64,000 bases of DNA from Minisyncoccota bacterium (GTDB lineage: Bacteria; Patescibacteriota; Minisyncoccia; Moranbacterales; UBA1568), in the NCBI GenBank assembly GCA_051306005.1, contig JBPPMJ010000002.1, forward strand, positions 437 through 64,436, written 5' to 3'. Below are positions 1 through 64,000 of the stretch, one piece after another. The notes beneath the pieces were generated by a model. That model did no database searches. It was not told where the DNA came from and was given only the letters and a program-made list of their open reading frames with translations. Within the stretch, counting starts at the first letter, position 1. Every line of letters starts with the position of its first letter. The translations under genes and the position numbers were made by a program.

Positions 1-233
1 GCCATAACAAGCGGCTTGAGATAAGATGCTTTGATGGCATAATGAATGCTATGATCAACCGATACTAATCCGGCTTGTAAAAATCGTACGTTGGATTTCG
101 CTCGATCAAGCGAAACGCAAACAGTCGGCGAATATTGATCTAAAAGTATCTCGCTATACGGAACACCATCGACACACAGGATACCCTCTTGATACTCCAA
201 AAATCCAGAGAGGTTATAATGAGAGTTCTCCAT
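1..233 (-). CDS. PLP-dependent decarboxylase (diaminopimelate decarboxylase LysA-like), N-terminal part; gene continues past the window start
   Basis: My own minus-strand translation from the ATG at 231-233 gives MENSHYNLSGFLEYQEGILCVDGVPYSEILLDQYSPTVCV... This resembles the LysA/ODC N-terminal pattern (L.idGv...eL...ygTPlyVy). It is truncated by the window edge. Similarity judged by eye only. Confidence 0.35.
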   Translation of the reverse strand, partial: MENSHYNLSGFLEYQEGILCVDGVPYSEILLDQYSPTVCVSLDRAKSNVRFLQAGLVSVDHSIHYAIKASYLKPLVM

Positions 234-243
234 AATAAAAATT

Positions 244-1260
244 CTATACTGTCCCCGATTCAACTACAGAAACCTCTACGTCCATCTGATCTGCTCTTAC
301 TCTCGCTTGAACGCCTAGCGGTAAAGTTATCATAGGGGTTGTATGTCCAAAATCAACATCCGCCACAATCGGGATGCCGTATTTTTCTCCAAAAAACAGT
401 AAGATATCATCAAGAGTCCGTTCTTGTGAGTCGGTTGAAAACTGGTACGGCCTTCCAAAAATTATGCCGCGAATACGCTTGAAAATGCCTATTTGTTCAA
501 GATAAAATAATCTTCTTTCGGTGTAAGCTGTACCTTCTCCTTCATCTTCTAAAAAAAGTATCGCGTCCGTGAAATCAGGCATGAACTCTGTCCCTCCCAG
601 CATACATAAGGTATTCAGATTGCCTCCCATCAGGATGCCCTCAGCGTTTCCATAATTCACAGCACGCATGGGTTGCACTGCAGCAAGCTGGCTTGGACGA
701 CTATCTTCTGTCTCCCACCAAAGATTCTCGTCAGTAGATTCTCTGGCTGATTCCAATGTTCCAATCGGTTTATTGGAAAACAACGCTTTTTTAAAATAAT
801 CAGCTGTGAACTCATGGATACCCCCATACTCACCGAAAGTCGGCAGAACTGTTGGCCCATTAAAAGTAATGAGCCTGGCTTTATGCAAAATAGCATTATT
901 CAAAACAGTGATATCACTGTATCCGCAGAAAATTTTTGGATTCCTTCTCATCAAATCGTAGTCTAGCAGGGGCAGTACGGCATTCGCATTCAATCCGCCA
1001 GTAGAGCAGATGATCGCTTTCACGGAAGGGTCTACAAACATTGCATGGATATCATCGGCCCTCTCTTCCGGAGTTCCGGCATTATGTCCGAAAGACTTTT
1101 TTGCATTTTTAGCAATAACTACCCTAAGACTGAGTTTTTCAAGAGATTCGATACCACGCAACAGTCTTCTCGGAAAAACATTGATCGTGGAAGATGGGCT
1201 GACAATGCCGACTGTGTCACCAATGCTCAAATGGGATGGCTTGATATAATGTGTCATCAT
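244..1260 (-). CDS. LD-carboxypeptidase (peptidase S66, LdcA/MccF family)
   Basis: 338 aa. GYSDIT motif around the nucleophilic Ser and overall S66 layout (N-terminal IVSPSS, C-terminal His/Glu region). Standard length for this family. Confidence 0.8.
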   Translation of the reverse strand: MMTHYIKPSHLSIGDTVGIVSPSSTINVFPRRLLRGIESLEKLSLRVVIAKNAKKSFGHNAGTPEERADDIHAMFVDPSVKAIICSTGGLNANAVLPLLDYDLMRRNPKIFCGYSDITVLNNAILHKARLITFNGPTVLPTFGEYGGIHEFTADYFKKALFSNKPIGTLESARESTDENLWWETEDSRPSQLAAVQPMRAVNYGNAEGILMGGNLNTLCMLGGTEFMPDFTDAILFLEDEGEGTAYTERRLFYLEQIGIFKRIRGIIFGRPYQFSTDSQERTLDDILLFFGEKYGIPIVADVDFGHTTPMITLPLGVQARVRADQMDVEVSVVESGTV

Positions 1261-2090
1261 ACTCTCTCTGTTAAAAATAACTCCGTCTCGTCTTTTATAT
1301 CTCTTTTTTGATACAGCAATATCGAATAGCCCGCATACTTTAAATTCTCATTAAAAAGCGCGTAAAAATATGTCGCTCGATCCCTAATGTGACTCCTCTG
1401 CTCTTCAGTCAAATCGGAAAATTTTCCTTTCAATAAGATATCGACGTAGGATTCAATCTCGTTTTCAACATCCAGATATATATTGTCTTCCTCATAAAAA
1501 AATTCGAGTATTTGTGCATTCTTATCAGCAACAGTCTCAAACAAGGCTTTCCAGGATTTTTTGTCTCTGATTGTTAAAGGCGTTCCAATCGTCTCCGATA
1601 CTTTCTCAACAACATCCTTCGGCGGAGTTTCTCGGTAATAGATAGGAACAACCGCAAGAATGCCGCCAGGCTTCAAAACCCGAAAATATTCGGAAATCGC
1701 TTTCTCTTTATCGGATATAAAAGAAGTGACATTACTGCACCAGACCAAATCAAAAGCATTATCTTCAAACGGAAGCTTAATAGCATCAGCCTTCAAGAAA
1801 GCAACTCTCTCATAAACCCCCTGGGCTTTAGCATATGCTCTCGCTTCAGTAATAGATGTTTCATTTACGTCTACCCCGACTACCCCGCAGCCAGTCAAAA
1901 GACTAAGATTCACGCTCGTAAATCCAGTATTGCTCCCAATCTCAAGTACTCTTCTGGAAGGATTTATAAAAGCATTGACTGCAACAGAATGTACGGTCTT
2001 TATACCTCCAGATGGTCGATTTCTCTCTTTGATAAAACCAACAAATTCAGAATAATTCATTTGCTCAATATTCTGTACCATATGATTCAT
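1257..2090 (-). CDS. Class I SAM-dependent methyltransferase
   Basis: VLEIGSNTGFTSVNL...GVDVNE glycine-rich SAM-binding motif I, acidic motif II (VVGVDVNE), LKPGGIL motif. 4-nt overlap with the upstream gene. Confidence 0.75.
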   Translation of the reverse strand: MNHMVQNIEQMNYSEFVGFIKERNRPSGGIKTVHSVAVNAFINPSRRVLEIGSNTGFTSVNLSLLTGCGVVGVDVNETSITEARAYAKAQGVYERVAFLKADAIKLPFEDNAFDLVWCSNVTSFISDKEKAISEYFRVLKPGGILAVVPIYYRETPPKDVVEKVSETIGTPLTIRDKKSWKALFETVADKNAQILEFFYEEDNIYLDVENEIESYVDILLKGKFSDLTEEQRSHIRDRATYFYALFNENLKYAGYSILLYQKRDIKDETELFLTERV

Positions 2091-2099
2091 GATATATAT

Positions 2100-3257
2100 T
2101 TACGGTTTAGGGAGATGATGTCCGCGTGGAATATGAGTCGCTTCCCATATATATGGCAACTGCAATACCCATTGCACATACCGCTGCCATCCGAGACCGA
2201 AACCAGAAGTTTTTTGGTAATCCTCCTGAAGCCTCGTCTGAATATACGGATCATAGTCTCCCGTCGGCAGGTTGAATGCCTTTGCCTTCTCCCTCAGTGC
2301 TTCCGGACTTGAGATGCGACTTCCGCTACCGACTGTCTCGCGATAGCCACACAAGATGAAATCCGCATTCTCGGCAAGCGGAACACCGCCCTCATCCCCT
2401 TCAAGTTCGTTATGGTAGAAAGGAATCTGCAAAAGCGGAAATTTCGTCACAATGACGTGTTTACCGAATATCTCCGTAAGCTTTATTTCTTCCCATGCAC
2501 CGAAGTTTTTTAGACTGAACTCCTTGTACATATCATCTCCCGTTTCCTTATGGAGAGCTTCAAGCGCATCCTTGAAGGTGATTGTAATGATATTTCCCTC
2601 TGAAAAAGCCTCTGTGAGCTCTTCTACCTTTGCATCGCCAATAAAATATCTCAAACTTTTCCTCTCGTTATCCGTGAGGTATTTCGTAATATAACGCACG
2701 AGGCCAAGAAAAATATCGATATTCTGGTCGAAAGAAACTTTTCCCTCGAATTCGATGTGCTGAAATTCCGAAAGGTGACAAAAGTCTGCTTTTTCTTTTC
2801 TGAACGAATTGTATATAGAAAAAACCTTATCGATGTTCTGTGTCAAAAGTCTCAACTCGAGATAGAATTGTGAACTTTCCGAAAGGAAAATATTCCGCTC
2901 ATTGTCGAACCACGATATGTCGACTGGAAGCGTATCAGTCGTATAATCTAGCGTTTTTCCAGCATACACTTCCCCCGGAGATGAAATCATGAGCGTCGTA
3001 AGAGGGAGATTGCACCACTCAGCACCGATCGATCGGAAGTATTCCACTGCTCCGAAAAATATCCCGTTGTCTATCTTGTGGAGATGATAAAAATATTCCG
3101 GATCCTGAAAAATCTTCGCAATCCTTCCCGTCGTGATCTCTTCGTTGAAATCGGATTCTTTGACATTTTCAATTGGTTGAAAAACGCTATTACCGTTATA
3201 CTTGATCCGCTTCTTGCCGTCATCAGATAGAGCTGAATACAGGCCAAGATTATTCAT
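2100..3257 (-). CDS. Class II aminoacyl-tRNA-synthetase-like catalytic-domain protein (AsnRS/AspRS/AsnA family); likely start at the internal Met, because the ORF-track N-terminus reads through an intergenic repeat
   Basis: Motif 2-like SFRKEKADFCHLSEFQHIEFEG (fRxE...HxxEFxxxE) and motif 3-like GFGLGWQRYVQWVL. No N-terminal OB/anticodon-binding domain is visible in about 386 aa. The ORF-track start at 3428 translates the repeat at 3316-3390, so I trimmed to the ATG at 3255-3257. Confidence 0.6.
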   Translation of the reverse strand: MNNLGLYSALSDDGKKRIKYNGNSVFQPIENVKESDFNEEITTGRIAKIFQDPEYFYHLHKIDNGIFFGAVEYFRSIGAEWCNLPLTTLMISSPGEVYAGKTLDYTTDTLPVDISWFDNERNIFLSESSQFYLELRLLTQNIDKVFSIYNSFRKEKADFCHLSEFQHIEFEGKVSFDQNIDIFLGLVRYITKYLTDNERKSLRYFIGDAKVEELTEAFSEGNIITITFKDALEALHKETGDDMYKEFSLKNFGAWEEIKLTEIFGKHVIVTKFPLLQIPFYHNELEGDEGGVPLAENADFILCGYRETVGSGSRISSPEALREKAKAFNLPTGDYDPYIQTRLQEDYQKTSGFGLGWQRYVQWVLQLPYIWEATHIPRGHHLPKP

Positions 3258-3315
3258 ATTGATACTATTGATAAAAAATTTCCTTATTGAAAGAAAAAAA
3301 ACGCTACATTCCGTG

Positions 3316-3390
3316 GCGATTTTTCCCTTCCCTCTGGCCTTCCCCACGGATGGGAAACAGTCACTTGAGAAATACTGATGTTGGCTCCGC
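3316..3390 (-). repeat. About 75-nt diverged copy (mostly transitions; roughly 80% identity by eye, not computed) of the tRNA-Asn 3' trailer, ending in a 9-nt remnant of the tRNA-Asn 3' end (TGGCTCCGC); homologous to 14773-14858
   Basis: Aligned by eye: cacggatgggaaacagtcacttgagaaatactgatgttggctccgc here against cacggataggaaaccggtcacttgagaaatactgatgttggctccggcg immediately 3' of tRNA-Asn. Confidence 0.6.
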
Positions 3391-3511
3391 TTGCTGAACA
3401 CTATTAGAACTTCTATACAGGAAAACAAGAAATCAAAGTTCTACTACTTCGGACTCAAAAACTTCCTTACTCAACACGTGTAAGTTTTACCCCATCCTGC
3501 TCTACACTATT
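3385..3511 (-). repeat. About 125-nt conserved intergenic element, copy 1 of 2 (second copy 7355-7483), with a conserved hairpin with a CUGUAUA loop and covarying stem
   Basis: Shared blocks ctgaacactattagaacYtctatacagga ... caaagttctactactt ... gtgtaa..tttacccc. Stem cctc/gagg in copy 2 against (c)ttc/gaa(a) in copy 1 suggests compensatory change. Confidence 0.55.
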
Positions 3512-4003
3512 GTTCAAAGCCAGTTTTATCTTCTCTGAAAACTCGCTTGGGCTGAAACTTCCGTGATTTTCCAGTCTCAACAGTGGTACTCTCGCCTCAC
3601 GAAGAATGCGCTCCACTTCTTCATCGCGTTCTATTCTTTCTGGACGCTTATGCGACTTGTCATCAAGTTCGATGGCAAGTTTTGGTGAAAGATACGTCTT
3701 GTCGCATAGAACAAAATCAACTGACTTCTCGCTGATATGACGGAACGCACCGTGCCAATTCTGTCCGACAACCTTGCTGTCCACCAATGTAGGGAGATGC
3801 ACTTGAGCGAAAATCCGATATTCCTGTCCAACCGCTTCTACCAGAGTATCGTAGCATTTGTGTTCGGCTCGAGTAAGGAAAAAATCTTTGTGCTTATATT
3901 GATACTTCGCCTTTACTTTCATATTTCCAAGCTTCCCGCGCACGATACCAAATATCAAAACAATGAGGGCTACACTGCCGAAAAGAATATAGAGATTTTT
4001 CAT
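3467..4003 (-). CDS. DUF2726-domain protein (predicted PD-(D/E)xK-like nuclease fold), N-terminal membrane anchor
   Basis: 178 aa. N-terminal TM helix (LYILFGSVALIVLIFGIV). The AEHKCYDTLVEAVGQEYRIFAQVHL...DFVLCDK...IELDDKSH core is typical of DUF2726. Confidence 0.55.
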   Translation of the reverse strand: MKNLYILFGSVALIVLIFGIVRGKLGNMKVKAKYQYKHKDFFLTRAEHKCYDTLVEAVGQEYRIFAQVHLPTLVDSKVVGQNWHGAFRHISEKSVDFVLCDKTYLSPKLAIELDDKSHKRPERIERDEEVERILREARVPLLRLENHGSFSPSEFSEKIKLALNNSVEQDGVKLTRVE

Positions 4004-4217
4004 AGATTTTTTATTATATTTAAAGACTGGTTCGGGTTCGCTTTCAGGTCAATGAGTATGAACTTGTCCAAAGCTCCCTTTTCAATCAAGGCGTTATGAT
4101 ATGATTTCTAAAAATTGAGCTCTACAGTCTTATCAGAATTTTGATTACTGTGAAAAACTCATTCAAAAATTTCTTAGCAAATAAAAAGGCCTACATTGGG
4201 TTAATTTTTTATCCTTA

Positions 4218-4754
4218 TTACAATAACTTTAGAAAGTCTAATCCCAAGTAACCCACTTCAACATCCGTCATTTCTCCACTACGGAGTATCTCTCTAAATT
4301 CTTCAATGGTTTTGGTAACAATCTCTACATACTCCCCTTCGTCAAGTTTTTGTTCAGAAGTCTCCTTACAATCAGTTGCGACAAAACAATAACGAAGCAT
4401 GGTTGAGTAAGCATCGTCAGAGCACGTGCCTACAAATTGGATATTTCCTTCATAACCAGTTTCTTCTTTAAGTTCTCGTGCTGCTGAAAATTCTGGCTTT
4501 TCGTTGGCATCTAAATATCCTCCTGGAAGCTCATAGAACACTTTCTGAGGACCGGGACGAAATTGCTTCGCAAGAATAACATTTTTCTCTACATCTAAAG
4601 CCAGTACCGCTACCGCCGGACCTTCTTTTTTAATATAGAAATCGCTTTCTTTTCCATCAGGTAACTCAAATATCACTTTTTCAATTTTTCGGCTATATTT
4701 TTGAAATGCTATTTCACGCGACATTTCAATCCATTCCTTCTTTTTTTCTACCAT
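4218..4754 (-). CDS. NUDIX hydrolase
   Basis: Nudix box ELPGGYLDANEKPEFSAARELKEETGY (GX5EX7REUXEEXGU). Confidence 0.8.
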   Translation of the reverse strand: MVEKKKEWIEMSREIAFQKYSRKIEKVIFELPDGKESDFYIKKEGPAVAVLALDVEKNVILAKQFRPGPQKVFYELPGGYLDANEKPEFSAARELKEETGYEGNIQFVGTCSDDAYSTMLRYCFVATDCKETSEQKLDEGEYVEIVTKTIEEFREILRSGEMTDVEVGYLGLDFLKLL

Positions 4755-4912
4755 AAAATTTCTTGACTATACTATCAATCTAGCAGAAAATAAGTAAAAA
4801 GAAAAGAACATTATTATATAATTGTACAACGATGTTTTTTATTTTTTGTAAAAACGACCTTATAACTATCCTCAAAATCCGTGCATCTTCTCTAAAACCC
4901 ACGTTCAAACAA

Positions 4913-5173
4913 AGTGAGGCATTTTCCTTTCAGATCGCAACTGACAATCAGGAAGAGACGGATCGTTATTGGAACGCGATCGTCGAAAATGGCGGTCAGG
5001 AAAGTGAGTGTGGTTGGTGCAAGGACCGCTGGGGAATATCCTGGCAAATCACGCCACGCACGCTGACTGACGCCCTTGCAGCTGGTGGAGCTGAAGCAAA
5101 ACGCGCTTTCGAAGCGATGATGCCCATGGGAAAAATCGATGTCGCCGCTATTGAAGCAGCTCGGCGGGACTAA
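4913..5173 (+). pseudogene. C-terminal ~85-aa fragment of a PhnB-like/VOC-superfamily protein (PF06983-type); N-terminal ~70 aa missing; GC-rich relative to surroundings
   Basis: AFSFQIATDNQEETDRYWNAIVENGGQESECGWCKDRWGISWQITPRTL...MPMGKIDVAAIEAA matches the conserved C-terminal half (..EEvD.yW..L..GG.e..CGWlKDkfGvSWQIvP...KID...l) of ~155-aa PhnB-like proteins. About 4950-5180 is visibly GC-rich, and the antisense frame is also open. Confidence 0.55.
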
Positions 5174-5286
5174 GACCGCCCACCGACTCAAGATTCTAGC
5201 ATCCTCTCTGAGATAATAACGGGTATTAAACCCGATTTTACCGGCACTCGCTCGGAAACGAAAGTAAACTTTCGCTTCACTCACTT

Positions 5287-5316
5287 CGTTTGGTAATAAA
5301 AAGAGGCTCATGTAAG
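5287..5316. terminator. Bidirectional intrinsic terminator between the convergent PhnB fragment and ddl
   Basis: aaaaaGAGGCTcatgtaAGCCTCtttttt: a 6-bp GC-rich stem with A-run and T-run flanks. Confidence 0.6.
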
Positions 5317-5374
5317 CCTCTTTTTTCAATGCTCCGAGCAATGGAAGAAGTTCGAACCGCGTTCATAAAACCCA

Positions 5375-6412
5375 TTACTTCCGACGAAGTGCCGTCGCGA
5401 TGAGTTCATCAAGCACATCGCTCGTATTCATCCCGGTCGCTTCCCAAAGTTTCGGGTACATACTGATCGATGTAAAGCCCGGCAAAGTGTTTATCTCATT
5501 CACGAAAATATCCAATGATTCCGTAACGAAGAAATCCACACGAGCCAAACCGGAGCACTCCAATGCTCGGAAAACACTCACGGAAAGTTCCTTTATCTTC
5601 TCTATTGTTCTTTCTGGAAGATCGGCCGGTATCTGCAACTTCGCACCCTCCGGATCAAGATACTTGGCGTCGTAGGAATAGAATTCATGCAACGGAATAA
5701 CCTCGCCCGGAAGCGATGCCTGAATGCCGTTTTTCCCTTCAAGTACCGAGCATTCTATCTCTCGACCGACTATGGTTTTCTCAAAAAGAATTTTGCAGTC
5801 ATTCTGAAAAGCGTCTTTCACAGCTTGCGGAAATTCTTCAACCGAATGTACCTTGGTGATGCCGACCGATGACCCGAGCGAGGCTGGTTTCACGAAAAAC
5901 GGTACACCGAGCGACTTAGCAATCGTTTCAAAATCGACATCATCACCCCTTCTCGCGACCAAATATTCTCCGATCGAAATACCTTCCACGGAAAGCAGTC
6001 GCTTCATCACTTCCTTGTCCATACCCAAGGCCGATCCAAGAACTCCCGAACCGACATACGGAAGATGCATCATCTCCAGAAGCCCCTGAAGCGACCCATC
6101 CTCACCATAAGTGCCGTGAATAATCGGAAAAGCAACATTTGCCGAAAAAATCTTTTTATCTGACAAAGAAATAAAATGCCCTTCTTGACCGAAAACGGGA
6201 GCGATTTCATCCAGCTCACCATCCTTTCCACTCTCGGAAAAATTCGGAAAGCCGTCCGGGCAGCGGAACCATTTCCCCTCTTTCGTCACATACACAGGAA
6301 TGACCGCATATCTTTGAATGAGATTTTCAAAAATGCTCTGAGCGGAGCGGATCGAAACCTCGTACTCGACCGATTGACCGCCGAAGATCAACATTATGGA
6401 AAGTTTGTTCAT
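5375..6412 (-). CDS. ddl: D-alanine--D-alanine ligase
   Basis: 345 aa. N-terminal LIFGGQSVEYEVS, ATP-grasp core, C-terminal EINTLPGFTSISMYPKLWEATG; canonical Ddl. Confidence 0.9.
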   Translation of the reverse strand: MNKLSIMLIFGGQSVEYEVSIRSAQSIFENLIQRYAVIPVYVTKEGKWFRCPDGFPNFSESGKDGELDEIAPVFGQEGHFISLSDKKIFSANVAFPIIHGTYGEDGSLQGLLEMMHLPYVGSGVLGSALGMDKEVMKRLLSVEGISIGEYLVARRGDDVDFETIAKSLGVPFFVKPASLGSSVGITKVHSVEEFPQAVKDAFQNDCKILFEKTIVGREIECSVLEGKNGIQASLPGEVIPLHEFYSYDAKYLDPEGAKLQIPADLPERTIEKIKELSVSVFRALECSGLARVDFFVTESLDIFVNEINTLPGFTSISMYPKLWEATGMNTSDVLDELIATALRRK

Positions 6413-6432
6413 AATATATAAAGTATATAAAA

Positions 6433-6470
6433 AGACGGATATCTGCAGGAAATTCTAGCAGTACCCGTCT
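6433..6470. terminator. Hairpin with flanking A/T runs between ddl and the dipeptidase gene
   Basis: AGACGG-(26 nt)-CCGTCT followed by tcttttttt on the plus strand, and by ttttatata on the minus strand. Confidence 0.35.
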
Positions 6471-6502
6471 GAGTTGTCCATCTTTTTTTCAACATTGGAT
6501 CC

Positions 6503-7345
6503 TTATTTAGTCCAATGGTCTCCCAACAAACGATCTTCATGAGTCATTTCCGGTGGCTCTGCAACAGAATATATCGCCGCACCACCCGTCACCAGAGCAT
6601 CCATTTGATTTCCAGAGTTATAGTGCCATATTTCAGGTCCATAAGCGGAGAATCCCGCTCGCGTCATAGCATCCAAGAGGATGTTTCTGTGTAACGAAAC
6701 TGCACGGTCATTGCCGGGGAATCTCTTTCTCCTTAGTTTCAAATGATAAAACGCTCCTGAATTCTCCTCCATCCAGTCAAATGGAACGCCCAGTGTAACC
6801 GGGGATCCATTTTTATATAGCCAGACATCAACGGATCCGCCCGTAAGATGAGGACTTGGTTGCATTGGATCATCCGAAGGCCAGCTTACGTACGAACGAT
6901 TAGCCTGCTTCAACATTTCCCGAGTCGGCGGAGACAATCCATCAAACACTGCTTTGATTTCATCTGCCGTTACCGCTTCCTTGAAAATTCCCTCCAAATG
7001 AAACTTGGAAACGGTGAATTTCTTCAGGTAAGTCCAGAAAAGATTCTCTTGAACCGACACTGGTCTCCATCCATCGTACACATGCAAATCGAAGCCTTGC
7101 TGTTGCACAATACTTCTTGCAACAAGAAATTTATCCAGTACCGACTTCCGCAAAAAGATCCGGAAATCATCGGTAAGCGACATTTCAACAGCGTAAAATG
7201 GATAACAGAGCAATCGATCGACTTGAACAAGCGGTTCTTCACTTTCTTTTATCGGAATATTCCGCCAGTCACCACGAAAACGGTATGCGGAAAGTGTTTT
7301 GAAACGAATCAATTGAGCTTTAAGCCCCAATACAATTCTGTTCAT
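6503..7345 (-). CDS. Peptidase M15 family D-Ala-D-Ala dipeptidase/carboxypeptidase (VanX/VanY-like)
   Basis: SxHxxGxAxD-type zinc motif (HLTGGSVDVW) and YDGWRP..VQ. Start trimmed to MNRIVLGL (ATG 7343-7345), which has a GGAGG Shine-Dalgarno 8 nt upstream. The ORF-track start lies inside the repeat element. Confidence 0.65.
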   Translation of the reverse strand: MNRIVLGLKAQLIRFKTLSAYRFRGDWRNIPIKESEEPLVQVDRLLCYPFYAVEMSLTDDFRIFLRKSVLDKFLVARSIVQQQGFDLHVYDGWRPVSVQENLFWTYLKKFTVSKFHLEGIFKEAVTADEIKAVFDGLSPPTREMLKQANRSYVSWPSDDPMQPSPHLTGGSVDVWLYKNGSPVTLGVPFDWMEENSGAFYHLKLRRKRFPGNDRAVSLHRNILLDAMTRAGFSAYGPEIWHYNSGNQMDALVTGGAAIYSVAEPPEMTHEDRLLGDHWTK

Positions 7346-7354
7346 GGTTAAACT

Positions 7355-7483
7355 CCTCCGCCTACTGAACACTATTAGAACCTCTATACAGGAGGATAAA
7401 GCCTCAAAGTTCTACTACTTTAGCTTGAAAAGGTTTATGGAACAAGGTGTGTAAAACTTACCCCACCCCGCTATTCACTATAG
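7355..7483 (-). repeat. About 125-nt conserved intergenic element, copy 2 (see 3385-3511); sits between the Fic stop and the dipeptidase start
   Basis: Same blocks as copy 1: ctgaacactattagaacctctatacaggagg ... cctcaaagttctactactt ... gtgtaaaacttacccc. Confidence 0.55.
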
Positions 7484-7490
7484 TAAAACA

Positions 7491-16759: not shown

Positions 16760-18583
16760 TTAAAATTTGTCCAAAGAAATGGCTGTAAACTCTGCCACAA
16801 GTTGTTTTTCACGTTCACGATCTTTATGTGTTCGAGCCTCATCAATCATTCGTTCTAAAGAAAGCAATTTTTCTCTTTTGGTAATTTCTATCCGTAAATC
16901 TTCCCAATATTTTTTGGCGATATCAAGCATTTTCTGAGAACGATCTTCTTCCGCAACGTTCATAAAATCTGGAGCCTCTAAAAGGCGGAACATAAGACGT
17001 GTAGCATCACTTTTCAAATAAGTGTCTTCAATTAACGGTAGGGGGTCTCTCTCGCCAGCTTGTATTGCAAAGAAAAAAAGTGGGTGTTGTTCAATAAAGC
17101 GACGTGTTTCTGTGTCTGGTAATGCCTGTATAAAATGACGCACCTGATTATCAACATACATCAAACCAACTAATTCCTCCCGTAATACTTCGGAACGGCG
17201 TCCAAAAGAGAATGTTTTGTTAAAAGCTTTTTTGTTTTCTCGTTCATCCATAGATGTTCGTTCCCGACGTTCATGTGTCGAAACAGCACTATGCAACACA
17301 TCTGTAATCACTTTTTCATCTGTTTGCACAACTTGGGCCAATATCTTTACCCAATGCGCCTGTTCAATAGGGTTTTTAATAAAGAGTAACAAAGTAATAT
17401 AGTCATCAACAATATGACGTTTGCCATCAGCGCTTGTTGGATCATATTGTATGATCAGGGCATTCAAAAAATACTGTGGCGCTGGTAGAGCATTCTCCAC
17501 AACGGCCTGTAGCTGTTCTGGGGTATTCTGACCCATATCGGCAGCATCCTTGCCAGACGGAAGAGCGATCACGGACACAAGCATCTCTTTCTCCAAAGCG
17601 AGTTCAGCGCTTTTTCGTGCCGCCTTTTGACCCGCGCCATCCATATCAAAAAAAAGCCTCACTTCATTTCCGTACCGTTTCATTATGGTCAATTGTTCAA
17701 CTGTCAAAGCGGTACCAGAGACCGCAATGGTATTTTTGATACCAGCTTGATGCATCGCAATAACATCCATATTTCCCTCCACAATGATAGTTGCGCTCAG
17801 TTGTTTCATCGCTTTTTTGGCTTGATATAGCCCATAGAGAACACGACTCTTGTGATACAACACTGTCTCTGGAGTGTTGATATATTTCGCTTGGGTCTCA
17901 TCACCACCTGGTGCGACACGGGCCGAATAGCCAATGACACGTCCTAAAATATCAAAAATTGGGAAAATGATACGATCACGAAAACGATCATAATATCCTC
18001 GCCCACCTTCTTTTTTTAAAATCAAGCCTGTGCGTTCTATTTCCTCCAAATGAAACCCGCGCTCCTCAAGAAAATCCATCAAATGACGCCAGCCATTGGG
18101 TGCATAACCGAGACGAAACGTCTTGATACTCTCATCAGTCAAGCCACGCCCATGAATATACGGCAACATAGCTTGTTTACCAGCACCATCCCAAAGCTGT
18201 TTTTCAAAAAATTTCGTGGCTAATTCCAAAAGCTCATACAAACGTTCCTTTTCGTCTCCTTTCTCCTGAGTACCGCCTTTATAACGAGGCAATTCTACTC
18301 CAGCCCGTTCCGCCAACATCTGTAGCGCTTCACGAAACTCCAAACTCTCTATTTCCATTACAAAAGCAAATATATCTCCGCCCTTCCCACAACCAAAACA
18401 ATGCCACATGTTTTTTTCTTCATTTACCATAAAGGAAGGCGTCCGCTCCTGATGGAATGGGCAACACGCTTTCCAATGTGCGCCAGACTTCTCTAATCGT
18501 ACATATGACCCAATAAACTCAACAATGTTGAGTCGTGCCTTGATTTCGTCAATTGATCCGTCTGACATAAAAAATCCTTTCAC
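16760..18583 (-). CDS. dnaG: DNA primase DnaG
   Basis: Zn-ribbon CPFHQERTPSFMVNEEKNMWHCFGCGKGGD, a TOPRIM region, 607 aa. Confidence 0.9.
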   Translation of the reverse strand: MKGFFMSDGSIDEIKARLNIVEFIGSYVRLEKSGAHWKACCPFHQERTPSFMVNEEKNMWHCFGCGKGGDIFAFVMEIESLEFREALQMLAERAGVELPRYKGGTQEKGDEKERLYELLELATKFFEKQLWDGAGKQAMLPYIHGRGLTDESIKTFRLGYAPNGWRHLMDFLEERGFHLEEIERTGLILKKEGGRGYYDRFRDRIIFPIFDILGRVIGYSARVAPGGDETQAKYINTPETVLYHKSRVLYGLYQAKKAMKQLSATIIVEGNMDVIAMHQAGIKNTIAVSGTALTVEQLTIMKRYGNEVRLFFDMDGAGQKAARKSAELALEKEMLVSVIALPSGKDAADMGQNTPEQLQAVVENALPAPQYFLNALIIQYDPTSADGKRHIVDDYITLLLFIKNPIEQAHWVKILAQVVQTDEKVITDVLHSAVSTHERRERTSMDERENKKAFNKTFSFGRRSEVLREELVGLMYVDNQVRHFIQALPDTETRRFIEQHPLFFFAIQAGERDPLPLIEDTYLKSDATRLMFRLLEAPDFMNVAEEDRSQKMLDIAKKYWEDLRIEITKREKLLSLERMIDEARTHKDREREKQLVAEFTAISLDKF

Positions 18584-19341
18584 AATAAACGACTCTCTCC
18601 TCAGAATAGCGCAAAATGGTTCAAAAAGGCAAATAAAAAAACACCCTGGTGGGAGTCCTGTACCTTCTTATCCGATAATAATAAATAATGTTGGTGTTCG
18701 AGCGTTACGACGCCCATAATATAAAATATTTGGCTGTAACGCTCGAACTTGCATGTGCCAACAGGCATGTCGGTTATTTAGCTTTGGGTGAGAAAGCGTC
18801 ATAATCCATTGATCATTCCTGTATTTTGTACACTTGCATTTATCGCATTTGTCCTAACTGGCAAATACTTCTCCCTTCACCATTCTCTGGCATAAAGCCT
18901 TTGTTTTGTAAAGAACGATTTTTTGTTGATTTTTGTTTTTTTCCTGGTTGTTTATTTTTCAGGAGAAAACCATTTTGTTTTTGTTTGGGGTCTCCGTGTT
19001 AGGGCGGAGCGGTTAAGACACGTTGATCTCAACACTTGAACAGTGAAAGAATCTTGGTCACCACACGATCCGTATCGCATACCAAAATTCTTTCACCGTT
19101 CGAAAACGGCATACTTTCTTCTCAGGAAGAACGTATTGATGGGAGCAAATTGTCAAAGTCCAACTCATTACTTGTTTATTATAGCAGAAAAAAACGTTGC
19201 CGTCAATTTCATACCTTCTCTTATGCGCCAATAAAGGATTTTATAGTCTTTTCTTCCAACACACTTTATTTTTGATATTTTTGAGAAAAAAATAAAGTCC
19301 TTAACTTTTTTCTCTATTACTTTTTTCCTTTTCAAAAGCCA

Positions 19342-20520
19342 TTATTTCATCTGCATATCCAATATCTGACGCAATGTGATTTTACTCGTACCAATAAACC
19401 ATTGATTATTCAAAACACTGTAATCTATCGAGAAATTCTTTGTTTTATCCAGATTAACAAAATGAATAACGGCTTGCTTGTAAGGCGTGGACTGGAAAGT
19501 ATATTGTTTTGCTATGGTAACGGTAGTGTCAAGGATGAAGTTTTTCAGGACGTATGGTAAAACAGCTTCTTCTTTGGTGAGTATATCGGCAGGAGGTATC
19601 CCATCCTTGAAGGATAACACAAGACCAATCCGTATACTTCCTGCATCATCGTACATATAAAGAGAGAAATTTTCCTGAATCAATGCCAGAAGATCCGGAT
19701 TAAGATTGATACCAAACAAAAAAGCAAAACGGCTAAAAGCCAAAGGATTATTATTCTGATCAGTTATCAAAAATTCCACTGGCTTTGTCATGTGTCCCCC
19801 CCTGATACGATCACCCGTTTCTTGAAAAATCTTCTGAATATCCGCTGGCGAGATAATTTCTGTATTCAATGAGAGATAATTGGCTTTATCTTGCGAAAAA
19901 GGTGTAGGAGTAGGAGGTGAGACAGTGCCAGGATCAACCACATCATCAATATGTTCAGGTGTTATTGATACTGGCTGGGCACGGAATACGAGAAAGTACC
20001 ACGATCCACCAAGTATGCATAACAGGATAAAAAGACCAAGACCAAGCCACATAACCCACTTTGGAAATGAGGCGCGATTCTTATTGAACGGACGAAGAAT
20101 AAGTTGACTGTCTTCTAAGAAAGGGGCGGCACTACTTTCCCAAATAGCCGGCTGAGGAAAATGTGAAAGAGGTTTTTTCAAGGGATCAGAAATAATAGCA
20201 AAAGGACTTTTTGGAGCAATAGGCTTGGTATCTACCGATTCTGATGGAGCAAAAGTTACGGTACTCGTTTCACTAAAAGGATTATCACTTGTCAAAGAAG
20301 TTGTGGTAATGGATGCTGACGTCGATTCTGTTTCTGTTGGAGGTGTTTCAGTACGTCCTTGAATAATATTTTCAAGATCTTTTTGTAAAGTGCTGATGAC
20401 AAAATGATCTTTACTAGTTGCACCGTCACTTTTGGTGGTACTTTTTATTTTGGAAAAAAAATGAAATGCCATAAAACAGTACAATACAATAGTTGATAAT
20501 AACATTGTACAATGAAACAT
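19342..20520 (-). CDS. Hypothetical membrane-anchored protein with Ser/Thr/Pro-rich linker
   Basis: N-terminal and mid-protein TM helices and low-complexity TETPPTETESTSASITTTS. No recognisable family. Confidence 0.4.
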   Translation of the reverse strand: MFHCTMLLSTIVLYCFMAFHFFSKIKSTTKSDGATSKDHFVISTLQKDLENIIQGRTETPPTETESTSASITTTSLTSDNPFSETSTVTFAPSESVDTKPIAPKSPFAIISDPLKKPLSHFPQPAIWESSAAPFLEDSQLILRPFNKNRASFPKWVMWLGLGLFILLCILGGSWYFLVFRAQPVSITPEHIDDVVDPGTVSPPTPTPFSQDKANYLSLNTEIISPADIQKIFQETGDRIRGGHMTKPVEFLITDQNNNPLAFSRFAFLFGINLNPDLLALIQENFSLYMYDDAGSIRIGLVLSFKDGIPPADILTKEEAVLPYVLKNFILDTTVTIAKQYTFQSTPYKQAVIHFVNLDKTKNFSIDYSVLNNQWFIGTSKITLRQILDMQMK

Positions 20521-20595
20521 CGAAAAAACAAAGAGGCAGGACGCCTTCCTACCTCCTTTCCCCGCGACATTACTGAAAGATTTCTTTCTTCGTGA

Positions 20596-22710
20596 TTACA
20601 CTATTTCTTTCATTTGATGCAAAGCAGATTTTCGTGAGAGATTGATGCGACCCTGGCTGTCTATTTCTTTGACAATCACTGGCACGATGTCACCCACTTG
20701 CACAACATCTTCTACCTTTTCAACACGCGTGTCTGCCAATTCGGAGATATGTATCAATCCCTCCTGGTTTGGCAACACTTCTGCAAAAGCGCCAAAGTTC
20801 ATCAAACGGGTAATGCGTGCCTGAAACAGTTCACCGGCACGGACTTCACGCGTCAGGCTCTGAATCCACTCCACAGCTTTTTGTGCGCCCACGGCTTCCG
20901 TTGAAGTAATAAACACAGATCCATCATCTTCGATATCAATAGAAACACCGGTTTCATCAATAATCTGATTGATCATTTTGCCTCCAGGACCAATGACATC
21001 ACGAATTTTTTCTGGATTGATATGCAACGTGATGATACGTGGTGCATAAGGAGACATTGTGGTACGTGGTACATCAATGGCAGTCAACATTTTATCCATA
21101 ATAAACAGACGTCCTTCCTTGGCCTGCAAAATAGCTACTTTGAGCATCGCTGGAGTCAAACCATCAATCTTAACGTCCATTTGCATCGCTGTAATACCAT
21201 CCTTGGTACCAGCAACTTTGAAATCCATATCACCATAATGATCTTCTAGGCCTTGAATATCTGAAAGAACCTTGTAATCACCATTTTTTCCAGTGATAAC
21301 GCCCATAGCGATACCGGCAACTGGCGTTTTGATTGGCACGCCGGCATCCATCAGTGATAATGTAGAGCCACAAGTAGAAGCCATTGAAGAGGAGCCGTTG
21401 GATTCCAAAACCTCAGAAACTAAAAGAATGGTATAAGGAAAATCTTCTTTGCTCGGTAGTACCGGTATCAAAGCTTTTTCTGCCAAAGCGCCATGTCCGA
21501 CTTCGCGTCGACCAGGACCACGCATTGGTCTCACTTCACCGACTGAATACGGTGGGAAGTTATAAAAATGCATATAACGTTTCTTGATATCCATCGCCAT
21601 CGTATCTACGACCATCTCATCTCCGGGAGCGCCCAATGTGGTGATGGTCAATGCTTGTGTTTCACCACGAGTGAAGAGCCCTGTGCCATGCGTGCGTGGC
21701 AATAGTCCGACTGCGCAAGTGATAGGGCGGATTTCCGTAACAGCCCGCCCATCTGGACGCGTTCCTTTTTCCAAAATATTCTCATGCACAACTTCATCCG
21801 CTACCTCATCCGTCACAATGGCTAACAGTTCAGTCAAATTTTTCTGTTCTGGATACTTTTCAATGGCATAGGCTGAAATTCTTTCATTGATTTCTGTCAT
21901 ACGCGCTTCATGCGTTTGTTTGGGACGCATATACAGTGCTTCCGCCAGCCCAAATTCTCGTGAGACTCGACGAATATCCATCTCAAAATCCTCTGGCCCA
22001 CGCAACAACGCCGCCTGACGTTTTTCCTTACCCGCTTCACGCCGTACCATTTCAATAAACTGTGTAATTTTTTGTATGGCTTCAAAACCAAACTCAAAAG
22101 CTTTCGCCATCTGTTCTTCTGTAATTTCAGAAGCGCCTGCCTCAATCATGTTGATTTTTTCAGACGTACCAGACACCAACAAATCAAGCGTACTCTTCTC
22201 ACGATCTTTTTTGGAAGGATTGAGAATAAATGCATTTTCTTGCAAACCGACGCGCACTGCGCCAATCGGCCCGTTCCATGGAATATCAGAGATGGTCAAC
22301 GCTGCTGAAGCGGCAATCATGGCTACAAGATCAATATCATTCTCACCATCATAAGACAGTGTGGTTACGATAACTTGCACTTCATTACGCATCCGGCTGT
22401 CAAAAAGAGGACGAATGGTACGGTCTACCGCCCGTCCAGAAAGTACCGCATCATCAGATGGACGTCCCTCTCGCTTGATAAAACGCGATCCTTTGATCTT
22501 ACCAGATGCGTAATAGCGCTCTTCAAAATCTACCATCAGCGGAAAATATCCAGTAATTCTGGATATTTCTTTGCTCATGACCGCAGTCGCCAAAACTACC
22601 GTATCGCCATACCGTACCGTCACAGCACCACTCGCTTGTTTAGCCAGGGTACCCGTTTCAATAACCAACTGTCGTCCCCCGAGCTCAAGAGCCCATTGCT
22701 TTTCTTGCAT
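20596..22710 (-). CDS. pnp: Polyribonucleotide nucleotidyltransferase (PNPase)
   Basis: 704 aa, two RNase PH domains, and C-terminal KH and S1 (ARITRLMNFGAFAEVLPNQEGLIHISELA). Confidence 0.95.
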   Translation of the reverse strand: MQEKQWALELGGRQLVIETGTLAKQASGAVTVRYGDTVVLATAVMSKEISRITGYFPLMVDFEERYYASGKIKGSRFIKREGRPSDDAVLSGRAVDRTIRPLFDSRMRNEVQVIVTTLSYDGENDIDLVAMIAASAALTISDIPWNGPIGAVRVGLQENAFILNPSKKDREKSTLDLLVSGTSEKINMIEAGASEITEEQMAKAFEFGFEAIQKITQFIEMVRREAGKEKRQAALLRGPEDFEMDIRRVSREFGLAEALYMRPKQTHEARMTEINERISAYAIEKYPEQKNLTELLAIVTDEVADEVVHENILEKGTRPDGRAVTEIRPITCAVGLLPRTHGTGLFTRGETQALTITTLGAPGDEMVVDTMAMDIKKRYMHFYNFPPYSVGEVRPMRGPGRREVGHGALAEKALIPVLPSKEDFPYTILLVSEVLESNGSSSMASTCGSTLSLMDAGVPIKTPVAGIAMGVITGKNGDYKVLSDIQGLEDHYGDMDFKVAGTKDGITAMQMDVKIDGLTPAMLKVAILQAKEGRLFIMDKMLTAIDVPRTTMSPYAPRIITLHINPEKIRDVIGPGGKMINQIIDETGVSIDIEDDGSVFITSTEAVGAQKAVEWIQSLTREVRAGELFQARITRLMNFGAFAEVLPNQEGLIHISELADTRVEKVEDVVQVGDIVPVIVKEIDSQGRINLSRKSALHQMKEIV

Positions 22711-22963
22711 ACTCTTTTGTCCGCAAGCAAGCTAACAAACACGCGAGTTTCAAGAAACAGGTTGTCTAGTTAAAGAAATCAACAAAAGAGTTGAGTCTTA
22801 ATTTCCTCCTATTACCCGATGCTCGTGTAGCTATTAATCCTGCTCACAGAATAATTAAAAAACCTGATTATACTGTGCTTTTACCCTACCCGAGTACGTC
22901 AGATTTGTCAAAGAAGCACCCTGCTGTTTGAAAAAACTTGAAACAAAAGAAAAGAAAAATTGC

Positions 22964-23461
22964 CTAGATTAAAAAACGTTTTTTGTTAGCAGAAAGATTA
23001 ATGAAGTCATCTGCAACATCAATCAATTTTTGACTTGCTGACTCTGCAAAAGCCAGCACTTCCACGCGACAACCATATGTACTTTGTAAATATTCTACCA
23101 AAGAGACGTAATCGCCATCTCCGGAAACAAGAATCACAACATCCACTTTAGCAGCCATCTTGATGGCATCTACAGCGATACCGACATCCCAATCACCCTT
23201 TTTTGAACCATCAGGAAAAATCTGCAAGTCTTTTGTCTTGACTTCAAACCCACTCTTTTCCAAGGCTTCAAAAAATTTTTCCTCTGTCGCTTCCGTTGTT
23301 TTGATGCCATATGCAATGGCGCGAATTAATTTGCGCTCTTCCGTACCAGCCAACAATACATTCTTGAAGTGTACCTTCTTACTGTATAAAACACGAGCGC
23401 TATAATAGAGATTTTGAATATCAACAAGCATTCCCACACGTTGTTCCAGAAATTTTGCCAT
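22964..23461 (-). CDS. NYN-domain (LabA-like) protein
   Basis: The GMLVDIQNLYYSA ... VVILVSGDGDYVSLVEYL pattern is typical of NYN/LabA. Confidence 0.65.
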   Translation of the reverse strand: MAKFLEQRVGMLVDIQNLYYSARVLYSKKVHFKNVLLAGTEERKLIRAIAYGIKTTEATEEKFFEALEKSGFEVKTKDLQIFPDGSKKGDWDVGIAVDAIKMAAKVDVVILVSGDGDYVSLVEYLQSTYGCRVEVLAFAESASQKLIDVADDFINLSANKKRFLI

Positions 23462-23495
23462 AACATCTTATGATTATAATTTCAGCTTCAGTTAT

Positions 23496-23530
23496 AAAAA
23501 ACGGGGCTTACTTAAGCCCCAAGTTTTTTA
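23496..23530 (-). terminator. Intrinsic terminator overlapping the rpsO stop codon
   Basis: Minus strand: GGGGCTTAagTAAGCCCC (8-bp stem) followed by gTTTTTTat. Confidence 0.65.
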
Positions 23531-23774
23531 TAACTTCTTTGTGTGCTTTTTCATTAGTCTTCTCAAGATACCCCAACAATTTTTTGCGTTTGGAAACCAT
23601 TTTTAGTAATCCACGACGAGAATGAAAATCTTTCTTGTTCTTTTTCAAATGTGTCGTCAAACGCTTGATCTGTTCAGTAAACAATGCCACCTGATATTCA
23701 GGAGAACCAGTATCTTTGTCATGCCGTTTGAGATGGGTAGTTACCTTTTCTTTCTGCTTATGTGTCAATGCCAT
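23508..23774 (-). CDS. rpsO: 30S ribosomal protein S15
   Basis: MALTHKQKEKV...GSPEYQVALFTEQIKRLTTHLKKNKKDFHSRRGLLKMVSKRKKLLGYL, 89 aa. Start trimmed to the internal Met. Confidence 0.9.
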   Translation of the reverse strand: MALTHKQKEKVTTHLKRHDKDTGSPEYQVALFTEQIKRLTTHLKKNKKDFHSRRGLLKMVSKRKKLLGYLEKTNEKAHKEVIKNLGLK

Positions 23775-24059
23775 AATCTTGTACAGCAATACCCTCGTGA
23801 ACACAACATTCACCAAATGTATGCTAATAAAAAAATATTATATACGCACTTTAACACAGATACTCTATTTTAGCAATGGTAAGAAAAATACTCTCGGTGT
23901 GCGTTACACTCAGAGCGTCCCTGAGTTCACAAACGCTAATATTCCCTTGCTTACTTCGATGTTCTGTCAACGATAACTTCCCTGCAAGGGTGGTACTCCC
24001 ATACAGCGGTTCAACCCCTGTAAGTGGATTTTTTATATTCTTTGAACGTAGCATGCTTT

Positions 24060-26507
24060 TTATAAGAGTGTAAAAGCAGCCACACCATCACCAGTTTGTG
24101 GCTTCATGATGCGGACCCCCTGAGTTACACGTCCAAGAAGCGGAACACTCTTGAATGGTACACGAATAATCGTGCCTTTTTTGGAAGTAAGAATCAAATC
24201 ATCTTCTATGACAGACATACTCGTAACTGTTGCTCCAATCAAAGCCCCTGTCTTGGGTGTCACTTTCATCGCTTTCATACCACTCCCTCCACGCTTCTGT
24301 ACTTTGAAGGACTTCAATTCACTGCGTTTACCGAAACCATTTTGCGAAAAAACGAGCAGTTCCAAACCCTTTTCTCCTTTTGGAATAATATTCATACCCA
24401 CAATCTTGTCTGTTCCTTTGAGCTTCATACCTCGGACACCCGTCGCGTTGCGTCCCATCGGGCGTACATCTGTCTCTTTGAAACGGATGGCCTGACCATC
24501 ACTCGTCGTCAAGACTGTGTCGTCACTCCCAGTTGTCGGACGCACCCAACCCAATGTATCGCCTTTATCCAAGGTGATAGCAATCAATCCGCTCCGTCGG
24601 ACATTATCAAAATCCTCCAGTTTTGTCTTCTTGATAGTGCCATTTTCTGTCGCCATAAAAAGATACTTGAAAGCATCATTATTGCTAAATGCGATCAATG
24701 CAGTGATTTTTTCCTCTTGTGTAACTTGTAGAAAATTCACAATTGCTTGTCCCTTGGAAGTACGAGAGGACTCTGGAATCTCATATGCCTTGGTCTGAAA
24801 GACTTTTCCGGTGTTGGTAAAAAACATCAAGTTGTTGTGTGTTTGAATGGAAAGTACCTGTGCAATGCGATCCTCTTCTTTAGTTGTGGCACCGATGACG
24901 CCTTTTCCACCACGCTTCTGTACCCGATAAACACCTGGGTCCATTCGTTTGATATAACCGTCTTGAGTCAACGTGATAATAGCTTCGTTGTTGGGAATCA
25001 AATCTTCCTGTTTAAATTCCCCTATACCAGTCTTGATGACGCGAGTTTTACGCTCATCTCCGAAACGATCGCGCAGTTCCATTAATTCGCTTTTTACTAG
25101 CCCCAAGATTTTTGTTCGATATTTCAAAAGGTCCTCCAATGCATCAATAAGTATCAATTTTTCCGCTAATTCATCTTCGATTTTTTTACGTTCCAATCCC
25201 GCTAAGGTCTGCAGACGCATTTCCAAAATCGCTGTCGTTTGACGATCAGACAAAGAAAACTTCTTCATCAGGTTTTTGTGTGCATCCTCTTTCGTTGGAG
25301 ATCTTTTAATGGTTTCGATAATAGCATCAATATGATCCAAGGCTTTCTTTAATCCTTCTAAAATATGAGCTCGGTCCTTGGCTTTTTGCAAGTCATACTC
25401 CGTCCGACGTACAACAACGATTTCTCGATGTTTGATGTAGTGTTCCAAAATAGCCTTGAGTGTCAATACCTGCGGATCCACGCCATCAACCAACGCCAAC
25501 ATATTCACATTGAAATTTTTCTGGAGGTCAGTCATTTGGTAAAGCTGGTTCAAGACCTTTTGTGGATATGCTTCTTTTTTCAGCTCTATAACGATACGCA
25601 CACCATCTTTATCGGATTCATCGCGTAAATCCTTGATACCAAGTAATTTTTCTTCTTTGACAAGATCAGCAATTTTCATGATAAGCGTTGCCTTGTTGGT
25701 CGCGTAGGTCATCTCCGTCACAATAATCTGAAATTGTCCTGCTTTGGTCTCCACGATATCCGCCTTGGCACGCGCCGTGATTGGTCCTCGCCCTGTTGTG
25801 TATGCTTCGCGAATATCCTTGCTGTTATAAATAATGCCACCGGTTGGAAAGTCAGGGCCCTTGATAAACTGCATAAGATCATCGATGGTGGCGTCAGGAT
25901 TATCAATCAAATGTCCGATGGCATCTGCCAATTCATTCAAATTGTGTGGTGGAATATTAGTCGCCATACCCACAGCAATACCCACCGTTCCATTCAAAAG
26001 AAGTTGAGGTAATTTTGCCGGCAAAACAAGAGGTTCCTCATGAACGCCGTCAAAATTTGGAACAAAATCCACTGTGTTCTTGTCAATATCTATCAACATT
26101 TCTTCTGCAATCGCCTTGAGTTTAGCCTCAGTATAACGATACGCGGCCGCACCATCACCATCCATCGAACCAAAGTTTCCTTGACCCCAGATCAGTGGGT
26201 AACGCAAAGAAAAATCCTGCGCCATGCGCACCATAGTTTCGTACACTGCGCTATCACCATGTGGGTGCCATTTTCCCAAGACCTCTCCAACTACCGTCGC
26301 AGATTTACGAAACTTAGCAGTAGACCGCAATCCTGTAGACCACATAGAGTAGAGAATGCGTCGATGTACTGGCTTGAGACCATCCCGCACATCCGGCAAG
26401 GCACGTGCTACGATAACGCTCATCGCATAATCAAGATATGATTGCTTGACTTCATCAGTAATAGAGCGATTTTCTAATTTTCCATCATGAAATGCTTTCA
26501 CTTCCAT
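24060..26507 (-). CDS. gyrA: DNA gyrase subunit A
   Basis: The N-terminal [14 protein letters not shown], the active-site Tyr region, the GyrA-box-like QRGGKG, and C-terminal beta-pinwheel repeats; 815 aa. Confidence 0.9.
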
Positions 26508-26540
26508 AATACAAGCAGATGCTAATGAATTACTTTATTC

Positions 26541-26900
26541 TCAAGGTTGCACTGGCACAACTGACGACTCATTTGAGGACAATGGTGCCCGATCACGATA
26601 CTGCTCTTCAAAATATTCTTGTCCGGTTTTCTTGGATTGTCCATCGACTTGCAGTGTCTCTCCGGCTTGCAATAGACTATTCAATGAGGTTTTCGGTGTT
26701 TCGGACAAAGCCTCTTTCTCTGCTTCTAATAGCGTGGATGGTGTCCTAGCTAAGGAAGAAAACCGATCTTTGAGAGACAAAAACCAAATGCTGAGAATAA
26801 ACATCATCGAAACAGCTACGCAACCAAAAACATATCGCATACGAATATGCTCTGGTTGTTCACGAATAGATGCTAGTTTGTTCCAAAAATTCTCTCTCAT
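26541..26900 (-). CDS. Hypothetical small membrane protein
   Basis: Single TM (VFGCVAVSMMFILSIWFL), 119 aa, immediately upstream of gyrA. Confidence 0.35.
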   Translation of the reverse strand: MRENFWNKLASIREQPEHIRMRYVFGCVAVSMMFILSIWFLSLKDRFSSLARTPSTLLEAEKEALSETPKTSLNSLLQAGETLQVDGQSKKTGQEYFEEQYRDRAPLSSNESSVVPVQP

Positions 26901-26912
26901 ACATACCTTATA

Positions 26913-27572
26913 TTATACGCCTCGTTCCAGTAATACTATCTCCATTGATTTTCCCTCTAAATCTTTTTTCTTGACATTCAACTTGTTGATGGCTTCCGAA
27001 GGGCACGTACCGATAGCATCACAGAATACTTGTTGCGTCTCCACTGCCAAGGTCAAACCCGGAATCTTGTAATGCATTGGGATAATAATCTTTGGCTCTA
27101 TCTTGCGTGCCAATTCTACCGCTGTGGCAACCTCCAGCGTCTCTCCGCCACCGATAGGGAGAAACAAGATATCCGATCCTGCCAACTTATCCAAAATATC
27201 CGGCGTCAAATCATGCCCCAAGGCACCAAGGTAACAAATATGCAATTCTTCGCTCTCAAAAATAAAAATAGTGTTTTGACCTCGTTCGGCACCCATTTGT
27301 GTATCACGATAGCTAGCAAAACCCAAAGCTGATATGCCTTTTACCGCGTATTCACCTGGTGCATGCAACAAAAGTGTCGCTTCTTTGAAAGTATCTAGCA
27401 ACATCTCTGAAGGCTGATGCGAAAGTAACACGATATCTGCCTGTCCTTGTGGCGGACGCAAGCCAGAACTCTTCTGCACAGGATCTGTCCACATAACAAC
27501 ATCTTCTGTCGCACGACCCGCTGGTTTGGTGCTGATTTTGAAACAAAAATCCCCGTAATATTGTATATTCAT
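26913..27572 (-). CDS. MBL-fold metallo-hydrolase
   Basis: Beta-lactamase-fold pattern (DIVLLSHQ ... PIGG ... PMHY). 219 aa. Confidence 0.55.
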   Translation of the reverse strand: MNIQYYGDFCFKISTKPAGRATEDVVMWTDPVQKSSGLRPPQGQADIVLLSHQPSEMLLDTFKEATLLLHAPGEYAVKGISALGFASYRDTQMGAERGQNTIFIFESEELHICYLGALGHDLTPDILDKLAGSDILFLPIGGGETLEVATAVELARKIEPKIIIPMHYKIPGLTLAVETQQVFCDAIGTCPSEAINKLNVKKKDLEGKSMEIVLLERGV

Positions 27573-27964
27573 AAAACACGTACTGAAAATTCATACACTA
27601 GGTAAGAAATACTTCCTCATCTACCAAGGATTTTTCTAGTTTATCACAAAGACTCACCCTCTGTCTATGGATTACTTCTGATCAAAGAACCGCTCTTAAT
27701 TTTTGGATTGTCTTGCCAAAAAAACGTTCTTGAGCTATACTTTTCATAGATATGTTTATTATCGTTCTCTATATACGAAAACGTTGATACTATCAAAAGC
27801 ACTTAACTGGATAATACAATTGAATAGGAAGGATGCTATAATCCTTGCACTCAAGCGTTATCTGGACACCTTATTTTACAATGGTGTTTTTTGCTTTCAA
27901 AGGCGTTATCCCCTCTAATTTTTTTCACAATCTCGGGATAGGATTGTTCAACACAACAAGTATT

Positions 27965-29152
27965 ATGCAAAACAAAGTACCCCAAACAACCGTCGTAGCG
28001 ACACCTGTCACCCCTATGGATGAGTTGATCGCAAAACATGTCATTGATGTTCCAGAAATTGGTGAGGTTATCGCCGGGACGGTCATCTATGTAGCTTCCA
28101 GCTCTGCCCTCATCGATCTTGGCCCACTCGGTACCGGTATTGTACTCGGCAAAGAAATGCGTGATGGTCTCGGTCCACAAGGAAAACTCAAAGTCGGTAG
28201 TGCCGTTACCGCCACTCTGGTTGACTATGAAAATGAAGATGGCTACATCGAACTTTCTATCCGTGAGGCTTCCTATGAGAAATCATGGGACGACATCGAA
28301 CACAAAATGACAAACCGGGAAGTGGTAACAACCAAGGTTATAGAAGCCAATAAAGGCGGTTTGATGATTGAGGTGAATGGTATTATGGGTTTCTTACCGG
28401 TATCACAACTCTCCAATGAGCATTATCCTCGTGTAGAGGACGGAGACAAAAACAAGATTCTTGATCTATTGAAGAAACTGATCGGGCAAGAAGTGCACGT
28501 GCGAATTTTGGATGCTGATCGGGAAAATGAGAAGCTGATCGTTAGCGAAAAAGCGGCACAAAGCGAAAAAGAGCGTGTACTTATCAATATGCTTTCTGTT
28601 GGCGATGTGATACATGGCGAAGTCAGTGGGGTTGTTGATTTTGGTGCTTTCGTCAAGTTTGCTCCACCACAAAAAGAAGGTGATAAAAAGCTAGTTGAAA
28701 AACTAGAAGGATTGGTACATATTTCCGAACTTGCATGGCAACTAATCGATAATCCGCGTGAAATCATCAAGACTGGCGATACAGTCGATGCTAAAATCAT
28801 CGGTATTGAAGATACTCGTATCTCTCTATCTATGAAAGCGCTGAAAAAAGATCCTTGGACCGATATTCTGGATACATATCATGTAAATGATATCGTGCCT
28901 GGCAAAGTAGACAAACTCAATCATTTTGGTGCCTTTGTATATCTCAACAAGGACATCCATGGGTTGGCTCATGTAAGCGAGTTTCAAGAAGTATATCCAG
29001 GAAAAAAAATTGATGAAATCTTCAAAGAAGGTGAGACTTATTCCTGGAAAATCCTCTCCATCGAACCAAAGAGCCATCGTATGGGACTCTTACCAGTCAA
29101 AGAGGATATTGAGAATAAGTCGACAGCCAGTGCTGATGTGGTAACCGAGTAA
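27965..29152 (+). CDS. rpsA: 30S ribosomal protein S1 (multi-S1-domain)
   Basis: Repeated S1 motifs (GEVIAGTVIYV, GDVIHGEVSGVVDFGAFVKF, GKVDKLNHFGAFVYL). Start trimmed to MQNKVPQ. Confidence 0.8.
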   Translation: MQNKVPQTTVVATPVTPMDELIAKHVIDVPEIGEVIAGTVIYVASSSALIDLGPLGTGIVLGKEMRDGLGPQGKLKVGSAVTATLVDYENEDGYIELSIREASYEKSWDDIEHKMTNREVVTTKVIEANKGGLMIEVNGIMGFLPVSQLSNEHYPRVEDGDKNKILDLLKKLIGQEVHVRILDADRENEKLIVSEKAAQSEKERVLINMLSVGDVIHGEVSGVVDFGAFVKFAPPQKEGDKKLVEKLEGLVHISELAWQLIDNPREIIKTGDTVDAKIIGIEDTRISLSMKALKKDPWTDILDTYHVNDIVPGKVDKLNHFGAFVYLNKDIHGLAHVSEFQEVYPGKKIDEIFKEGETYSWKILSIEPKSHRMGLLPVKEDIENKSTASADVVTE

Positions 29153-29165
29153 CGAAACACGAAAA

Positions 29166-29195
29166 ACATCCTGCTCTGTCAGGATGTTTTGCTAC
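29166..29195 (+). terminator. Terminator-like hairpin after rpsA
   Basis: ACATCCTGctctgtCAGGATGT followed by tttgct (a weak T-run). Confidence 0.4.
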
Positions 29196-29219
29196 TTACT
29201 CATCCTCAACAAATATCCT

Positions 29220-29783
29220 ATGCAGAATATCTTTATCCTTTCCGGTCCATCAGGTGCTGGGGAAGATTCCATTATTGACGGACTCGCCAACAAACTCCCA
29301 TTGGAACGCATCATCACTACCGTCACCCGTGCACCTCGCGACAATGAGAGTGAAGGTGTTCCATATTATTTCGTTTCTTCTCAAGATTTTCAAACAAAAA
29401 TTGATAGAGGGGAAATGGCGGAGTATGCAAAACAATATAATGACCATTGGTATGGCGTCACAAAAACAGAACTCCACCGCATAGAACAATCCGGAAAAAT
29501 AGGCATCTGGAAAATCGATTACCAAGGGGTGATGACAGCGAAAGGGCTCTTTCCAGATATCATTGCTATCTTTATCATCGCGCCATTACCTATCATGGAA
29601 CAACGCCTGCGCACCCGGGATCATCTCACTGAAGAATACATTGCAGAACGTATGGCCTATACAAAAGAATGGCTCAACCACACTGATATTTATGACTACA
29701 CTGTCGAAAATGAGCAAGGCAAACTCAATGAAGCTATTGAAAAAGTCTCTGCTATCATCAAACAACACACTCATCGTGCATAA
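29220..29783 (+). CDS. gmk: Guanylate kinase
   Basis: GPSGAGEDSI P-loop, and the RAPRDNESEGVPYYFVS guanylate kinase signature. Confidence 0.85.
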   Translation: MQNIFILSGPSGAGEDSIIDGLANKLPLERIITTVTRAPRDNESEGVPYYFVSSQDFQTKIDRGEMAEYAKQYNDHWYGVTKTELHRIEQSGKIGIWKIDYQGVMTAKGLFPDIIAIFIIAPLPIMEQRLRTRDHLTEEYIAERMAYTKEWLNHTDIYDYTVENEQGKLNEAIEKVSAIIKQHTHRA

Positions 29784-30768
29784 AGCACGATATTCAAAAG
29801 ATACGCGTCGCTTTCTTCAAAGCGTACAGAGAACAGCGCGGAAATTTACACTTTGGGAGGATGGGGATTGTTTCGTTGTTGGGGTTTCTGGCGGTCCGGA
29901 CAGTGTCTGTTTGTTGGATGTTCTGATGAAACTTGCATCAAAACACCGCTTTACTCTCCACATAGCTCACGTTAATTATCATCTGCGTGGTCAGGCATCT
30001 GATGCAGATGAGATATTTGTCCGTTCTCTTGCTACACATTACCATCTTCCTTTCACTGTTTTGTCTGTCAAAAAAACTCTTCATGCAACCTCTGAAGCAA
30101 AAATGCGCGATATCCGCTATGCATTTTTTGAAAAAGTACGTAAAAAAATCGGGGCTCAATCTATTGTCGTGGGGCACCACCTGGATGATCAAGCGGAAAC
30201 ACTACTCTTACGCCTCATGCGCGGATCAGGACTCTCTGGTCTTGCGGGTATGCGTCCCAAAAATGAACGGCTGATTCGCCCACTGATTGAAATAAGTCGC
30301 AAAGACATTCTCACTTATATTAAAACAGTTGGAATCACCTTTCATACTGATGAAAGTAACACTGATCAACGTTATATGCGTAATCGCATTCGCCATACGC
30401 TTCTTCCTTTCCTAGAAACCGAATTTCAACCGCAAATTAGAAAAATCCTTGCTGAAACAGCTCTTTTACTAGGTGTGGACTCCACGCTTTTTGAACAATA
30501 CTCTCATCCCCTACCAATCACATATAATGCACATCTCAACGAATGGACATTCTCACGTCATACGCTTCTTGCTCTACCCGATCCTCTTATCACGCATGAA
30601 CTCCGAAGATTATTACGGCCATTTCTTTCACAAAAAAATCCCACCAAACACTTGCTAGCAGAAATCATACAACTTCTCAAAAGTGAGAAAAATAAAGCGC
30701 AAACACTCACTTTTCAGGGGTTGAAAGTAATCCGCAAAGGTGATATAGTGAGATTGTTTCGCCATTAA
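29776..30768 (+). CDS. tilS: tRNA(Ile)-lysidine synthetase
   Basis: PP-loop VVGVSGGPDSVCLLDVL; the start is probably GTG at 29776, overlapping the gmk stop by 8 nt. Confidence 0.8.
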   Translation: MHKARYSKDTRRFLQSVQRTARKFTLWEDGDCFVVGVSGGPDSVCLLDVLMKLASKHRFTLHIAHVNYHLRGQASDADEIFVRSLATHYHLPFTVLSVKKTLHATSEAKMRDIRYAFFEKVRKKIGAQSIVVGHHLDDQAETLLLRLMRGSGLSGLAGMRPKNERLIRPLIEISRKDILTYIKTVGITFHTDESNTDQRYMRNRIRHTLLPFLETEFQPQIRKILAETALLLGVDSTLFEQYSHPLPITYNAHLNEWTFSRHTLLALPDPLITHELRRLLRPFLSQKNPTKHLLAEIIQLLKSEKNKAQTLTFQGLKVIRKGDIVRLFRH

Positions 30769-30793
30769 CGGATAATTTCGATACAATATACTT

Positions 30794-32629
30794 ATGAACC
30801 AAATACTCAAAAACCTGTCCAGTATTCTGTTGATATTCTTTATTATTTCTGGCATCATCATTCTGTATCAGAAACCAACCGATAAGCCGGTAGATGTTTC
30901 ATTAAGTGAGCTAGTGGGAGAAATCAACCAAGGGAGTGTCAGTAAGATTGTGGTGCAAAATAATGATCTGAGTATTGAGCTTCATGATGGCAAAAAACAG
31001 CGAACGAGTAAAGAACCTCAAAGCTCTCTCACAGAAACACTTACTAATTATGGTGTTGAGAAAGAAAAACTCAACAACGTTTTTCTTACAGTCAAGGAAG
31101 ATTCTGGTGCTAGTTTTTGGTTAGCAGCTATCCTCCCTATTCTCTTGCCATTTCTTTTGATTGGCGCTTTCATCTGGTTTATGATGCGTCAAGCACAGCG
31201 TGGTAATTCTCAAGCGCTTTCTTTTGGAACAAGTCGGGCGCGAATGATTGATCCAAAGGACAAGAAGAAACGTGTAACCTTTGCGGATGTTGTCGGTGCT
31301 GAAGAAACAAAAAATGAGCTTGAAGAGGTGGTGGAGTTTTTGAAACACCCAAAGAAGTTCCTCAATATGGGAGCAAAGATTCCTAAAGGCGTTTTATTGC
31401 TCGGTCCGCCTGGAACAGGGAAGACATTGATGGCCAAAGCAGTGGCTGGTGAAGCAGGCGTACCTTTTTTCAATATCAGCGGTTCTGAGTTCGTGGAAAT
31501 GTTTGTTGGTGTTGGGGCAAGTCGTGTGCGCGATCTCTTCAAACAAGCGAAAAAAAATGCACCTGCTATTGTCTTTATAGATGAAATCGATGCTGTAGGA
31601 CGTCAACGTGGTACTGGGCTTGGGGGTGGACATGATGAGCGTGAACAGACTCTCAATCAAATTTTAGTTGAAATGGATGGGTTTGAGACAGACCTTAGTG
31701 TTATCGTCATCGCTGCCACTAATCGTCCGGATGTATTAGATCCAGCACTACTTCGTCCGGGACGCTTCGATCGTCGTGTCACTATGGACCTCCCAGACAT
31801 CAATGAACGCGAACAAATTCTGGTTGTTCACAGCAAAAACAAACCTTTGGAAAAAACAGTGACGTTGCGTACCATCGCAGAACGAACTCCAGGATTTTCT
31901 GGCGCTGATCTTGCCAATCTACTCAATGAAGGAGCCATCCTCGCTACCAGACGAAATCGCAAAACAATCAGCATCGATGAACTTACTGAATCTATCGAAA
32001 AAGTCATTCTCGGTCCTGAACGACGTGGACGTGCTATCAACACTAAAGAACGGGAAATAATCGCTTACCATGAAGGTGGCCACGCGCTCGTGGGGGCTAG
32101 TCTGCCATACGCGGATCCAGTCCAAAAAGTGTCCATAATTTCGCGTGGTCATGCTGGTGGCTATACCTTGTCAGTCCCTTCCGAAGACAAAAGCCTCCAT
32201 TCACATAATTATTTCTTGGATGAATTGGCAGTATTTCTTGGAGGCTATGCGAGTGAAAAAATGGTCTTTGGCGATATCACGACCGGTCCCTCTAATGACC
32301 TTGAGCGTGCGACGCAAATGGCGCGACAAATGGTGACTCGCTATGGTATGAGTAAACTTGGTGCCCGTACATTTGGCAAAAAAACAGAGATGGTTTTTCT
32401 CGGTAAGGATATGCATGAAGAACGTGATTATTCAGAAAAAACTGCACAAGATATTGATGTTGAGATCTCTCTTTTTATTGAGCAGGCTTTTCAGCGTGCG
32501 ACGAATATTCTCACAACAAAACGGGATGTCTTGAATCGGATTGCCCAAGCATTATTAGAAAAAGAAACTTTGGAAAAAGAGGCCTTTGACGCCATTGTCA
32601 ATGCACCATCAACGACAGAAAAGGGCTAA
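30794..32629 (+). CDS. ftsH: ATP-dependent zinc metalloprotease FtsH
   Basis: Walker A GPPGTGKT, the SRH, the HEGGHA zinc motif, two N-terminal TMs, and 611 aa. Confidence 0.95.
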
Positions 32630-32637
32630 TTGCTGAA

Positions 32638-33555
32638 ATGTGCTTCGTTATGCAAAAACTTTCTTTCCATACTATTTGCCAAGAAGCATGGAAAGTTTCT
32701 TGGCAAAAAAAAATACACTGGATTTTTGCGTTACTTATTGGAATAGTAAGTATTATCAGTAATACCCTCAGTGAGCACTATGTTTTGCTATCCGGTGATA
32801 CCCCTCCAGTTATCATTCCGACACAACACTCTCTCTCTTTGTGGTTGTTGATTTTATGCGGATTGACCATCTTATTCATTATCAATGTCTTTGGAAAAGG
32901 AAACTTGATTGCATCACTTGCCTTTATAGCAGGGAGGAAACATATCACCAATTACCCGAATACTCGTCATAACATCTGGTTGAATTTCCGTTATACGCTA
33001 TTACTGGAAATAACCCTGATAGGAATATTTTTGATGATTATCGGCACTCTTTCTATTCCTTTTTTGATAGCCATATCATCTAACCCAGATGTTATACCTA
33101 TTTTAGCCCTAGTAAGTATACTTACATTATTACCCATACTCACGGTTCTCTTCTTTCTCAGACAATATGCATTGTATTATCTTCTCCTTTCTCCGCTCGG
33201 TTTTAATGCTGCACTTGAAGCGGGTATGACACTGTTTGTACGTCATAGCTTACATAGCCTCATTTTTGGTTTCTTGACTCTCCTTATTTCATTTCTCTTT
33301 ACTTTTTTCTTAAATCTGATTATTCTGAGTATCAGCGCTTTGACAAACGCTTTGTCATTAACGTTCATAGAAACAGGTATAATCATGCTGATAGGATGGC
33401 TTGCTCTCTCTTGGTTTTCTCTTTTTTCTCAAGCGCTATGGCTCAGTTTTTTTAAACACATCGCGATGAATAACAGTGATCCACTCACGGAAACAAGCAC
33501 CAAAGAAGAGTATGCCATTACAGACCAGGTATCAGAAATTCCACCACTTGTATAA
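32638..33555 (+). CDS. Hypothetical multi-pass membrane protein
   Basis: At least 6 predicted TM helices. No motif recognised. Confidence 0.4.
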   Translation: MCFVMQKLSFHTICQEAWKVSWQKKIHWIFALLIGIVSIISNTLSEHYVLLSGDTPPVIIPTQHSLSLWLLILCGLTILFIINVFGKGNLIASLAFIAGRKHITNYPNTRHNIWLNFRYTLLLEITLIGIFLMIIGTLSIPFLIAISSNPDVIPILALVSILTLLPILTVLFFLRQYALYYLLLSPLGFNAALEAGMTLFVRHSLHSLIFGFLTLLISFLFTFFLNLIILSISALTNALSLTFIETGIIMLIGWLALSWFSLFSQALWLSFFKHIAMNNSDPLTETSTKEEYAITDQVSEIPPLV

Positions 33556-33575
33556 CAAATCAAATGGTTATAATC

Positions 33576-33652
33576 GGACAATTAGCTCAGTTGGTTAGAG
33601 CGCTACATTGACATTGTAGAGGTCACTGGTTCGAGTCCAGTATTGTCCACCA
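33576..33652 (+). tRNA. tRNA-Val (anticodon GAC), CCA encoded
   Basis: GGACAAT-ta-GCTC-agttggtta-GAGC-g-CTACA-ttGACat-TGTAG-aggtc-ACTGG-ttcgagt-CCAGT-ATTGTCC-a-cca. Confidence 0.85.
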
Positions 33653-33799
33653 AACGAAACATTGTCGGAATTAAGAATATGGAGCGATTTTGCAGAAGCC
33701 AAAATCGCGCTATCAATTTCTGTTTGAAAAAGGTTCACGCAAATACTCAAATAACACTCCACCAAGATAGAGAAATCTTTTATACCTCGAAGTATATTT

Positions 33800-34843
33800 T
33801 TATCTGCTTTGAAACGGACTTGGTGGTGCTGGAGCGACGGAATTCGTTGTGACACTAGAACGTTGCACAGTGTCAAGAATAATGGGACCAGCAGGACCAA
33901 GCTCACGCACAGAATTGTTGATAGTCTGATCAATTGGACGATTCACGCTATTATACTCTCTACGAATTATTGATTCCGCCTGACCAACCCCTCCCTGTAC
34001 TAGATTGGTAACCATTTTATTTGCCACACCAGCAACAACGCCGGAAAGAAATTCCGATGGATGAGAAGCATTCGCAATAATTTTATTGCCTAAATCCTGC
34101 ACATTATTTAATGTCGCCTCAATGGATCCGGCCGGAGTAATCACCTTTCCTTCGCGACGTGCTCCGAGAAAGCCGGAGGATTGCGCTTCTACCATGGCAA
34201 TATTTTGTGCACGTTCCAACTCGGCATCATGCACCATTCGCGCTTGTAAAGCATATCCAAATGGATTATTAGCAGGATTAGAAATAAAGGCATTAAACGC
34301 GCGCCAGTCCCCCTCGGCAAACATAGCCTCAGGACTTGACGTGTATTCATCCAAATTAACAGCATAAATGTTATTTTGAATCGATTGACGCCCCACAGTC
34401 TCCAGATACCCAGCATAATTTCCCTGCAAATCATCCGTGCTACCAACACCGACATAATTTGAAGATGAAGATTTACCACGTGTTGTCAAGGTAAAAAAAT
34501 CATTCATATACAAGTCTGCTCGTTGAGCCGGTCCCTGATACAAGAAATCATCGTAGTCGGTAATAAATAATGGTCGTCCGTTCAATCCACCACCGATCAA
34601 CTGACTGACTTGGCCTTCCAGTGCCTGGATAGCTGCCACTTTTAAAGATCCAAGAAGTGCACCGTCGATACCGCGCTGTATGACTTCCAATTTAAAAGAC
34701 ATCAGAGCTGCAGCGGTAGGTTCACCCCAAGCACCGGCCTCCGCTATTGGTATGGCTGTACAAAATATCCGCATCATAAAAATACTCCCCAGAGCAACGA
34801 TGGATATATTTTTTATTTTTCTTAGAGGAGAAATTACTCGCAT
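33800..34843 (-). CDS. Hypothetical secreted protein
   Basis: N-terminal signal peptide. Gly/Ser/Asn-rich. No recognisable domain. Confidence 0.4.
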   Translation of the reverse strand: MRVISPLRKIKNISIVALGSIFMMRIFCTAIPIAEAGAWGEPTAAALMSFKLEVIQRGIDGALLGSLKVAAIQALEGQVSQLIGGGLNGRPLFITDYDDFLYQGPAQRADLYMNDFFTLTTRGKSSSSNYVGVGSTDDLQGNYAGYLETVGRQSIQNNIYAVNLDEYTSSPEAMFAEGDWRAFNAFISNPANNPFGYALQARMVHDAELERAQNIAMVEAQSSGFLGARREGKVITPAGSIEATLNNVQDLGNKIIANASHPSEFLSGVVAGVANKMVTNLVQGGVGQAESIIRREYNSVNRPIDQTINNSVRELGPAGPIILDTVQRSSVTTNSVAPAPPSPFQSR

Positions 34844-34857
34844 ACTTCATCAAAATA

Positions 34858-35844
34858 CTATAGATTCAAAGGGATTTGTTCAATACCATAGTCTACGAAT
34901 CTTTTATGCACTTCTTGTATAAAGATGCCCGTGGAACTCAGGAGGCCTTGCATCTTGGCAAGCACAGAAATTTGTCGAAGTGGGTCATTTTCAACGGATT
35001 GTAATTCATCCTTTATTTGTATGAGGTATTGCGTCATTTGCAGTGCCTTCACATGCATATCTAACATATTTTCTGGTACCTCAACATCTTGTAATTCTTC
35101 TAAAATCTTTTTACCTCGTTCGGAAAGTTGTTCGATATAATTAAAATCTCCAGATAATAATGCAGAAATTGATTCATTGGAAATAGTCGTCAAGACACTG
35201 TCCAGGCCACTCTCATCTTGAAAGGTGTTCGGCGAGTTATTTGCCATAATATAGGATATGACAGTGAGATATTCGATCGTATAGCTCCGTTCCTGCTCTT
35301 TCCGGTCCTTATCTTTCAAATGTTTTGATAATTTCTTTATCTTGATAGACTTGATATCCACCTCAGGCAATACCACGTCCGTTGCCTGTGCATTCAGCAC
35401 TTTTTGTACCGAAGCATTAACTGCATCCAGAGAAACTTCCTGATTATTTGTATCTGTATTTTTTAAGATATGCACAATTTCATCAGAAACTTGTTGCGTC
35501 AAATTTTCAGAGCCATTGGTTACTGTACGAACATTTTCCAAAGGTACAGAAGTGGTAACCTTGTCCCCAGGTGCGGGCTTTAAAGGATCATATCCACTTC
35601 CCACCTCTACCCCATCACTATATCCATCACCATCCGTATCTTTGACAAAACTATCAGTGCCGTATAATTTTTCTTCATCATTACTTAATCCATCCTGATC
35701 CGAATCTTGAAAAATATTTTTTCCAGAAATATTTTCGTCTGCAAAAGCAAAACAAGCTACACTCAATAATAAAAGCGTGCAAAAAATCAAAAAGGAAATT
35801 CGAGTATTTTTCTCAGAAAAGGACAACGCTGAAACATTCCACAT
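34858..35844 (-). CDS. Secreted protein with thrombospondin-type-3-like calcium-binding repeats
   Basis: Signal peptide, then DSDQDGLSNDEE...DTDGDGYSDGVE (DxDxDG repeats). Confidence 0.45.
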   Translation of the reverse strand: MWNVSALSFSEKNTRISFLIFCTLLLLSVACFAFADENISGKNIFQDSDQDGLSNDEEKLYGTDSFVKDTDGDGYSDGVEVGSGYDPLKPAPGDKVTTSVPLENVRTVTNGSENLTQQVSDEIVHILKNTDTNNQEVSLDAVNASVQKVLNAQATDVVLPEVDIKSIKIKKLSKHLKDKDRKEQERSYTIEYLTVISYIMANNSPNTFQDESGLDSVLTTISNESISALLSGDFNYIEQLSERGKKILEELQDVEVPENMLDMHVKALQMTQYLIQIKDELQSVENDPLRQISVLAKMQGLLSSTGIFIQEVHKRFVDYGIEQIPLNL

Positions 35845-36256
35845 ATTTTTTCTTTTTATATGTTTGAATTATAACATATTTATTGATACATGCCAGACAC
35901 ATGGATCTATATATTCAGTTACCACATTAATTCAAAAAAGCGACCTGTACAATATTAGCTATGGTAATGGTCTTATAGTAAGATATCTCTATTATTTGAT
36001 AGCCATCTTACATATTCTACTTTCTCTTATCCCTATACAGATTCACAAAATAACTCAGTATCTTTTCTTATTCCTAACTCCACTGTATTATTTTTTAATT
36101 GACTTATTTAAAGTTTTATGTTATAATATCATTTCCTTACAACAACAATACCTAATATAAGCCAAAACATCAATTGCCCCTGTTGTATATCCCAAAAATA
36201 ATGGTCCAACAACATACCAGGGGTAATCGCTATCAGAAGAGATTGTGCCAAAAAAC

Positions 36257-37822
36257 TCAATATTTTCGTTTTCTGTCTTTCCTGCATCTCGTCTGATAGT
36301 CTGCTTTGTTCCACGTGGAACATTTTCGTATTTCTTTTGGAATTGTTCCACGTGGAACAAAGAAACCATACCAAATAACCATAAAAAAGAAAAAGAGAAA
36401 TGCTAATAGACCTATAATGCCTGTTTCAGCGAAAATTAAGAGTAAAACATTGTGAATAGGTTGATATTGCCATTCTAATAACTGCTCTGAAAAAAATAAT
36501 TGCATAGTCAAAACATATTGTCCTATGCCCACTCCCTGAAAAAAAACTTCTTGAGAAATCTTGGAAAGTGACTTGATGTAAAAAATGCGCTCTGTTAAAG
36601 GTTGTATTAAAAGATATATTGGATCACTCAATAACCAGAGAGCGCTTATGAAAATAACACTCCCTATAAAAAAGTAATGTTCCACGTGGAACATTTTTTG
36701 GAATCTTTGGTGGAAGAGTAGTATTTTTCCATAAATGTTCCACGTGGAACATTTATTAAAAATTTGAACAGTAAAAGAAAAGGATGTTCCACGTGGAACA
36801 TTTTTTGGAATCTTTGGTGGAAGAGTAGTATTTTTCCATAAATGTTCCACGTGGAACATTTTTTGTAAACAAAACAAGAAGTACAACATACCAAGAAAAT
36901 AGCCTATTAAAGCAGATTTAGAGAAACTTATACATAAACCAGCTAGTTGCACAAAAAGAATTCCTCGATATAACCATTTATGTTCCACGTGGAACATTTG
37001 AGAAAATAATAAACGGTACGCAAAGGTCATTAGTAGTGCTAAAGCCATAAAACCACCAAAAATATTCGGATGCGGAAAAAAGGCATAGCCACGAATAAAA
37101 ACATCCCCATTAAGTATTATCTTGGCAATTCCTGGTTTATCAGGCGCAAGAATACTTTCATGAAAAAAAGTAATGCCCAAAGATCTTTGATACAGAAACT
37201 GTAATACACCTATAAATGACTGTATTAAAGCAGAAAAAATAATGGATGTCATAATGATACGATAAATGTTCCACGTGGAACATTTATTCAAAATTTGAAC
37301 GATTAAAGAAAGGAATGTTCCACGTGGAACATAATTTATTGTACATTTCTTATGTTCCACGTGGAACATAAGAATACTTTTATCCAATGTTCCATGTGGA
37401 ACATTGGATAAAAGTATATAAACATAGAGTCCATAACCTTCTAGAATGTGTAGCCAAGCTGAAAAAGCCAACGGAATGCTTTCTGACCAAAAAATAGATG
37501 TTGCTGACCATACTAGAAAAAAGATAGGCATCATTAATGGTAGAAATAAATGTTCCACGTGGAACATTCTTCTCCAGTATTCTATTGACAAAATATATCT
37601 TTTATTGTTTATTATGAATAATAGGATAGTGGATAAAAGGAGAATATCAGAAAGATATATTGAAATATCTTTATATTCATTAAATGTACCCGAAGAAGAA
37701 ACATTAATCAGTACTTTTCGCACAGAAAAAGGGAGTGAGAAAAGAAAAAGGATAAAAAGTATCCTGTGTCGCAAGAAATAATGTTGCGCTTGTTGAATTT
37801 GTAAAAAAGGAAGGAAAATCAT
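36257..37822 (-). CDS. O-antigen ligase (Wzy_C) family membrane protein carrying multiple in-frame palindromic-repeat insertions; intact versus pseudogene unresolved
   Basis: Wzy_C-like blocks ISFSKSALIGYFLGMLYF and HNVLLLIFAETGIIGLLAF are separated by repeat-derived peptides MFHVEH, NVPRGT and KCSTWNI (the three frames of ATGTTCCACGTGGAACAT). The ORF-track N-terminus (to 38014) runs antisense through tRNA-Ala, so I trimmed to the first Met beyond it. Confidence 0.5.
   Translation of the reverse strand: MIFLPFLQIQQAQHYFLRHRILFILFLFSLPFSVRKVLINVSSSGTFNEYKDISIYLSDILLLSTILLFIINNKRYILSIEYWRRMFHVEHLFLPLMMPIFFLVWSATSIFWSESIPLAFSAWLHILEGYGLYVYILLSNVPHGTLDKSILMFHVEHKKCTINYVPRGTFLSLIVQILNKCSTWNIYRIIMTSIIFSALIQSFIGVLQFLYQRSLGITFFHESILAPDKPGIAKIILNGDVFIRGYAFFPHPNIFGGFMALALLMTFAYRLLFSQMFHVEHKWLYRGILFVQLAGLCISFSKSALIGYFLGMLYFLFCLQKMFHVEHLWKNTTLPPKIPKNVPRGTSFSFTVQIFNKCSTWNIYGKILLFHQRFQKMFHVEHYFFIGSVIFISALWLLSDPIYLLIQPLTERIFYIKSLSKISQEVFFQGVGIGQYVLTMQLFFSEQLLEWQYQPIHNVLLLIFAETGIIGLLAFLFFFFMVIWYGFFVPRGTIPKEIRKCSTWNKADYQTRCRKDRKRKY
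36308..37565. repeat. Array of 12 copies of an 18-22 bp perfect palindrome (A)ATGTTCCACGTGGAACAT(T), 14-mer core GTTCCACGTGGAAC
   Basis: Core copies at 36308, 36345, 36679, 36737, 36786, 36843, 36982, 37268, 37307, 37344 and 37552, plus a CATG-centre variant at 37389 embedded in the 32-bp palindrome ttatccaatgttccatgtggaacattggataa. All lie inside one ORF. The palindrome is stop-free in all six frames. Confidence 0.9.
36678..36843. repeat. 108-bp tandem direct duplication inside the palindrome array (58-nt unit at 36678-36735 and 36786-36843)
   Basis: atgttccacgtggaacattttttggaatctttggtggaagagtagtatttttccataa occurs twice, separated by a 50-nt palindrome-containing spacer that itself resembles 37265-37322. 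Confidence 0.85.
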
Positions 37823-37924
37823 AAATATTTTTATAACAAAGCAGTTTGTACTACCATCAAGACGAAAGAGAGTCCATTGACGAATACCTAAAATAACCGT
37901 TATGATAAGAAAAAGGTGCGCAAA

Positions 37925-37997
37925 GGGCCGTTGGCGCAGTTGGTAGCGCGCCTCCATGGCATGGAGGAGGTCGCCGGTTCGAATCCGGCACGGTCCA
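37925..37997 (+). tRNA. tRNA-Ala (anticodon GGC), no encoded CCA
   Basis: Acceptor GGGCCGT with the G3:U70 Ala identity pair; anticodon stem-loop CCTCC-atGGCat-GGAGG; T-arm GCCGGTTCGAATCCGGC. Confidence 0.85.
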
Positions 37998-38111
37998 CAC
38001 ATCAACTCTCTCATATACTGTCAAACATCGCAATCTTGATTACAACTTATTTAATCGTATTCCATTATAATAAAAAGTTTATTTTTACTAAAATATATCT
38101 TTGACATATCA

Positions 38112-38183
38112 GCCTCTATAGCTCAATGGATAGAGCTATCCCGTCCTAAGGGAGAGATGGGGGTTCAATTCCCTCTAGGGGCA
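38112..38183 (+). tRNA. tRNA-Arg (anticodon CCT)
   Basis: Acceptor GCCTCTA/TAGGGGC (with a G:U), anticodon loop gtCCTaa, T-loop TTCAATT. Confidence 0.8.
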
Positions 38184-38252
38184 CAACTGGTATACAGTAA
38201 AAGCTATTATTCAAAGAACTAGATAAAAATTTACCCATAAATTACAAAAATT

Positions 38253-38588
38253 ATGGCTTCCATGCGCATTATTCGAATAAATGAACTCTTACGAGATCAC
38301 CTTTCTGAAATTTTGAAACGCGATATCAGCCTGAAACAGGGTGTGTTAGTGACTTTAATAAAGGTTGACACTTCCCCTGATCTTCGTTACACTCGAATGT
38401 TCATCAGTGTTTTTCCAGAAAAAGAAAATCATTATGTATCAGAAACACTCAAAAAAGAGCTTTCCCGTATCCAGAAAAGCCTTTACACAAAACTCTCCAT
38501 GAAACCACTGCCGAAACTCTCCTTTATCATTGATGGAACAGCCCAAAAAGCTGATGAGGTAGAGAAGCTATTGAAGAAAATCTTTTAG
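38253..38588 (+). CDS. rbfA: Ribosome-binding factor A
   Basis: 111 aa, RINELLRDHLSEIL...VTLIKVDTSPDLRYTRMFISV, typical of RbfA. Confidence 0.8.
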   Translation: MASMRIIRINELLRDHLSEILKRDISLKQGVLVTLIKVDTSPDLRYTRMFISVFPEKENHYVSETLKKELSRIQKSLYTKLSMKPLPKLSFIIDGTAQKADEVEKLLKKIF

Positions 38589-38624
38589 CTTGTTTAAGGT
38601 ATTTTTTGAGATTATCCACAGAGT

Positions 38625-39584
38625 ATGCAAACGTTTGATACTGAATTTCACACTTTGCGATATGTCATTCTGCGTTCCAAACGAATCCTTTTGTTTGCGC
38701 ATAACCGTCCTGATCCTGACACAGTTGGTGCCAATCTGGCTTTGGCAGAATATATTAAAAATTGTGGAAAACAAGTGGATATCGCTTGTTTCGATGCCTT
38801 TCCAGACACTTTGAGTAGTTTAGGCAAGGCTGTCTTTCTTCATCCCGATCAACTTGATATACCGAGTTATGATACGGTCATAGCTTGCGATAGTGTGGAT
38901 AGGGGATTTCATAAAATAGCACCTACTCTACAAGAAAAACAGATAGTGGCACTAATAGATCATCACCCTGATATTCATGTAACTGGAGATATTGTCATAA
39001 TTGACACTGAATATTCATCTTCTTCTGAATTAATCTATCTCTTTTTACAGGCAGTAAATAGCAAGCTAACCGCCCCTATGGCAACTTTATTATTGATGGG
39101 TATTTTGTTTGATACAGGAGGGTTTCAACATTCCAATGTCTCCCCACAAGTGATGGATATTGCCTCTGATTTGATGAAAAAAGGGGCTCCACTCGCAAAA
39201 ATTACTCAAACAATTTTTACAAAAAATACTATAGGCGCGCTCAAGCTTTGGGGACGAGCTTTTGATAAAGCACGTTTTAATAAAAAAAATGGAATGTTGG
39301 TGACCGCAATCACACAAAATGATATCCAAGAGTGTCAAGCATCTGTAGAAGATGTGTATCAAGTAGCTTCTATTCTCAGTACTGTACCAGATGCCAAATT
39401 TGCACTTGTACTTTCGGAACGTGATGATCATACAATTCGTGCTAGTCTTCGTTCTATGAAACAACATGACGTTGATGTTTCCCTGATTGCGCATAGTTTT
39501 GGGGGAGGCGGGCACAAACTTGCGAGCGGTTTTGAAATTCCCGGACAACTTATTGAAACAAAGAATGGCTTTATGGTGCGATAA
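38625..39584 (+). CDS. DHH-family phosphoesterase (NrnA-like oligoribonuclease/pAp phosphatase)
   Basis: DHH motifs (HNRPDPDTVGA, LIDHHPD) and the DHHA1 GGGGHKLASGF. Confidence 0.75.
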   Translation: MQTFDTEFHTLRYVILRSKRILLFAHNRPDPDTVGANLALAEYIKNCGKQVDIACFDAFPDTLSSLGKAVFLHPDQLDIPSYDTVIACDSVDRGFHKIAPTLQEKQIVALIDHHPDIHVTGDIVIIDTEYSSSSELIYLFLQAVNSKLTAPMATLLLMGILFDTGGFQHSNVSPQVMDIASDLMKKGAPLAKITQTIFTKNTIGALKLWGRAFDKARFNKKNGMLVTAITQNDIQECQASVEDVYQVASILSTVPDAKFALVLSERDDHTIRASLRSMKQHDVDVSLIAHSFGGGGHKLASGFEIPGQLIETKNGFMVR

Positions 39585-39616
39585 AACTTACTTATCCACG
39601 AGTAATACAGTTCTCT

Positions 39617-40189
39617 ATGCAGAAAGAACAAGCTATCCGTGTCTTACATGCCACCATGATGCGCACGTGTCATTGTACCCTCAGAAACAGTGCTCTACGG
39701 GCTGTTCCTGGCACAGGCAACGTAAATGGAAAACTAATGTTTATTGGTGAGGCACCAGGGAAAAAAGAGGATGAAAGTGGCCGTCCTTTTGTTGGATCGG
39801 CCGGTAAAGTCCTTGATACGCTTCTTGCATCCATCCATCTTACCAGAGAAGAAGTGTACATCACCAACATCGTGAAATACCGTCCTCCCAACAATCGTGA
39901 TCCAAATCTAGAGGAAGTCAATGCTTGTCAGGAATGGCTAGCAGAGGAAATACGTATCATTCAACCAAAAATAATTGTAACACTCGGGCGATATGCACTC
40001 GCAAACTTTATTGCCCATCAAAAAATTTCTGAAGCACACGGACAAGTATTTCAACACATTATACCAAATATCGGACTACAAACATTTCTAGTTCTCTACC
40101 ACCCTGCCGTGGCTCTCTACAACAAACGTTTGTATACTACTTTGTTATTAGATTTTCAAAAAATACTTCCCTTGCTAGACAAAAAATAA
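39617..40189 (+). CDS. Uracil-DNA glycosylase, family 4
   Basis: GEAPGKKEDESGRPFVGSAGKVLD (the family-4 GEAPG motif) and the C-terminal HPA motif (VLYHPAVALY). Confidence 0.8.
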   Translation: MQKEQAIRVLHATMMRTCHCTLRNSALRAVPGTGNVNGKLMFIGEAPGKKEDESGRPFVGSAGKVLDTLLASIHLTREEVYITNIVKYRPPNNRDPNLEEVNACQEWLAEEIRIIQPKIIVTLGRYALANFIAHQKISEAHGQVFQHIIPNIGLQTFLVLYHPAVALYNKRLYTTLLLDFQKILPLLDKK

Positions 40190-40220
40190 CAGACGCATCG
40201 ACGTCTTTCTTGCGTTCTTG

Positions 40221-40303
40221 TGCCGCGGGCGAGACTCGAACTCGCACGGTTTTTCAACCCGAGGATTTTAAGTCCTCTGCGTATACCATTCCGCCACCAC
40301 GGC
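40221..40303 (-). tRNA. tRNA-Leu (anticodon TAA), long variable arm
   Basis: Reverse complement: GCCGTGG-tg-GCGG-aatggtat-ACGC-a-GAGGA-ctTAAaa-TCCTC-gggttgaaaaaccgt-GCGAG-ttcgagt-CTCGC-CCGCGGC-a. Confidence 0.85.
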
Positions 40304-40317
40304 AATACAATGACCTG

Positions 40318-40388
40318 AGGTCCGGGGCGGAATTGAACCGCCGTTCAAGGTTTTGCAGACCCTTGCCTCACCACTCGGCCACCGGACC
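40318..40388 (-). tRNA. tRNA-Cys (anticodon GCA)
   Basis: Reverse complement: GGTCCGG ... AGGGT-ctGCAaa-ACCCT ... GGCGG-ttcaatt-CCGCC-CCGGACC-t. Confidence 0.8.
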
Positions 40389-40521
40389 AGAGCATTTTCC
40401 TATCAGATAAAGTATATTTAGTGTAACGAAGTTTTCTTGTGGAGTCAATGTATAATGCATCACAGTTCAGAAAAAGAAAAGTGAACTCCCTTGATGGAAG
40501 CTCACATGCTTTCTTACTACT

Positions 40522-41073
40522 TCAATGAATAACCTGTGCTGTTAGGTTCTGGCGACCAAAAACAAAAGCTTCTTGCTTTGTTTCCATATAGATGTCTATT
40601 TTATTACCCTTGATAGCGCCACCACGATCTTCACAACGAAATTCTCCCATACCTTCAATGCTCATTCTTGTTCCAAAGGGAAACGATGGGGGACACGCTA
40701 AAGTTTGTTTCTTTGTCACTTTGAGTCCAGAAGCAGTAACACCATCGCTCTTACCACATTCATCCGCAGAAGCGGTGTAGGCAGAAGCATTTATAGTAAA
40801 GCTTTCTTCTGGCAACTTATTCCACAAATGAGCTTGTTTTTCTTTCCAACGATTCAATATTTTTTCTTCTAAAGAAGGAGTTTCTGTGGATACTACAGTG
40901 TCTTTTGATTTGGTTAATGCGAAGCTCCATTCCAATAAATAAGGATCTTGTTTAAAGTCATACCGTGATGTCAGGGGTGATTCGGCGATGATATTGGTGG
41001 CAGAGGCATGACGTACAAAAACACCACATCCTGCCAATATTACTGCAAGCAAAAACGCTCTTTGTAATATCAT
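40522..41073 (-). CDS. 3D-domain (MltA-like) cell-wall-binding protein, secreted
   Basis: Signal peptide and the C-terminal FGTRMSIEGMGEFRCEDRGGAIKGNKIDIY (3D-domain Asp triad). Confidence 0.55.
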   Translation of the reverse strand: MILQRAFLLAVILAGCGVFVRHASATNIIAESPLTSRYDFKQDPYLLEWSFALTKSKDTVVSTETPSLEEKILNRWKEKQAHLWNKLPEESFTINASAYTASADECGKSDGVTASGLKVTKKQTLACPPSFPFGTRMSIEGMGEFRCEDRGGAIKGNKIDIYMETKQEAFVFGRQNLTAQVIH

Positions 41074-41244
41074 AGGGTACTTTTACGAATCAATTGCGCC
41101 CCTCGTAAGGAGAAACAAGTTGTCTAGTAAAGGCCTTTATTCCTTCTCCAGCCTTTTTGAGTCAACCGACTATGATAGCACAAGATCAATAATTCGTCAA
41201 GCGTTAAATATTGTTTTTTACTTACTTTACATAGGATAAAAAAT

Positions 41245-41272
41245 AAAAAACCGTCCAAAATGGAGGGTTTTT
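41245..41272 (-). terminator. Intrinsic terminator downstream of the minus-strand tRNA cluster
   Basis: Minus strand: AAACCCTCCattttGGACGGTTT followed by TTTTTaTTTTTT. Confidence 0.6.
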
Positions 41273-41283
41273 GTTCTGTCTTG

Positions 41284-41355
41284 AGCGAGTAAGGGGAGTC
41301 GAACCCCTATCTAGTCCTTGGCAAGGACTCATAATAGCCGCTATACGATACCCGC
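41284..41355 (-). tRNA. tRNA-Gly (anticodon GCC)
   Basis: Reverse complement: GCGGGTA ... GAGTCC-ttGCCaa-GGACT ... AGGGGTTCGACTCCCCT-TACTCGC-t. Confidence 0.8.
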
Positions 41356-41369
41356 TTTTTTGATAATTC

Positions 41370-41444
41370 TGGTGGGACTGGTTGGAATCGGACCAACGAC
41401 CAAGCGGTTATGAGCCGCGCGCTCTACCACTGAGCTACAGTCCC
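41370..41444 (-). tRNA. tRNA-Met (anticodon CAT), CCA encoded
   Basis: Reverse complement: GGGACTG-ta-GCTC-agtggta-GAGC ... ctCATaa ... GTTGG-tccgatt-CCAAC-CAGTCCC-a-cca. Confidence 0.8.
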
Positions 41445-41500
41445 AGAAAGATCTCTTTCCATCATCCACATAACTCTCACATTTCTCTTGTCTGTTCTTG

Positions 41501-41572
41501 TGCCGGGGGGCAGAATCGGACTGCCGACACGAGGATTTTCAGTCCTCTGCTCTACCACTGAGCTACCCCGGC
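41501..41572 (-). tRNA. tRNA-Phe (anticodon GAA)
   Basis: Reverse complement: GCCGGGG-ta-GCTC-agtggta-GAGC-a-GAGGA-ctGAAaa-TCCTC ... CCCCGGC-a. Confidence 0.85.
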
Positions 41573-41577
41573 TTTTC

Positions 41578-41654
41578 TGGTGCGCGCTCAAGGACTCGAA
41601 CCTTGGACCCCCTCGGTGTAAACGAGGTGCTCTAACCAACTGAGCTAAGCGCGC
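41578..41654 (-). tRNA. tRNA-Val (anticodon TAC), CCA encoded
   Basis: Reverse complement: GCGCGCT-ta-GCTC-agttggtta-GAGC-a-CCTCG-ttTACac-CGAGG ... AGCGCGC-a-cca. Confidence 0.85.
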
Positions 41655-41683
41655 TTTCAACGATGCTGTTGGTATTCATTCAG

Positions 41684-41767
41684 TGCCCAGGAGAGGACTC
41701 GAACCTCCAATCCCTTGCGAGAACTACCACCTCAAGGTAGCGCGTATACCAATTCCGCCACCTGGGC
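41684..41767 (-). tRNA. tRNA-Leu (anticodon GAG), long variable arm
   Basis: Reverse complement: GCCCAGG ... CTACC-ttGAGgt-GGTAG-ttctcgcaagggat-TGGAG-gttcgag-TCCTC-TCCTGGGC. Confidence 0.8.
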
Positions 41768-41853
41768 ATTTTCTGCTTCGTTTATTTGAAAAGAACTGTT
41801 TTTCTACGTCTCACAAAGAATAACACATTCTCATTCACGAGAGCAAAAGATGA

Positions 41854-42324
41854 TTATTTGTTGGCTGGAGACGCTTTTTCTTCCGTGACAGGCATTGCCT
41901 GAATAGGCGCTTCTACAATGCCTTCTGCTATTGGCGCGGTCGCAATTGGTGTTGTTGCAACGACCTTTACCGCTACTTCTTTCAGTTTTTTACTCAATAC
42001 CTTAACTGACTTGTCTCGCACAAAGTATAATTTTGCGCGACGAGCACGAGTACGTTTTACAAACTCGATTTTTTCCACTTGCGGTGAGGATAGTGGCATT
42101 ACCAGCTCTACTCCAACACCAAAAGATACTTTACGCAGAGTAATGGTTCGAGAAGAGCTTTGTCCACCCTTGATGGCAATAATAGTCCCGTGAAACACCT
42201 GTGTACGCTCCTTGCTTCCTTCTCTGATTTTTCGAAAAAGCTTAATAACATCACCAGCTTTCAATTCAGTGGTATCAAGAGATTTTCTTTGTTGTGCGTT
42301 AAAGGCAATCAGTTTTTGATGCAT
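41854..42324 (-). CDS. rplS: 50S ribosomal protein L19 with ~45-aa Ala/Pro/Val-rich C-terminal extension
   Basis: AGDVIKLFRKIREGSKERTQVFHGTIIAIKG...LRKVSFGVGVE is the L19 core; the tail is VATTPIATAPIAEGIVEAPIQAMPVTEE. Confidence 0.85.
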   Translation of the reverse strand: MHQKLIAFNAQQRKSLDTTELKAGDVIKLFRKIREGSKERTQVFHGTIIAIKGGQSSSRTITLRKVSFGVGVELVMPLSSPQVEKIEFVKRTRARRAKLYFVRDKSVKVLSKKLKEVAVKVVATTPIATAPIAEGIVEAPIQAMPVTEEKASPANK

Positions 42325-42419
42325 ATAAATAGTGTCGTTAATTGAAACAGAGCTACAATAAAATCCGCTTTCAATACTATAATTAACAATTGTTCAATAA
42401 TGAAAAAACCTTGATACCA

Positions 42420-43448
42420 TTATTCCGAGACAAGGCTTTTCAAAGCCTCATCATCATAACCTGCTTCTCGATTTTCGTCAATATCCTGCAAGATCTGACG
42501 AAAATCTGTTGGTAATGGGGATTGTAAAGCATAAGCTTCACCAAAAAGCGTGAATTGTAACTGCCAAGCATGAAGCATATGACGCTGTATAAAAGCATTG
42601 GTATCCTGTCGACGCATCGGTCGTGAGGCATAAAGCTTATCTCCCACAATAGAGCATCCAGCCGATGCTAGATGAACGCGAATCTGATGGGTACGTCCCG
42701 TCTGTGGTGTCACAATTACCAAATCAAAGTCTGGATAACGCGCAATGACCTGATAGAGAGTCACGGCTTCACGTACTCCTTGTGCCCTTTCTTGACCATC
42801 TATTACGACACGCCGCTTTAATGTACCAGATGTTCTTTCTAACGATCTCTCAATACATCCAGACGTAGCTGGCATATGTCCATGCACCAGGGCTACATAT
42901 GTTTTTTTGATAGAGCGGTTTTGAAACAATCGCTTGAGCTCATTAAATACTTCGGATGTTTTGGCAATGACCACTACTCCTGATGTTTCTCGGTCCAAAC
43001 GATGCACAATACCAGGGCGCAAAGGGTCGTCACCAATTTTGTCAAGCTCTGGGTGAATGGTCACTATAAAATGAGCAACCGTATCACGATCCTGACTTCC
43101 TGCCGGATGCATCTGAATACCAGCTGGCTTGTCCAAAACAATCAGATTCTTATCCTCATATAAAATCGGTATCCGAATATCATGACGAATAGTCAAAGAG
43201 GTAATCTTTGTAAACAAATTCTCTTCCTGCACTTCTACACTATCATGCAATTTCACAATGTGATTAGGAGATACCGTCATTCCATTAAGAGTAATCTCAC
43301 CAGCTCTCATACGCCGACTGAGAATTTCTCGTGACAATCCACTTTCAGGATATTTTTCTCGCATCAACAGAAATAAGGCGCTGTCAAGGCGCTTATCAAC
43401 AAGGCGTCGGGGTATTTTCAATATTTTTTTTTGTATAATCTCAACCAT
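42420..43448 (-). CDS. RluA-family 23S rRNA pseudouridine synthase (RluD-like) with N-terminal S4 domain
   Basis: HRLDRETSGVVVIAKT is the catalytic Asp motif. An S4-like region is upstream. Confidence 0.8.
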   Translation of the reverse strand: MVEIIQKKILKIPRRLVDKRLDSALFLLMREKYPESGLSREILSRRMRAGEITLNGMTVSPNHIVKLHDSVEVQEENLFTKITSLTIRHDIRIPILYEDKNLIVLDKPAGIQMHPAGSQDRDTVAHFIVTIHPELDKIGDDPLRPGIVHRLDRETSGVVVIAKTSEVFNELKRLFQNRSIKKTYVALVHGHMPATSGCIERSLERTSGTLKRRVVIDGQERAQGVREAVTLYQVIARYPDFDLVIVTPQTGRTHQIRVHLASAGCSIVGDKLYASRPMRRQDTNAFIQRHMLHAWQLQFTLFGEAYALQSPLPTDFRQILQDIDENREAGYDDEALKSLVSE

Positions 43449-43544
43449 ACTATTTTCATATCTGATAAAATCATTCGCCAGAACAGGAAGCTATAGGGTA
43501 TAATAACGGGTATAATGCTATGGAGCAAATTTCATTAGAAAACA

Positions 43545-44597
43545 ATGCTACTCAATAACAACGTTATGAAAATCGCTTTTTTTGAAATAAATGAGTCAGA
43601 TAAAGAATATCTCACGAAAGCACTCAGTACACATGAGCTTTTTTTCTCGACAGAAAGATTGACTGAAGAAAATGCCCCACAAGTTGCGACATATGAGATT
43701 ATTTCTGTTTTTATTTATTCCTCTCTGACCAAAAAACTCCTCGAAAAAATAAAAGATGTCCGCTGTATTACTACTCGCTCAACCGGATTTGATCATATTG
43801 ATATACCCGCTTGTCAGGAGAGGAACATTGCTGTCCTCAATGTTCCTTACTATGGTGAAAACACTGTCGCTGAACACACTTTTGCCCTTATTCTCGCTCT
43901 TTCTCGTAATGTCCATAAATCCTATGCACGCGGATTAAGGAAAAACTTTGCTATTGAGGGACTTATCGGGTTTGATCTCAAAGATAAAACCTTAGGTGTC
44001 ATCGGAACCGGCCATATCGGACTTCACGTTATCCGTATCGCCAAAGGCTTTGGAATGCATGTCATCGCATCCGATATTCAGCATGACACCTTCCTCTCAG
44101 AAATACTGCACTTCAGATATGGATCACTTGAACAACTCCTGCAAGAATCTGACATTGTCACTGTACATACGCCCTATAATGAACACACGCATCACCTCAT
44201 CAATACCGAGAATATCAGAAAGATGAAACCTGGAAGTCTTCTTATTAACACCGCTCGCGGAAGTATTGTTGAGAATCAGGCGCTTCTATGGGCTCTTGAC
44301 AATAATATCCTCTCTGGTGCCGGTTTGGATGTACTAGAAGGAGAGGAATTTATCAAAGAACATAATGCTCATTTTCACAAAACTCAGGCTTCTTATCAAG
44401 GAGGAGAGATGAAACAGAATCGCGATCTACTTGATCGTGATAATGTTGTTTTCACGCCACATATCGGATTTTACAGTCAAGAAGCTCTCCGTCGAATCCT
44501 CGATACCACGATAGAAAATATAGAGCACTTCATCCTTGGTGCGCCAAAAAACTCCGTATTTCTGGCACAAAAAAAAGAATCTGTAATACAGCGCTAG
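43545..44597 (+). CDS. D-isomer-specific 2-hydroxyacid dehydrogenase family (NAD-binding)
   Basis: GVIGTGHIGLHVIRIAKGFGMHVIASD is a Rossmann motif; the catalytic R/E/H region NTARGSIV...FTPHIG is also present. Confidence 0.75.
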   Translation: MLLNNNVMKIAFFEINESDKEYLTKALSTHELFFSTERLTEENAPQVATYEIISVFIYSSLTKKLLEKIKDVRCITTRSTGFDHIDIPACQERNIAVLNVPYYGENTVAEHTFALILALSRNVHKSYARGLRKNFAIEGLIGFDLKDKTLGVIGTGHIGLHVIRIAKGFGMHVIASDIQHDTFLSEILHFRYGSLEQLLQESDIVTVHTPYNEHTHHLINTENIRKMKPGSLLINTARGSIVENQALLWALDNNILSGAGLDVLEGEEFIKEHNAHFHKTQASYQGGEMKQNRDLLDRDNVVFTPHIGFYSQEALRRILDTTIENIEHFILGAPKNSVFLAQKKESVIQR

Positions 44598-44738
44598 TAA
44601 CCTTGTTTCTGGACTTCTTTATTTTAAAAGAAATGTTTTAGGCAACTTTTTTTCTTGTATATAAAATATCAAAAAAGACACTATATATTGTTGAAATCAT
44701 AAAAATTGCTTTCATTTTTTCGGCTTGTATAGCAGGTA

Positions 44739-44767
44739 TTTGACATGACGATACAGAGCTCGTATGA
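44739..44767 (+). promoter_or_regulatory. Sigma-70-type promoter upstream of the peroxiredoxin gene
   Basis: TTGACA, a 17-nt spacer, then TATGAT, about 90 nt upstream of the probable start. Confidence 0.5.
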
Positions 44768-44857
44768 TGAAAAAGTAACTCGCCAAAATACTTAATTATC
44801 ATACTCTTTATGTACCAAGATTCATGTTGTGGTGGTGGCGCCTGTGGAACTCATGCA

Positions 44858-45430
44858 ATGATGACTATTGGGCAACATATTCCTGATTTTGAAGTCGATA
44901 TCTATCATAAAGATGCTTTTCGTACAGTACATCTCTCTGATTTTAAAGATAAGTGGCTTATTTTCTTCTTTTATCCCGCTGATTTCACATTCATTTGTCC
45001 TACGGAGTTAGAAGAAATGGCTGGACACTACGCAGAGTTTCAAAGACTTAACGCGGAAGTATTGTCCGTGAGTACGGATACCAAGTTTACCCACAAAGCG
45101 TGGCATGATCATTCTCCCGCTATCAAAAAAATTACCTTTCCAATGGTTGCAGATCCGACTGGAGACTTATCTCGGAGCTTTGGTGTTGCTATAGAAGAGG
45201 GCGAAGATCGAGGACTTGCTTTACGCGGTAGTTTTATCGTGGATCCTGACGGTGTGTTACAAGCCTATGAAGTTCATGCTAACAACATTGGGCGCAGTGC
45301 CAGCGAACTGCTTCGCAAACTTGAGGCAGCTATTTTCGTTCGTGAGCACGGCGGAGAGGTCTGTCCAGCAAACTGGAAGCCGGGAAGTCAGACACTTAAG
45401 CCTGGGATTGATCTTGTTGGAAAAATTTAA
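44858..45430 (+). CDS. Typical 2-Cys peroxiredoxin (AhpC/Tsa family)
   Basis: Peroxidatic FFFYPADFTFICPTEL and resolving EVCPANWKPG. Start trimmed to MMTIGQ. Confidence 0.85.
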   Translation: MMTIGQHIPDFEVDIYHKDAFRTVHLSDFKDKWLIFFFYPADFTFICPTELEEMAGHYAEFQRLNAEVLSVSTDTKFTHKAWHDHSPAIKKITFPMVADPTGDLSRSFGVAIEEGEDRGLALRGSFIVDPDGVLQAYEVHANNIGRSASELLRKLEAAIFVREHGGEVCPANWKPGSQTLKPGIDLVGKI

Positions 45431-45441
45431 TACCAATATTT

Positions 45442-46017
45442 ATGACTGATAGCTATATCGCTAAAGATTTTAAACATCTCCTCGGACTAACAGGCTTCTC
45501 TGATACGTTACTCACCAATCATTTCACTCTTTACGAAGGATACGTAAAAAACACCAACTCCCTCATAAGTCTTTTGGCAACAAAGGAAGTGGGGACGCCA
45601 GAATATGCCGAACTGAAACGGCGCTTTGGCTGGGAATGGAACGGTGTGCGTCTCCATGAACTCTATTTCAGCAACATGACTCGTGAGACAAACGCATTTG
45701 ATGCGAGCATATTGAAGGAAAAAATTACTGCTATCTATGGCAGTCTTGAAAATTGGAAAAAGGATTTTATCGCCACCGGGTCCATGCGTGGCATCGGTTG
45801 GGTTATCCTGTTGCATGATCGTGAAAATGACATTCTTTTCAATGTGTGGGTCAATGAGCATGATATGGGACATTTGACTGGATGTACCCCGCTTCTCGTC
45901 ATGGATGTTTTTGAACATGCTTATATGTCAGACTATGGTATCAAAAAAGCAGAGTATATAGGTGCTTTTTTCCAATCCCTGGACTGGTCTGTTATGGAAA
46001 AACGTTTCGTCTCATAA
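45442..46017 (+). CDS. Fe/Mn superoxide dismutase family protein (divergent N-terminal motif)
   Basis: The C-terminal DVFEHAYMSDYG (cf. DVWEHAYY) and GIGWVILL (cf. GSGWAWL). The N-terminal NHFTLYEGYVKNTN replaces the canonical xHxxKHHxxYVxNxN. Putative ligands H, H, D, H appear retained. Confidence 0.6.
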   Translation: MTDSYIAKDFKHLLGLTGFSDTLLTNHFTLYEGYVKNTNSLISLLATKEVGTPEYAELKRRFGWEWNGVRLHELYFSNMTRETNAFDASILKEKITAIYGSLENWKKDFIATGSMRGIGWVILLHDRENDILFNVWVNEHDMGHLTGCTPLLVMDVFEHAYMSDYGIKKAEYIGAFFQSLDWSVMEKRFVS

Positions 46018-46078
46018 CCCACAATAATAAAACATCTTACTGTTCATCAGAGTCAGGGGAATTTCACATCCACCTTTC

Positions 46079-48730
46079 TTGATTTCTGACAGTAATCCAT
46101 ACAATACTCTTATGGCCCTCACCCAAGTCAAACGGAGAAACGGAGAAATTATCGCCTTTGATCGCATGCGTATCGAACACGCTATCGAACTCGCTTGTGA
46201 CGCAATTGGAGAAACAGATAAAGCCTTTATTCCAATGATGACTGACGCTATCGTGGCAGATCTTTTGCTCTCATGCGCCGAAGAAAATGAAAGTCATATT
46301 CCCTCTGTTGAAAAAATTCAGGATTGTGTGGAAAAACATCTCATGCGAGAGGCACGCTATGAAATTGCGAAAGCATATATCCTGTATCGCAACAAACAAA
46401 ATGAGAAGCGTGAAGAACGTAAAGAGCGGTTGATGGAACAGTTTGAAAAACGTTCCCTGAAAGTTATCAAGGCTAATGGAACAACAGAACTCTTTTCAAT
46501 CAAAAAAATCCAAGCTGTTTTTGATCGGGCTTCTCTAGGGTATGAACAAGTTTGTCCTTTTGATGACCTCCTAGAAGCTTTCAAAAAAAATATTGTTGAT
46601 GAAATCAAGACTTCAGATATCAATAAACTCTTGGTCAAAACCTGTATTGATCTCGTGAGTGTGGAAAATATCTTTTGGCAAAATATTGCTGCTAGGCTTC
46701 TGCTCGGAAATCTTTACAAACAAGCCACCAAGCACCGTCAGCTGAAACAAGAAGAAATATATTCTCCTAAAGCCTACAAAGCACTTTTTGATGATTACAT
46801 TGCTCAAGGGCTTTATTATAAGGATTTTTATCAGTATTACAGCCCAGAAGATATTCTGGAAGCGGGGAAAAAACTTTCGCTTGAGACAGATCAGTGCTAC
46901 GAATACACGACGGTTGTTTCTTTTGCAAAACGTTATTTGTTGAATCCAAACAAGCGGATCATGGAACTTCCACAAGAAATGTATATGTCAGTCGCTCTAT
47001 TCTTAGCTATTCCAGAAAAAACAGAGGACCGTCTGGCTTTTGCATTCAAAATATATGAGCACTGTTCCAAGCAACGTATTTCTTTACCAACTCCCACGCT
47101 TCTTAATGCGCGCACCAATTATCATCAATTATCCAGTTGTTTTAAAATAAATGTTGATGATGATTTGCGCGGTATCTATCATGCGGTGGAAAATATGGCG
47201 CAAATTTCCAAATTTGGCGGAGGAGTTGGTGTATATCTGGGTAACATTCGTGCTCGTGGTAGCGCTATTCGTGGAGTACAAGGTATGTCTGGTGGCGTCA
47301 ATCCATGGGCCAAGGTGATTAATGACACTGCCGTAGCCGTCAATCAATTGGGGGCGCGTCTAGGAGCAATTTCTATCACGCTTGATATCTGGCACTTGGA
47401 TATTTATGATTTTCTTGATTTGCAAACAGAGACGGGTGATATTCGCGCCAAAGCGTTCGATGTGTTTCCTGCTGTTTCTATTCCAGATCTTTTCATGAAA
47501 CGTCTGAAGGAAGATGCGGATGTAACACTTTTTGATCCACACGAAGTCTCTTCTCTCTATGCGGGGAGATGTTTACAGGATACTTTCAATCAGGAGTTTG
47601 AAGACTTTTATCTTACTCTTGAACAAGACACTCGTTTGAATATGAAAAAAACAGTTAAGGCAAAAGAAATTTTTAAAAAATTTCTCAAGTCTACCGTAGA
47701 AACGGGAATGCCCTACGTATTCTTCCGCGATACTGTCAATCGTCTCAATCCCAATAAACACGTCGGTAATATCTATTCCACACAACTCTGTACAGAAATT
47801 TGCCAAAATACCTCCGCTACCAAATTCCTGGAAGAAGTGATTGAGGATGGAAAGATCGTGATACGTTATGAACCAGGTGACCTCGTCGTTTGTAACTTGG
47901 CTTCTATTAATATTGCAACTGTGTATGAGCCAACCGTCATCGCCCAGGTTTTTCCAGTGGTAATGCGTATTTTGGACAATGTGATTACTCTCAACTATTA
48001 TCCAGTTCAAGAGGCGCGTCGTACAGCTATGCGCTATCGTAGCATTGGACTCGGGTATCTCGGACTTGCGGAATACCTCGCCACACATCAACTTGCCTAT
48101 GATAGTGCTGAGGCGCGTCAGGAAGCAGAGAGATTATTTGAACGCTACGCTTTTCATACCTATCGCGCGTCTATTGATCTTGCTAAAGAACGCGGTGCCT
48201 ATACACTCTATCCCGGGAGTGAATATTCTCAAGGCATTTTGTTGGGTCGTACTGCGGAGTGGTTTCAAGAGCACACACCCTTCGGAAAAGAATGGACGAC
48301 GTTGTTTGCTGATATGCAAACACATGGAGTACGTTTTGGCTATCATACGGCACCAGCTCCAAATACTTCGACAGCCGGCGTTGTCGGCACCACTGCCGCT
48401 CTTTTACCGATTTACAAAAAATTCTTCATTGAGACCAACCTTTCAGCACCTACCATTCGCGTCGCTCCAAAACTCTCCAAGGAAAACTTCTGGTTTTACA
48501 AAGAATATATCAATATGAATATGAATGACGTCATTGACATGATGTCTACCATTTATCCTTGGATCGATCAATCTATTTCTTTTGAATGGATGATTGATCC
48601 TGCTAAAGTGAGTCCCGCTCAACTCTATAGTTATTATGTAAAGTCATGGGAACAAGGTATCAAAACTATTTATTATGTACGAAGTCTATCCGCTGAAGTT
48701 AAAGATGATTGTGTGAGTTGTAGTGGTTAA
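46079..48730 (+). CDS. nrdA: Ribonucleoside-diphosphate reductase class I alpha subunit
   Basis: N-terminal ATP-cone (VKRRNGEIIAFDRMRIEHAI), 883 aa, and a C-terminal CVSCSG redox tail. Confidence 0.85.
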   Translation: MISDSNPYNTLMALTQVKRRNGEIIAFDRMRIEHAIELACDAIGETDKAFIPMMTDAIVADLLLSCAEENESHIPSVEKIQDCVEKHLMREARYEIAKAYILYRNKQNEKREERKERLMEQFEKRSLKVIKANGTTELFSIKKIQAVFDRASLGYEQVCPFDDLLEAFKKNIVDEIKTSDINKLLVKTCIDLVSVENIFWQNIAARLLLGNLYKQATKHRQLKQEEIYSPKAYKALFDDYIAQGLYYKDFYQYYSPEDILEAGKKLSLETDQCYEYTTVVSFAKRYLLNPNKRIMELPQEMYMSVALFLAIPEKTEDRLAFAFKIYEHCSKQRISLPTPTLLNARTNYHQLSSCFKINVDDDLRGIYHAVENMAQISKFGGGVGVYLGNIRARGSAIRGVQGMSGGVNPWAKVINDTAVAVNQLGARLGAISITLDIWHLDIYDFLDLQTETGDIRAKAFDVFPAVSIPDLFMKRLKEDADVTLFDPHEVSSLYAGRCLQDTFNQEFEDFYLTLEQDTRLNMKKTVKAKEIFKKFLKSTVETGMPYVFFRDTVNRLNPNKHVGNIYSTQLCTEICQNTSATKFLEEVIEDGKIVIRYEPGDLVVCNLASINIATVYEPTVIAQVFPVVMRILDNVITLNYYPVQEARRTAMRYRSIGLGYLGLAEYLATHQLAYDSAEARQEAERLFERYAFHTYRASIDLAKERGAYTLYPGSEYSQGILLGRTAEWFQEHTPFGKEWTTLFADMQTHGVRFGYHTAPAPNTSTAGVVGTTAALLPIYKKFFIETNLSAPTIRVAPKLSKENFWFYKEYINMNMNDVIDMMSTIYPWIDQSISFEWMIDPAKVSPAQLYSYYVKSWEQGIKTIYYVRSLSAEVKDDCVSCSG

Positions 48731-48775
48731 TAGTCTTCTTTTCTAATTGATTCATGTGGCATACAGCGAGTTCTT

Positions 48776-49873
48776 TTGAAAAATCTCTTCCATGAGAAAA
48801 CCTATTCATTTTATCAAGGCACAAGACGTATGAACGATGTAATGCAACACAATCTCCTCTTTAATCCACAAGGAAATGATACTGTATCGGATCGAACGAT
48901 TATCAAGGGAGCTACAACGGGACTCTTCAATCTCAATACAACGAAATATCCATGGGCCAAGTCCCTGTATCAAGTGATGGTTGGTAATTTTTGGCTTCCG
49001 GAAAAAGTTTCTGGCCTCAAAGATGATATGCGTATGTTTCATGATGATCTATCCCCAGAGGAACAAAGAGCATATAAAGGTATCCTATCATTTCTTATTT
49101 TTTTGGATTCCATTCAGACCATCAATCTTCCGCATTTTTCCGATTATATAACTTCACCTGAAGTGAACTTGATACTTTCTATTCAAGCATATCAAGAAGC
49201 CATCCATTCACAATCATATGCTACTATTTTAGAGTCAGTGGTAGAAAGTAAAGAACGTGATGAAATCTATTATTTTTGGCGTACCGACAAAGTACTCTTG
49301 GAACGCAACACGTACATTGGTCAAATATATCAAGATTTTGTCGATCACCCTTCCGATACTCATTTTTTTCGAGGAATTGTTGCTAATTTTCTCTTGGAAT
49401 CCATCTATTTCTACAACGGTTTTGCTTTTTTTGATACATTGGTAGATCGAATGAAGATGCTAGCAACTGGCCGAATGATTGCCTATATTAGGAGAGATGA
49501 ATTAACTCATATTACGATTTTTGCCAATATCATCCGTGAAATTCGCAAGGAATTTCCCGATCTCTATAATGAGACACTTATTAAAGACATGATGAAAATC
49601 GCTGTTGAACAAGAAATTGAGTGGAGTAAGCACATTTTAGGTAATCGTATCCCTGGTATCAACAGTGAAACAATGCAACAGTACACAGAATGGCTTGCTA
49701 ATAATCGTCTCGCAATGCTTAATATTAGTCCACTCTATCCAGAGGCCATGGTCAATCCTTACAAACACTTAGATCGACTTCAAGACACCAACAGCGATAA
49801 AGGGAATTTCTTTGAAACAACGGTGGTTAATTATACACAGTCTAGTGGTCTCAATGGCAGTTGGGATTTTTGA
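48776..49873 (+). CDS. nrdB: Ribonucleotide reductase class I beta subunit (di-iron)
   Basis: Iron ligand motifs QEAIHSQSY, ESIYFYNGFAFF and RDELTHITIF. Confidence 0.8.
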   Translation: MKNLFHEKTYSFYQGTRRMNDVMQHNLLFNPQGNDTVSDRTIIKGATTGLFNLNTTKYPWAKSLYQVMVGNFWLPEKVSGLKDDMRMFHDDLSPEEQRAYKGILSFLIFLDSIQTINLPHFSDYITSPEVNLILSIQAYQEAIHSQSYATILESVVESKERDEIYYFWRTDKVLLERNTYIGQIYQDFVDHPSDTHFFRGIVANFLLESIYFYNGFAFFDTLVDRMKMLATGRMIAYIRRDELTHITIFANIIREIRKEFPDLYNETLIKDMMKIAVEQEIEWSKHILGNRIPGINSETMQQYTEWLANNRLAMLNISPLYPEAMVNPYKHLDRLQDTNSDKGNFFETTVVNYTQSSGLNGSWDF

Positions 49874-49946
49874 TGATTGGTAGAATATTCACGGGCATTC
49901 TTTTCAAAAAATATCTGTTTATGTGCTATACTAATGACACATAAGT

Positions 49947-50858
49947 TTGTGTATGCGCAAAAATAAAAATACTTTCATTGGTGTTGGTATATTTCTCTTA
50001 TTTATGACGGGCCTCTTTTTGAGTGTTCCGCCTGTTTTGGCGCAAACCAATGAAGGGTTACAGTATACACTCTTAGAAAAAATCCCGGGCTTCAATAGTC
50101 TCGATGGCAGTGATTTTCCAGGCTATATCAAGGCTATCTATCGTCTTGCTCTGATTATCATTGTTTTATCGGCTGTTGTGATGATTTCTATCGGTGGATT
50201 TATGTATCTTACCAGCGCCGGTAACACCTCTGCCCTCGGATCCGCAAAAGGCGTAATTTATGACGCTATCATCGGGCTCGTTATCGCTTTGGTCGCTTGG
50301 CTTCTTCTTAATGTTATCAATCCTGACCTGGTCAACATAAGTATCAATAGTCTTTCTCCCGTTACGCTTCCTACACCCGCGCCGACACCACCCGGTGCGC
50401 CACCTGCAACACCACCGGGGACCCCGCCAGCAGGAAGCGGTACTGGTTGTGGTGGATATAGCGTCAGTGGCATTAATAGTAGTCAGTGTAGCGATGCTTC
50501 ACAAGGTCTATCTGATATTTTACAATGCATGAATAATAAATTCCCTGGTACAAAACTTACGAGTATCAGTGATAGTGCTGGATTTAGTACTTGTAAAAAT
50601 AATTGGAATGACTCAGCATGCGCACATAGCAAAACCTCTTGTCATTACGGTGGTGGAGCATCAAAAACCGCTTCAGAGTGTCAAAAATCACAAGCAGCTG
50701 ATATATCAATCAGAGGGGCTAGTGGGGCGGTTGATCTCAACATGGCTAGAGCTATTAAATCAGCCGCTTCCGCATGTGGAGCGCGCGTAAACGATGAGTC
50801 AGGCACTTCCGCACCTCATATTCACATCAGTGCTCCAACGAATTGTTGCAATAAATAA
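49947..50858 (+). CDS. Secreted/membrane protein: N-terminal signal peptide plus two hydrophobic helices (VirB2/TrbC-pilin-like topology), Pro-rich linker, Cys-rich C-terminal domain
   Basis: A VPPVLA-QTN signal cleavage site, hydrophobic helices, PTPAPTPPGAPPATPPGTPP, and about 12 Cys in the C-terminal 150 aa. Confidence 0.35.
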   Translation: MCMRKNKNTFIGVGIFLLFMTGLFLSVPPVLAQTNEGLQYTLLEKIPGFNSLDGSDFPGYIKAIYRLALIIIVLSAVVMISIGGFMYLTSAGNTSALGSAKGVIYDAIIGLVIALVAWLLLNVINPDLVNISINSLSPVTLPTPAPTPPGAPPATPPGTPPAGSGTGCGGYSVSGINSSQCSDASQGLSDILQCMNNKFPGTKLTSISDSAGFSTCKNNWNDSACAHSKTSCHYGGGASKTASECQKSQAADISIRGASGAVDLNMARAIKSAASACGARVNDESGTSAPHIHISAPTNCCNK

Positions 50859-50890
50859 AACATTCATTCAAAATAGCGCTTCTTTACGTT

Positions 50891-52033
50891 ATGAAAAAGA
50901 TATTTTATTTTTCTTCCGGCTTTTTAATACTTTTTCTGATTTTTTGGTTAGCTTATAATTTTGCTTTCAAAAACAATATCAATAACCCCAGCATCACAAG
51001 TTCTGAAACTGATACTTTGATACAGCAAAATGATTTTTCAAAAAATGTACCATCTGCTACGGTTGTTTTTACCAATCCTCTCAATGAAAGCCTGTTAGGT
51101 GCTACTGTTTCAGCTAATAATCGTCTCTTTTATTATTCTTTGGATGATCAATCCATAAAATCCGCCTCTCTAGAAGGAAAGGATAAAGAAGTATTGATGA
51201 GTCATTTACCTGGTACACCGGAGCGCATCATCTGGTCACCCAAAAAAGATCAGGCGCTTTTGTTACTCAAACAAGGATCAATGAGTTTGTGGCACTTGAT
51301 TGACATCGGAACCAAAACACTCACGCCTCTCAAAACAGAAATGTCCCGTATCGTTTGGAATAATCTAGGTGATAAGATTTTGTATCAATACACCGATCAA
51401 GTTACCAAAAAACGTACTTTAAATATTTCCGATCCTGATGGAAAAAATTGGAAAACACTCACTGACATTAAATCAGATTCCTTTATTGCTCCTATCCCTC
51501 AAAGCACGAGTATCTCTTTTTGGAACAAACCCAATGCTTTGGAAAAAACTTTTTTTGAAAGTATTTCTGTTCTTGGAGGAGACCGCCGTATCTTGCTGAC
51601 GGAAAAATTTGGCGCAGATTACCTCTGGTCTCCTGATGGGGATAAAGTATTGGTAAGCGCAACCACCAGCAAAGGAGGTGGCATGGTCTTGCTTCAGAGT
51701 ATGAATAGTAATGGAGGGGAGCTTAAAAGCCTGTCTGTGCCCACGCTCATATCAAAAGCAGTCTGGTCGAGTGACGGAAAAACCATCTACTATGCCCTAC
51801 CTGGAGCCTTGCCTGAAAACGTTATGTTGCCTAATGATTATTTTGAGAAGCCCATTTTTACCAAGGATACGTTCTGGAAAATCGATACATCCACTGGCAA
51901 GCAAAGTCGCCTCGTCGATCTTCAGGATATTACCCAAAATATAGATAGTGCTGATCTTTTTCTCTCACCTAAAGAGGACATACTCTTTTTTACCAATCGC
52001 AATACACGAAAATTATATCGCATTGATCTTTAG
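50891..52033 (+). CDS. Membrane-anchored TolB-like beta-propeller (PD40 repeat) protein
   Basis: An N-terminal anchor and repeated WSPKKD / WSPDGDKVL / WSSDGKTIYY propeller blades. Confidence 0.5.
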   Translation: MKKIFYFSSGFLILFLIFWLAYNFAFKNNINNPSITSSETDTLIQQNDFSKNVPSATVVFTNPLNESLLGATVSANNRLFYYSLDDQSIKSASLEGKDKEVLMSHLPGTPERIIWSPKKDQALLLLKQGSMSLWHLIDIGTKTLTPLKTEMSRIVWNNLGDKILYQYTDQVTKKRTLNISDPDGKNWKTLTDIKSDSFIAPIPQSTSISFWNKPNALEKTFFESISVLGGDRRILLTEKFGADYLWSPDGDKVLVSATTSKGGGMVLLQSMNSNGGELKSLSVPTLISKAVWSSDGKTIYYALPGALPENVMLPNDYFEKPIFTKDTFWKIDTSTGKQSRLVDLQDITQNIDSADLFLSPKEDILFFTNRNTRKLYRIDL

Positions 52034-53340
52034 AAACGTTGTGGTGTCTTGGTATCGTTCTTTTTGTTCCTTTGTAGAGGATCCACTGATAGTATTTGGG
52101 TGCAGAGTGTCATACCCAATCCTACAATAATCCAAAATGTGAACGCAGAATCTGTCTTGAAGAAAGGGGTATCAGTAAATCCCAGAAAGAAAAAAAACGT
52201 GAGTAGTGCTATAAGCGTCGTACTTATCTGTCGTACAATAACATCATCGCATTGATGCCGACATCGAAACATATACCAAAACCAAAACATTCCTAGCAAT
52301 AAAAAACTCACCATACCAATGATGCTTGTTTGCAACCAAAGTGCCAAGAACAGATTATGTGGTTGAGGAACGGCCCATTCCAAATAGGGCGGAAAGTGTG
52401 GTTGATACAATAAGTACATCTCTTGAAAGCGCCCCAAGCCGATTCCAAAAATAGGCTGATCAGCAATCATATACAAAGAAACATTCCAGATTATTATTCG
52501 TGAAGCCATCGAAGAATGTGTGTTATATTGCGTCAGCGATTGCCACTTTTCACTATCAATTTCAAAAAAAATCAGCCCAATAGCGATCACAAGCACTACC
52601 ATAAGCGACAGTATACCCTGTTTTCCAAAAAAAGATTTTCGGTACGTCATAAGCAAAAAAGCGAGTACTGAAACAAAGAGTGCCCCCCATGCCGTATAAG
52701 AATGTGTCAAAAAAATAGCGATGCTAAAAACACTGAGAAGAAAGGATATTCCTATTCGAGAATATTTTTGATGGGATTGTGAAAAAGAGAAAAAGAAGTG
52801 GAGCGCCAACAATATACCAGGAGCTAAAAAGAAGGCTAAATAATTCGGAGAAGTATACCATCCAGCCAAACGATTATCATAGGTCAGCGTTCCTTGTACA
52901 AAAAATATCAAACTGAAAATGGCACTGACACTATTCACTGCCAACCAAACACCGAATATGTTTTGATAGTGTTGTACGGTGGGTTGTGTTTGATGCCAAA
53001 GCCACATCCAGAGTAGTGGCATCACAAACCATGTTTTCAGCATTCCTAAACCCGTCAATGTGAATGGATTCAGAAAAAAAGAAAGAAGAGTTCCTGTTAA
53101 GAAGAGTATGAGAGTCAATGTAAAAGGGCGAGGATATTGAGAAAACTGAACACGAGTGAACTCCCTTGACCAACACCCAACGACATATGATATACAAGCT
53201 AAAATAATCGGTATTTCAATGCTGTAGACAGGAATGCCAACTATATTCCATTTTATATGAGCGAATGGTAAACATATAACACTCAGTAGCAATAAAATAT
53301 GCATCTGCGCTCTGATTGATAAAAAAAGTTTCTTATACAT
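52030..53340 (-). CDS. O-antigen ligase (Wzy_C) family membrane protein
   Basis: At least 10 TM; QPHNLFLALWLQTSIIGMVSFLL C-terminal block. Confidence 0.6.
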   Translation of the reverse strand: MYKKLFLSIRAQMHILLLLSVICLPFAHIKWNIVGIPVYSIEIPIILACISYVVGCWSREFTRVQFSQYPRPFTLTLILFLTGTLLSFFLNPFTLTGLGMLKTWFVMPLLWMWLWHQTQPTVQHYQNIFGVWLAVNSVSAIFSLIFFVQGTLTYDNRLAGWYTSPNYLAFFLAPGILLALHFFFSFSQSHQKYSRIGISFLLSVFSIAIFLTHSYTAWGALFVSVLAFLLMTYRKSFFGKQGILSLMVVLVIAIGLIFFEIDSEKWQSLTQYNTHSSMASRIIIWNVSLYMIADQPIFGIGLGRFQEMYLLYQPHFPPYLEWAVPQPHNLFLALWLQTSIIGMVSFLLLGMFWFWYMFRCRHQCDDVIVRQISTTLIALLTFFFFLGFTDTPFFKTDSAFTFWIIVGLGMTLCTQILSVDPLQRNKKNDTKTPQRF

Positions 53341-54628
53341 ACTTTTTAGTTGTTACACTAGAAGAAGCAGGGAGGAGGCACAGCGCCATAAGTATATAAA
53401 GGAGTGGAAGGATATGCACTGAGAAGAGTGGTGTTTCAAAAAATGCGTGGACAAGAAAAAGTGCGACAGAAGCAAAAGCTGACAAAGCAAAACGATCATG
53501 CGTGACGTGCCATTTACTCCAGGCAAAACACATTCCAAGGAGTAAAAATCCTAAAAAAAGAATTGCACCGATAACGCCAGTTTCTACGGCAATATCTAGA
53601 AAAAAATTATGTGCATAGATAGGCTCACGATAAAATGCGCTTGGTTTGACAACTAATGGATAATTGCCAAGCCCAATACCGATCCAAGGATGCGTAGAAA
53701 GTACTTGTCCTGCTTCTTGCCACAAACGCAAACGTTCAGCGTTGGACCCCTCTACCAACGAAAAGCTGGTCAAAAAACGGGCGCCAATGGGACTGAACGC
53801 GCATATAAGTATGCTGAGAACAAAAAAAGCGCTTACCCTGAAAAAATATTTATTTATAAATCCACGCCAAGGAACGGAAGAAAGAAAAAAGACACTAAGA
53901 CCGGCGAGTAATCCCACATACCCTCCTCGAGAAAAAGTCAACGCATCGGCAAGTAATAAAATAACAACGCAGAAAATATTAAGAAGGCGCTGTTTGCCCG
54001 TACTTTCAAAAAAAAGTGTCAAAGCAAAGGGAATCGTCATTCCGAAAAAAAAGGCTGTAATGTGCGGATCGGGGAAAAATACGGATGTGCGCAACATTGT
54101 ATGTCCAGAAATATTGACCAATAAGCTTGGATAATTGGCGACGGTGCCACTAAATTCCATCCCCAAAAAAAATGGAAGGATAGAATGTACGAGGAAAAAA
54201 AACACTTTCTCTACCCCAAAAAGAAATTGTGCCACAAAAATACCGAGTCCGATGCTGGCGGAAACAGTCGCACTGTATACCCAAAATGTATAAAATGTTT
54301 GACGAAGGTGCTTATCCTGTAGTGTTGCATAAAAGACAAGAAACAAAGGTGCGAATGTGAGTAAAAACAATGCCTTTCTCATAGCCCATAAGGGATTTTC
54401 CGCCCACAGAAATGAACCAGTACTCCAGAAAAGAAACGCTGTAAGAAGAAAAAGTATTCGAGCTGGTGGAAGAATGAAATTTCGATGTGTCAGGCTACGC
54501 ACCATCCACCAAAGAAAAAGGCTCAAAGAAAAGAGACGAATAACCGCTAGGTCAATCCCTGGGGCCGGAGAAAGTGCAAATTGAAAGGGGAGAAAGACGA
54601 TAAAAAAGAGGACAAAAAAATCAAACAT
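53333..54628 (-). CDS. O-antigen ligase (Wzy_C) family membrane protein
   Basis: TFSRGGYVGLLAGLSVF and HNFFLDIAVETGVIGAILF signature blocks. Confidence 0.65.
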   Translation of the reverse strand: MFDFFVLFFIVFLPFQFALSPAPGIDLAVIRLFSLSLFLWWMVRSLTHRNFILPPARILFLLTAFLFWSTGSFLWAENPLWAMRKALFLLTFAPLFLVFYATLQDKHLRQTFYTFWVYSATVSASIGLGIFVAQFLFGVEKVFFFLVHSILPFFLGMEFSGTVANYPSLLVNISGHTMLRTSVFFPDPHITAFFFGMTIPFALTLFFESTGKQRLLNIFCVVILLLADALTFSRGGYVGLLAGLSVFFLSSVPWRGFINKYFFRVSAFFVLSILICAFSPIGARFLTSFSLVEGSNAERLRLWQEAGQVLSTHPWIGIGLGNYPLVVKPSAFYREPIYAHNFFLDIAVETGVIGAILFLGFLLLGMCFAWSKWHVTHDRFALSAFASVALFLVHAFFETPLFSVHILPLLYILMALCLLPASSSVTTKKYV

Positions 54629-54729
54629 ATCAGTCTAAAAATGATTTCTCTTTATAGTAACACCCTTGCGTATGAATAGAAACATAACACTGATATTGAA
54701 TGCTAAAAATGAACGAAAAGACAAGGCTG

Positions 54730-55539
54730 TTAGTTTGTGGATATACGTCGGCGACAGCACCATTGTAAAGCAATAAGCACACACTGTTCCCAATACGGAC
54801 GATGTTTTTGAAAATACAGACGTTGAGAGGCAGAAAAATAAACTTTTTGTTTTTGTTTCGATGCCTGACTCTTTCCGCCAAAATGCAACAAAGGTAACTC
54901 TGTATGATGAATTACCTGAAAATTTCGATGGCATATCCGAGTACAAAGATCGGTATCCTCAAAATACAAGAAAAATTGCTTATCAAAACCGCCTATATTA
55001 CAAAACAAGTCTTTCCGCACACAGAGACCGCATCCGCTGACCCAATCCACTTGCGTGAATGGTTTTTGTGTTTCAACTATTCCTCTTGATGGAAAAATAT
55101 TGTTCCAAAAAAGACGCTTAAGACTTGGGGTGTGCCCAAAACTCCATTTTTCGATACAATGTTGATTATCTATTACTGTCATTCCAAGAACACCGAAACG
55201 GGGATGTTGCAGGAAAATATTATAAATATCTTGCAAAAATACCCCTTGCCATACAGTGTCAGGATTCACAAAAATAAGAATCTCGCCTCGCGCCTCATGA
55301 GCGCCTCTATTACTTCCTTGACCAAAACCGATATTCCTCCCACTTTCTATGATGATACAGTTCATTTGATGACACAAGCGTTGTAATGTTACGCTCTCCC
55401 GTGGATCATTATTCACAACAATGATTTCAAAAAATTCTCTTCGCGTCTCCAATGTCACGATACTTTTGAGAGCAGTCGCAAGATATTGGGCACTTTTATA
55501 ATTGACAAATATAAGTGAAATGTGGGGCTTATTTTCCAT
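54730..55539 (-). CDS. Glycosyltransferase family 2
   Basis: HISLIFVNYKSAQYL (GT-A N-terminus) and the DxD region. Start trimmed to the internal Met. Confidence 0.7.
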   Translation of the reverse strand: MENKPHISLIFVNYKSAQYLATALKSIVTLETRREFFEIIVVNNDPRESVTLQRLCHQMNCIIIESGRNIGFGQGSNRGAHEARGEILIFVNPDTVWQGVFLQDIYNIFLQHPRFGVLGMTVIDNQHCIEKWSFGHTPSLKRLFWNNIFPSRGIVETQKPFTQVDWVSGCGLCVRKDLFCNIGGFDKQFFLYFEDTDLCTRICHRNFQVIHHTELPLLHFGGKSQASKQKQKVYFSASQRLYFQKHRPYWEQCVLIALQWCCRRRISTN

Positions 55540-56419
55540 AAAAATAATCTTTATACGCTTGAGAGACAGAGCGGGTGACAGGGTCTTGTTTCCAACCTCT
55601 ATCAACACTATTTTTTATGATTCGTAAACCAAGATATATCCACATACTGGGACGCATGCATACAGGTGTCCAACGTTGGAAAAACATCAATCCGGAAAAA
55701 ACAAGAAAGTACGTTTTCCGCGGGCTCATCTGACTCACTTCACTATGTTCTACTCGCGCATCTGTCACAACCCGTGGGATAAATCCAGCTTGTCTCGCAC
55801 GCAGAGAATAGTCAACGTCTTCATAATACAAGAAAAATCGTTCATCCAAGAAACCAATGTGTTTTATCAGATCTCGGTGTATCAACATAGCACAACCAGT
55901 GAGGAAATCACTGGGATACTGATCCATACCACACTCTTCTTTGGTCGGTAAGACATGTTCAGCTCGCATACGAAAAAAATTCACTCTACCTTTAGCAAAC
56001 CACAAACGATTTCTTTGCGTCTCAAAGATAGTCGGACTCAGCAACACTGAAGCGGATTGTCGAGAAGCAAGTATTAAACATTTCAATGATTGCCGATCTG
56101 CCTTGGCATCAGCATTGAATAACCAACACCATTCAGCACCTCGTGTTAAAGCGTGTATTATACCGATATTCATACCCCTTGCAAAACCATAATTTTCTTC
56201 ATTCTTTATAAAGCTTAATTGAGGAAAACTATGTTGAGCCATTGCCATTGATTGATCATCAGAATTATTGTCAACGACAATAATATCCTTATAAGGATAT
56301 TCCAAATCATATAATGATTGTAGACATGCCAAAAGATACTCTGCGCCGTTATAATTCAAAACGATAATTCCTACCTTTGGAAACATTTCCATAACCGAAT
56401 ATAACCTCACCTTTCTCAA
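55529..56419 (-). CDS. Glycosyltransferase family 2
   Basis: VGIIVLNYNGAEYLLACLQSL ... DIIVVDNNSDD. Confidence 0.75.
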   Translation of the reverse strand: MRKVRLYSVMEMFPKVGIIVLNYNGAEYLLACLQSLYDLEYPYKDIIVVDNNSDDQSMAMAQHSFPQLSFIKNEENYGFARGMNIGIIHALTRGAEWCWLFNADAKADRQSLKCLILASRQSASVLLSPTIFETQRNRLWFAKGRVNFFRMRAEHVLPTKEECGMDQYPSDFLTGCAMLIHRDLIKHIGFLDERFFLYYEDVDYSLRARQAGFIPRVVTDARVEHSEVSQMSPRKTYFLVFSGLMFFQRWTPVCMRPSMWIYLGLRIIKNSVDRGWKQDPVTRSVSQAYKDYFYGK

Positions 56420-56421
56420 AA

Positions 56422-57879
56422 TTATACTAATGAAGCGTCAATCGCCACTTCATTTGAAACGTCACGCCGAGAGAAAAGACTGGCTAACTCATCAGCACTG
56501 ACAGCCCGTGAAATCCATAAGAAAGAAATATATACCCCAACACTCACACTACCAGCCAGAAAAAAAGAAACGGGGGCAAGTAAAAAGAGTATTCCAGACA
56601 TTAAACATCCCGCAAAAAGAATTTTCTCAAGGTGTTTGAATGATGGTTTGTATCCGACATATTTATACGCCAAAAAACTCGTCAACATAACCACAAGCAT
56701 TTCTGTGGCGACAGATGTACTCGCCGCGCCGATATAAGAATAACGCGGGATGAGCACTATATTAAAACTAATATTCAACACCGCAACTATGATTAATAGT
56801 TGCATCAATTTGGCTTGAACATTGCCCACCACCAAAAGCATGGTAAAGAATTGCCCAAAAAAAATACACCCCAAAGCAAAGACTAAGATACGTAACACTA
56901 CTACGGATTCTGAAAAACTATCTCCACTGACAAACCTGATAATATCAGGAGCTAAAAAATATGTTCCCGCCACGAGAGGCACAATAATTATACAAAAAAC
57001 CTTGAAGGTCTTATCGGCAATTTCCTGAAATTGTGTCCGGTCACTAAATATATAGCGAGAAAGGAGGGGAAGAATGAGCCCTACAAGCATGGCAGGGAAA
57101 AAAATCAGGTTTTCCATCACTTTATACGCAACATTGTAAATACCGACATGAGCGCTTGACTGAAACATAGAAAGTATAATCGTATCCATCTTAAAATAGG
57201 TAAAAGTAATGATGGCCGTCGCTCCCATAGGAAGTGACTCACGTAAGAATTCCTTCCAAAATGAAACATTGATTTGCGGAGTAAATGTGACATAACGTCG
57301 GCTGAAAAAAAATACTGTCGTGGCATTAAAACAAAGAGAGACGAGAAAAGTGGTAACGATCGCCAAAAAACCAAGATCAAAGTGGACCACAAGCATAACT
57401 GCCAGCACCTGCAATAATTTGCCACAAAATTCAATCAGTGCCACCTTGTCCATAGCAAGGCGTTTCTGAAAAATACCATTCAAAAAGAGTGAAAGGGTAG
57501 AAAAAATAACTGCTCCAGACGCAATAATAATACCAATTTTCACATCATTGGGGTAATGAAAAAGGATGACAAATAAGGGGGCAATCAGAAAAAGAGTACA
57601 GGAAGATACTAGGCGTAAAGAAAGTACTTTACTCAGAATACCTGCCTCATCCGCTCCTGCGCGAGAAATTTCTCGTGCAGTCACTGAACTTAATCCTAGA
57701 TCGGCTACCGATGAAAAAAGTGCAAAAAAAGCAAGAATAGTTGAATATGCTCCAAACCCCTCTTGACCTAAATAACCGGTAATTAACCGAATAGAAAGTA
57801 GGGAAAGCACCACTGTTGAAAACACCTTCAAAAAAGAATTGAAGATGACATTATAAGCGATTTTACGAGCGAGGGCCAT
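56422..57879 (-). CDS. Polysaccharide biosynthesis protein / oligosaccharide flippase (Wzx-like, MOP superfamily)
   Basis: 485 aa, 12-14 TM, typical Wzx N-terminus (NSFLKVFSTVVLSLLSIRLITGYLGQEGFGAY). Confidence 0.65.
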   Translation of the reverse strand: MALARKIAYNVIFNSFLKVFSTVVLSLLSIRLITGYLGQEGFGAYSTILAFFALFSSVADLGLSSVTAREISRAGADEAGILSKVLSLRLVSSCTLFLIAPLFVILFHYPNDVKIGIIIASGAVIFSTLSLFLNGIFQKRLAMDKVALIEFCGKLLQVLAVMLVVHFDLGFLAIVTTFLVSLCFNATTVFFFSRRYVTFTPQINVSFWKEFLRESLPMGATAIITFTYFKMDTIILSMFQSSAHVGIYNVAYKVMENLIFFPAMLVGLILPLLSRYIFSDRTQFQEIADKTFKVFCIIIVPLVAGTYFLAPDIIRFVSGDSFSESVVVLRILVFALGCIFFGQFFTMLLVVGNVQAKLMQLLIIVAVLNISFNIVLIPRYSYIGAASTSVATEMLVVMLTSFLAYKYVGYKPSFKHLEKILFAGCLMSGILFLLAPVSFFLAGSVSVGVYISFLWISRAVSADELASLFSRRDVSNEVAIDASLV

Positions 57880-57907
57880 TATCGTAACCTGTTGTTAAAA
57901 AAATCTG

Positions 57908-58402
57908 TCACTCTCCTTCGCTATCTATTGATGTTCGTAAACATACCCTTATTTTTCGTTCTAAACCTTGACCAATACTTTCTGTCATCACCTCTGGGTG
58001 TGTTGTAAGGTATGTGTGTATGATTTTACGTTCATAAGCAGGCATGGGACGGAACATGACAGCAACCTTTTCACGCAATACCTGTGAAACTACCTGTTCC
58101 GCTTCTTGTTCCAAAAACAACTTTTTTTGCAAAAAATAACCATTGATATCTACTATGATATTCAAACGCTTACCTGTTTGTTGTCGTGTCAAGACACGGA
58201 CAATATGTTGTATGGCTGATAAATTGACACCTTGCTGACCAATGAGAAAATTTTGATCCTGTGCTACTTGTACGGTACAAAAAATATCATCTGGGCGCCC
58301 TTCCGGAGAAGTTACATCAACTGCTCCCTGAAAACCCATTTTCTCCAAAAGAGAAGCAAGGATATTTTTCACAGTTTCTTGATCTATTTTTTCTGGAATC
58401 AT
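57908..58402 (-). CDS. Jag/KhpB RNA-binding protein (KH + R3H domains)
   Basis: A KH-like GQQGVNLSAIQHIV and the R3H ERKIIHTYLTTHPEV. Sits downstream of yidC, as is usual. Start trimmed to the internal Met. Confidence 0.7.
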   Translation of the reverse strand: MIPEKIDQETVKNILASLLEKMGFQGAVDVTSPEGRPDDIFCTVQVAQDQNFLIGQQGVNLSAIQHIVRVLTRQQTGKRLNIIVDINGYFLQKKLFLEQEAEQVVSQVLREKVAVMFRPMPAYERKIIHTYLTTHPEVMTESIGQGLERKIRVCLRTSIDSEGE

Positions 58403-59124
58403 ACTGATGCTTTTGTACGAGACAATGTTATTTGTTGCGCAATCATAAAGAGTGTTGAGACAAGCCAATACAGTGAAAGGGCTGCTGGAAATGTGGCTCC
58501 GATAAAAAAGGTGAGTCCTGGACCGAGATAGAGCATCTGTTTGTTCATTATAGTCGCAAAATCAGGTTCTGTGGAGGATGTCTCTTGTTTTTTTGGTATA
58601 TTCTGAGAAAGCATTTTAATTTGGTAATATTGAGCGATAGCGGAAAGGATCGCAAAAACGTAATTCGGCTTTGTTAGATCCAAAAAATGCAGAAATATGT
58701 GATTGATAGCGCCTGGATTCTGAATAAAAGTATACAAATCGCTAGATTGAGCGATAAATCCAGCATGAGCAATATTGATAATCACCTGATAAATAGCTAT
58801 AAGAAAGAAAAGTTGAATAATGAGCGGAAGGCAACCAGCAAAAGGGTTCATTTTTTGTTCCTTATAAAAAGCCATCAAAGCCTTAGTTTGTTTTTCTTTA
58901 TCATTTTTATGCTTTTGTTGTAACGCTTTGATTTGTGGTTGCAGTATCTGCATTTTTTTCTGCGACTCAATTTGTTTTTTTGATAAAGGTAAGAGAAAAA
59001 ACTTCAATAAAATGGTGGTAATAATGATAGCGATGCCAAAATCATATCCCGGCACAATATTATAGAAAAAAATCAGCGTATTGTAGATCGGGCGATAAAT
59101 AAGAATGTCAAAAATATGGAGCAT
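58399..59124 (-). CDS. yidC: Membrane protein insertase YidC (short form)
   Basis: 241 aa. The block GCLPLIIQLFFLIAIYQ is typical of the YidC/Oxa1 core. Confidence 0.85.
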   Translation of the reverse strand: MLHIFDILIYRPIYNTLIFFYNIVPGYDFGIAIIITTILLKFFLLPLSKKQIESQKKMQILQPQIKALQQKHKNDKEKQTKALMAFYKEQKMNPFAGCLPLIIQLFFLIAIYQVIINIAHAGFIAQSSDLYTFIQNPGAINHIFLHFLDLTKPNYVFAILSAIAQYYQIKMLSQNIPKKQETSSTEPDFATIMNKQMLYLGPGLTFFIGATFPAALSLYWLVSTLFMIAQQITLSRTKASV

Positions 59125-59131
59125 ACTTTTA

Positions 59132-59470
59132 TTATTTTATTGCTTGTATTATATGGAACAATTTCCCAACAAGTTGTTGACTCTGCAAAAAATTTATTTT
59201 TTTTGGCTTATGTAAAATAAAAAAAATAATTTCTCCCGTCTGCGCATTCTTTTGAAGAGAAAGAGTTAATGCCTCAGAAAGCATTCTACGTAAACGATTT
59301 CTTTGTACAGCGGTCGGTACGAATTTTTTACTCAAAGAAAATCCTACTCGTAACGGCGATACACCAGAAAGATAACGACATCCTATCTCAGAAAAGAAAA
59401 AAGGCTTCCCTTTACGAAAAACTTTCTCAAAATCCTCTTTTTTTCGTAAACGAAGCTCTTTTTTTAACAT
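59132..59470 (-). CDS. rnpA: Ribonuclease P protein component
   Basis: LRLRKKEDFEKVFRKGK...SKKFVPTAVQRNRLRRML. Confidence 0.85.
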   Translation of the reverse strand: MLKKELRLRKKEDFEKVFRKGKPFFFSEIGCRYLSGVSPLRVGFSLSKKFVPTAVQRNRLRRMLSEALTLSLQKNAQTGEIIFFILHKPKKINFLQSQQLVGKLFHIIQAIK

Positions 59471-59477
59471 ACTTCTT

Positions 59478-59618
59478 TTAGACAGTGGTTAAATTGGTTC
59501 GCCCCTTACGTCGACGATTGAGTATAGCTTTTTTGCCTCCTACCGTACTCATACGTTCTAGAAAACCATGCCGACGGGCACGTTTACGTGTTTTTGGTTG
59601 ATATGTTTGCTTTGGCAT
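59478..59618 (-). CDS. rpmH: 50S ribosomal protein L34 (46 aa; below the ORF-track size cut-off)
   Basis: My own translation: [46 protein letters not shown]. This is canonical L34 and sits in the conserved rpmH-rnpA-yidC-jag order. Confidence 0.85.
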
Positions 59619-59897
59619 AACATTATATAACAGTTAGATTTTAGGAACAAAATTGTCTTTTTAGTGTACCAGAATAAAGAAAAAAGTCAATTTTCAAGCA
59701 CCTTCTTTTTATTTGAGTCATATTTTTCTTTTCTTAAATCAGGGGTATATAAATACATATTTCCTCTATTTTATTGAATGAAAAGCTTTTTATAGAGACT
59801 TATGCACACATTATCCACAAAATCAACCATTTTTTCATAGGCTACATCTTTATCACATGATATACTGTGGATAATCTTTTCTTGATAGATACGAGTT
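59619..59897. promoter_or_regulatory. oriC part 1: rpmH-dnaA intergenic region with two perfect DnaA boxes
   Basis: TTATCCACA at 59811-59819, its reverse complement TGTGGATAA at 59867-59875, plus the near box ttatcacat at 59850. Confidence 0.6.
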
Positions 59898-61313
59898 ATG
59901 ACACATGAAGAGCTTTGGAAGGCTGTATTAGGTCAAATGGAACTTTCCATTTCAAAGGCAAATTTTATCACCTGGTTCAAAAATACCAGTATCTTAAGTA
60001 ATCAAGAAGGAATTATCACCATTGCTGTTCCAAATGGATTTGCTAAAGAGTGGCTTGAAAACAAGTATAATATTTATTTACTCCGTGCGCTGAAAAGTTT
60101 TGATCCTACTATTCAGTCCATTCGCTGTATTATTACCACGGAACAAGTCGCCCCTCCCGCGATTATTCCCTATACAGCGAGACATATTGATGCCGTCAAA
60201 CCCCCTGAACACACCGGATTTGTCCGAAAAAAACTGATTGAAAAACCATTTTTTACCGCAACAGCGCCATCAAATCCGGTTTTCCATGAGACAAATCTTA
60301 ATAATCGTTATACGTTTGATAACTTCATTGTCGCTGAAAATAATGAACTGGCGCGCGCGGCGTGTTATGCTGTGGCACAAAATCTTGGTTTGGTTTATAA
60401 TCCACTCTTTATTTACGGCGGGGTCGGTCTTGGTAAAACACACCTCTTGCAATCTATTGGAAATGAAGTTGTCAAAAATCACCCAGAAAAACGTATTAAA
60501 TACATTAATTCTGAACGTTTTACTACAGAACTCGTTGATTCTATTAAAAATCAAAAGATTGATGTTTTCAAAGAATATTATCAACAGATGGATCTTTTAA
60601 TAATAGATGATATTCAATTTCTTTCTGGACGCGAAAAAACACAAAATGAATTCTTTCATATTTTTAATGCGTTGTATCAACTTAACAAGCAAATTGTTAT
60701 CTCAAGTGATCGCCCGCCAAAAGCCATTCCCACACTCGAAGAACGGCTCAGATCACGTTTTGAAGGAGGAATGATTACTGATATCAGTCGCCCACATTTA
60801 GAAACAAGAATTGCTATCTTGGAGTCAAAGATAGCCGAGAGAGGTATCCATATAGACACTCCGGCACTACGTTTTATTGCTGAAAATATCACTCAGAATA
60901 TACGTGAATTAGAAGGTGCTCTCAACCGAGTGATTGCTTTTAGTGAATTTCATCGTGTTTCACCGACTTTGGAAAATACAGAAAAAATTCTCGCTCAATT
61001 GATTGAAAATAATAAAAAAGTGATTCAAGTAGATGATATTTTTCGTGTGATTAGTGAATATTATAATGTAACTAAAGAGGATTTGATAAAAAAAGGACGA
61101 AAAAAGGAGATATCTCATCCTCGTCAAGTTATGATGTTTCTCCTTCGTGATGAATTACAAATACCTTTCTCGACTATTGGTGATACTCTTGGAGGAAGAG
61201 ATCATACTACTGTTTTACATGCTTTTGAGAAAATAAATACACAAAAAGAAAGTACTCTTCGTTTAAAAGAAGAATTAGCTACACTGAAAGACCGTTTATA
61301 TTATCCAGTATAG
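59898..61313 (+). CDS. dnaA: Chromosomal replication initiator DnaA
   Basis: Walker A GGVGLGKTHL, the sensor and arginine-finger region, and the C-terminal DNA-binding domain (the TLKEIGDAFGG-type segment reads here as STIGDTLGGRDHTTVLHA). Confidence 0.95.
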   Translation: MTHEELWKAVLGQMELSISKANFITWFKNTSILSNQEGIITIAVPNGFAKEWLENKYNIYLLRALKSFDPTIQSIRCIITTEQVAPPAIIPYTARHIDAVKPPEHTGFVRKKLIEKPFFTATAPSNPVFHETNLNNRYTFDNFIVAENNELARAACYAVAQNLGLVYNPLFIYGGVGLGKTHLLQSIGNEVVKNHPEKRIKYINSERFTTELVDSIKNQKIDVFKEYYQQMDLLIIDDIQFLSGREKTQNEFFHIFNALYQLNKQIVISSDRPPKAIPTLEERLRSRFEGGMITDISRPHLETRIAILESKIAERGIHIDTPALRFIAENITQNIRELEGALNRVIAFSEFHRVSPTLENTEKILAQLIENNKKVIQVDDIFRVISEYYNVTKEDLIKKGRKKEISHPRQVMMFLLRDELQIPFSTIGDTLGGRDHTTVLHAFEKINTQKESTLRLKEELATLKDRLYYPV

Positions 61314-61575
61314 TGGATAATATTGTATAACTACCAATTTTCCGTGGAAAGAAGCCGTATAAATATATCCTCTTTTGTTGATAATTTTACCACTTTATTT
61401 TATAGTAAGTTTTATGCTCTAATTTATCCCTTAAAATATCTTTTTATTAGTGAGAAATGATAGAAAAAATGCTTTATTAAAAAGAAAATTTATAGTTATC
61501 CAGTTATCCACAGTCCTAAGTAATAATAATAGATTTTTTAAAAAATATTTTTATTAATTTTTATAGATAAATTTT
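61314..61575. promoter_or_regulatory. oriC part 2: dnaA-dnaN intergenic region with DnaA boxes and AT-rich putative DUE
   Basis: TTATCCACA at 61504-61512; near boxes TTATCCAGT (61301, 61496) and AGTGGATAA (61313); a ~55-nt run of about 90% AT at 61520-61575. Confidence 0.55.
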
Positions 61576-62730
61576 ATGCAACTTATTTGTACGCAAGAAA
61601 ATTTTAGTAAAGCACTTTCACATTTAGAAAGAGTTGTAGGAAAACAGATGACTCTTCCTATATTAAGTAATTTTCTTTTGGAAACAGAAAATGGGCGTTT
61701 AAAAATTTCTGCGACCAATTTGGAAATTGGTGTCATTGTTTATATAGGAGCAAAAATAAAAAAAGAAGGGAGAATTACTATCCCAGCTAAAGTATTAAGC
61801 AACTTTGTTTCCCAGCTTCCCTCTGGAGATGTCCTTTCTTTGGAGAGTGACGGTATTGGTTTGAAAGTGGAGAGTGCTGTCTATAAAATACGAATCAAGG
61901 GATTGGATGGAAAAGATTTTCCGCTTATTCCACAGTACGTTGATGATTACTTTTTTTCATTTCCGGCTCAGACTCTCAAAAATGCTCTTACAAGAGTTTT
62001 ATTTTGCGTTAGTCTTAATGATGCACGTTTAGAATTAACTGGAGCACATATATTCTTTTATAAAGATCAGATTCATTTGGCGGCTACGGATAGTTTTCGA
62101 TTAGCGGAAGAAATCATTCCTTTTACTGAATATGGGAGCGGATATAAGGATTTTTTGGAGAAAAATCCTTCACTTATTATTCCGAGAAATACGCTTTCAG
62201 AAATAATGCGGGTTATAAATCCGGAAAGTAGTGAGGTGAAAATCGCTTTACGGGACAATCAAATATTTTTTGAAATAGATGGAGTGCAAATCATTTCACG
62301 TATTATTAATGGAAAATATCCTGATTATAAGCAAATTATACCAAAAAGTTTTTCTTCTCATTTTATTTTGGAACGAGAAAGTTTTCAGCGGGCGATCAAA
62401 ATCGCGCATAATTTTTCTTCATACGCATCAGGTGAGATAACACTCTTTTTTGATGGAGAGAAGAAAGAATGTATCGTGTCGTCTGTTTCTCAAGAAATCG
62501 GTGAAAATAAAGCTATTCTTACTCTAGAACCACTTCAAGGAACAGGGATAGTAACGCTTTCTATAAATCCACGCTACATTTTGGATGGTATAAATGCTTT
62601 TGGAGGGGAAAAGATTGTTTTCTTGGTAAATGATGGGATAAGTCCCGTTGGTATTCGTCTCTATGATGAAAAAGAGGCTGAAAAAGAAGAAAAAAACTAT
62701 CTATATATTATCATGCCAATCCGCAAATAA
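61576..62730 (+). CDS. dnaN: DNA polymerase III beta sliding clamp
   Basis: 384 aa, three-domain clamp, MQLICTQENFSKALSHLERVVG typical N-terminus. Confidence 0.9.
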   Translation: MQLICTQENFSKALSHLERVVGKQMTLPILSNFLLETENGRLKISATNLEIGVIVYIGAKIKKEGRITIPAKVLSNFVSQLPSGDVLSLESDGIGLKVESAVYKIRIKGLDGKDFPLIPQYVDDYFFSFPAQTLKNALTRVLFCVSLNDARLELTGAHIFFYKDQIHLAATDSFRLAEEIIPFTEYGSGYKDFLEKNPSLIIPRNTLSEIMRVINPESSEVKIALRDNQIFFEIDGVQIISRIINGKYPDYKQIIPKSFSSHFILERESFQRAIKIAHNFSSYASGEITLFFDGEKKECIVSSVSQEIGENKAILTLEPLQGTGIVTLSINPRYILDGINAFGGEKIVFLVNDGISPVGIRLYDEKEAEKEEKNYLYIIMPIRK

Positions 62731-62732
62731 GT

Positions 62733-63017
62733 ATGCGTACACTCAAAGAGCTTCTTCCTCAAAAATCATTGTCTTTTCAGAGAGAAATTGATGAAAAAAC
62801 TGTTTTTTATATTGCCAAACGAGTTATGATAGAGGAATACGGTATCAGGGGCGGTGAAAGCATAATCCCAATCCTTTATAAAGACAAAGTACTTTTTTTG
62901 AGTCCGCAGAGCTCATTGTGGTCAAGTGAAATAGTTTTGCAAAAAAAATATCTCTGTCAAAAAATGAATCAGATGATAGGAATGGAAGTTATTCAAGAAA
63001 TAAAAATAGCCAGATAA
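62733..63017 (+). CDS. Small hypothetical protein (DUF721/DciA-like position after dnaN)
   Basis: 94 aa, immediately after dnaN. Family assignment by context only. Confidence 0.3.
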   Translation: MRTLKELLPQKSLSFQREIDEKTVFYIAKRVMIEEYGIRGGESIIPILYKDKVLFLSPQSSLWSSEIVLQKKYLCQKMNQMIGMEVIQEIKIAR

Positions 63018-63036
63018 AAAGTAGAAAAAATGTCTT

Positions 63037-64000
63037 TTAGTAATCAACTTTCACATCTTTCTTGTCAGTGGCTTTGTTTCCGTTTTTATCAATTACTTCT
63101 ACTTCCACAGTAAGAGTGTTGTGGTTTTTTTTGTCATCTGGAATAGAGTAGGAAGGAGAATAAGATTTTGATGAACTGGAGCCTATTTTGGAACCATCAA
63201 CCGAATAGGTAATCTCTTTGATACCATAGGGAGCATCGATATTTGCCCTAAGATTCAGCGAATTTCCATTTACACTTTCTGGAAGAGAGAGACTTACTTT
63301 TGGTTCAAAGTTATCGAAATCTGATTGGCGACATTCATCTTTTGGTGGCTCTCCAAGAACCACCCCTTTTTGTTTTTCATACCAATTCTGAACACCTTTC
63401 TCCCAATTTTTATATTGTGGGTCATTTTCAGGCTTTTCTGGTAGTGGTCCTCGCGGATCTTCACGATTGATATAATAGAGAATATCATGATCACTGATAA
63501 ATGTTTTTTTATCAGTATCCTTGTCACGACAATATTTATTCGCGAGACAATAGACATCTTTTTTATCTGGAATCTGACAGACTCGTATGTTTTCCTCCTG
63601 TTCAATTTTCCCCGCTAAAAGGGGTTTGTTAGTCTTTCCTTCTTCGTCTCCAATTTCATCTTCTGGATTGTATTTGGGAAATTCTTCAATAGCATAATTA
63701 GAAAGGGTTTTATCCATAAATGCGCGCCAAATTGGAGCAGCAACATTGATACCGTCTGCGCCTTCTACCATTGGAGAATTATCATTATTTCCAGCCCATA
63801 CGACTGTTACGAGAGATGGGGTGTACCCAATAGTCCATCCATCTCGGAATTCATTTGTCGTTCCAGTTTTGGCAGATACGGGACGATTATCGAAACGGAG
63901 TGGAGAATTATCGCCGAATACCCAGGCGCGATTTTCATTATTGGAAAGTATAGAATCAAGCATGGCAATATATTTCTCTTCTACGACGCGCTCTCCATTT
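63037..64000 (-). CDS. Penicillin-binding protein, C-terminal part of the transpeptidase domain plus tail; gene continues beyond the window end
   Basis: KTGTT (the KTG motif) followed by WAGNNDNS. The reading frame stays open to the last base of the window. Confidence 0.7.
   Translation of the reverse strand, partial: NGERVVEEKYIAMLDSILSNNENRAWVFGDNSPLRFDNRPVSAKTGTTNEFRDGWTIGYTPSLVTVVWAGNNDNSPMVEGADGINVAAPIWRAFMDKTLSNYAIEEFPKYNPEDEIGDEEGKTNKPLLAGKIEQEENIRVCQIPDKKDVYCLANKYCRDKDTDKKTFISDHDILYYINREDPRGPLPEKPENDPQYKNWEKGVQNWYEKQKGVVLGEPPKDECRQSDFDNFEPKVSLSLPESVNGNSLNLRANIDAPYGIKEITYSVDGSKIGSSSSKSYSPSYSIPDDKKNHNTLTVEVEVIDKNGNKATDKKDVKVDY

Follow-up and report, generated by a model that had tools for sequence, protein, structure and literature searches.

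CIMEs are cis-mobilizable elements that are flanked by att sites and carry no integrase, described for the ICESt1/ICESt3 family. Integron cassette arrays are also found as CALINs, clusters of attC sites lacking an integrase; the consensus boxes of attC are R'' (RYYYAAC) and R' (GTTRRRY), with the cassette boundary in R'. Xer-dependent modules, such as IMEX at dif and the pdif modules on Acinetobacter plasmids, are presumed to move by means of a host-encoded tyrosine recombinase. There are also conserved intergenic repeat families that are co-transcribed with genes, including ERIC, BIME/REP and the neisserial Correia and NIME elements. Among tRNA genes, those for Asn are a classic hotspot of genomic islands, for example in Klebsiella (PMC4891358). 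Patescibacteria (Candidate Phyla Radiation, CPR) have tiny genomes in which few mobile elements have been recognised, and little is understood of the ways in which they acquire and exchange accessory genes. We found no paper in the literature on elements of the kind described here in Patescibacteria.

The window analysed here is a stretch of 64,000 nucleotides from a metagenome-assembled genome (MAG), and the sequences it was compared with (loci designated L002, L003 and so on) are likewise all metagenome contigs or MAGs. The tRNA-Asn, the genes and the elements concerned all lie on the minus strand, and the elements are to be read as reverse complements (Table 1). The original prediction described two repeats fused at one point: a copy of the tRNA-Asn trailer with a 9-nt remnant of the tRNA 3' end, and a second element of about 125 nt. 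Both repeats are real. A repeat search of the window matched the trailer copies without gaps at 3331-3389 and 14797-14855 (86% over 59 nt), which blastn extended to 3289-3389 versus 14756-14855 (80.4% over 102 nt, E = 4e-19 to 8e-19 against the set of sequences compared here); the same search matched the ~125-nt element at 3385-3513 with 7356-7484 (74% over 129 nt). The tRNA part common to both trailer copies is present but spans 8 nt rather than 9, CGGAGCCA, made up of four bases of the acceptor stem, the discriminator G and CCA. Of these 8 nt, six (CGGAGC) are also the invariant 3' end, in other genomes, of the family to which the ~125-nt element belongs (D2), so the shared stretch is an overlap of two modules and not simply a tRNA remnant.

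Table 1. Features of the tRNA-Asn locus in the window, listed in minus-strand order.
Feature	Position	Strand	Basis and remarks
tRNA-Asn (GTT)	14848..14922	minus	ARAGORN; Rfam tRNA, 72.9 bits; head of the array
T1a, trailer of tRNA-Asn	14757..14847	minus	sequence, terminator scan, covariation
Block between the two T1 copies	3390..14772	minus	11.4 kb; missing from L002/L003; without recombinase
T2a, spacer module with GGATTCGAA motif	14700..14756	minus	precedes the epimerase gene in the window
D3, left-arm module closing cassette 1	9642..9716	minus	83.5% identical to L002 15451-15541
Core 1, decayed tRNA-Asn 3' fragment GTTTCAAATCCTATCGCCACTCCCA	9617..9641	minus	sequence and alignment
D2b	7355..7484	minus	full D2 module; closes cassette 2; nhmmer E = 8e-40
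Core 2	7355..7382	minus	last 28 nt of D2b
Core 3, GGTTCGAACTTCTTCCATTGCTCGGAGC	5331..5358	minus	begins 16 nt past the Ddl stop codon; closes cassette 3
termB-type terminator	5292..5330	minus	after core 3, opens cassette 4; right-arm class R1
D2a	3384..3513	minus	most diverged D2 copy; closes cassette 4; nhmmer E = 1.5e-31
Core 4	3384..3411	minus	last 28 nt of D2a
T1b	3295..3383	minus	second T1 copy; leader/terminator before the AsnRS-like gene
AsnRS-like gene	2100..3257	minus	class II synthetase core, Pfam PF00152; no anticodon-binding domain

The trailer (T1) and D2 each represent a family of conserved non-coding modules with members in metagenome contigs of related Patescibacteria. The D2 family is conserved at 82-90% between genomes, contrary to the initial view of the ~125-nt element as a repeat private to this one. 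The trailer copies, initially read as an in-place duplication, are instead diverged alleles that are alike only in an identical 30-nt head: T1a and T1b agree at 30/31 positions in the core plus head and at 67% beyond. Beyond the head, T1a is 85% and T1b 76% identical to the T1 of L002. A near-identical head, the divergence that follows it and the closer match of T1a to L002 indicate that the T1 mosaic reflects a crossover between diverged molecules. On the tRNA side, the L002-type similarity runs about 60 nt beyond the trailer, to about 14700, and thus includes T2a, which is homologous to the L002 spacer between T1 and the AsnRS-like gene (L002 9840-9990 versus window 14844-14700, 82.9% over 146 nt by blastn). 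A blastn search for a T2a counterpart at 3258-3294 found none.

In L002/L003, the gene order is dnaG, rpoD, tRNA-Asn, T1, T2 and the AsnRS-like gene, with nothing between. The 3.4-14.8 kb block, which was to be compared with related genomes for its presence as a unit, is therefore absent from a relative with the same flanks, and since these adjoin in L002, the 11.4 kb is extra DNA relative to that locus. The L002/L003 tRNA-Asn carries a group I intron, whereas the window's tRNA-Asn has no intron; its CCA is encoded. The AsnRS-like gene, which forms the downstream flank of the array, opens a conserved three-gene unit, as seen from homologues and conserved neighbours.

Inside the block lie four degenerate copies of the tRNA-Asn 3' end ("cores"), all in tRNA orientation. 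They divide the block, which is not a single island, into a chain of at least four cassettes, each closing in its own degenerate tRNA 3' end. A relaxed core regular expression, run over the whole window, returned the tRNA end, three of the block cores and one match taken as spurious, all on the minus strand, while mononucleotide shuffles gave 0.59 chance matches per 64 kb on both strands; core 1 was identified by eye and alignment, outside these matches. Cassette 1 contains the epimerase, rSAM, ORF328, AAA_33 kinase-like and GT4 genes, cassette 2 a DGR-type reverse transcriptase (RT) and Fic, cassette 3 the VanX-like and Ddl genes, and cassette 4 a GC-rich ORF remnant, NUDIX and DUF2726. A DGR template/variable repeat pair was rejected: D2a and D2b differ at all base types, not just adenines, and D2 is also present in loci that lack an RT gene.

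On the minus strand, every cassette closes with a 23-28 nt core resembling tRNA-Asn from the T-loop through the discriminator (GGTTCNAA ... GGAGC), often preceded by a conserved left-arm module (D2, D3 or D4). The next cassette, or the original trailer, starts directly after ...GGAGC, and usually opens with an intrinsic terminator followed by the T2 motif, similar to the core in inverted orientation. Core, hairpin and inverted core-like T2 together form a junction module, an imperfect palindrome of ~100 nt whose ends are paired in 5/7 folds. This anatomy is not uniform, as core 1 leads into the RT gene and D2b directly into a gene start (the Shine-Dalgarno sequence and ATG of the VanX-like gene), both without terminator or T2. 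The D2- and D4-type cores, at 28 nt, are five longer than the 23-nt tRNA segment and hence relatives, not plain copies, of the tRNA end. As for the core linked to D3, core 1 keeps the window-specific T-stem CCTATC, while in L002, where the D3 homologue precedes a perfect 23-nt tRNA-Asn 3' fragment, the equivalent bears L002's own CCTGCC. Each thus matches its resident tRNA-Asn, pointing to DNA exchange with the tRNA gene. A core type near-identical to core 3 is present in the distant locus L019, and the termB-type terminator behind core 3 has a weak blastn link to termB of L002.

We compiled 28 junctions from 11 loci and grouped their arms. The left arms are D2 (class L1) at 12 junctions, D4 (L2) at four, intron-containing tRNA-Asn (L3) at three and D3 (L4) at two; those of the window's intron-less tRNA-Asn and of the remaining junctions are unclustered. 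The right arms are terminator plus T2 (R1) at 13 junctions, T1 (R2) at five and R3 at two, plus others. These arms are freely combined (the pairings seen include D2xT1, D2xR1, D2xR3, D4xT1, D4xR1, D3xR1 and tRNAxT1), and the switch between them always falls just past ...GGAGC, with similarity ending at the base after GGAGC across the 28 junctions. L002 has a D2-core-T1 junction as well, 7.4 kb downstream of the tRNA-Asn there, but its D2 variant and its cargo are not those of the window. A one-off join by homology-facilitated illegitimate recombination at a CGGAG microhomology between the Shine-Dalgarno-like D2 end and the tRNA end, a chance similarity or a MAG chimera might be suspected, as the two families overlap by just CGGAG(C) and the sequence derives from a MAG. 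Given the independent junction in L002 and the cores at 28 junctions, we regard this as very improbable and dropped the microhomology join; moreover, the blastn E-values are 1e-17 to 1e-19, and repeats of this length and divergence (100-130 nt, 74-80% identity) would not confuse an assembler.

The same pairs of modules enclose different genes in different genomes. Between T1-T2 and D3-core lie the epimerase/rSAM/GT4 set in the window, and AsnRS-like, MT, S66, aaRS and rSAM genes in L002. Between termB-T2 and D2-core lie the GC-rich remnant, NUDIX and DUF2726 in the window, but Fic or GT9 in L092, Fic and ORF127 in L002, and Fic and NUDIX in L094. These flanks are 82-92% identical between loci, whereas the Fic proteins enclosed by the same flanks are only 25-52% identical; throughout, the modules are much better conserved than the cargo and always co-oriented with it. 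Some cores stand as remnants without any D2 body (L092 8441, L092 7752 and core 3 of the window). L092 has at least 7 junctions within 7 kb, and in L019, whose RpoD is 55% identical, junctions of core and terminator (with or without T2) lie 2-4 kb downstream of an intron-bearing tRNA-Asn. For the arrays of L092 and L005, the 14-17 kb of sequence examined contain no tRNA-Asn; anchoring of the array at tRNA-Asn is shown for the window, L002 and L019 only. An nhmmer search with a D2 profile found no diverged D2 copies in the other 80 rpoD loci, and pattern scans of viral contigs gave no match.

The enclosed segment was said to lack an integrase, and this is borne out: Pfam searches of all 12 long ORFs, together with a crude tyrosine-recombinase HMM and regular-expression scan, found no recombinase or integrase in the block. 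None was found in 32 of the 45 long ORFs in the remainder of the window, and the HMM and regular-expression scan of the window, L002, L005 and L092 gave no match. The six related arrays have no integrase, and L008, with one about 1.7 kb from its tRNA-Asn, is the only compared locus to carry any. The block is mildly atypical in tetranucleotide composition, at a distance of 0.0145 vs 0.0095 +/- 0.0022 for other 11.4 kb segments (about 2.3 sd); its GC content is 0.423 vs 0.400.

This composition, the absence of the block from L002 and the flanking direct repeats that include the tRNA 3' end would fit a single classical island, now old, that entered the tRNA-Asn 3' end through a tyrosine integrase of its own, since lost, the T1 copies being attL and attR. 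As in a classical tRNA island, extra DNA adjoins the tRNA 3' end and a repeat marks the far end, but there is no internal integrase. Three internal cores with their own arm modules split the block, the same modules bound different cargo elsewhere, and none of the six related arrays encodes an integrase, which makes a single island improbable. The original prediction of a tRNA-targeted integration footprint thus holds insofar as the repeats involve the tRNA-Asn 3' end and the segment is absent from L002, but its option of one old, decayed island gives way to a chain of at least four cassettes.

We instead propose that the composite at 3295-3513 is a junction scar from the serial, core-directed accretion of integrase-less cassettes at the tRNA-Asn 3' end, a reading to which we give about an even chance. 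D2a with core 4 would be the right end of the last cassette, and T1b the trailer/leader that already stood before the AsnRS-like gene. L006, the closest AsnRS-like relative (89%), has a T1-like leader without T2, matching the expected look of this proposed recipient leader. T1a and T2a, behind the tRNA, would derive from the incoming DNA, whose source was an L002-like lineage. In the proposed event, a DNA molecule that was circular, or recombined in some other form, carried "D2, core, T1 head" and met the "tRNA-Asn, core, T1 head" of the chromosome; the crossover would have fallen in the ~30 nt that are now identical between the two junctions, yielding tRNA-T1a...cargo...D2a-T1b, and repeated events would have stacked the cassettes. 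The sharp switch point and the free combination of arms speak for a recombinase that is directed to its site and would be provided in trans. No recombinase, circular form or excision product was seen in the sequences compared, so the enzymatic step is inferred. At the window's T1 junction, a RecA-type exchange across the short identical head is also conceivable.

In the main rival explanation, less likely but possible, the modules are functional RNA or regulatory elements that serve as portable homology, with the blocks between them swapped by ordinary homologous recombination after DNA uptake and no dedicated recombinase involved. D2 would then act as a 3'-UTR or as a small RNA, in many cases associated with Fic and stopping ahead of a terminator; T1 and termB would serve as terminators or attenuators, and T2 would be an operator or a promoter-proximal site. 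In the favoured reading too, T1 is a structured RNA element (hairpin plus terminator) that ends the tRNA transcript and precedes the AsnRS-like gene. In T1a, the head (CAACAUCAGUAUUUCUCAAGUGAC) is conserved and single-stranded, and the element further comprises a two-tier hairpin (UUCCU/AGGAA at 14806-14822 within CCGG/CCGG) and an intrinsic terminator at 14761-14789; T1b has the hairpin UUCCC/GGGAA at 3340-3356 and a terminator hairpin at 3302-3318. Covariation across T1 is clear (alignment A3; 92% of cells paired, 4 pairs changed on both sides), and the family carries an invariant single-stranded motif. The full D2 copies all lie just past a stop codon in sense orientation (12/12), and 11/12 are followed by an intrinsic terminator within 10-20 nt. 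Within the P1 helix of D2, G-U, G-C and A-U pairs replace one another on the sense strand, and 91% of cells pair vs 44-55% in slid controls. The near-constant terminators after cores, the negative recombinase search and the conserved, co-oriented flanks around diverged Fic proteins also favour this explanation, and the identical 30-nt head is long enough for a RecA-type exchange.

However, homologous exchange should break within the shared sequence, and the arms switch exactly at its edge, after GGAGC, in many combinations. Nor does an RNA or regulatory role for the modules account well for a D3-linked core that matches each genome's own tRNA-Asn, or for the core-only remnants without a D2 body. 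Statistically, the covariation in D2 is weak (changes on both sides in 2 pairs; 76/500 shuffles as good, by RNAalifold and pair counts), and no Rfam family corresponds to the modules: at gathering scores, Rfam found only tRNAs and the group I intron in the window and its relatives, and at E <= 10 it gave no meaningful match for T1/D2a or the D2 copies of L088, L089 and L091. We accordingly rejected a known riboswitch, T-box leader or small ribozyme. The L008 copy of D2, with its terminator, points at a convergently oriented gene and hence cannot be a leader. The suggestion that these are promoter or leader modules spread by recombination survives in part, as they are portable and sit at gene boundaries, but they are mostly cassette 3' ends before terminators and not promoters preceding genes. 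T2 was also considered as a sigma-70 promoter, but inspection revealed no hexamer pair at constant spacing. D2 as its own promoter-driven gene was likewise set aside; TTGCCA-17-TACTAT precedes D2b, but the -35 region is unconserved in other copies. As for DNA uptake, TTCGAA is no uptake sequence, with 12 copies in the window vs about 20 expected.

Among described systems, accretion of tRNA islands and CIMEs resembles the proposed cassette accretion in several respects: insertion is at a tRNA 3' end, copies of which separate successive segments, and the segments are in tandem, lack their own recombinase and vary in gene content between relatives. The cassettes described here, however, are very short at 0.6-5 kb and in some cases hold one gene only; a cognate integrase-bearing element was absent from the loci compared, and the junctions carry long, conserved arm modules (D2, D3, D4, T1, terminator+T2) common to several species. 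Most cores are also 28-nt relatives of the tRNA end, and some arrays have no tRNA nearby. Integrons and CALINs share the short, co-oriented cassettes that each end in a site of conserved architecture, the arrays without an integrase, and a ~100-nt imperfect palindrome at the junction. They differ in that TTCGAAC ... GTTCGAA here retains just AAC and GTT of the attC consensus, sequence and not structure alone is conserved, and a terminator lies inside each site. The switch also falls after the 5' half-site (past GGAGC, upstream of the hairpin) rather than in the 3' R' box, and some arrays are headed by a tRNA gene instead of attI/intI, with no IntI adjoining.

Xer dif/pdif modules are likewise integrase-less gene modules between ~28-bp sites of alternating orientation (here core forward, T2 inverted), and the non-tRNA cores are 28 nt long. 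The 11-6-11 palindromic arms are only weakly present (4-6 of 11 by eye), and the cores resemble a tRNA end. With ERIC, BIME, Correia and NIME, D2 has in common that it is an intergenic repeat of 100-130 nt, co-transcribed, conserved across species and often at terminators. Unlike them, it lacks terminal inverted repeats and target duplications, synteny breaks fall at its ends, and its 3' end mimics a tRNA end. A MITE or IS200/605-type element was rejected for the same lack of inverted ends and target duplication, and for the lack of a fixed target or transposase; the left flanks of D2 are merely A-rich.

Taken further, the integron-like features could mean that this Patescibacteria clade and at least one distant Parcubacteria lineage hold a dedicated cassette-capture system, with ~100-nt palindromic junction modules, a recombinase encoded elsewhere and docking at tRNA-Asn. 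We put this forward tentatively and think it rather unlikely. Each module would consist of a 28-nt core like the tRNA-Asn 3' end, a terminator hairpin and an inverted core, and the main docking site would be the genuine 3' end of tRNA-Asn. The recombinase, possibly the host Xer, would insert and shuffle the cassettes, and conserved arm modules such as D2 might bind accessory proteins or act at the RNA level.

If true, a recurrent array of integrase-less cassettes with portable, conserved junction modules, in part attached to a tRNA, would give CPR bacteria a concrete way of turning over accessory genes; here, the array carries glycan-synthesis, cell-wall, Fic, NUDIX and nuclease genes. D2, D3, D4, T1 and termB-T2 provide sequence handles for finding such arrays in metagenomes, and the junction modules permit a search for the recombinase by co-occurrence. 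The modules also call for caution in annotation. The annotated start of the RT ORF reads through core 1, and the DUF2726 ORF runs 47 nt into D2a before its stop, so the N-terminus of the former and the C-terminus of the latter result from reading through into junction modules. For the AsnRS-like gene, the most likely start is ATG 3257, where the 385-aa protein of the public record begins, and not TTG 3428, which heads the longest ORF.

Repeat searches of the window recovered both repeats of the original prediction, namely the copied tRNA-Asn trailer (put at ~80% identity by eye) and the ~125-nt element with a sister copy. The trailer pair (3331-3389 and 14797-14855) is 86% identical over 59 nt, which blastn stretched to 3289-3389 and 14756-14855 (80.4% over 102 nt), while the longer pair (3385-3513 and 7356-7484) is 74% identical over 129 nt. 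We refer to the trailer copies as T1a and T1b, and to the copies of the ~130-nt element as D2a and D2b. All genes concerned lie on the minus strand, as does tRNA-Asn, and the elements are read on that strand. The portion of the tRNA common to tRNA-Asn and the distal copy is CGGAGCCA. The top public match (100% identity) is labelled a Minisyncoccota MAG, and further close ones are labelled Moraniibacteriota or Patescibacteria.

Coordinates of features in the window and in related metagenome contigs (L numbers)
Feature	Location	Strand	Remarks
AsnRS-like gene	2100-3257	minus	PF00152 core, without anticodon-binding domain
T1b trailer copy	3295-3383	minus	
D2a ~130-nt copy	3384-3513	minus	
GC-rich 149-aa ORF	4892-5341	minus	no Pfam match
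D2b ~130-nt copy	7355-7484	minus	
RT	8791-9648	minus	GNLTSQ motif
T1a trailer copy	14757-14847	minus	
tRNA-Asn	14848-14922	minus	CCA encoded
Fic gene before D2	window 7491-8675		
Fic gene before D2	L002 15689-16768		also after terminator+T2
Fic gene before D2	L092 4087-5139		also after terminator+T2
Fic gene before D2	L094 1348-2409		also after terminator+T2
Fic gene before D2	L088 72-1127		
tRNA-Asn intron locus	L002 9134-9848		HNH endonuclease ORF inside
tRNA-Asn intron locus	L007 about 8685-8966		RF00028 match
tRNA-Asn intron locus	L008 about 11560-12185		RF00028 match; HNH endonuclease ORF inside
tRNA-Asn intron locus	L019 about 11979-12615		HNH endonuclease ORF inside
Tyrosine-recombinase-like ORF	L008 13886-14995	minus	~1.7 kb downstream of intron-bearing tRNA-Asn

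The AsnRS-like protein has close homologues, and in L002/L003 (81% protein identity) the gene order is dnaG, rpoD, tRNA-Asn, T1, a ~60-nt spacer (T2) and the AsnRS-like gene. In the window, these flanks (dnaG, rpoD and tRNA-Asn to one side, the AsnRS-like gene to the other) are 11.4 kb apart, so in the proposed synteny comparison the block is extra DNA relative to L002/L003; its composition deviates only mildly. In the window, T2 is kept on the tRNA side, before the epimerase gene. A simple T1xT1 deletion from a window-like order cannot have given rise to L002, as it would have taken T2 away. The AsnRS-like gene forms a conserved three-gene unit with a SAM methyltransferase and an S66 LD-carboxypeptidase (window 244-3257, minus; L001, L002, L005 and L006), whose upstream neighbour varies by relative (tRNA-Asn, rplA, NUDIX or DsbD). 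In L001 and L002, a convergent full-length class II synthetase is found downstream of the unit. ARAGORN overlooks the L002 tRNA-Asn, as its anticodon loop is interrupted by a group I intron that contains an HNH ORF. Such introns break tRNA-Asn after the CTGT of this loop in four relatives, as confirmed by Rfam in L007 and L008; the window tRNA-Asn has none.

Sequences resembling the tRNA-Asn 3' end (cores) also occur inside the block, at 9617-9641, 7355-7382, 5331-5358 and 3384-3411 (D2 ends included), all four on the tRNA strand. A relaxed regular expression found three of the four, against an expectation from shuffles of 0.59 matches per 64 kb. The core at 5331-5358 lies 16 nt past the Ddl stop and is followed by a terminator. 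Between its rSAM and Fic genes, L002 holds a perfect 23-nt copy of its own tRNA-Asn 3' end, which spans T-loop to discriminator and is followed by terminator+T2. The ~75 nt before this copy (D3) have an 84% identical counterpart at window 9624-9714, where D3 precedes the decayed tRNA fragment at 9617-9641. Each D3-linked fragment has the T-stem bases of its own genome (CCTGCC in L002, CCTATC in the window). The cores delimit four cassettes: epimerase, rSAM, ORF328, AAA_33 and GT4; RT and Fic; VanX-like and Ddl; and a GC-rich remnant, NUDIX and DUF2726. The start listed for the RT (TTG) and the ~10 codons at its head read through the decayed tRNA-Asn fragment, so translation probably begins further inside the ORF. 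Its GNLTSQ motif is typical of DGR reverse transcriptases; the repeat search of the window revealed no template/variable repeat pair. The GC-rich ORF, previously called a PhnB fragment, lacks a Pfam match, starts inside the junction of the third core and its terminator, and is probably a gene remnant.

Among the related loci compared, blastn found D2 in L002/L003, L005 and L008, and scanning metagenome contigs with a pattern brought in L088, L089, L091, L092, L093 and L094. L092 has two complete copies, together with a 33-nt piece of the 3' end and a decayed core. In an alignment of twelve full copies, mean column identity is 85%; D2b is 82-90% identical to those of other genomes, and the most diverged copy is D2a. 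Each copy begins near ATAGTG, directly past a stop codon, and ends with ...GGCGGAGC, beyond which there is no similarity, and in 11 of the 12 full copies an intrinsic terminator follows within 10-20 nt on the 3' side. The proposed Rfam search on D2 returned no match, and its secondary-structure support is weak. D2a supplies the final 15 codons of the DUF2726 ORF (3467-3513, minus), which runs into the repeat until a stop. At five loci, Fic genes lie immediately upstream of D2 or one gene off, and these Fic proteins are mutually only 25-52% identical, far below the non-coding modules around them (flanks 82-92%). The D2-core-T1 composite is not confined to the window but recurs in L002, 7.4 kb downstream of its tRNA-Asn, making a one-off microhomology join unlikely; an assembly artefact is unlikely too.

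The flanks of 28 junctions, drawn from 11 loci, were clustered (100 nt on the left, 110 nt on the right). Left arms fell into D2, D4, intron-bearing tRNA-Asn and D3 (the intron-less window tRNA-Asn remained unclustered), and right arms into terminator+T2 (R1), T1 (R2), R3 and singletons. The arms combine freely around a fixed switch point. D2 is joined to T1 in the window and L002, to R1 in L005, L088, L091 and L092, and to R3 in L094; D4 to T1 in L005 and to R1 in L092 (twice) and L094; D3 to R1 in L002; and the tRNA to T1 in the window and L002. Given these combinations, the old, decayed single island first suggested is unlikely. Cassettes with equal ends differ in cargo: between T1-T2 and D3 lie glycan genes in the window and AsnRS-like, MT, S66, aaRS and rSAM genes in L002, while termB-T2 and D2 enclose either Fic or GT9 in L092, Fic and ORF127 in L002, Fic and NUDIX in L094, and NUDIX and DUF2726 in the window. 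L092 packs at least seven junctions into 7 kb, some enclosing single small ORFs. Like junctions occur 2-4 kb downstream of the intron-bearing tRNA-Asn in the distant lineage L019 (RpoD 55%). T2 looks like an inverted core copy, and in 5/7 junction modules a predicted single-strand fold pairs core GGTTCGAA with T2 TTCGAACC around the terminator hairpin.

T1 itself is mosaic. T1a and T1b are identical at 30/31 positions in the core and first 24 nt of T1, and 67% identical past this head, where the T1 of L002 shares 85% identity with T1a and 76% with T1b. In L006, the closest relative by AsnRS-like protein (89%), the leader is T1-like and T2 is missing, as on the T1b side. The two trailer copies are thus diverged alleles that share their head. 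Such a mosaic would be left if a resident "tRNA, T1b-type leader, AsnRS-like" order and incoming L002-like DNA ("D2, core, T1, T2, cargo") had crossed over within the head. T1 is a structured RNA element too: its hairpins (9-bp two-tier and terminator) are 92% paired, compared with 41-58% in slid controls, with four pairs changed on both sides, and the T1a terminator was also picked up by a terminator scan. The single-stranded motif AUUUCUCA is invariant in both window copies and in L002, L005 and L006. By inspection, the purine-rich terminator arm could pair with AUUUCUCA or with the U/C tract downstream, so the AsnRS-like gene may be preceded by an attenuator.

We infer that cassettes would enter and be reshuffled via recombination at or beside the core, with the tRNA-Asn 3' end as one docking site and an enzyme acting in trans. 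As originally noted for the enclosed segment, no integrase was found; nor was any recombinase detected in the block and most of the window. Near these tRNA-Asn loci, the tyrosine-recombinase-like ORF in L008 was the one integrase-like gene seen. Site-directed exchange seems to us likelier than general homologous recombination, as the switch lies at the homology edge and the core follows the resident tRNA, although at the T1a/T1b junction alone the 30-nt identical head would allow RecA-type exchange. Under the main rival explanation, the modules are conserved for a role in RNA or regulation and do no more than offer portable homology, which fits their shared orientation, the terminators and the covariation in T1. 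The two views are compatible.

The architecture works like CIME-type accretion, in which tandem att-flanked, integrase-less elements gather at a tRNA gene. Its layout also resembles Xer-dependent pdif modules and integron/CALIN arrays, but the junctions do not carry the sequence hallmarks that define attC, and no integrase is linked to them. Compared with an Xer site, the non-tRNA cores have a length of 28 nt, with arm symmetry at only 4-6 of 11 positions by inspection. Described RNA families gave no match. Accretion of integrase-less elements anchored at a tRNA is known, while we regard the conserved junction modules and small cassette size in Patescibacteria as new.

Elsewhere in the window, the perfect 18-bp palindrome ATGTTCCACGTGGAACAT occurs at least ten times at 36300-37600, within an AT-rich stretch of ~1.6 kb (GC 0.32-0.35) adjoining tRNA-Ala and tRNA-Arg. 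This stretch is probably non-coding, since the overlying 585-aa ORF (36257-38014) looks spurious, and the array could be origin-like or an operator array.

Follow-up and report, generated by a model that had tools for sequence, protein, structure and literature searches.

A whole array of what are, in all likelihood, chromosomal parS sites is written into a single gene for a WaaL/Wzy_C-like membrane protein, and together these sites would constitute the origin-proximal centromere of a small Moranbacteria-like CPR chromosome. The array lies in an ORF at positions 36257-37822, on the minus strand of the window, by which is meant the entire 64-kb stretch of DNA that was analysed. The ORF encodes a polytopic protein of 521 amino acids, identical to NCBI ACSLEX_00620, of which the inter-helix loops carry 12 sites. 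The novelty resides in this unusual location; the parS site itself is already known, and the array uses a parS variant that is stop-free in every frame. The identity of the sites, their location, their conservation and a constraint at the level of the DNA are demonstrated here, and from the sequences we infer that the array is bound by ParB and functions as a centromere. This would provide a first concrete picture of the centromere in a large, uncultivated group of ultra-small bacteria.

The array and the identity of its sites

The palindrome GTTCCACGTGGAAC, with at most one mismatch allowed, is found 12 times between positions 36307 and 37566 (1.26 kb), 11 times exactly and once as the single-mismatch copy GTTCCATGTGGAAC (37389-37402), while 0.01 copies are expected in shuffled sequence. 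All 12 copies are located inside the host ORF and none occurs elsewhere in the 64-kb window, including the two Wzy_C paralogs (52030-54628). The 18-mer palindrome, read off the sequence, is free of stop codons in every frame, and all three frames are used by the protein: five sites are read as FHVEH, three as VPRGT, a further one as the degenerate VPHGT, and three as CSTWN. In all these respects (number, confinement to one ORF, clean paralogs, absence of stops and translation in three frames) the initial annotation was accurate. Its description of a perfect palindrome of 18-20 bp holds for some copies; the perfect palindromes measure, site by site, 16, 18, 20, 26, 18, 22, 18, 26, 18, 28 and 20 bp, and the one remaining site is mismatched at its centre. 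Similarly, the proportion of the protein said to be encoded by repeats, 25-30%, is reached only when the spacers inside three-site modules are counted, the sites alone accounting for about 13%.

The sites, to which no strand is assigned, are distributed as follows. In the annotated frame, site 1 (TGTTCCACGTGGAACA; 36307-36322) gives CSTWN and site 2 (36344-36359) gives VPRGT; in the frame used by the conserved C-terminus, they give FHVEQ and CSTWN, respectively. Site 2 is likely a deletion junction in which two adjacent sites have been fused. Next come site 3 (36678-36693, FHVEH), site 4 (36736-36751, CSTWN, inside a 26-bp perfect palindrome), site 5 (36785-36800, VPRGT) and site 6 (36843-36858, FHVEH), followed by the lone site 7 (36981-36996, FHVEH). 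A second group consists of site 8 (37267-37282, CSTWN, again inside a 26-bp perfect palindrome), site 9 (37316-37331, VPRGT), site 10 (37353-37368, FHVEH, inside the 28-bp perfect palindrome 37347-37374) and the degenerate site 11 (TGTTCCATGTGGAACA; 37388-37403), which has undergone a transition in the central CpG, is read as VPHGT and forms the centre of a 44-bp palindrome with one mismatch (37374-37417). Site 12 (37551-37566, FHVEH) is again a lone site and, as is the case for site 7, it is kept in 32 of 34 aligned orthologs. The sites are unevenly spaced, at 31-337 bp by one count and 35-334 bp by another, regular head-to-tail units are absent, and the density amounts to 9.5 sites per kb. 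A 98-nt module with two sites is present twice in the segment 36665-36869; the two copies (36665-36762 and 36772-36869) are 92% identical and represent a recent local duplication within the array. Another two-site module of 76 nt (37262-37337) is 89% identical to 36731-36806, which points to gene conversion or to a duplication of modules.

All 12 sites match the parS consensus TGTTNCACGTGNAACA, one of them with the single central mismatch, and these 12 matches in the window compare with 0.32 expected. With the exception of degenerate site 11, the 16-mer core of the sites is TGTTCCACGTGGAACA, the sequence of the experimentally validated sites parS2/parS3 of P. aeruginosa and parS of P. putida (PMC4368675 Table 1, PMC7022226 Table 1). 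A dense array of symmetric protein-binding sites had been put forward as an alternative in the initial annotation; that alternative is supported, and the sites can now be named as canonical parS near the origin. The replication-origin region, which contains perfect DnaA boxes (59811, 59866 and 61504) as well as dnaA (59898-61313), is situated at 59800-61512 on the plus strand. The dnaN gene (61576-62730) lies downstream of dnaA, with rnpA, yidC and jag on the upstream side. The minimum of the cumulative GC skew falls in the dnaA region, and the array is 22.3 kb away from the origin defined by dnaA, dnaN, the DnaA boxes and this minimum. An origin at the strand switch around 27.7 kb was also considered, and rejected since the DnaA boxes and the GC-skew minimum favour the dnaA region.

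Neither parB nor parA was found in the 64-kb window. A tblastn search with B. subtilis Spo0J, a query validated by its ParB matches in more than 50 non-CPR loci, matched neither the window nor any CPR locus, and an HMM built from 43 ParB sequences likewise had no hits there, nor across 1.16 Mb of DNA neighbouring the related arrays. In other phyla, close pairs of the identical 16-mer usually adjoin parB (more than 50 of 120 loci in a genome scan). Adjacency of parB to parS is not required. No relevant paper emerged from literature searches on parS or ParB in Patescibacteria/CPR, on the coded peptides, or on parS in combination with O-antigen ligase. The lack of parB in the window and up to 10 kb from each of about 85 related arrays, and the absence of documented ParB from the CPR literature searched, would also agree with binding of another protein, such as a nucleoid protein or lineage-specific regulator that recognises a palindrome centred on CACGTG, or with a non-segregation role, in which the sites might silence the host gene or act as a roadblock to it. 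This appears improbable in view of the identity to validated parS at 16 of 16 positions, the tolerated variation, which coincides in position with that of the parS consensus, and the proximity to the origin. Moreover, we know of no protein family other than ParB that reads this parS site.

Conservation among relatives and the level of constraint

Related metagenome loci were picked by means of two non-repeat peptides, YG[LF][FM]PHPN and WQ.QP.H, a choice that is unbiased for the presence of sites. In the 79 loci so obtained, 620 consensus parS sites are found in the orthologous WaaL/Wzy_C-like gene versus a single one in 787 kb of flanking DNA, and 78 of the 79 orthologous genes contain at least one site. 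For five orthologous loci with 9-17 sites in the gene, no parS was found in the flanks of about 20 kb. An array of 17 sites is carried by the 766-kb contig JBAQEZ010000003.1 (GCA_049287005.1). Synteny of the gene neighbourhood is kept across orthologous loci. Some three-site modules are specific to certain lineages, and a distant ortholog (L131) has a minimal array of three TGTTTCACGTGGAACA sites and one decayed site. Equivalent arrays were recovered from more than 85 independent assemblies (NCBI, ENA, JGI, Logan), and the arrangement is conserved in a large ultra-small (CPR/Patescibacteria) group. The array is therefore ancient and vertically inherited, with no sign in these sequences of recent invasion.

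An invasion had nevertheless been the initial reading: a short mobile element, palindromic and of RPE, REP or MITE type, would have inserted repeatedly and in frame into a tolerant gene. Alignment gives this idea a certain basis, as the site-bearing segments constitute loop sequence that distant homologs and the two paralogs lack; the gene contains duplicated modules, the number of sites ranges from 0 to 17 among relatives, and some sites are embedded in extended palindromes. However, the same type of alignment among orthologs reveals that most sites occupy the same column and the same reading frame in 26 to 34 of 34 orthologs that are 40-50% identical, and this conservation holds among orthologs with 30-50% protein identity, so that insertion polymorphism is not observed and the peptides behave as ordinary conserved sequence. 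Mobile palindromic elements are dispersed over many loci, and in the window and the related flanks the copies are not. Furthermore, the unit is 16 bp long and has no element body, and a Pfam scan of some 60 ORFs of the window showed no RAYT/IS200-type transposase. An RPE- or REP-like mobile element was rejected on the basis of the one-gene distribution and the positional conservation, and repeated insertion must be regarded as highly improbable.

Conservation is imposed on the DNA and not on the peptide. When all sites within two mismatches at the related loci are taken together, 563 out of 696 are exact 16-mers, and mismatches cluster at positions 5 and 12, which are degenerate in the parS consensus, and in the central CpG. 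Selection at the protein level, acting on functional peptide motifs in the membrane-protein loops, might be suspected given that FHVEH, VPRGT and CSTWN are perfectly conserved among orthologs, but this was rejected and has next to no probability: one identical DNA site is retained in three reading frames and yields three unrelated peptides; every peptide copy seen in DNA uses the identical 16-mer, with zero synonymous variation; the residues beside the sites obey nucleotide rules and not amino-acid rules, being limited to those compatible with the 16-mer (M, L or V before FHVE and H or Q after it; I, N, K, T or M after CSTWN); and the loops concerned are predicted to be disordered. Synonymous sites are saturated in the orthologs with DNA at hand, which are 40-50% identical. 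Two codes are superposed in one sequence, the DNA site staying perfect in three frames while the identity of the surrounding protein drops to 30%.

The host protein and its frameshifted C-terminus

The host ORF encodes a real protein. Motifs characteristic of the family (N-terminal, middle and C-terminal) are all present in 62 of 120 homologs, and 27 columns are invariant across 63 aligned sequences. The motifs of the CPR subfamily are FNEY…YLSDI, FPHPN, SFSKSA, WQxQPxHN and FDHYFWDIQQGQ. The Wzy_C label given initially needs qualification, since the window protein itself scores 26.5 bits against Pfam Wzy_C (PF04932), under the cut-off of 31.7. Assignment to the Wzy_C/WaaL family is based on orthologs above this cut-off (L013 and L015, 44 bits), with a precomputed PF04932 hit for many homologs, and on a fold match to WaaL. 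An AF2 model of one ortholog (P0005; pTM 0.81) displays a polytopic architecture with 12 helices, and its top match in the PDB is WaaL 7TPG (probability 1.00, TM 0.56 on the target). In this model, all 14 sites are predicted in non-helical loops of low pLDDT, on the face opposite to that of the conserved loops. The segments coded by parS are probably disordered, and the face holding them would be cytoplasmic. As in the WaaL/Wzy_C superfamily, the conserved loops are thus found on one face, but the host protein belongs to a distinct CPR subfamily in which the loops on the opposite face are expanded.

At the 3' end of the gene, the situation is more complicated. The initial annotation considered the host frame to be preserved across every insertion, and this fails for the conserved C-terminal 55 codons or so, which are in a frame other than that of the annotated ORF. 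This conserved part (…LLDHYFWDIQQGQLMFWLILG…) is located at 36129-36293 on the minus strand, and the ORF 36129-36374 matches residues 513-591 of an ortholog with 55% identity (E = 5e-25). The C-terminus is out of frame, apparently because of a frameshift following the loss of one site: a deletion between two adjacent sites has apparently shifted the frame of these last codons and left the sites themselves intact. The stretch 35836-36335 is reproduced with 100% identity in an independent Logan contig that begins 13 nt upstream of site 1; this contig covers the part downstream of the junction and not the junction, the deletion being deduced from the orthologs. That the array would be a collapsed or chimeric repeat in a MAG, as the nature of the source, the odd frameshift and the Logan contigs of the same organism that break off at the array might suggest, has a negligible probability because equivalent arrays are present in over 85 independent assemblies, the 3' flank and the first site are exactly reproduced in an independent run, and repeats of 16-28 bp are below the usual assembly k-mers.

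The probable centromere, its host gene and known systems

If the array is a parS centromere, its operation can be pictured from what is known of ParABS. Each site would be a 16-bp loading site for the CTP-dependent DNA clamp ParB/Spo0J. ParB dimers would nucleate at each of them, close as clamps and slide to the adjacent DNA, and therefore 12 sites in 1.26 kb could make up a platform with a high capacity for loading. The partition complex so formed close to oriC would in turn be used for segregation and for the loading of SMC. The array would have grown by duplication of three-site modules and shrunk by deletion between adjacent sites.

It is conceivable, although rather unlikely, that the centromere and its host gene are functionally coupled. 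In one version, the coding constraint would protect the array. Neighbouring sites share a frame in only 10 of 258 close pairs (up to 80 bp apart) versus 97 of 327 distant pairs; as close neighbours are almost never in the same frame, a slippage deletion between adjacent perfect repeats would shift the frame of the protein and be selected against. The frameshifted C-terminus in the window may be one such deletion, and the avoidance of a common frame suggests that selection at the protein level could stabilise a repeat array against deletion. A helical phasing of about 10.5 bp was sought in the common spacings (31, 34, 37, 40, 41, 46, 49, 50, 52 and 59 bp), and none was found. In another version, based on transertion, co-transcriptional membrane insertion of the 12-helix protein would tether the ParB-parS complex to the membrane, which could help anchoring or segregation in ultra-small CPR cells, and occupancy by ParB could gate the expression of an envelope-glycan enzyme. 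From a practical point of view, the peptides FHVEH, VPRGT and CSTWN and the host gene are markers of origin-proximal DNA in fragmented CPR bins, and these peptides account for the odd 'repeat' peptides in annotated CPR proteins.

Comparison with known systems delineates what is particular to this array. RPEs are mobile elements of about 100-150 bp that are dispersed over many genes. As with RPEs, palindromic DNA is tolerated in frame and the added peptide lies outside the core fold, but the CPR sites are 16 bp long, restricted to one gene and conserved in position, and they have the sequence of a known protein-binding site. With other chromosomal parS, such as the Spo0J sites of B. subtilis and parS1-4 of P. 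aeruginosa, the array has in common an identical 16-bp palindrome that is present in several copies and close to the origin. The occurrence of parS within coding sequence is normal. Different, however, are the packing of 12-17 perfect sites in 1.3-1.4 kb of a single gene, the use of the same gene throughout the clade and the absence of a nearby parB. The plasmid centromere sopC of F consists of twelve 43-bp repeats and is likewise made up of many close palindromic partition sites that act as one centromere. In contrast to this regular, non-coding tandem array with another site sequence, the CPR array is irregularly spaced, coding and composed of a chromosomal-type site. A comparable density is seen in Myxococcus xanthus, which has a cluster of 22 parS sites spanning about 3 kb and located 4 kb upstream of parA (PMC3899335). 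Here, too, near-identical sites (TGTTCCACGTGGAACG) form a dense cluster near the origin, with 7 per kb versus 9.5 in the CPR array. The Myxococcus cluster, however, adjoins parAB and is not described as an in-frame piece of a conserved coding gene, whereas the CPR array is inherited together with a membrane-protein ORF, which reads its sites in three frames.

Palindromic sites in the host gene

With up to one mismatch allowed, GTTCCACGTGGAAC occurs 12 times in the 64-kb window against a chance expectation of 0.01 in dinucleotide shuffles. All occurrences lie between 36307 and 37566, in the region read directly from 36000 to 38100, and none is found in the remainder of the window. Eleven copies are exact and the remaining one is GTTCCATGTGGAAC. 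They are all contained in the host ORF (36257-37822, minus strand, 521 aa), whose product is identical to the annotated MAG protein 'Minisyncoccota bacterium ACSLEX_00620', encoded on a 66.9-kb contig. A longer ATG-initiated ORF up to 38014 is not credible, as it overlaps tRNA-Ala. The sites are read as FHVEH (five), VPRGT (three, and one degenerate VPHGT) and CSTWN (three), which bears out the initial annotation of 12 copies in one ORF, translated in three frames. The same annotation described the palindromes as perfect and 18-20 bp long, which is appropriate for some of them; the perfect lengths actually range from 16 to 28 bp. The 28-bp palindrome (37347-37374) adjoins one of 44 bp (37374-37417) that is centred on the degenerate site and has a single mismatch in the middle; both are far longer than the 16-mer. 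The flanks of these long palindromes are not the same in orthologs, and their structure suggests palindrome extension through template switching.

All 12 copies fit the 16-bp chromosomal parS consensus TGTTNCACGTGNAACA, with 0.32 expected. The 16-mer TGTTCCACGTGGAACA is identical to parS2/parS3 of Pseudomonas aeruginosa and to the parS of P. putida, and M. xanthus parS is TGTTCCACGTGGAACG (PMC4368675, PMC7022226). The palindromes very probably constitute a parS centromere. Neither the window nor the surroundings of any related array out to 10 kb contain parB or parA, and no report of ParB or parS in Patescibacteria was found in the literature searched; we therefore infer that the array would be bound by ParB from the identity of the sites, their location and the pattern of constraint.

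Conservation of the array and constraint on its DNA

A homolog search yielded 428 relatives of the host protein, mostly from Moranbacteria or Parcubacteria MAGs, in which orthologs at 40-51% identity have 8-18 copies of the three peptides; this search was word-seeded and hence biased to repeat peptides. Therefore, a metagenome scan was added, seeded solely with the non-repeat peptides YG[LF][FM]PHPN and WQ.QP.H, and 79 loci were obtained. These contain 620 consensus parS inside the gene (152 kb of gene in total) and 1 in 787 kb of flanking sequence, with at least one site in 78 of the 79 host genes. In five loci taken with their 10-kb flanks, sites are confined to the gene, which has 9-17 of them, and the loci are syntenic with the window: rbfA, tRNAs, the host gene and a TSP3 protein, then ftsH, tilS, gmk, S1, a lactamase_B protein and gyrA. 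When 34 sequences are aligned, both column and reading frame coincide for most sites (for example, 32/34, 30/34, 33/34, 32/34 and 34/34). In L131, a distant but syntenic ortholog (35% identity), the array is minimal, with three TGTTTCACGTGGAACA sites and one decayed site, solely inside the gene. The array is thus conserved across relatives and is no local accident. A contig labelled Bdellovibrionales (L063, GC 0.34) also encodes a CPR-type host protein with seven parS sites (724-2262, minus strand), and may be mis-binned or mislabelled Patescibacteria.

It could be imagined that selection acts on the encoded peptides, but this is excluded since one DNA word gives rise to three unrelated peptides and shows no synonymous variation. 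Among the sites within two mismatches at the 79 loci, 563 of 696 are exact. Mismatches cluster at the N positions (5 and 12) of the parS consensus and at the central CpG, where they are transitions; the variant site of the window is of the latter class. Furthermore, the residues adjoining each coded peptide match precisely what the 16-mer allows: M, L or V (codons ending in TG) before FHVE, H or Q (CAx codons) after it, and I, N, K, T or M (Axx codons) after CSTWN. Conservation acts at the DNA level.

Reading frames, modules and protein loops

At the 79 loci and in the window array, neighbouring sites no more than 80 bp apart hardly ever share a reading frame, a bias not seen for those at longer distances. 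At the 79 loci, spacings of 80 bp or less fall into mod-3 classes 1/2/0 as 167/81/10 and longer spacings near-uniformly as 121/109/97; these counts are phylogenetically non-independent, and the long-spacing class serves as an internal control of equal relatedness. Protein data are concordant, with 10 of 586 close neighbours in the same frame. Our hypothesis is that in-frame deletion between close perfect repeats would be tolerated, leading to the loss of same-frame neighbours, while out-of-frame neighbours would be protected through selection on the protein. In the lineage of L128, a Parcubacteria ortholog, class 2 instead of class 1 predominates among short spacings, so that modules rotate through the frames in the opposite order; three sites of L128 (10405, 10771 and 11185) have B. 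subtilis-type sequences, TGTTCCACGTGAAACA or TGTTTCACGTGGAACA.

Two-site modules are duplicated in the window (98 nt at 92% identity, 76 nt at 89%). The 3' end of orthologs has the order …VPRGT…CSTWN…MFHVEH…FDHYFWDIQQGQLLLW, whereas at this end the window has just two sites. A different frame encodes the conserved tail, in ORF 36129-36374, which is 55% identical to residues 513-591 of the modelled ortholog P0005 (E = 5e-25); the earlier claim that the frame is kept across every insertion is therefore wrong. Translation of the site at 36344 gives VPRGT in the upstream frame and CSTWN in the downstream frame, as would be expected after a deletion between two neighbouring sites. The sequence 35836-36335 is matched exactly by an independent Logan contig of another run, which does not extend across the junction.

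The Wzy_C match of the window protein is sub-threshold (26.5 bits) and that of orthologs is above the cut-off (44 bits); 63 aligned homologs have 27 invariant columns. The AlphaFold2 model of P0005 (pTM 0.81) has the WaaL O-antigen ligase 7TPG as best match (probability 1.00). In this model all 14 sites are located in non-helical, mostly low-confidence loops, which by helix counting are all on one face. The invariant-residue loops (R36-K37…N49-E50; R259…H266-P267-N268; Q464-P465-H467; D567-H568) are on the opposite face. The analogy with WaaL would place the parS-coded loops in the cytoplasm. Compared with distant homologs and with the two Wzy_C paralogs of the window (52030-54628), the three-site modules represent additional loop sequence. 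Both paralogs are strong Wzy_C matches and, as initially annotated, free of sites. They are arranged in tandem and belong to a glycan cluster (52030-57879, minus strand) that also encodes two glycosyltransferases of the GT2 family and a Wzx-like flippase and lies directly upstream of jag, yidC and rnpA. The homolog carrying parS is located apart from this cluster.

Genomic location and comparison with other parS clusters

According to Pfam matches of about 60 ORFs, the window has the gene content of an ordinary small-genome chromosome, encoding gyrA, dnaG, rpoD, PNPase, ftsH, ribonucleotide reductase, ribosomal proteins and 11 tRNAs. At 7491-9648 (minus strand), a SoFic-like Fic/DOC protein (PADLOC SoFic, 152 bits) adjoins a 285-aa reverse transcriptase (Pfam RVT_1; generic PADLOC RT model, 162 bits; DRT UG17/UG4/UG26 models, about 97-99 bits), and the two may be a defence gene pair. 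The canonical origin neighbourhood is present: jag (57908-58468), yidC and rnpA, dnaA (59898-61313) and dnaN (61576-62730), with perfect DnaA boxes at 59811, 59866 and 61504 and a cumulative GC-skew minimum at about 57-61 kb. The array is 22.3 kb from dnaA. A gene orientation switch at 27572-27845, about 32 kb from dnaA, where GC skew goes from about -0.15 to about 0, is ruled out as the origin because DnaA boxes are absent.

GTDB representative genomes were scanned for pairs of perfect sites separated by 15-45 bp, which gave at least 120 loci from many phyla; among the matches listed, more than 50 have parB within the 8-kb locus, and sites per locus are mostly 2-3. Outside CPR, the same perfect parS forms dense clusters in L065, L066 and the Acidobacteriaceae MAG locus L114, none of them contained in a single long ORF. 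L114 has 11 perfect sites in 1.7 kb (1027-2761), apparently non-coding and about 1 kb upstream of parB (3798-4676). For M. xanthus, 22 parS in 3 kb near parAB have been reported (PMC3899335). Dense chromosomal parS clusters are therefore already known. The M. xanthus cluster is dense and chromosomal, as is the window array, but its sites are near parAB while the window array is away from parB. The novelty lies in an entire array being accommodated in frame by a single conserved membrane-protein gene, clade-wide and away from parB.
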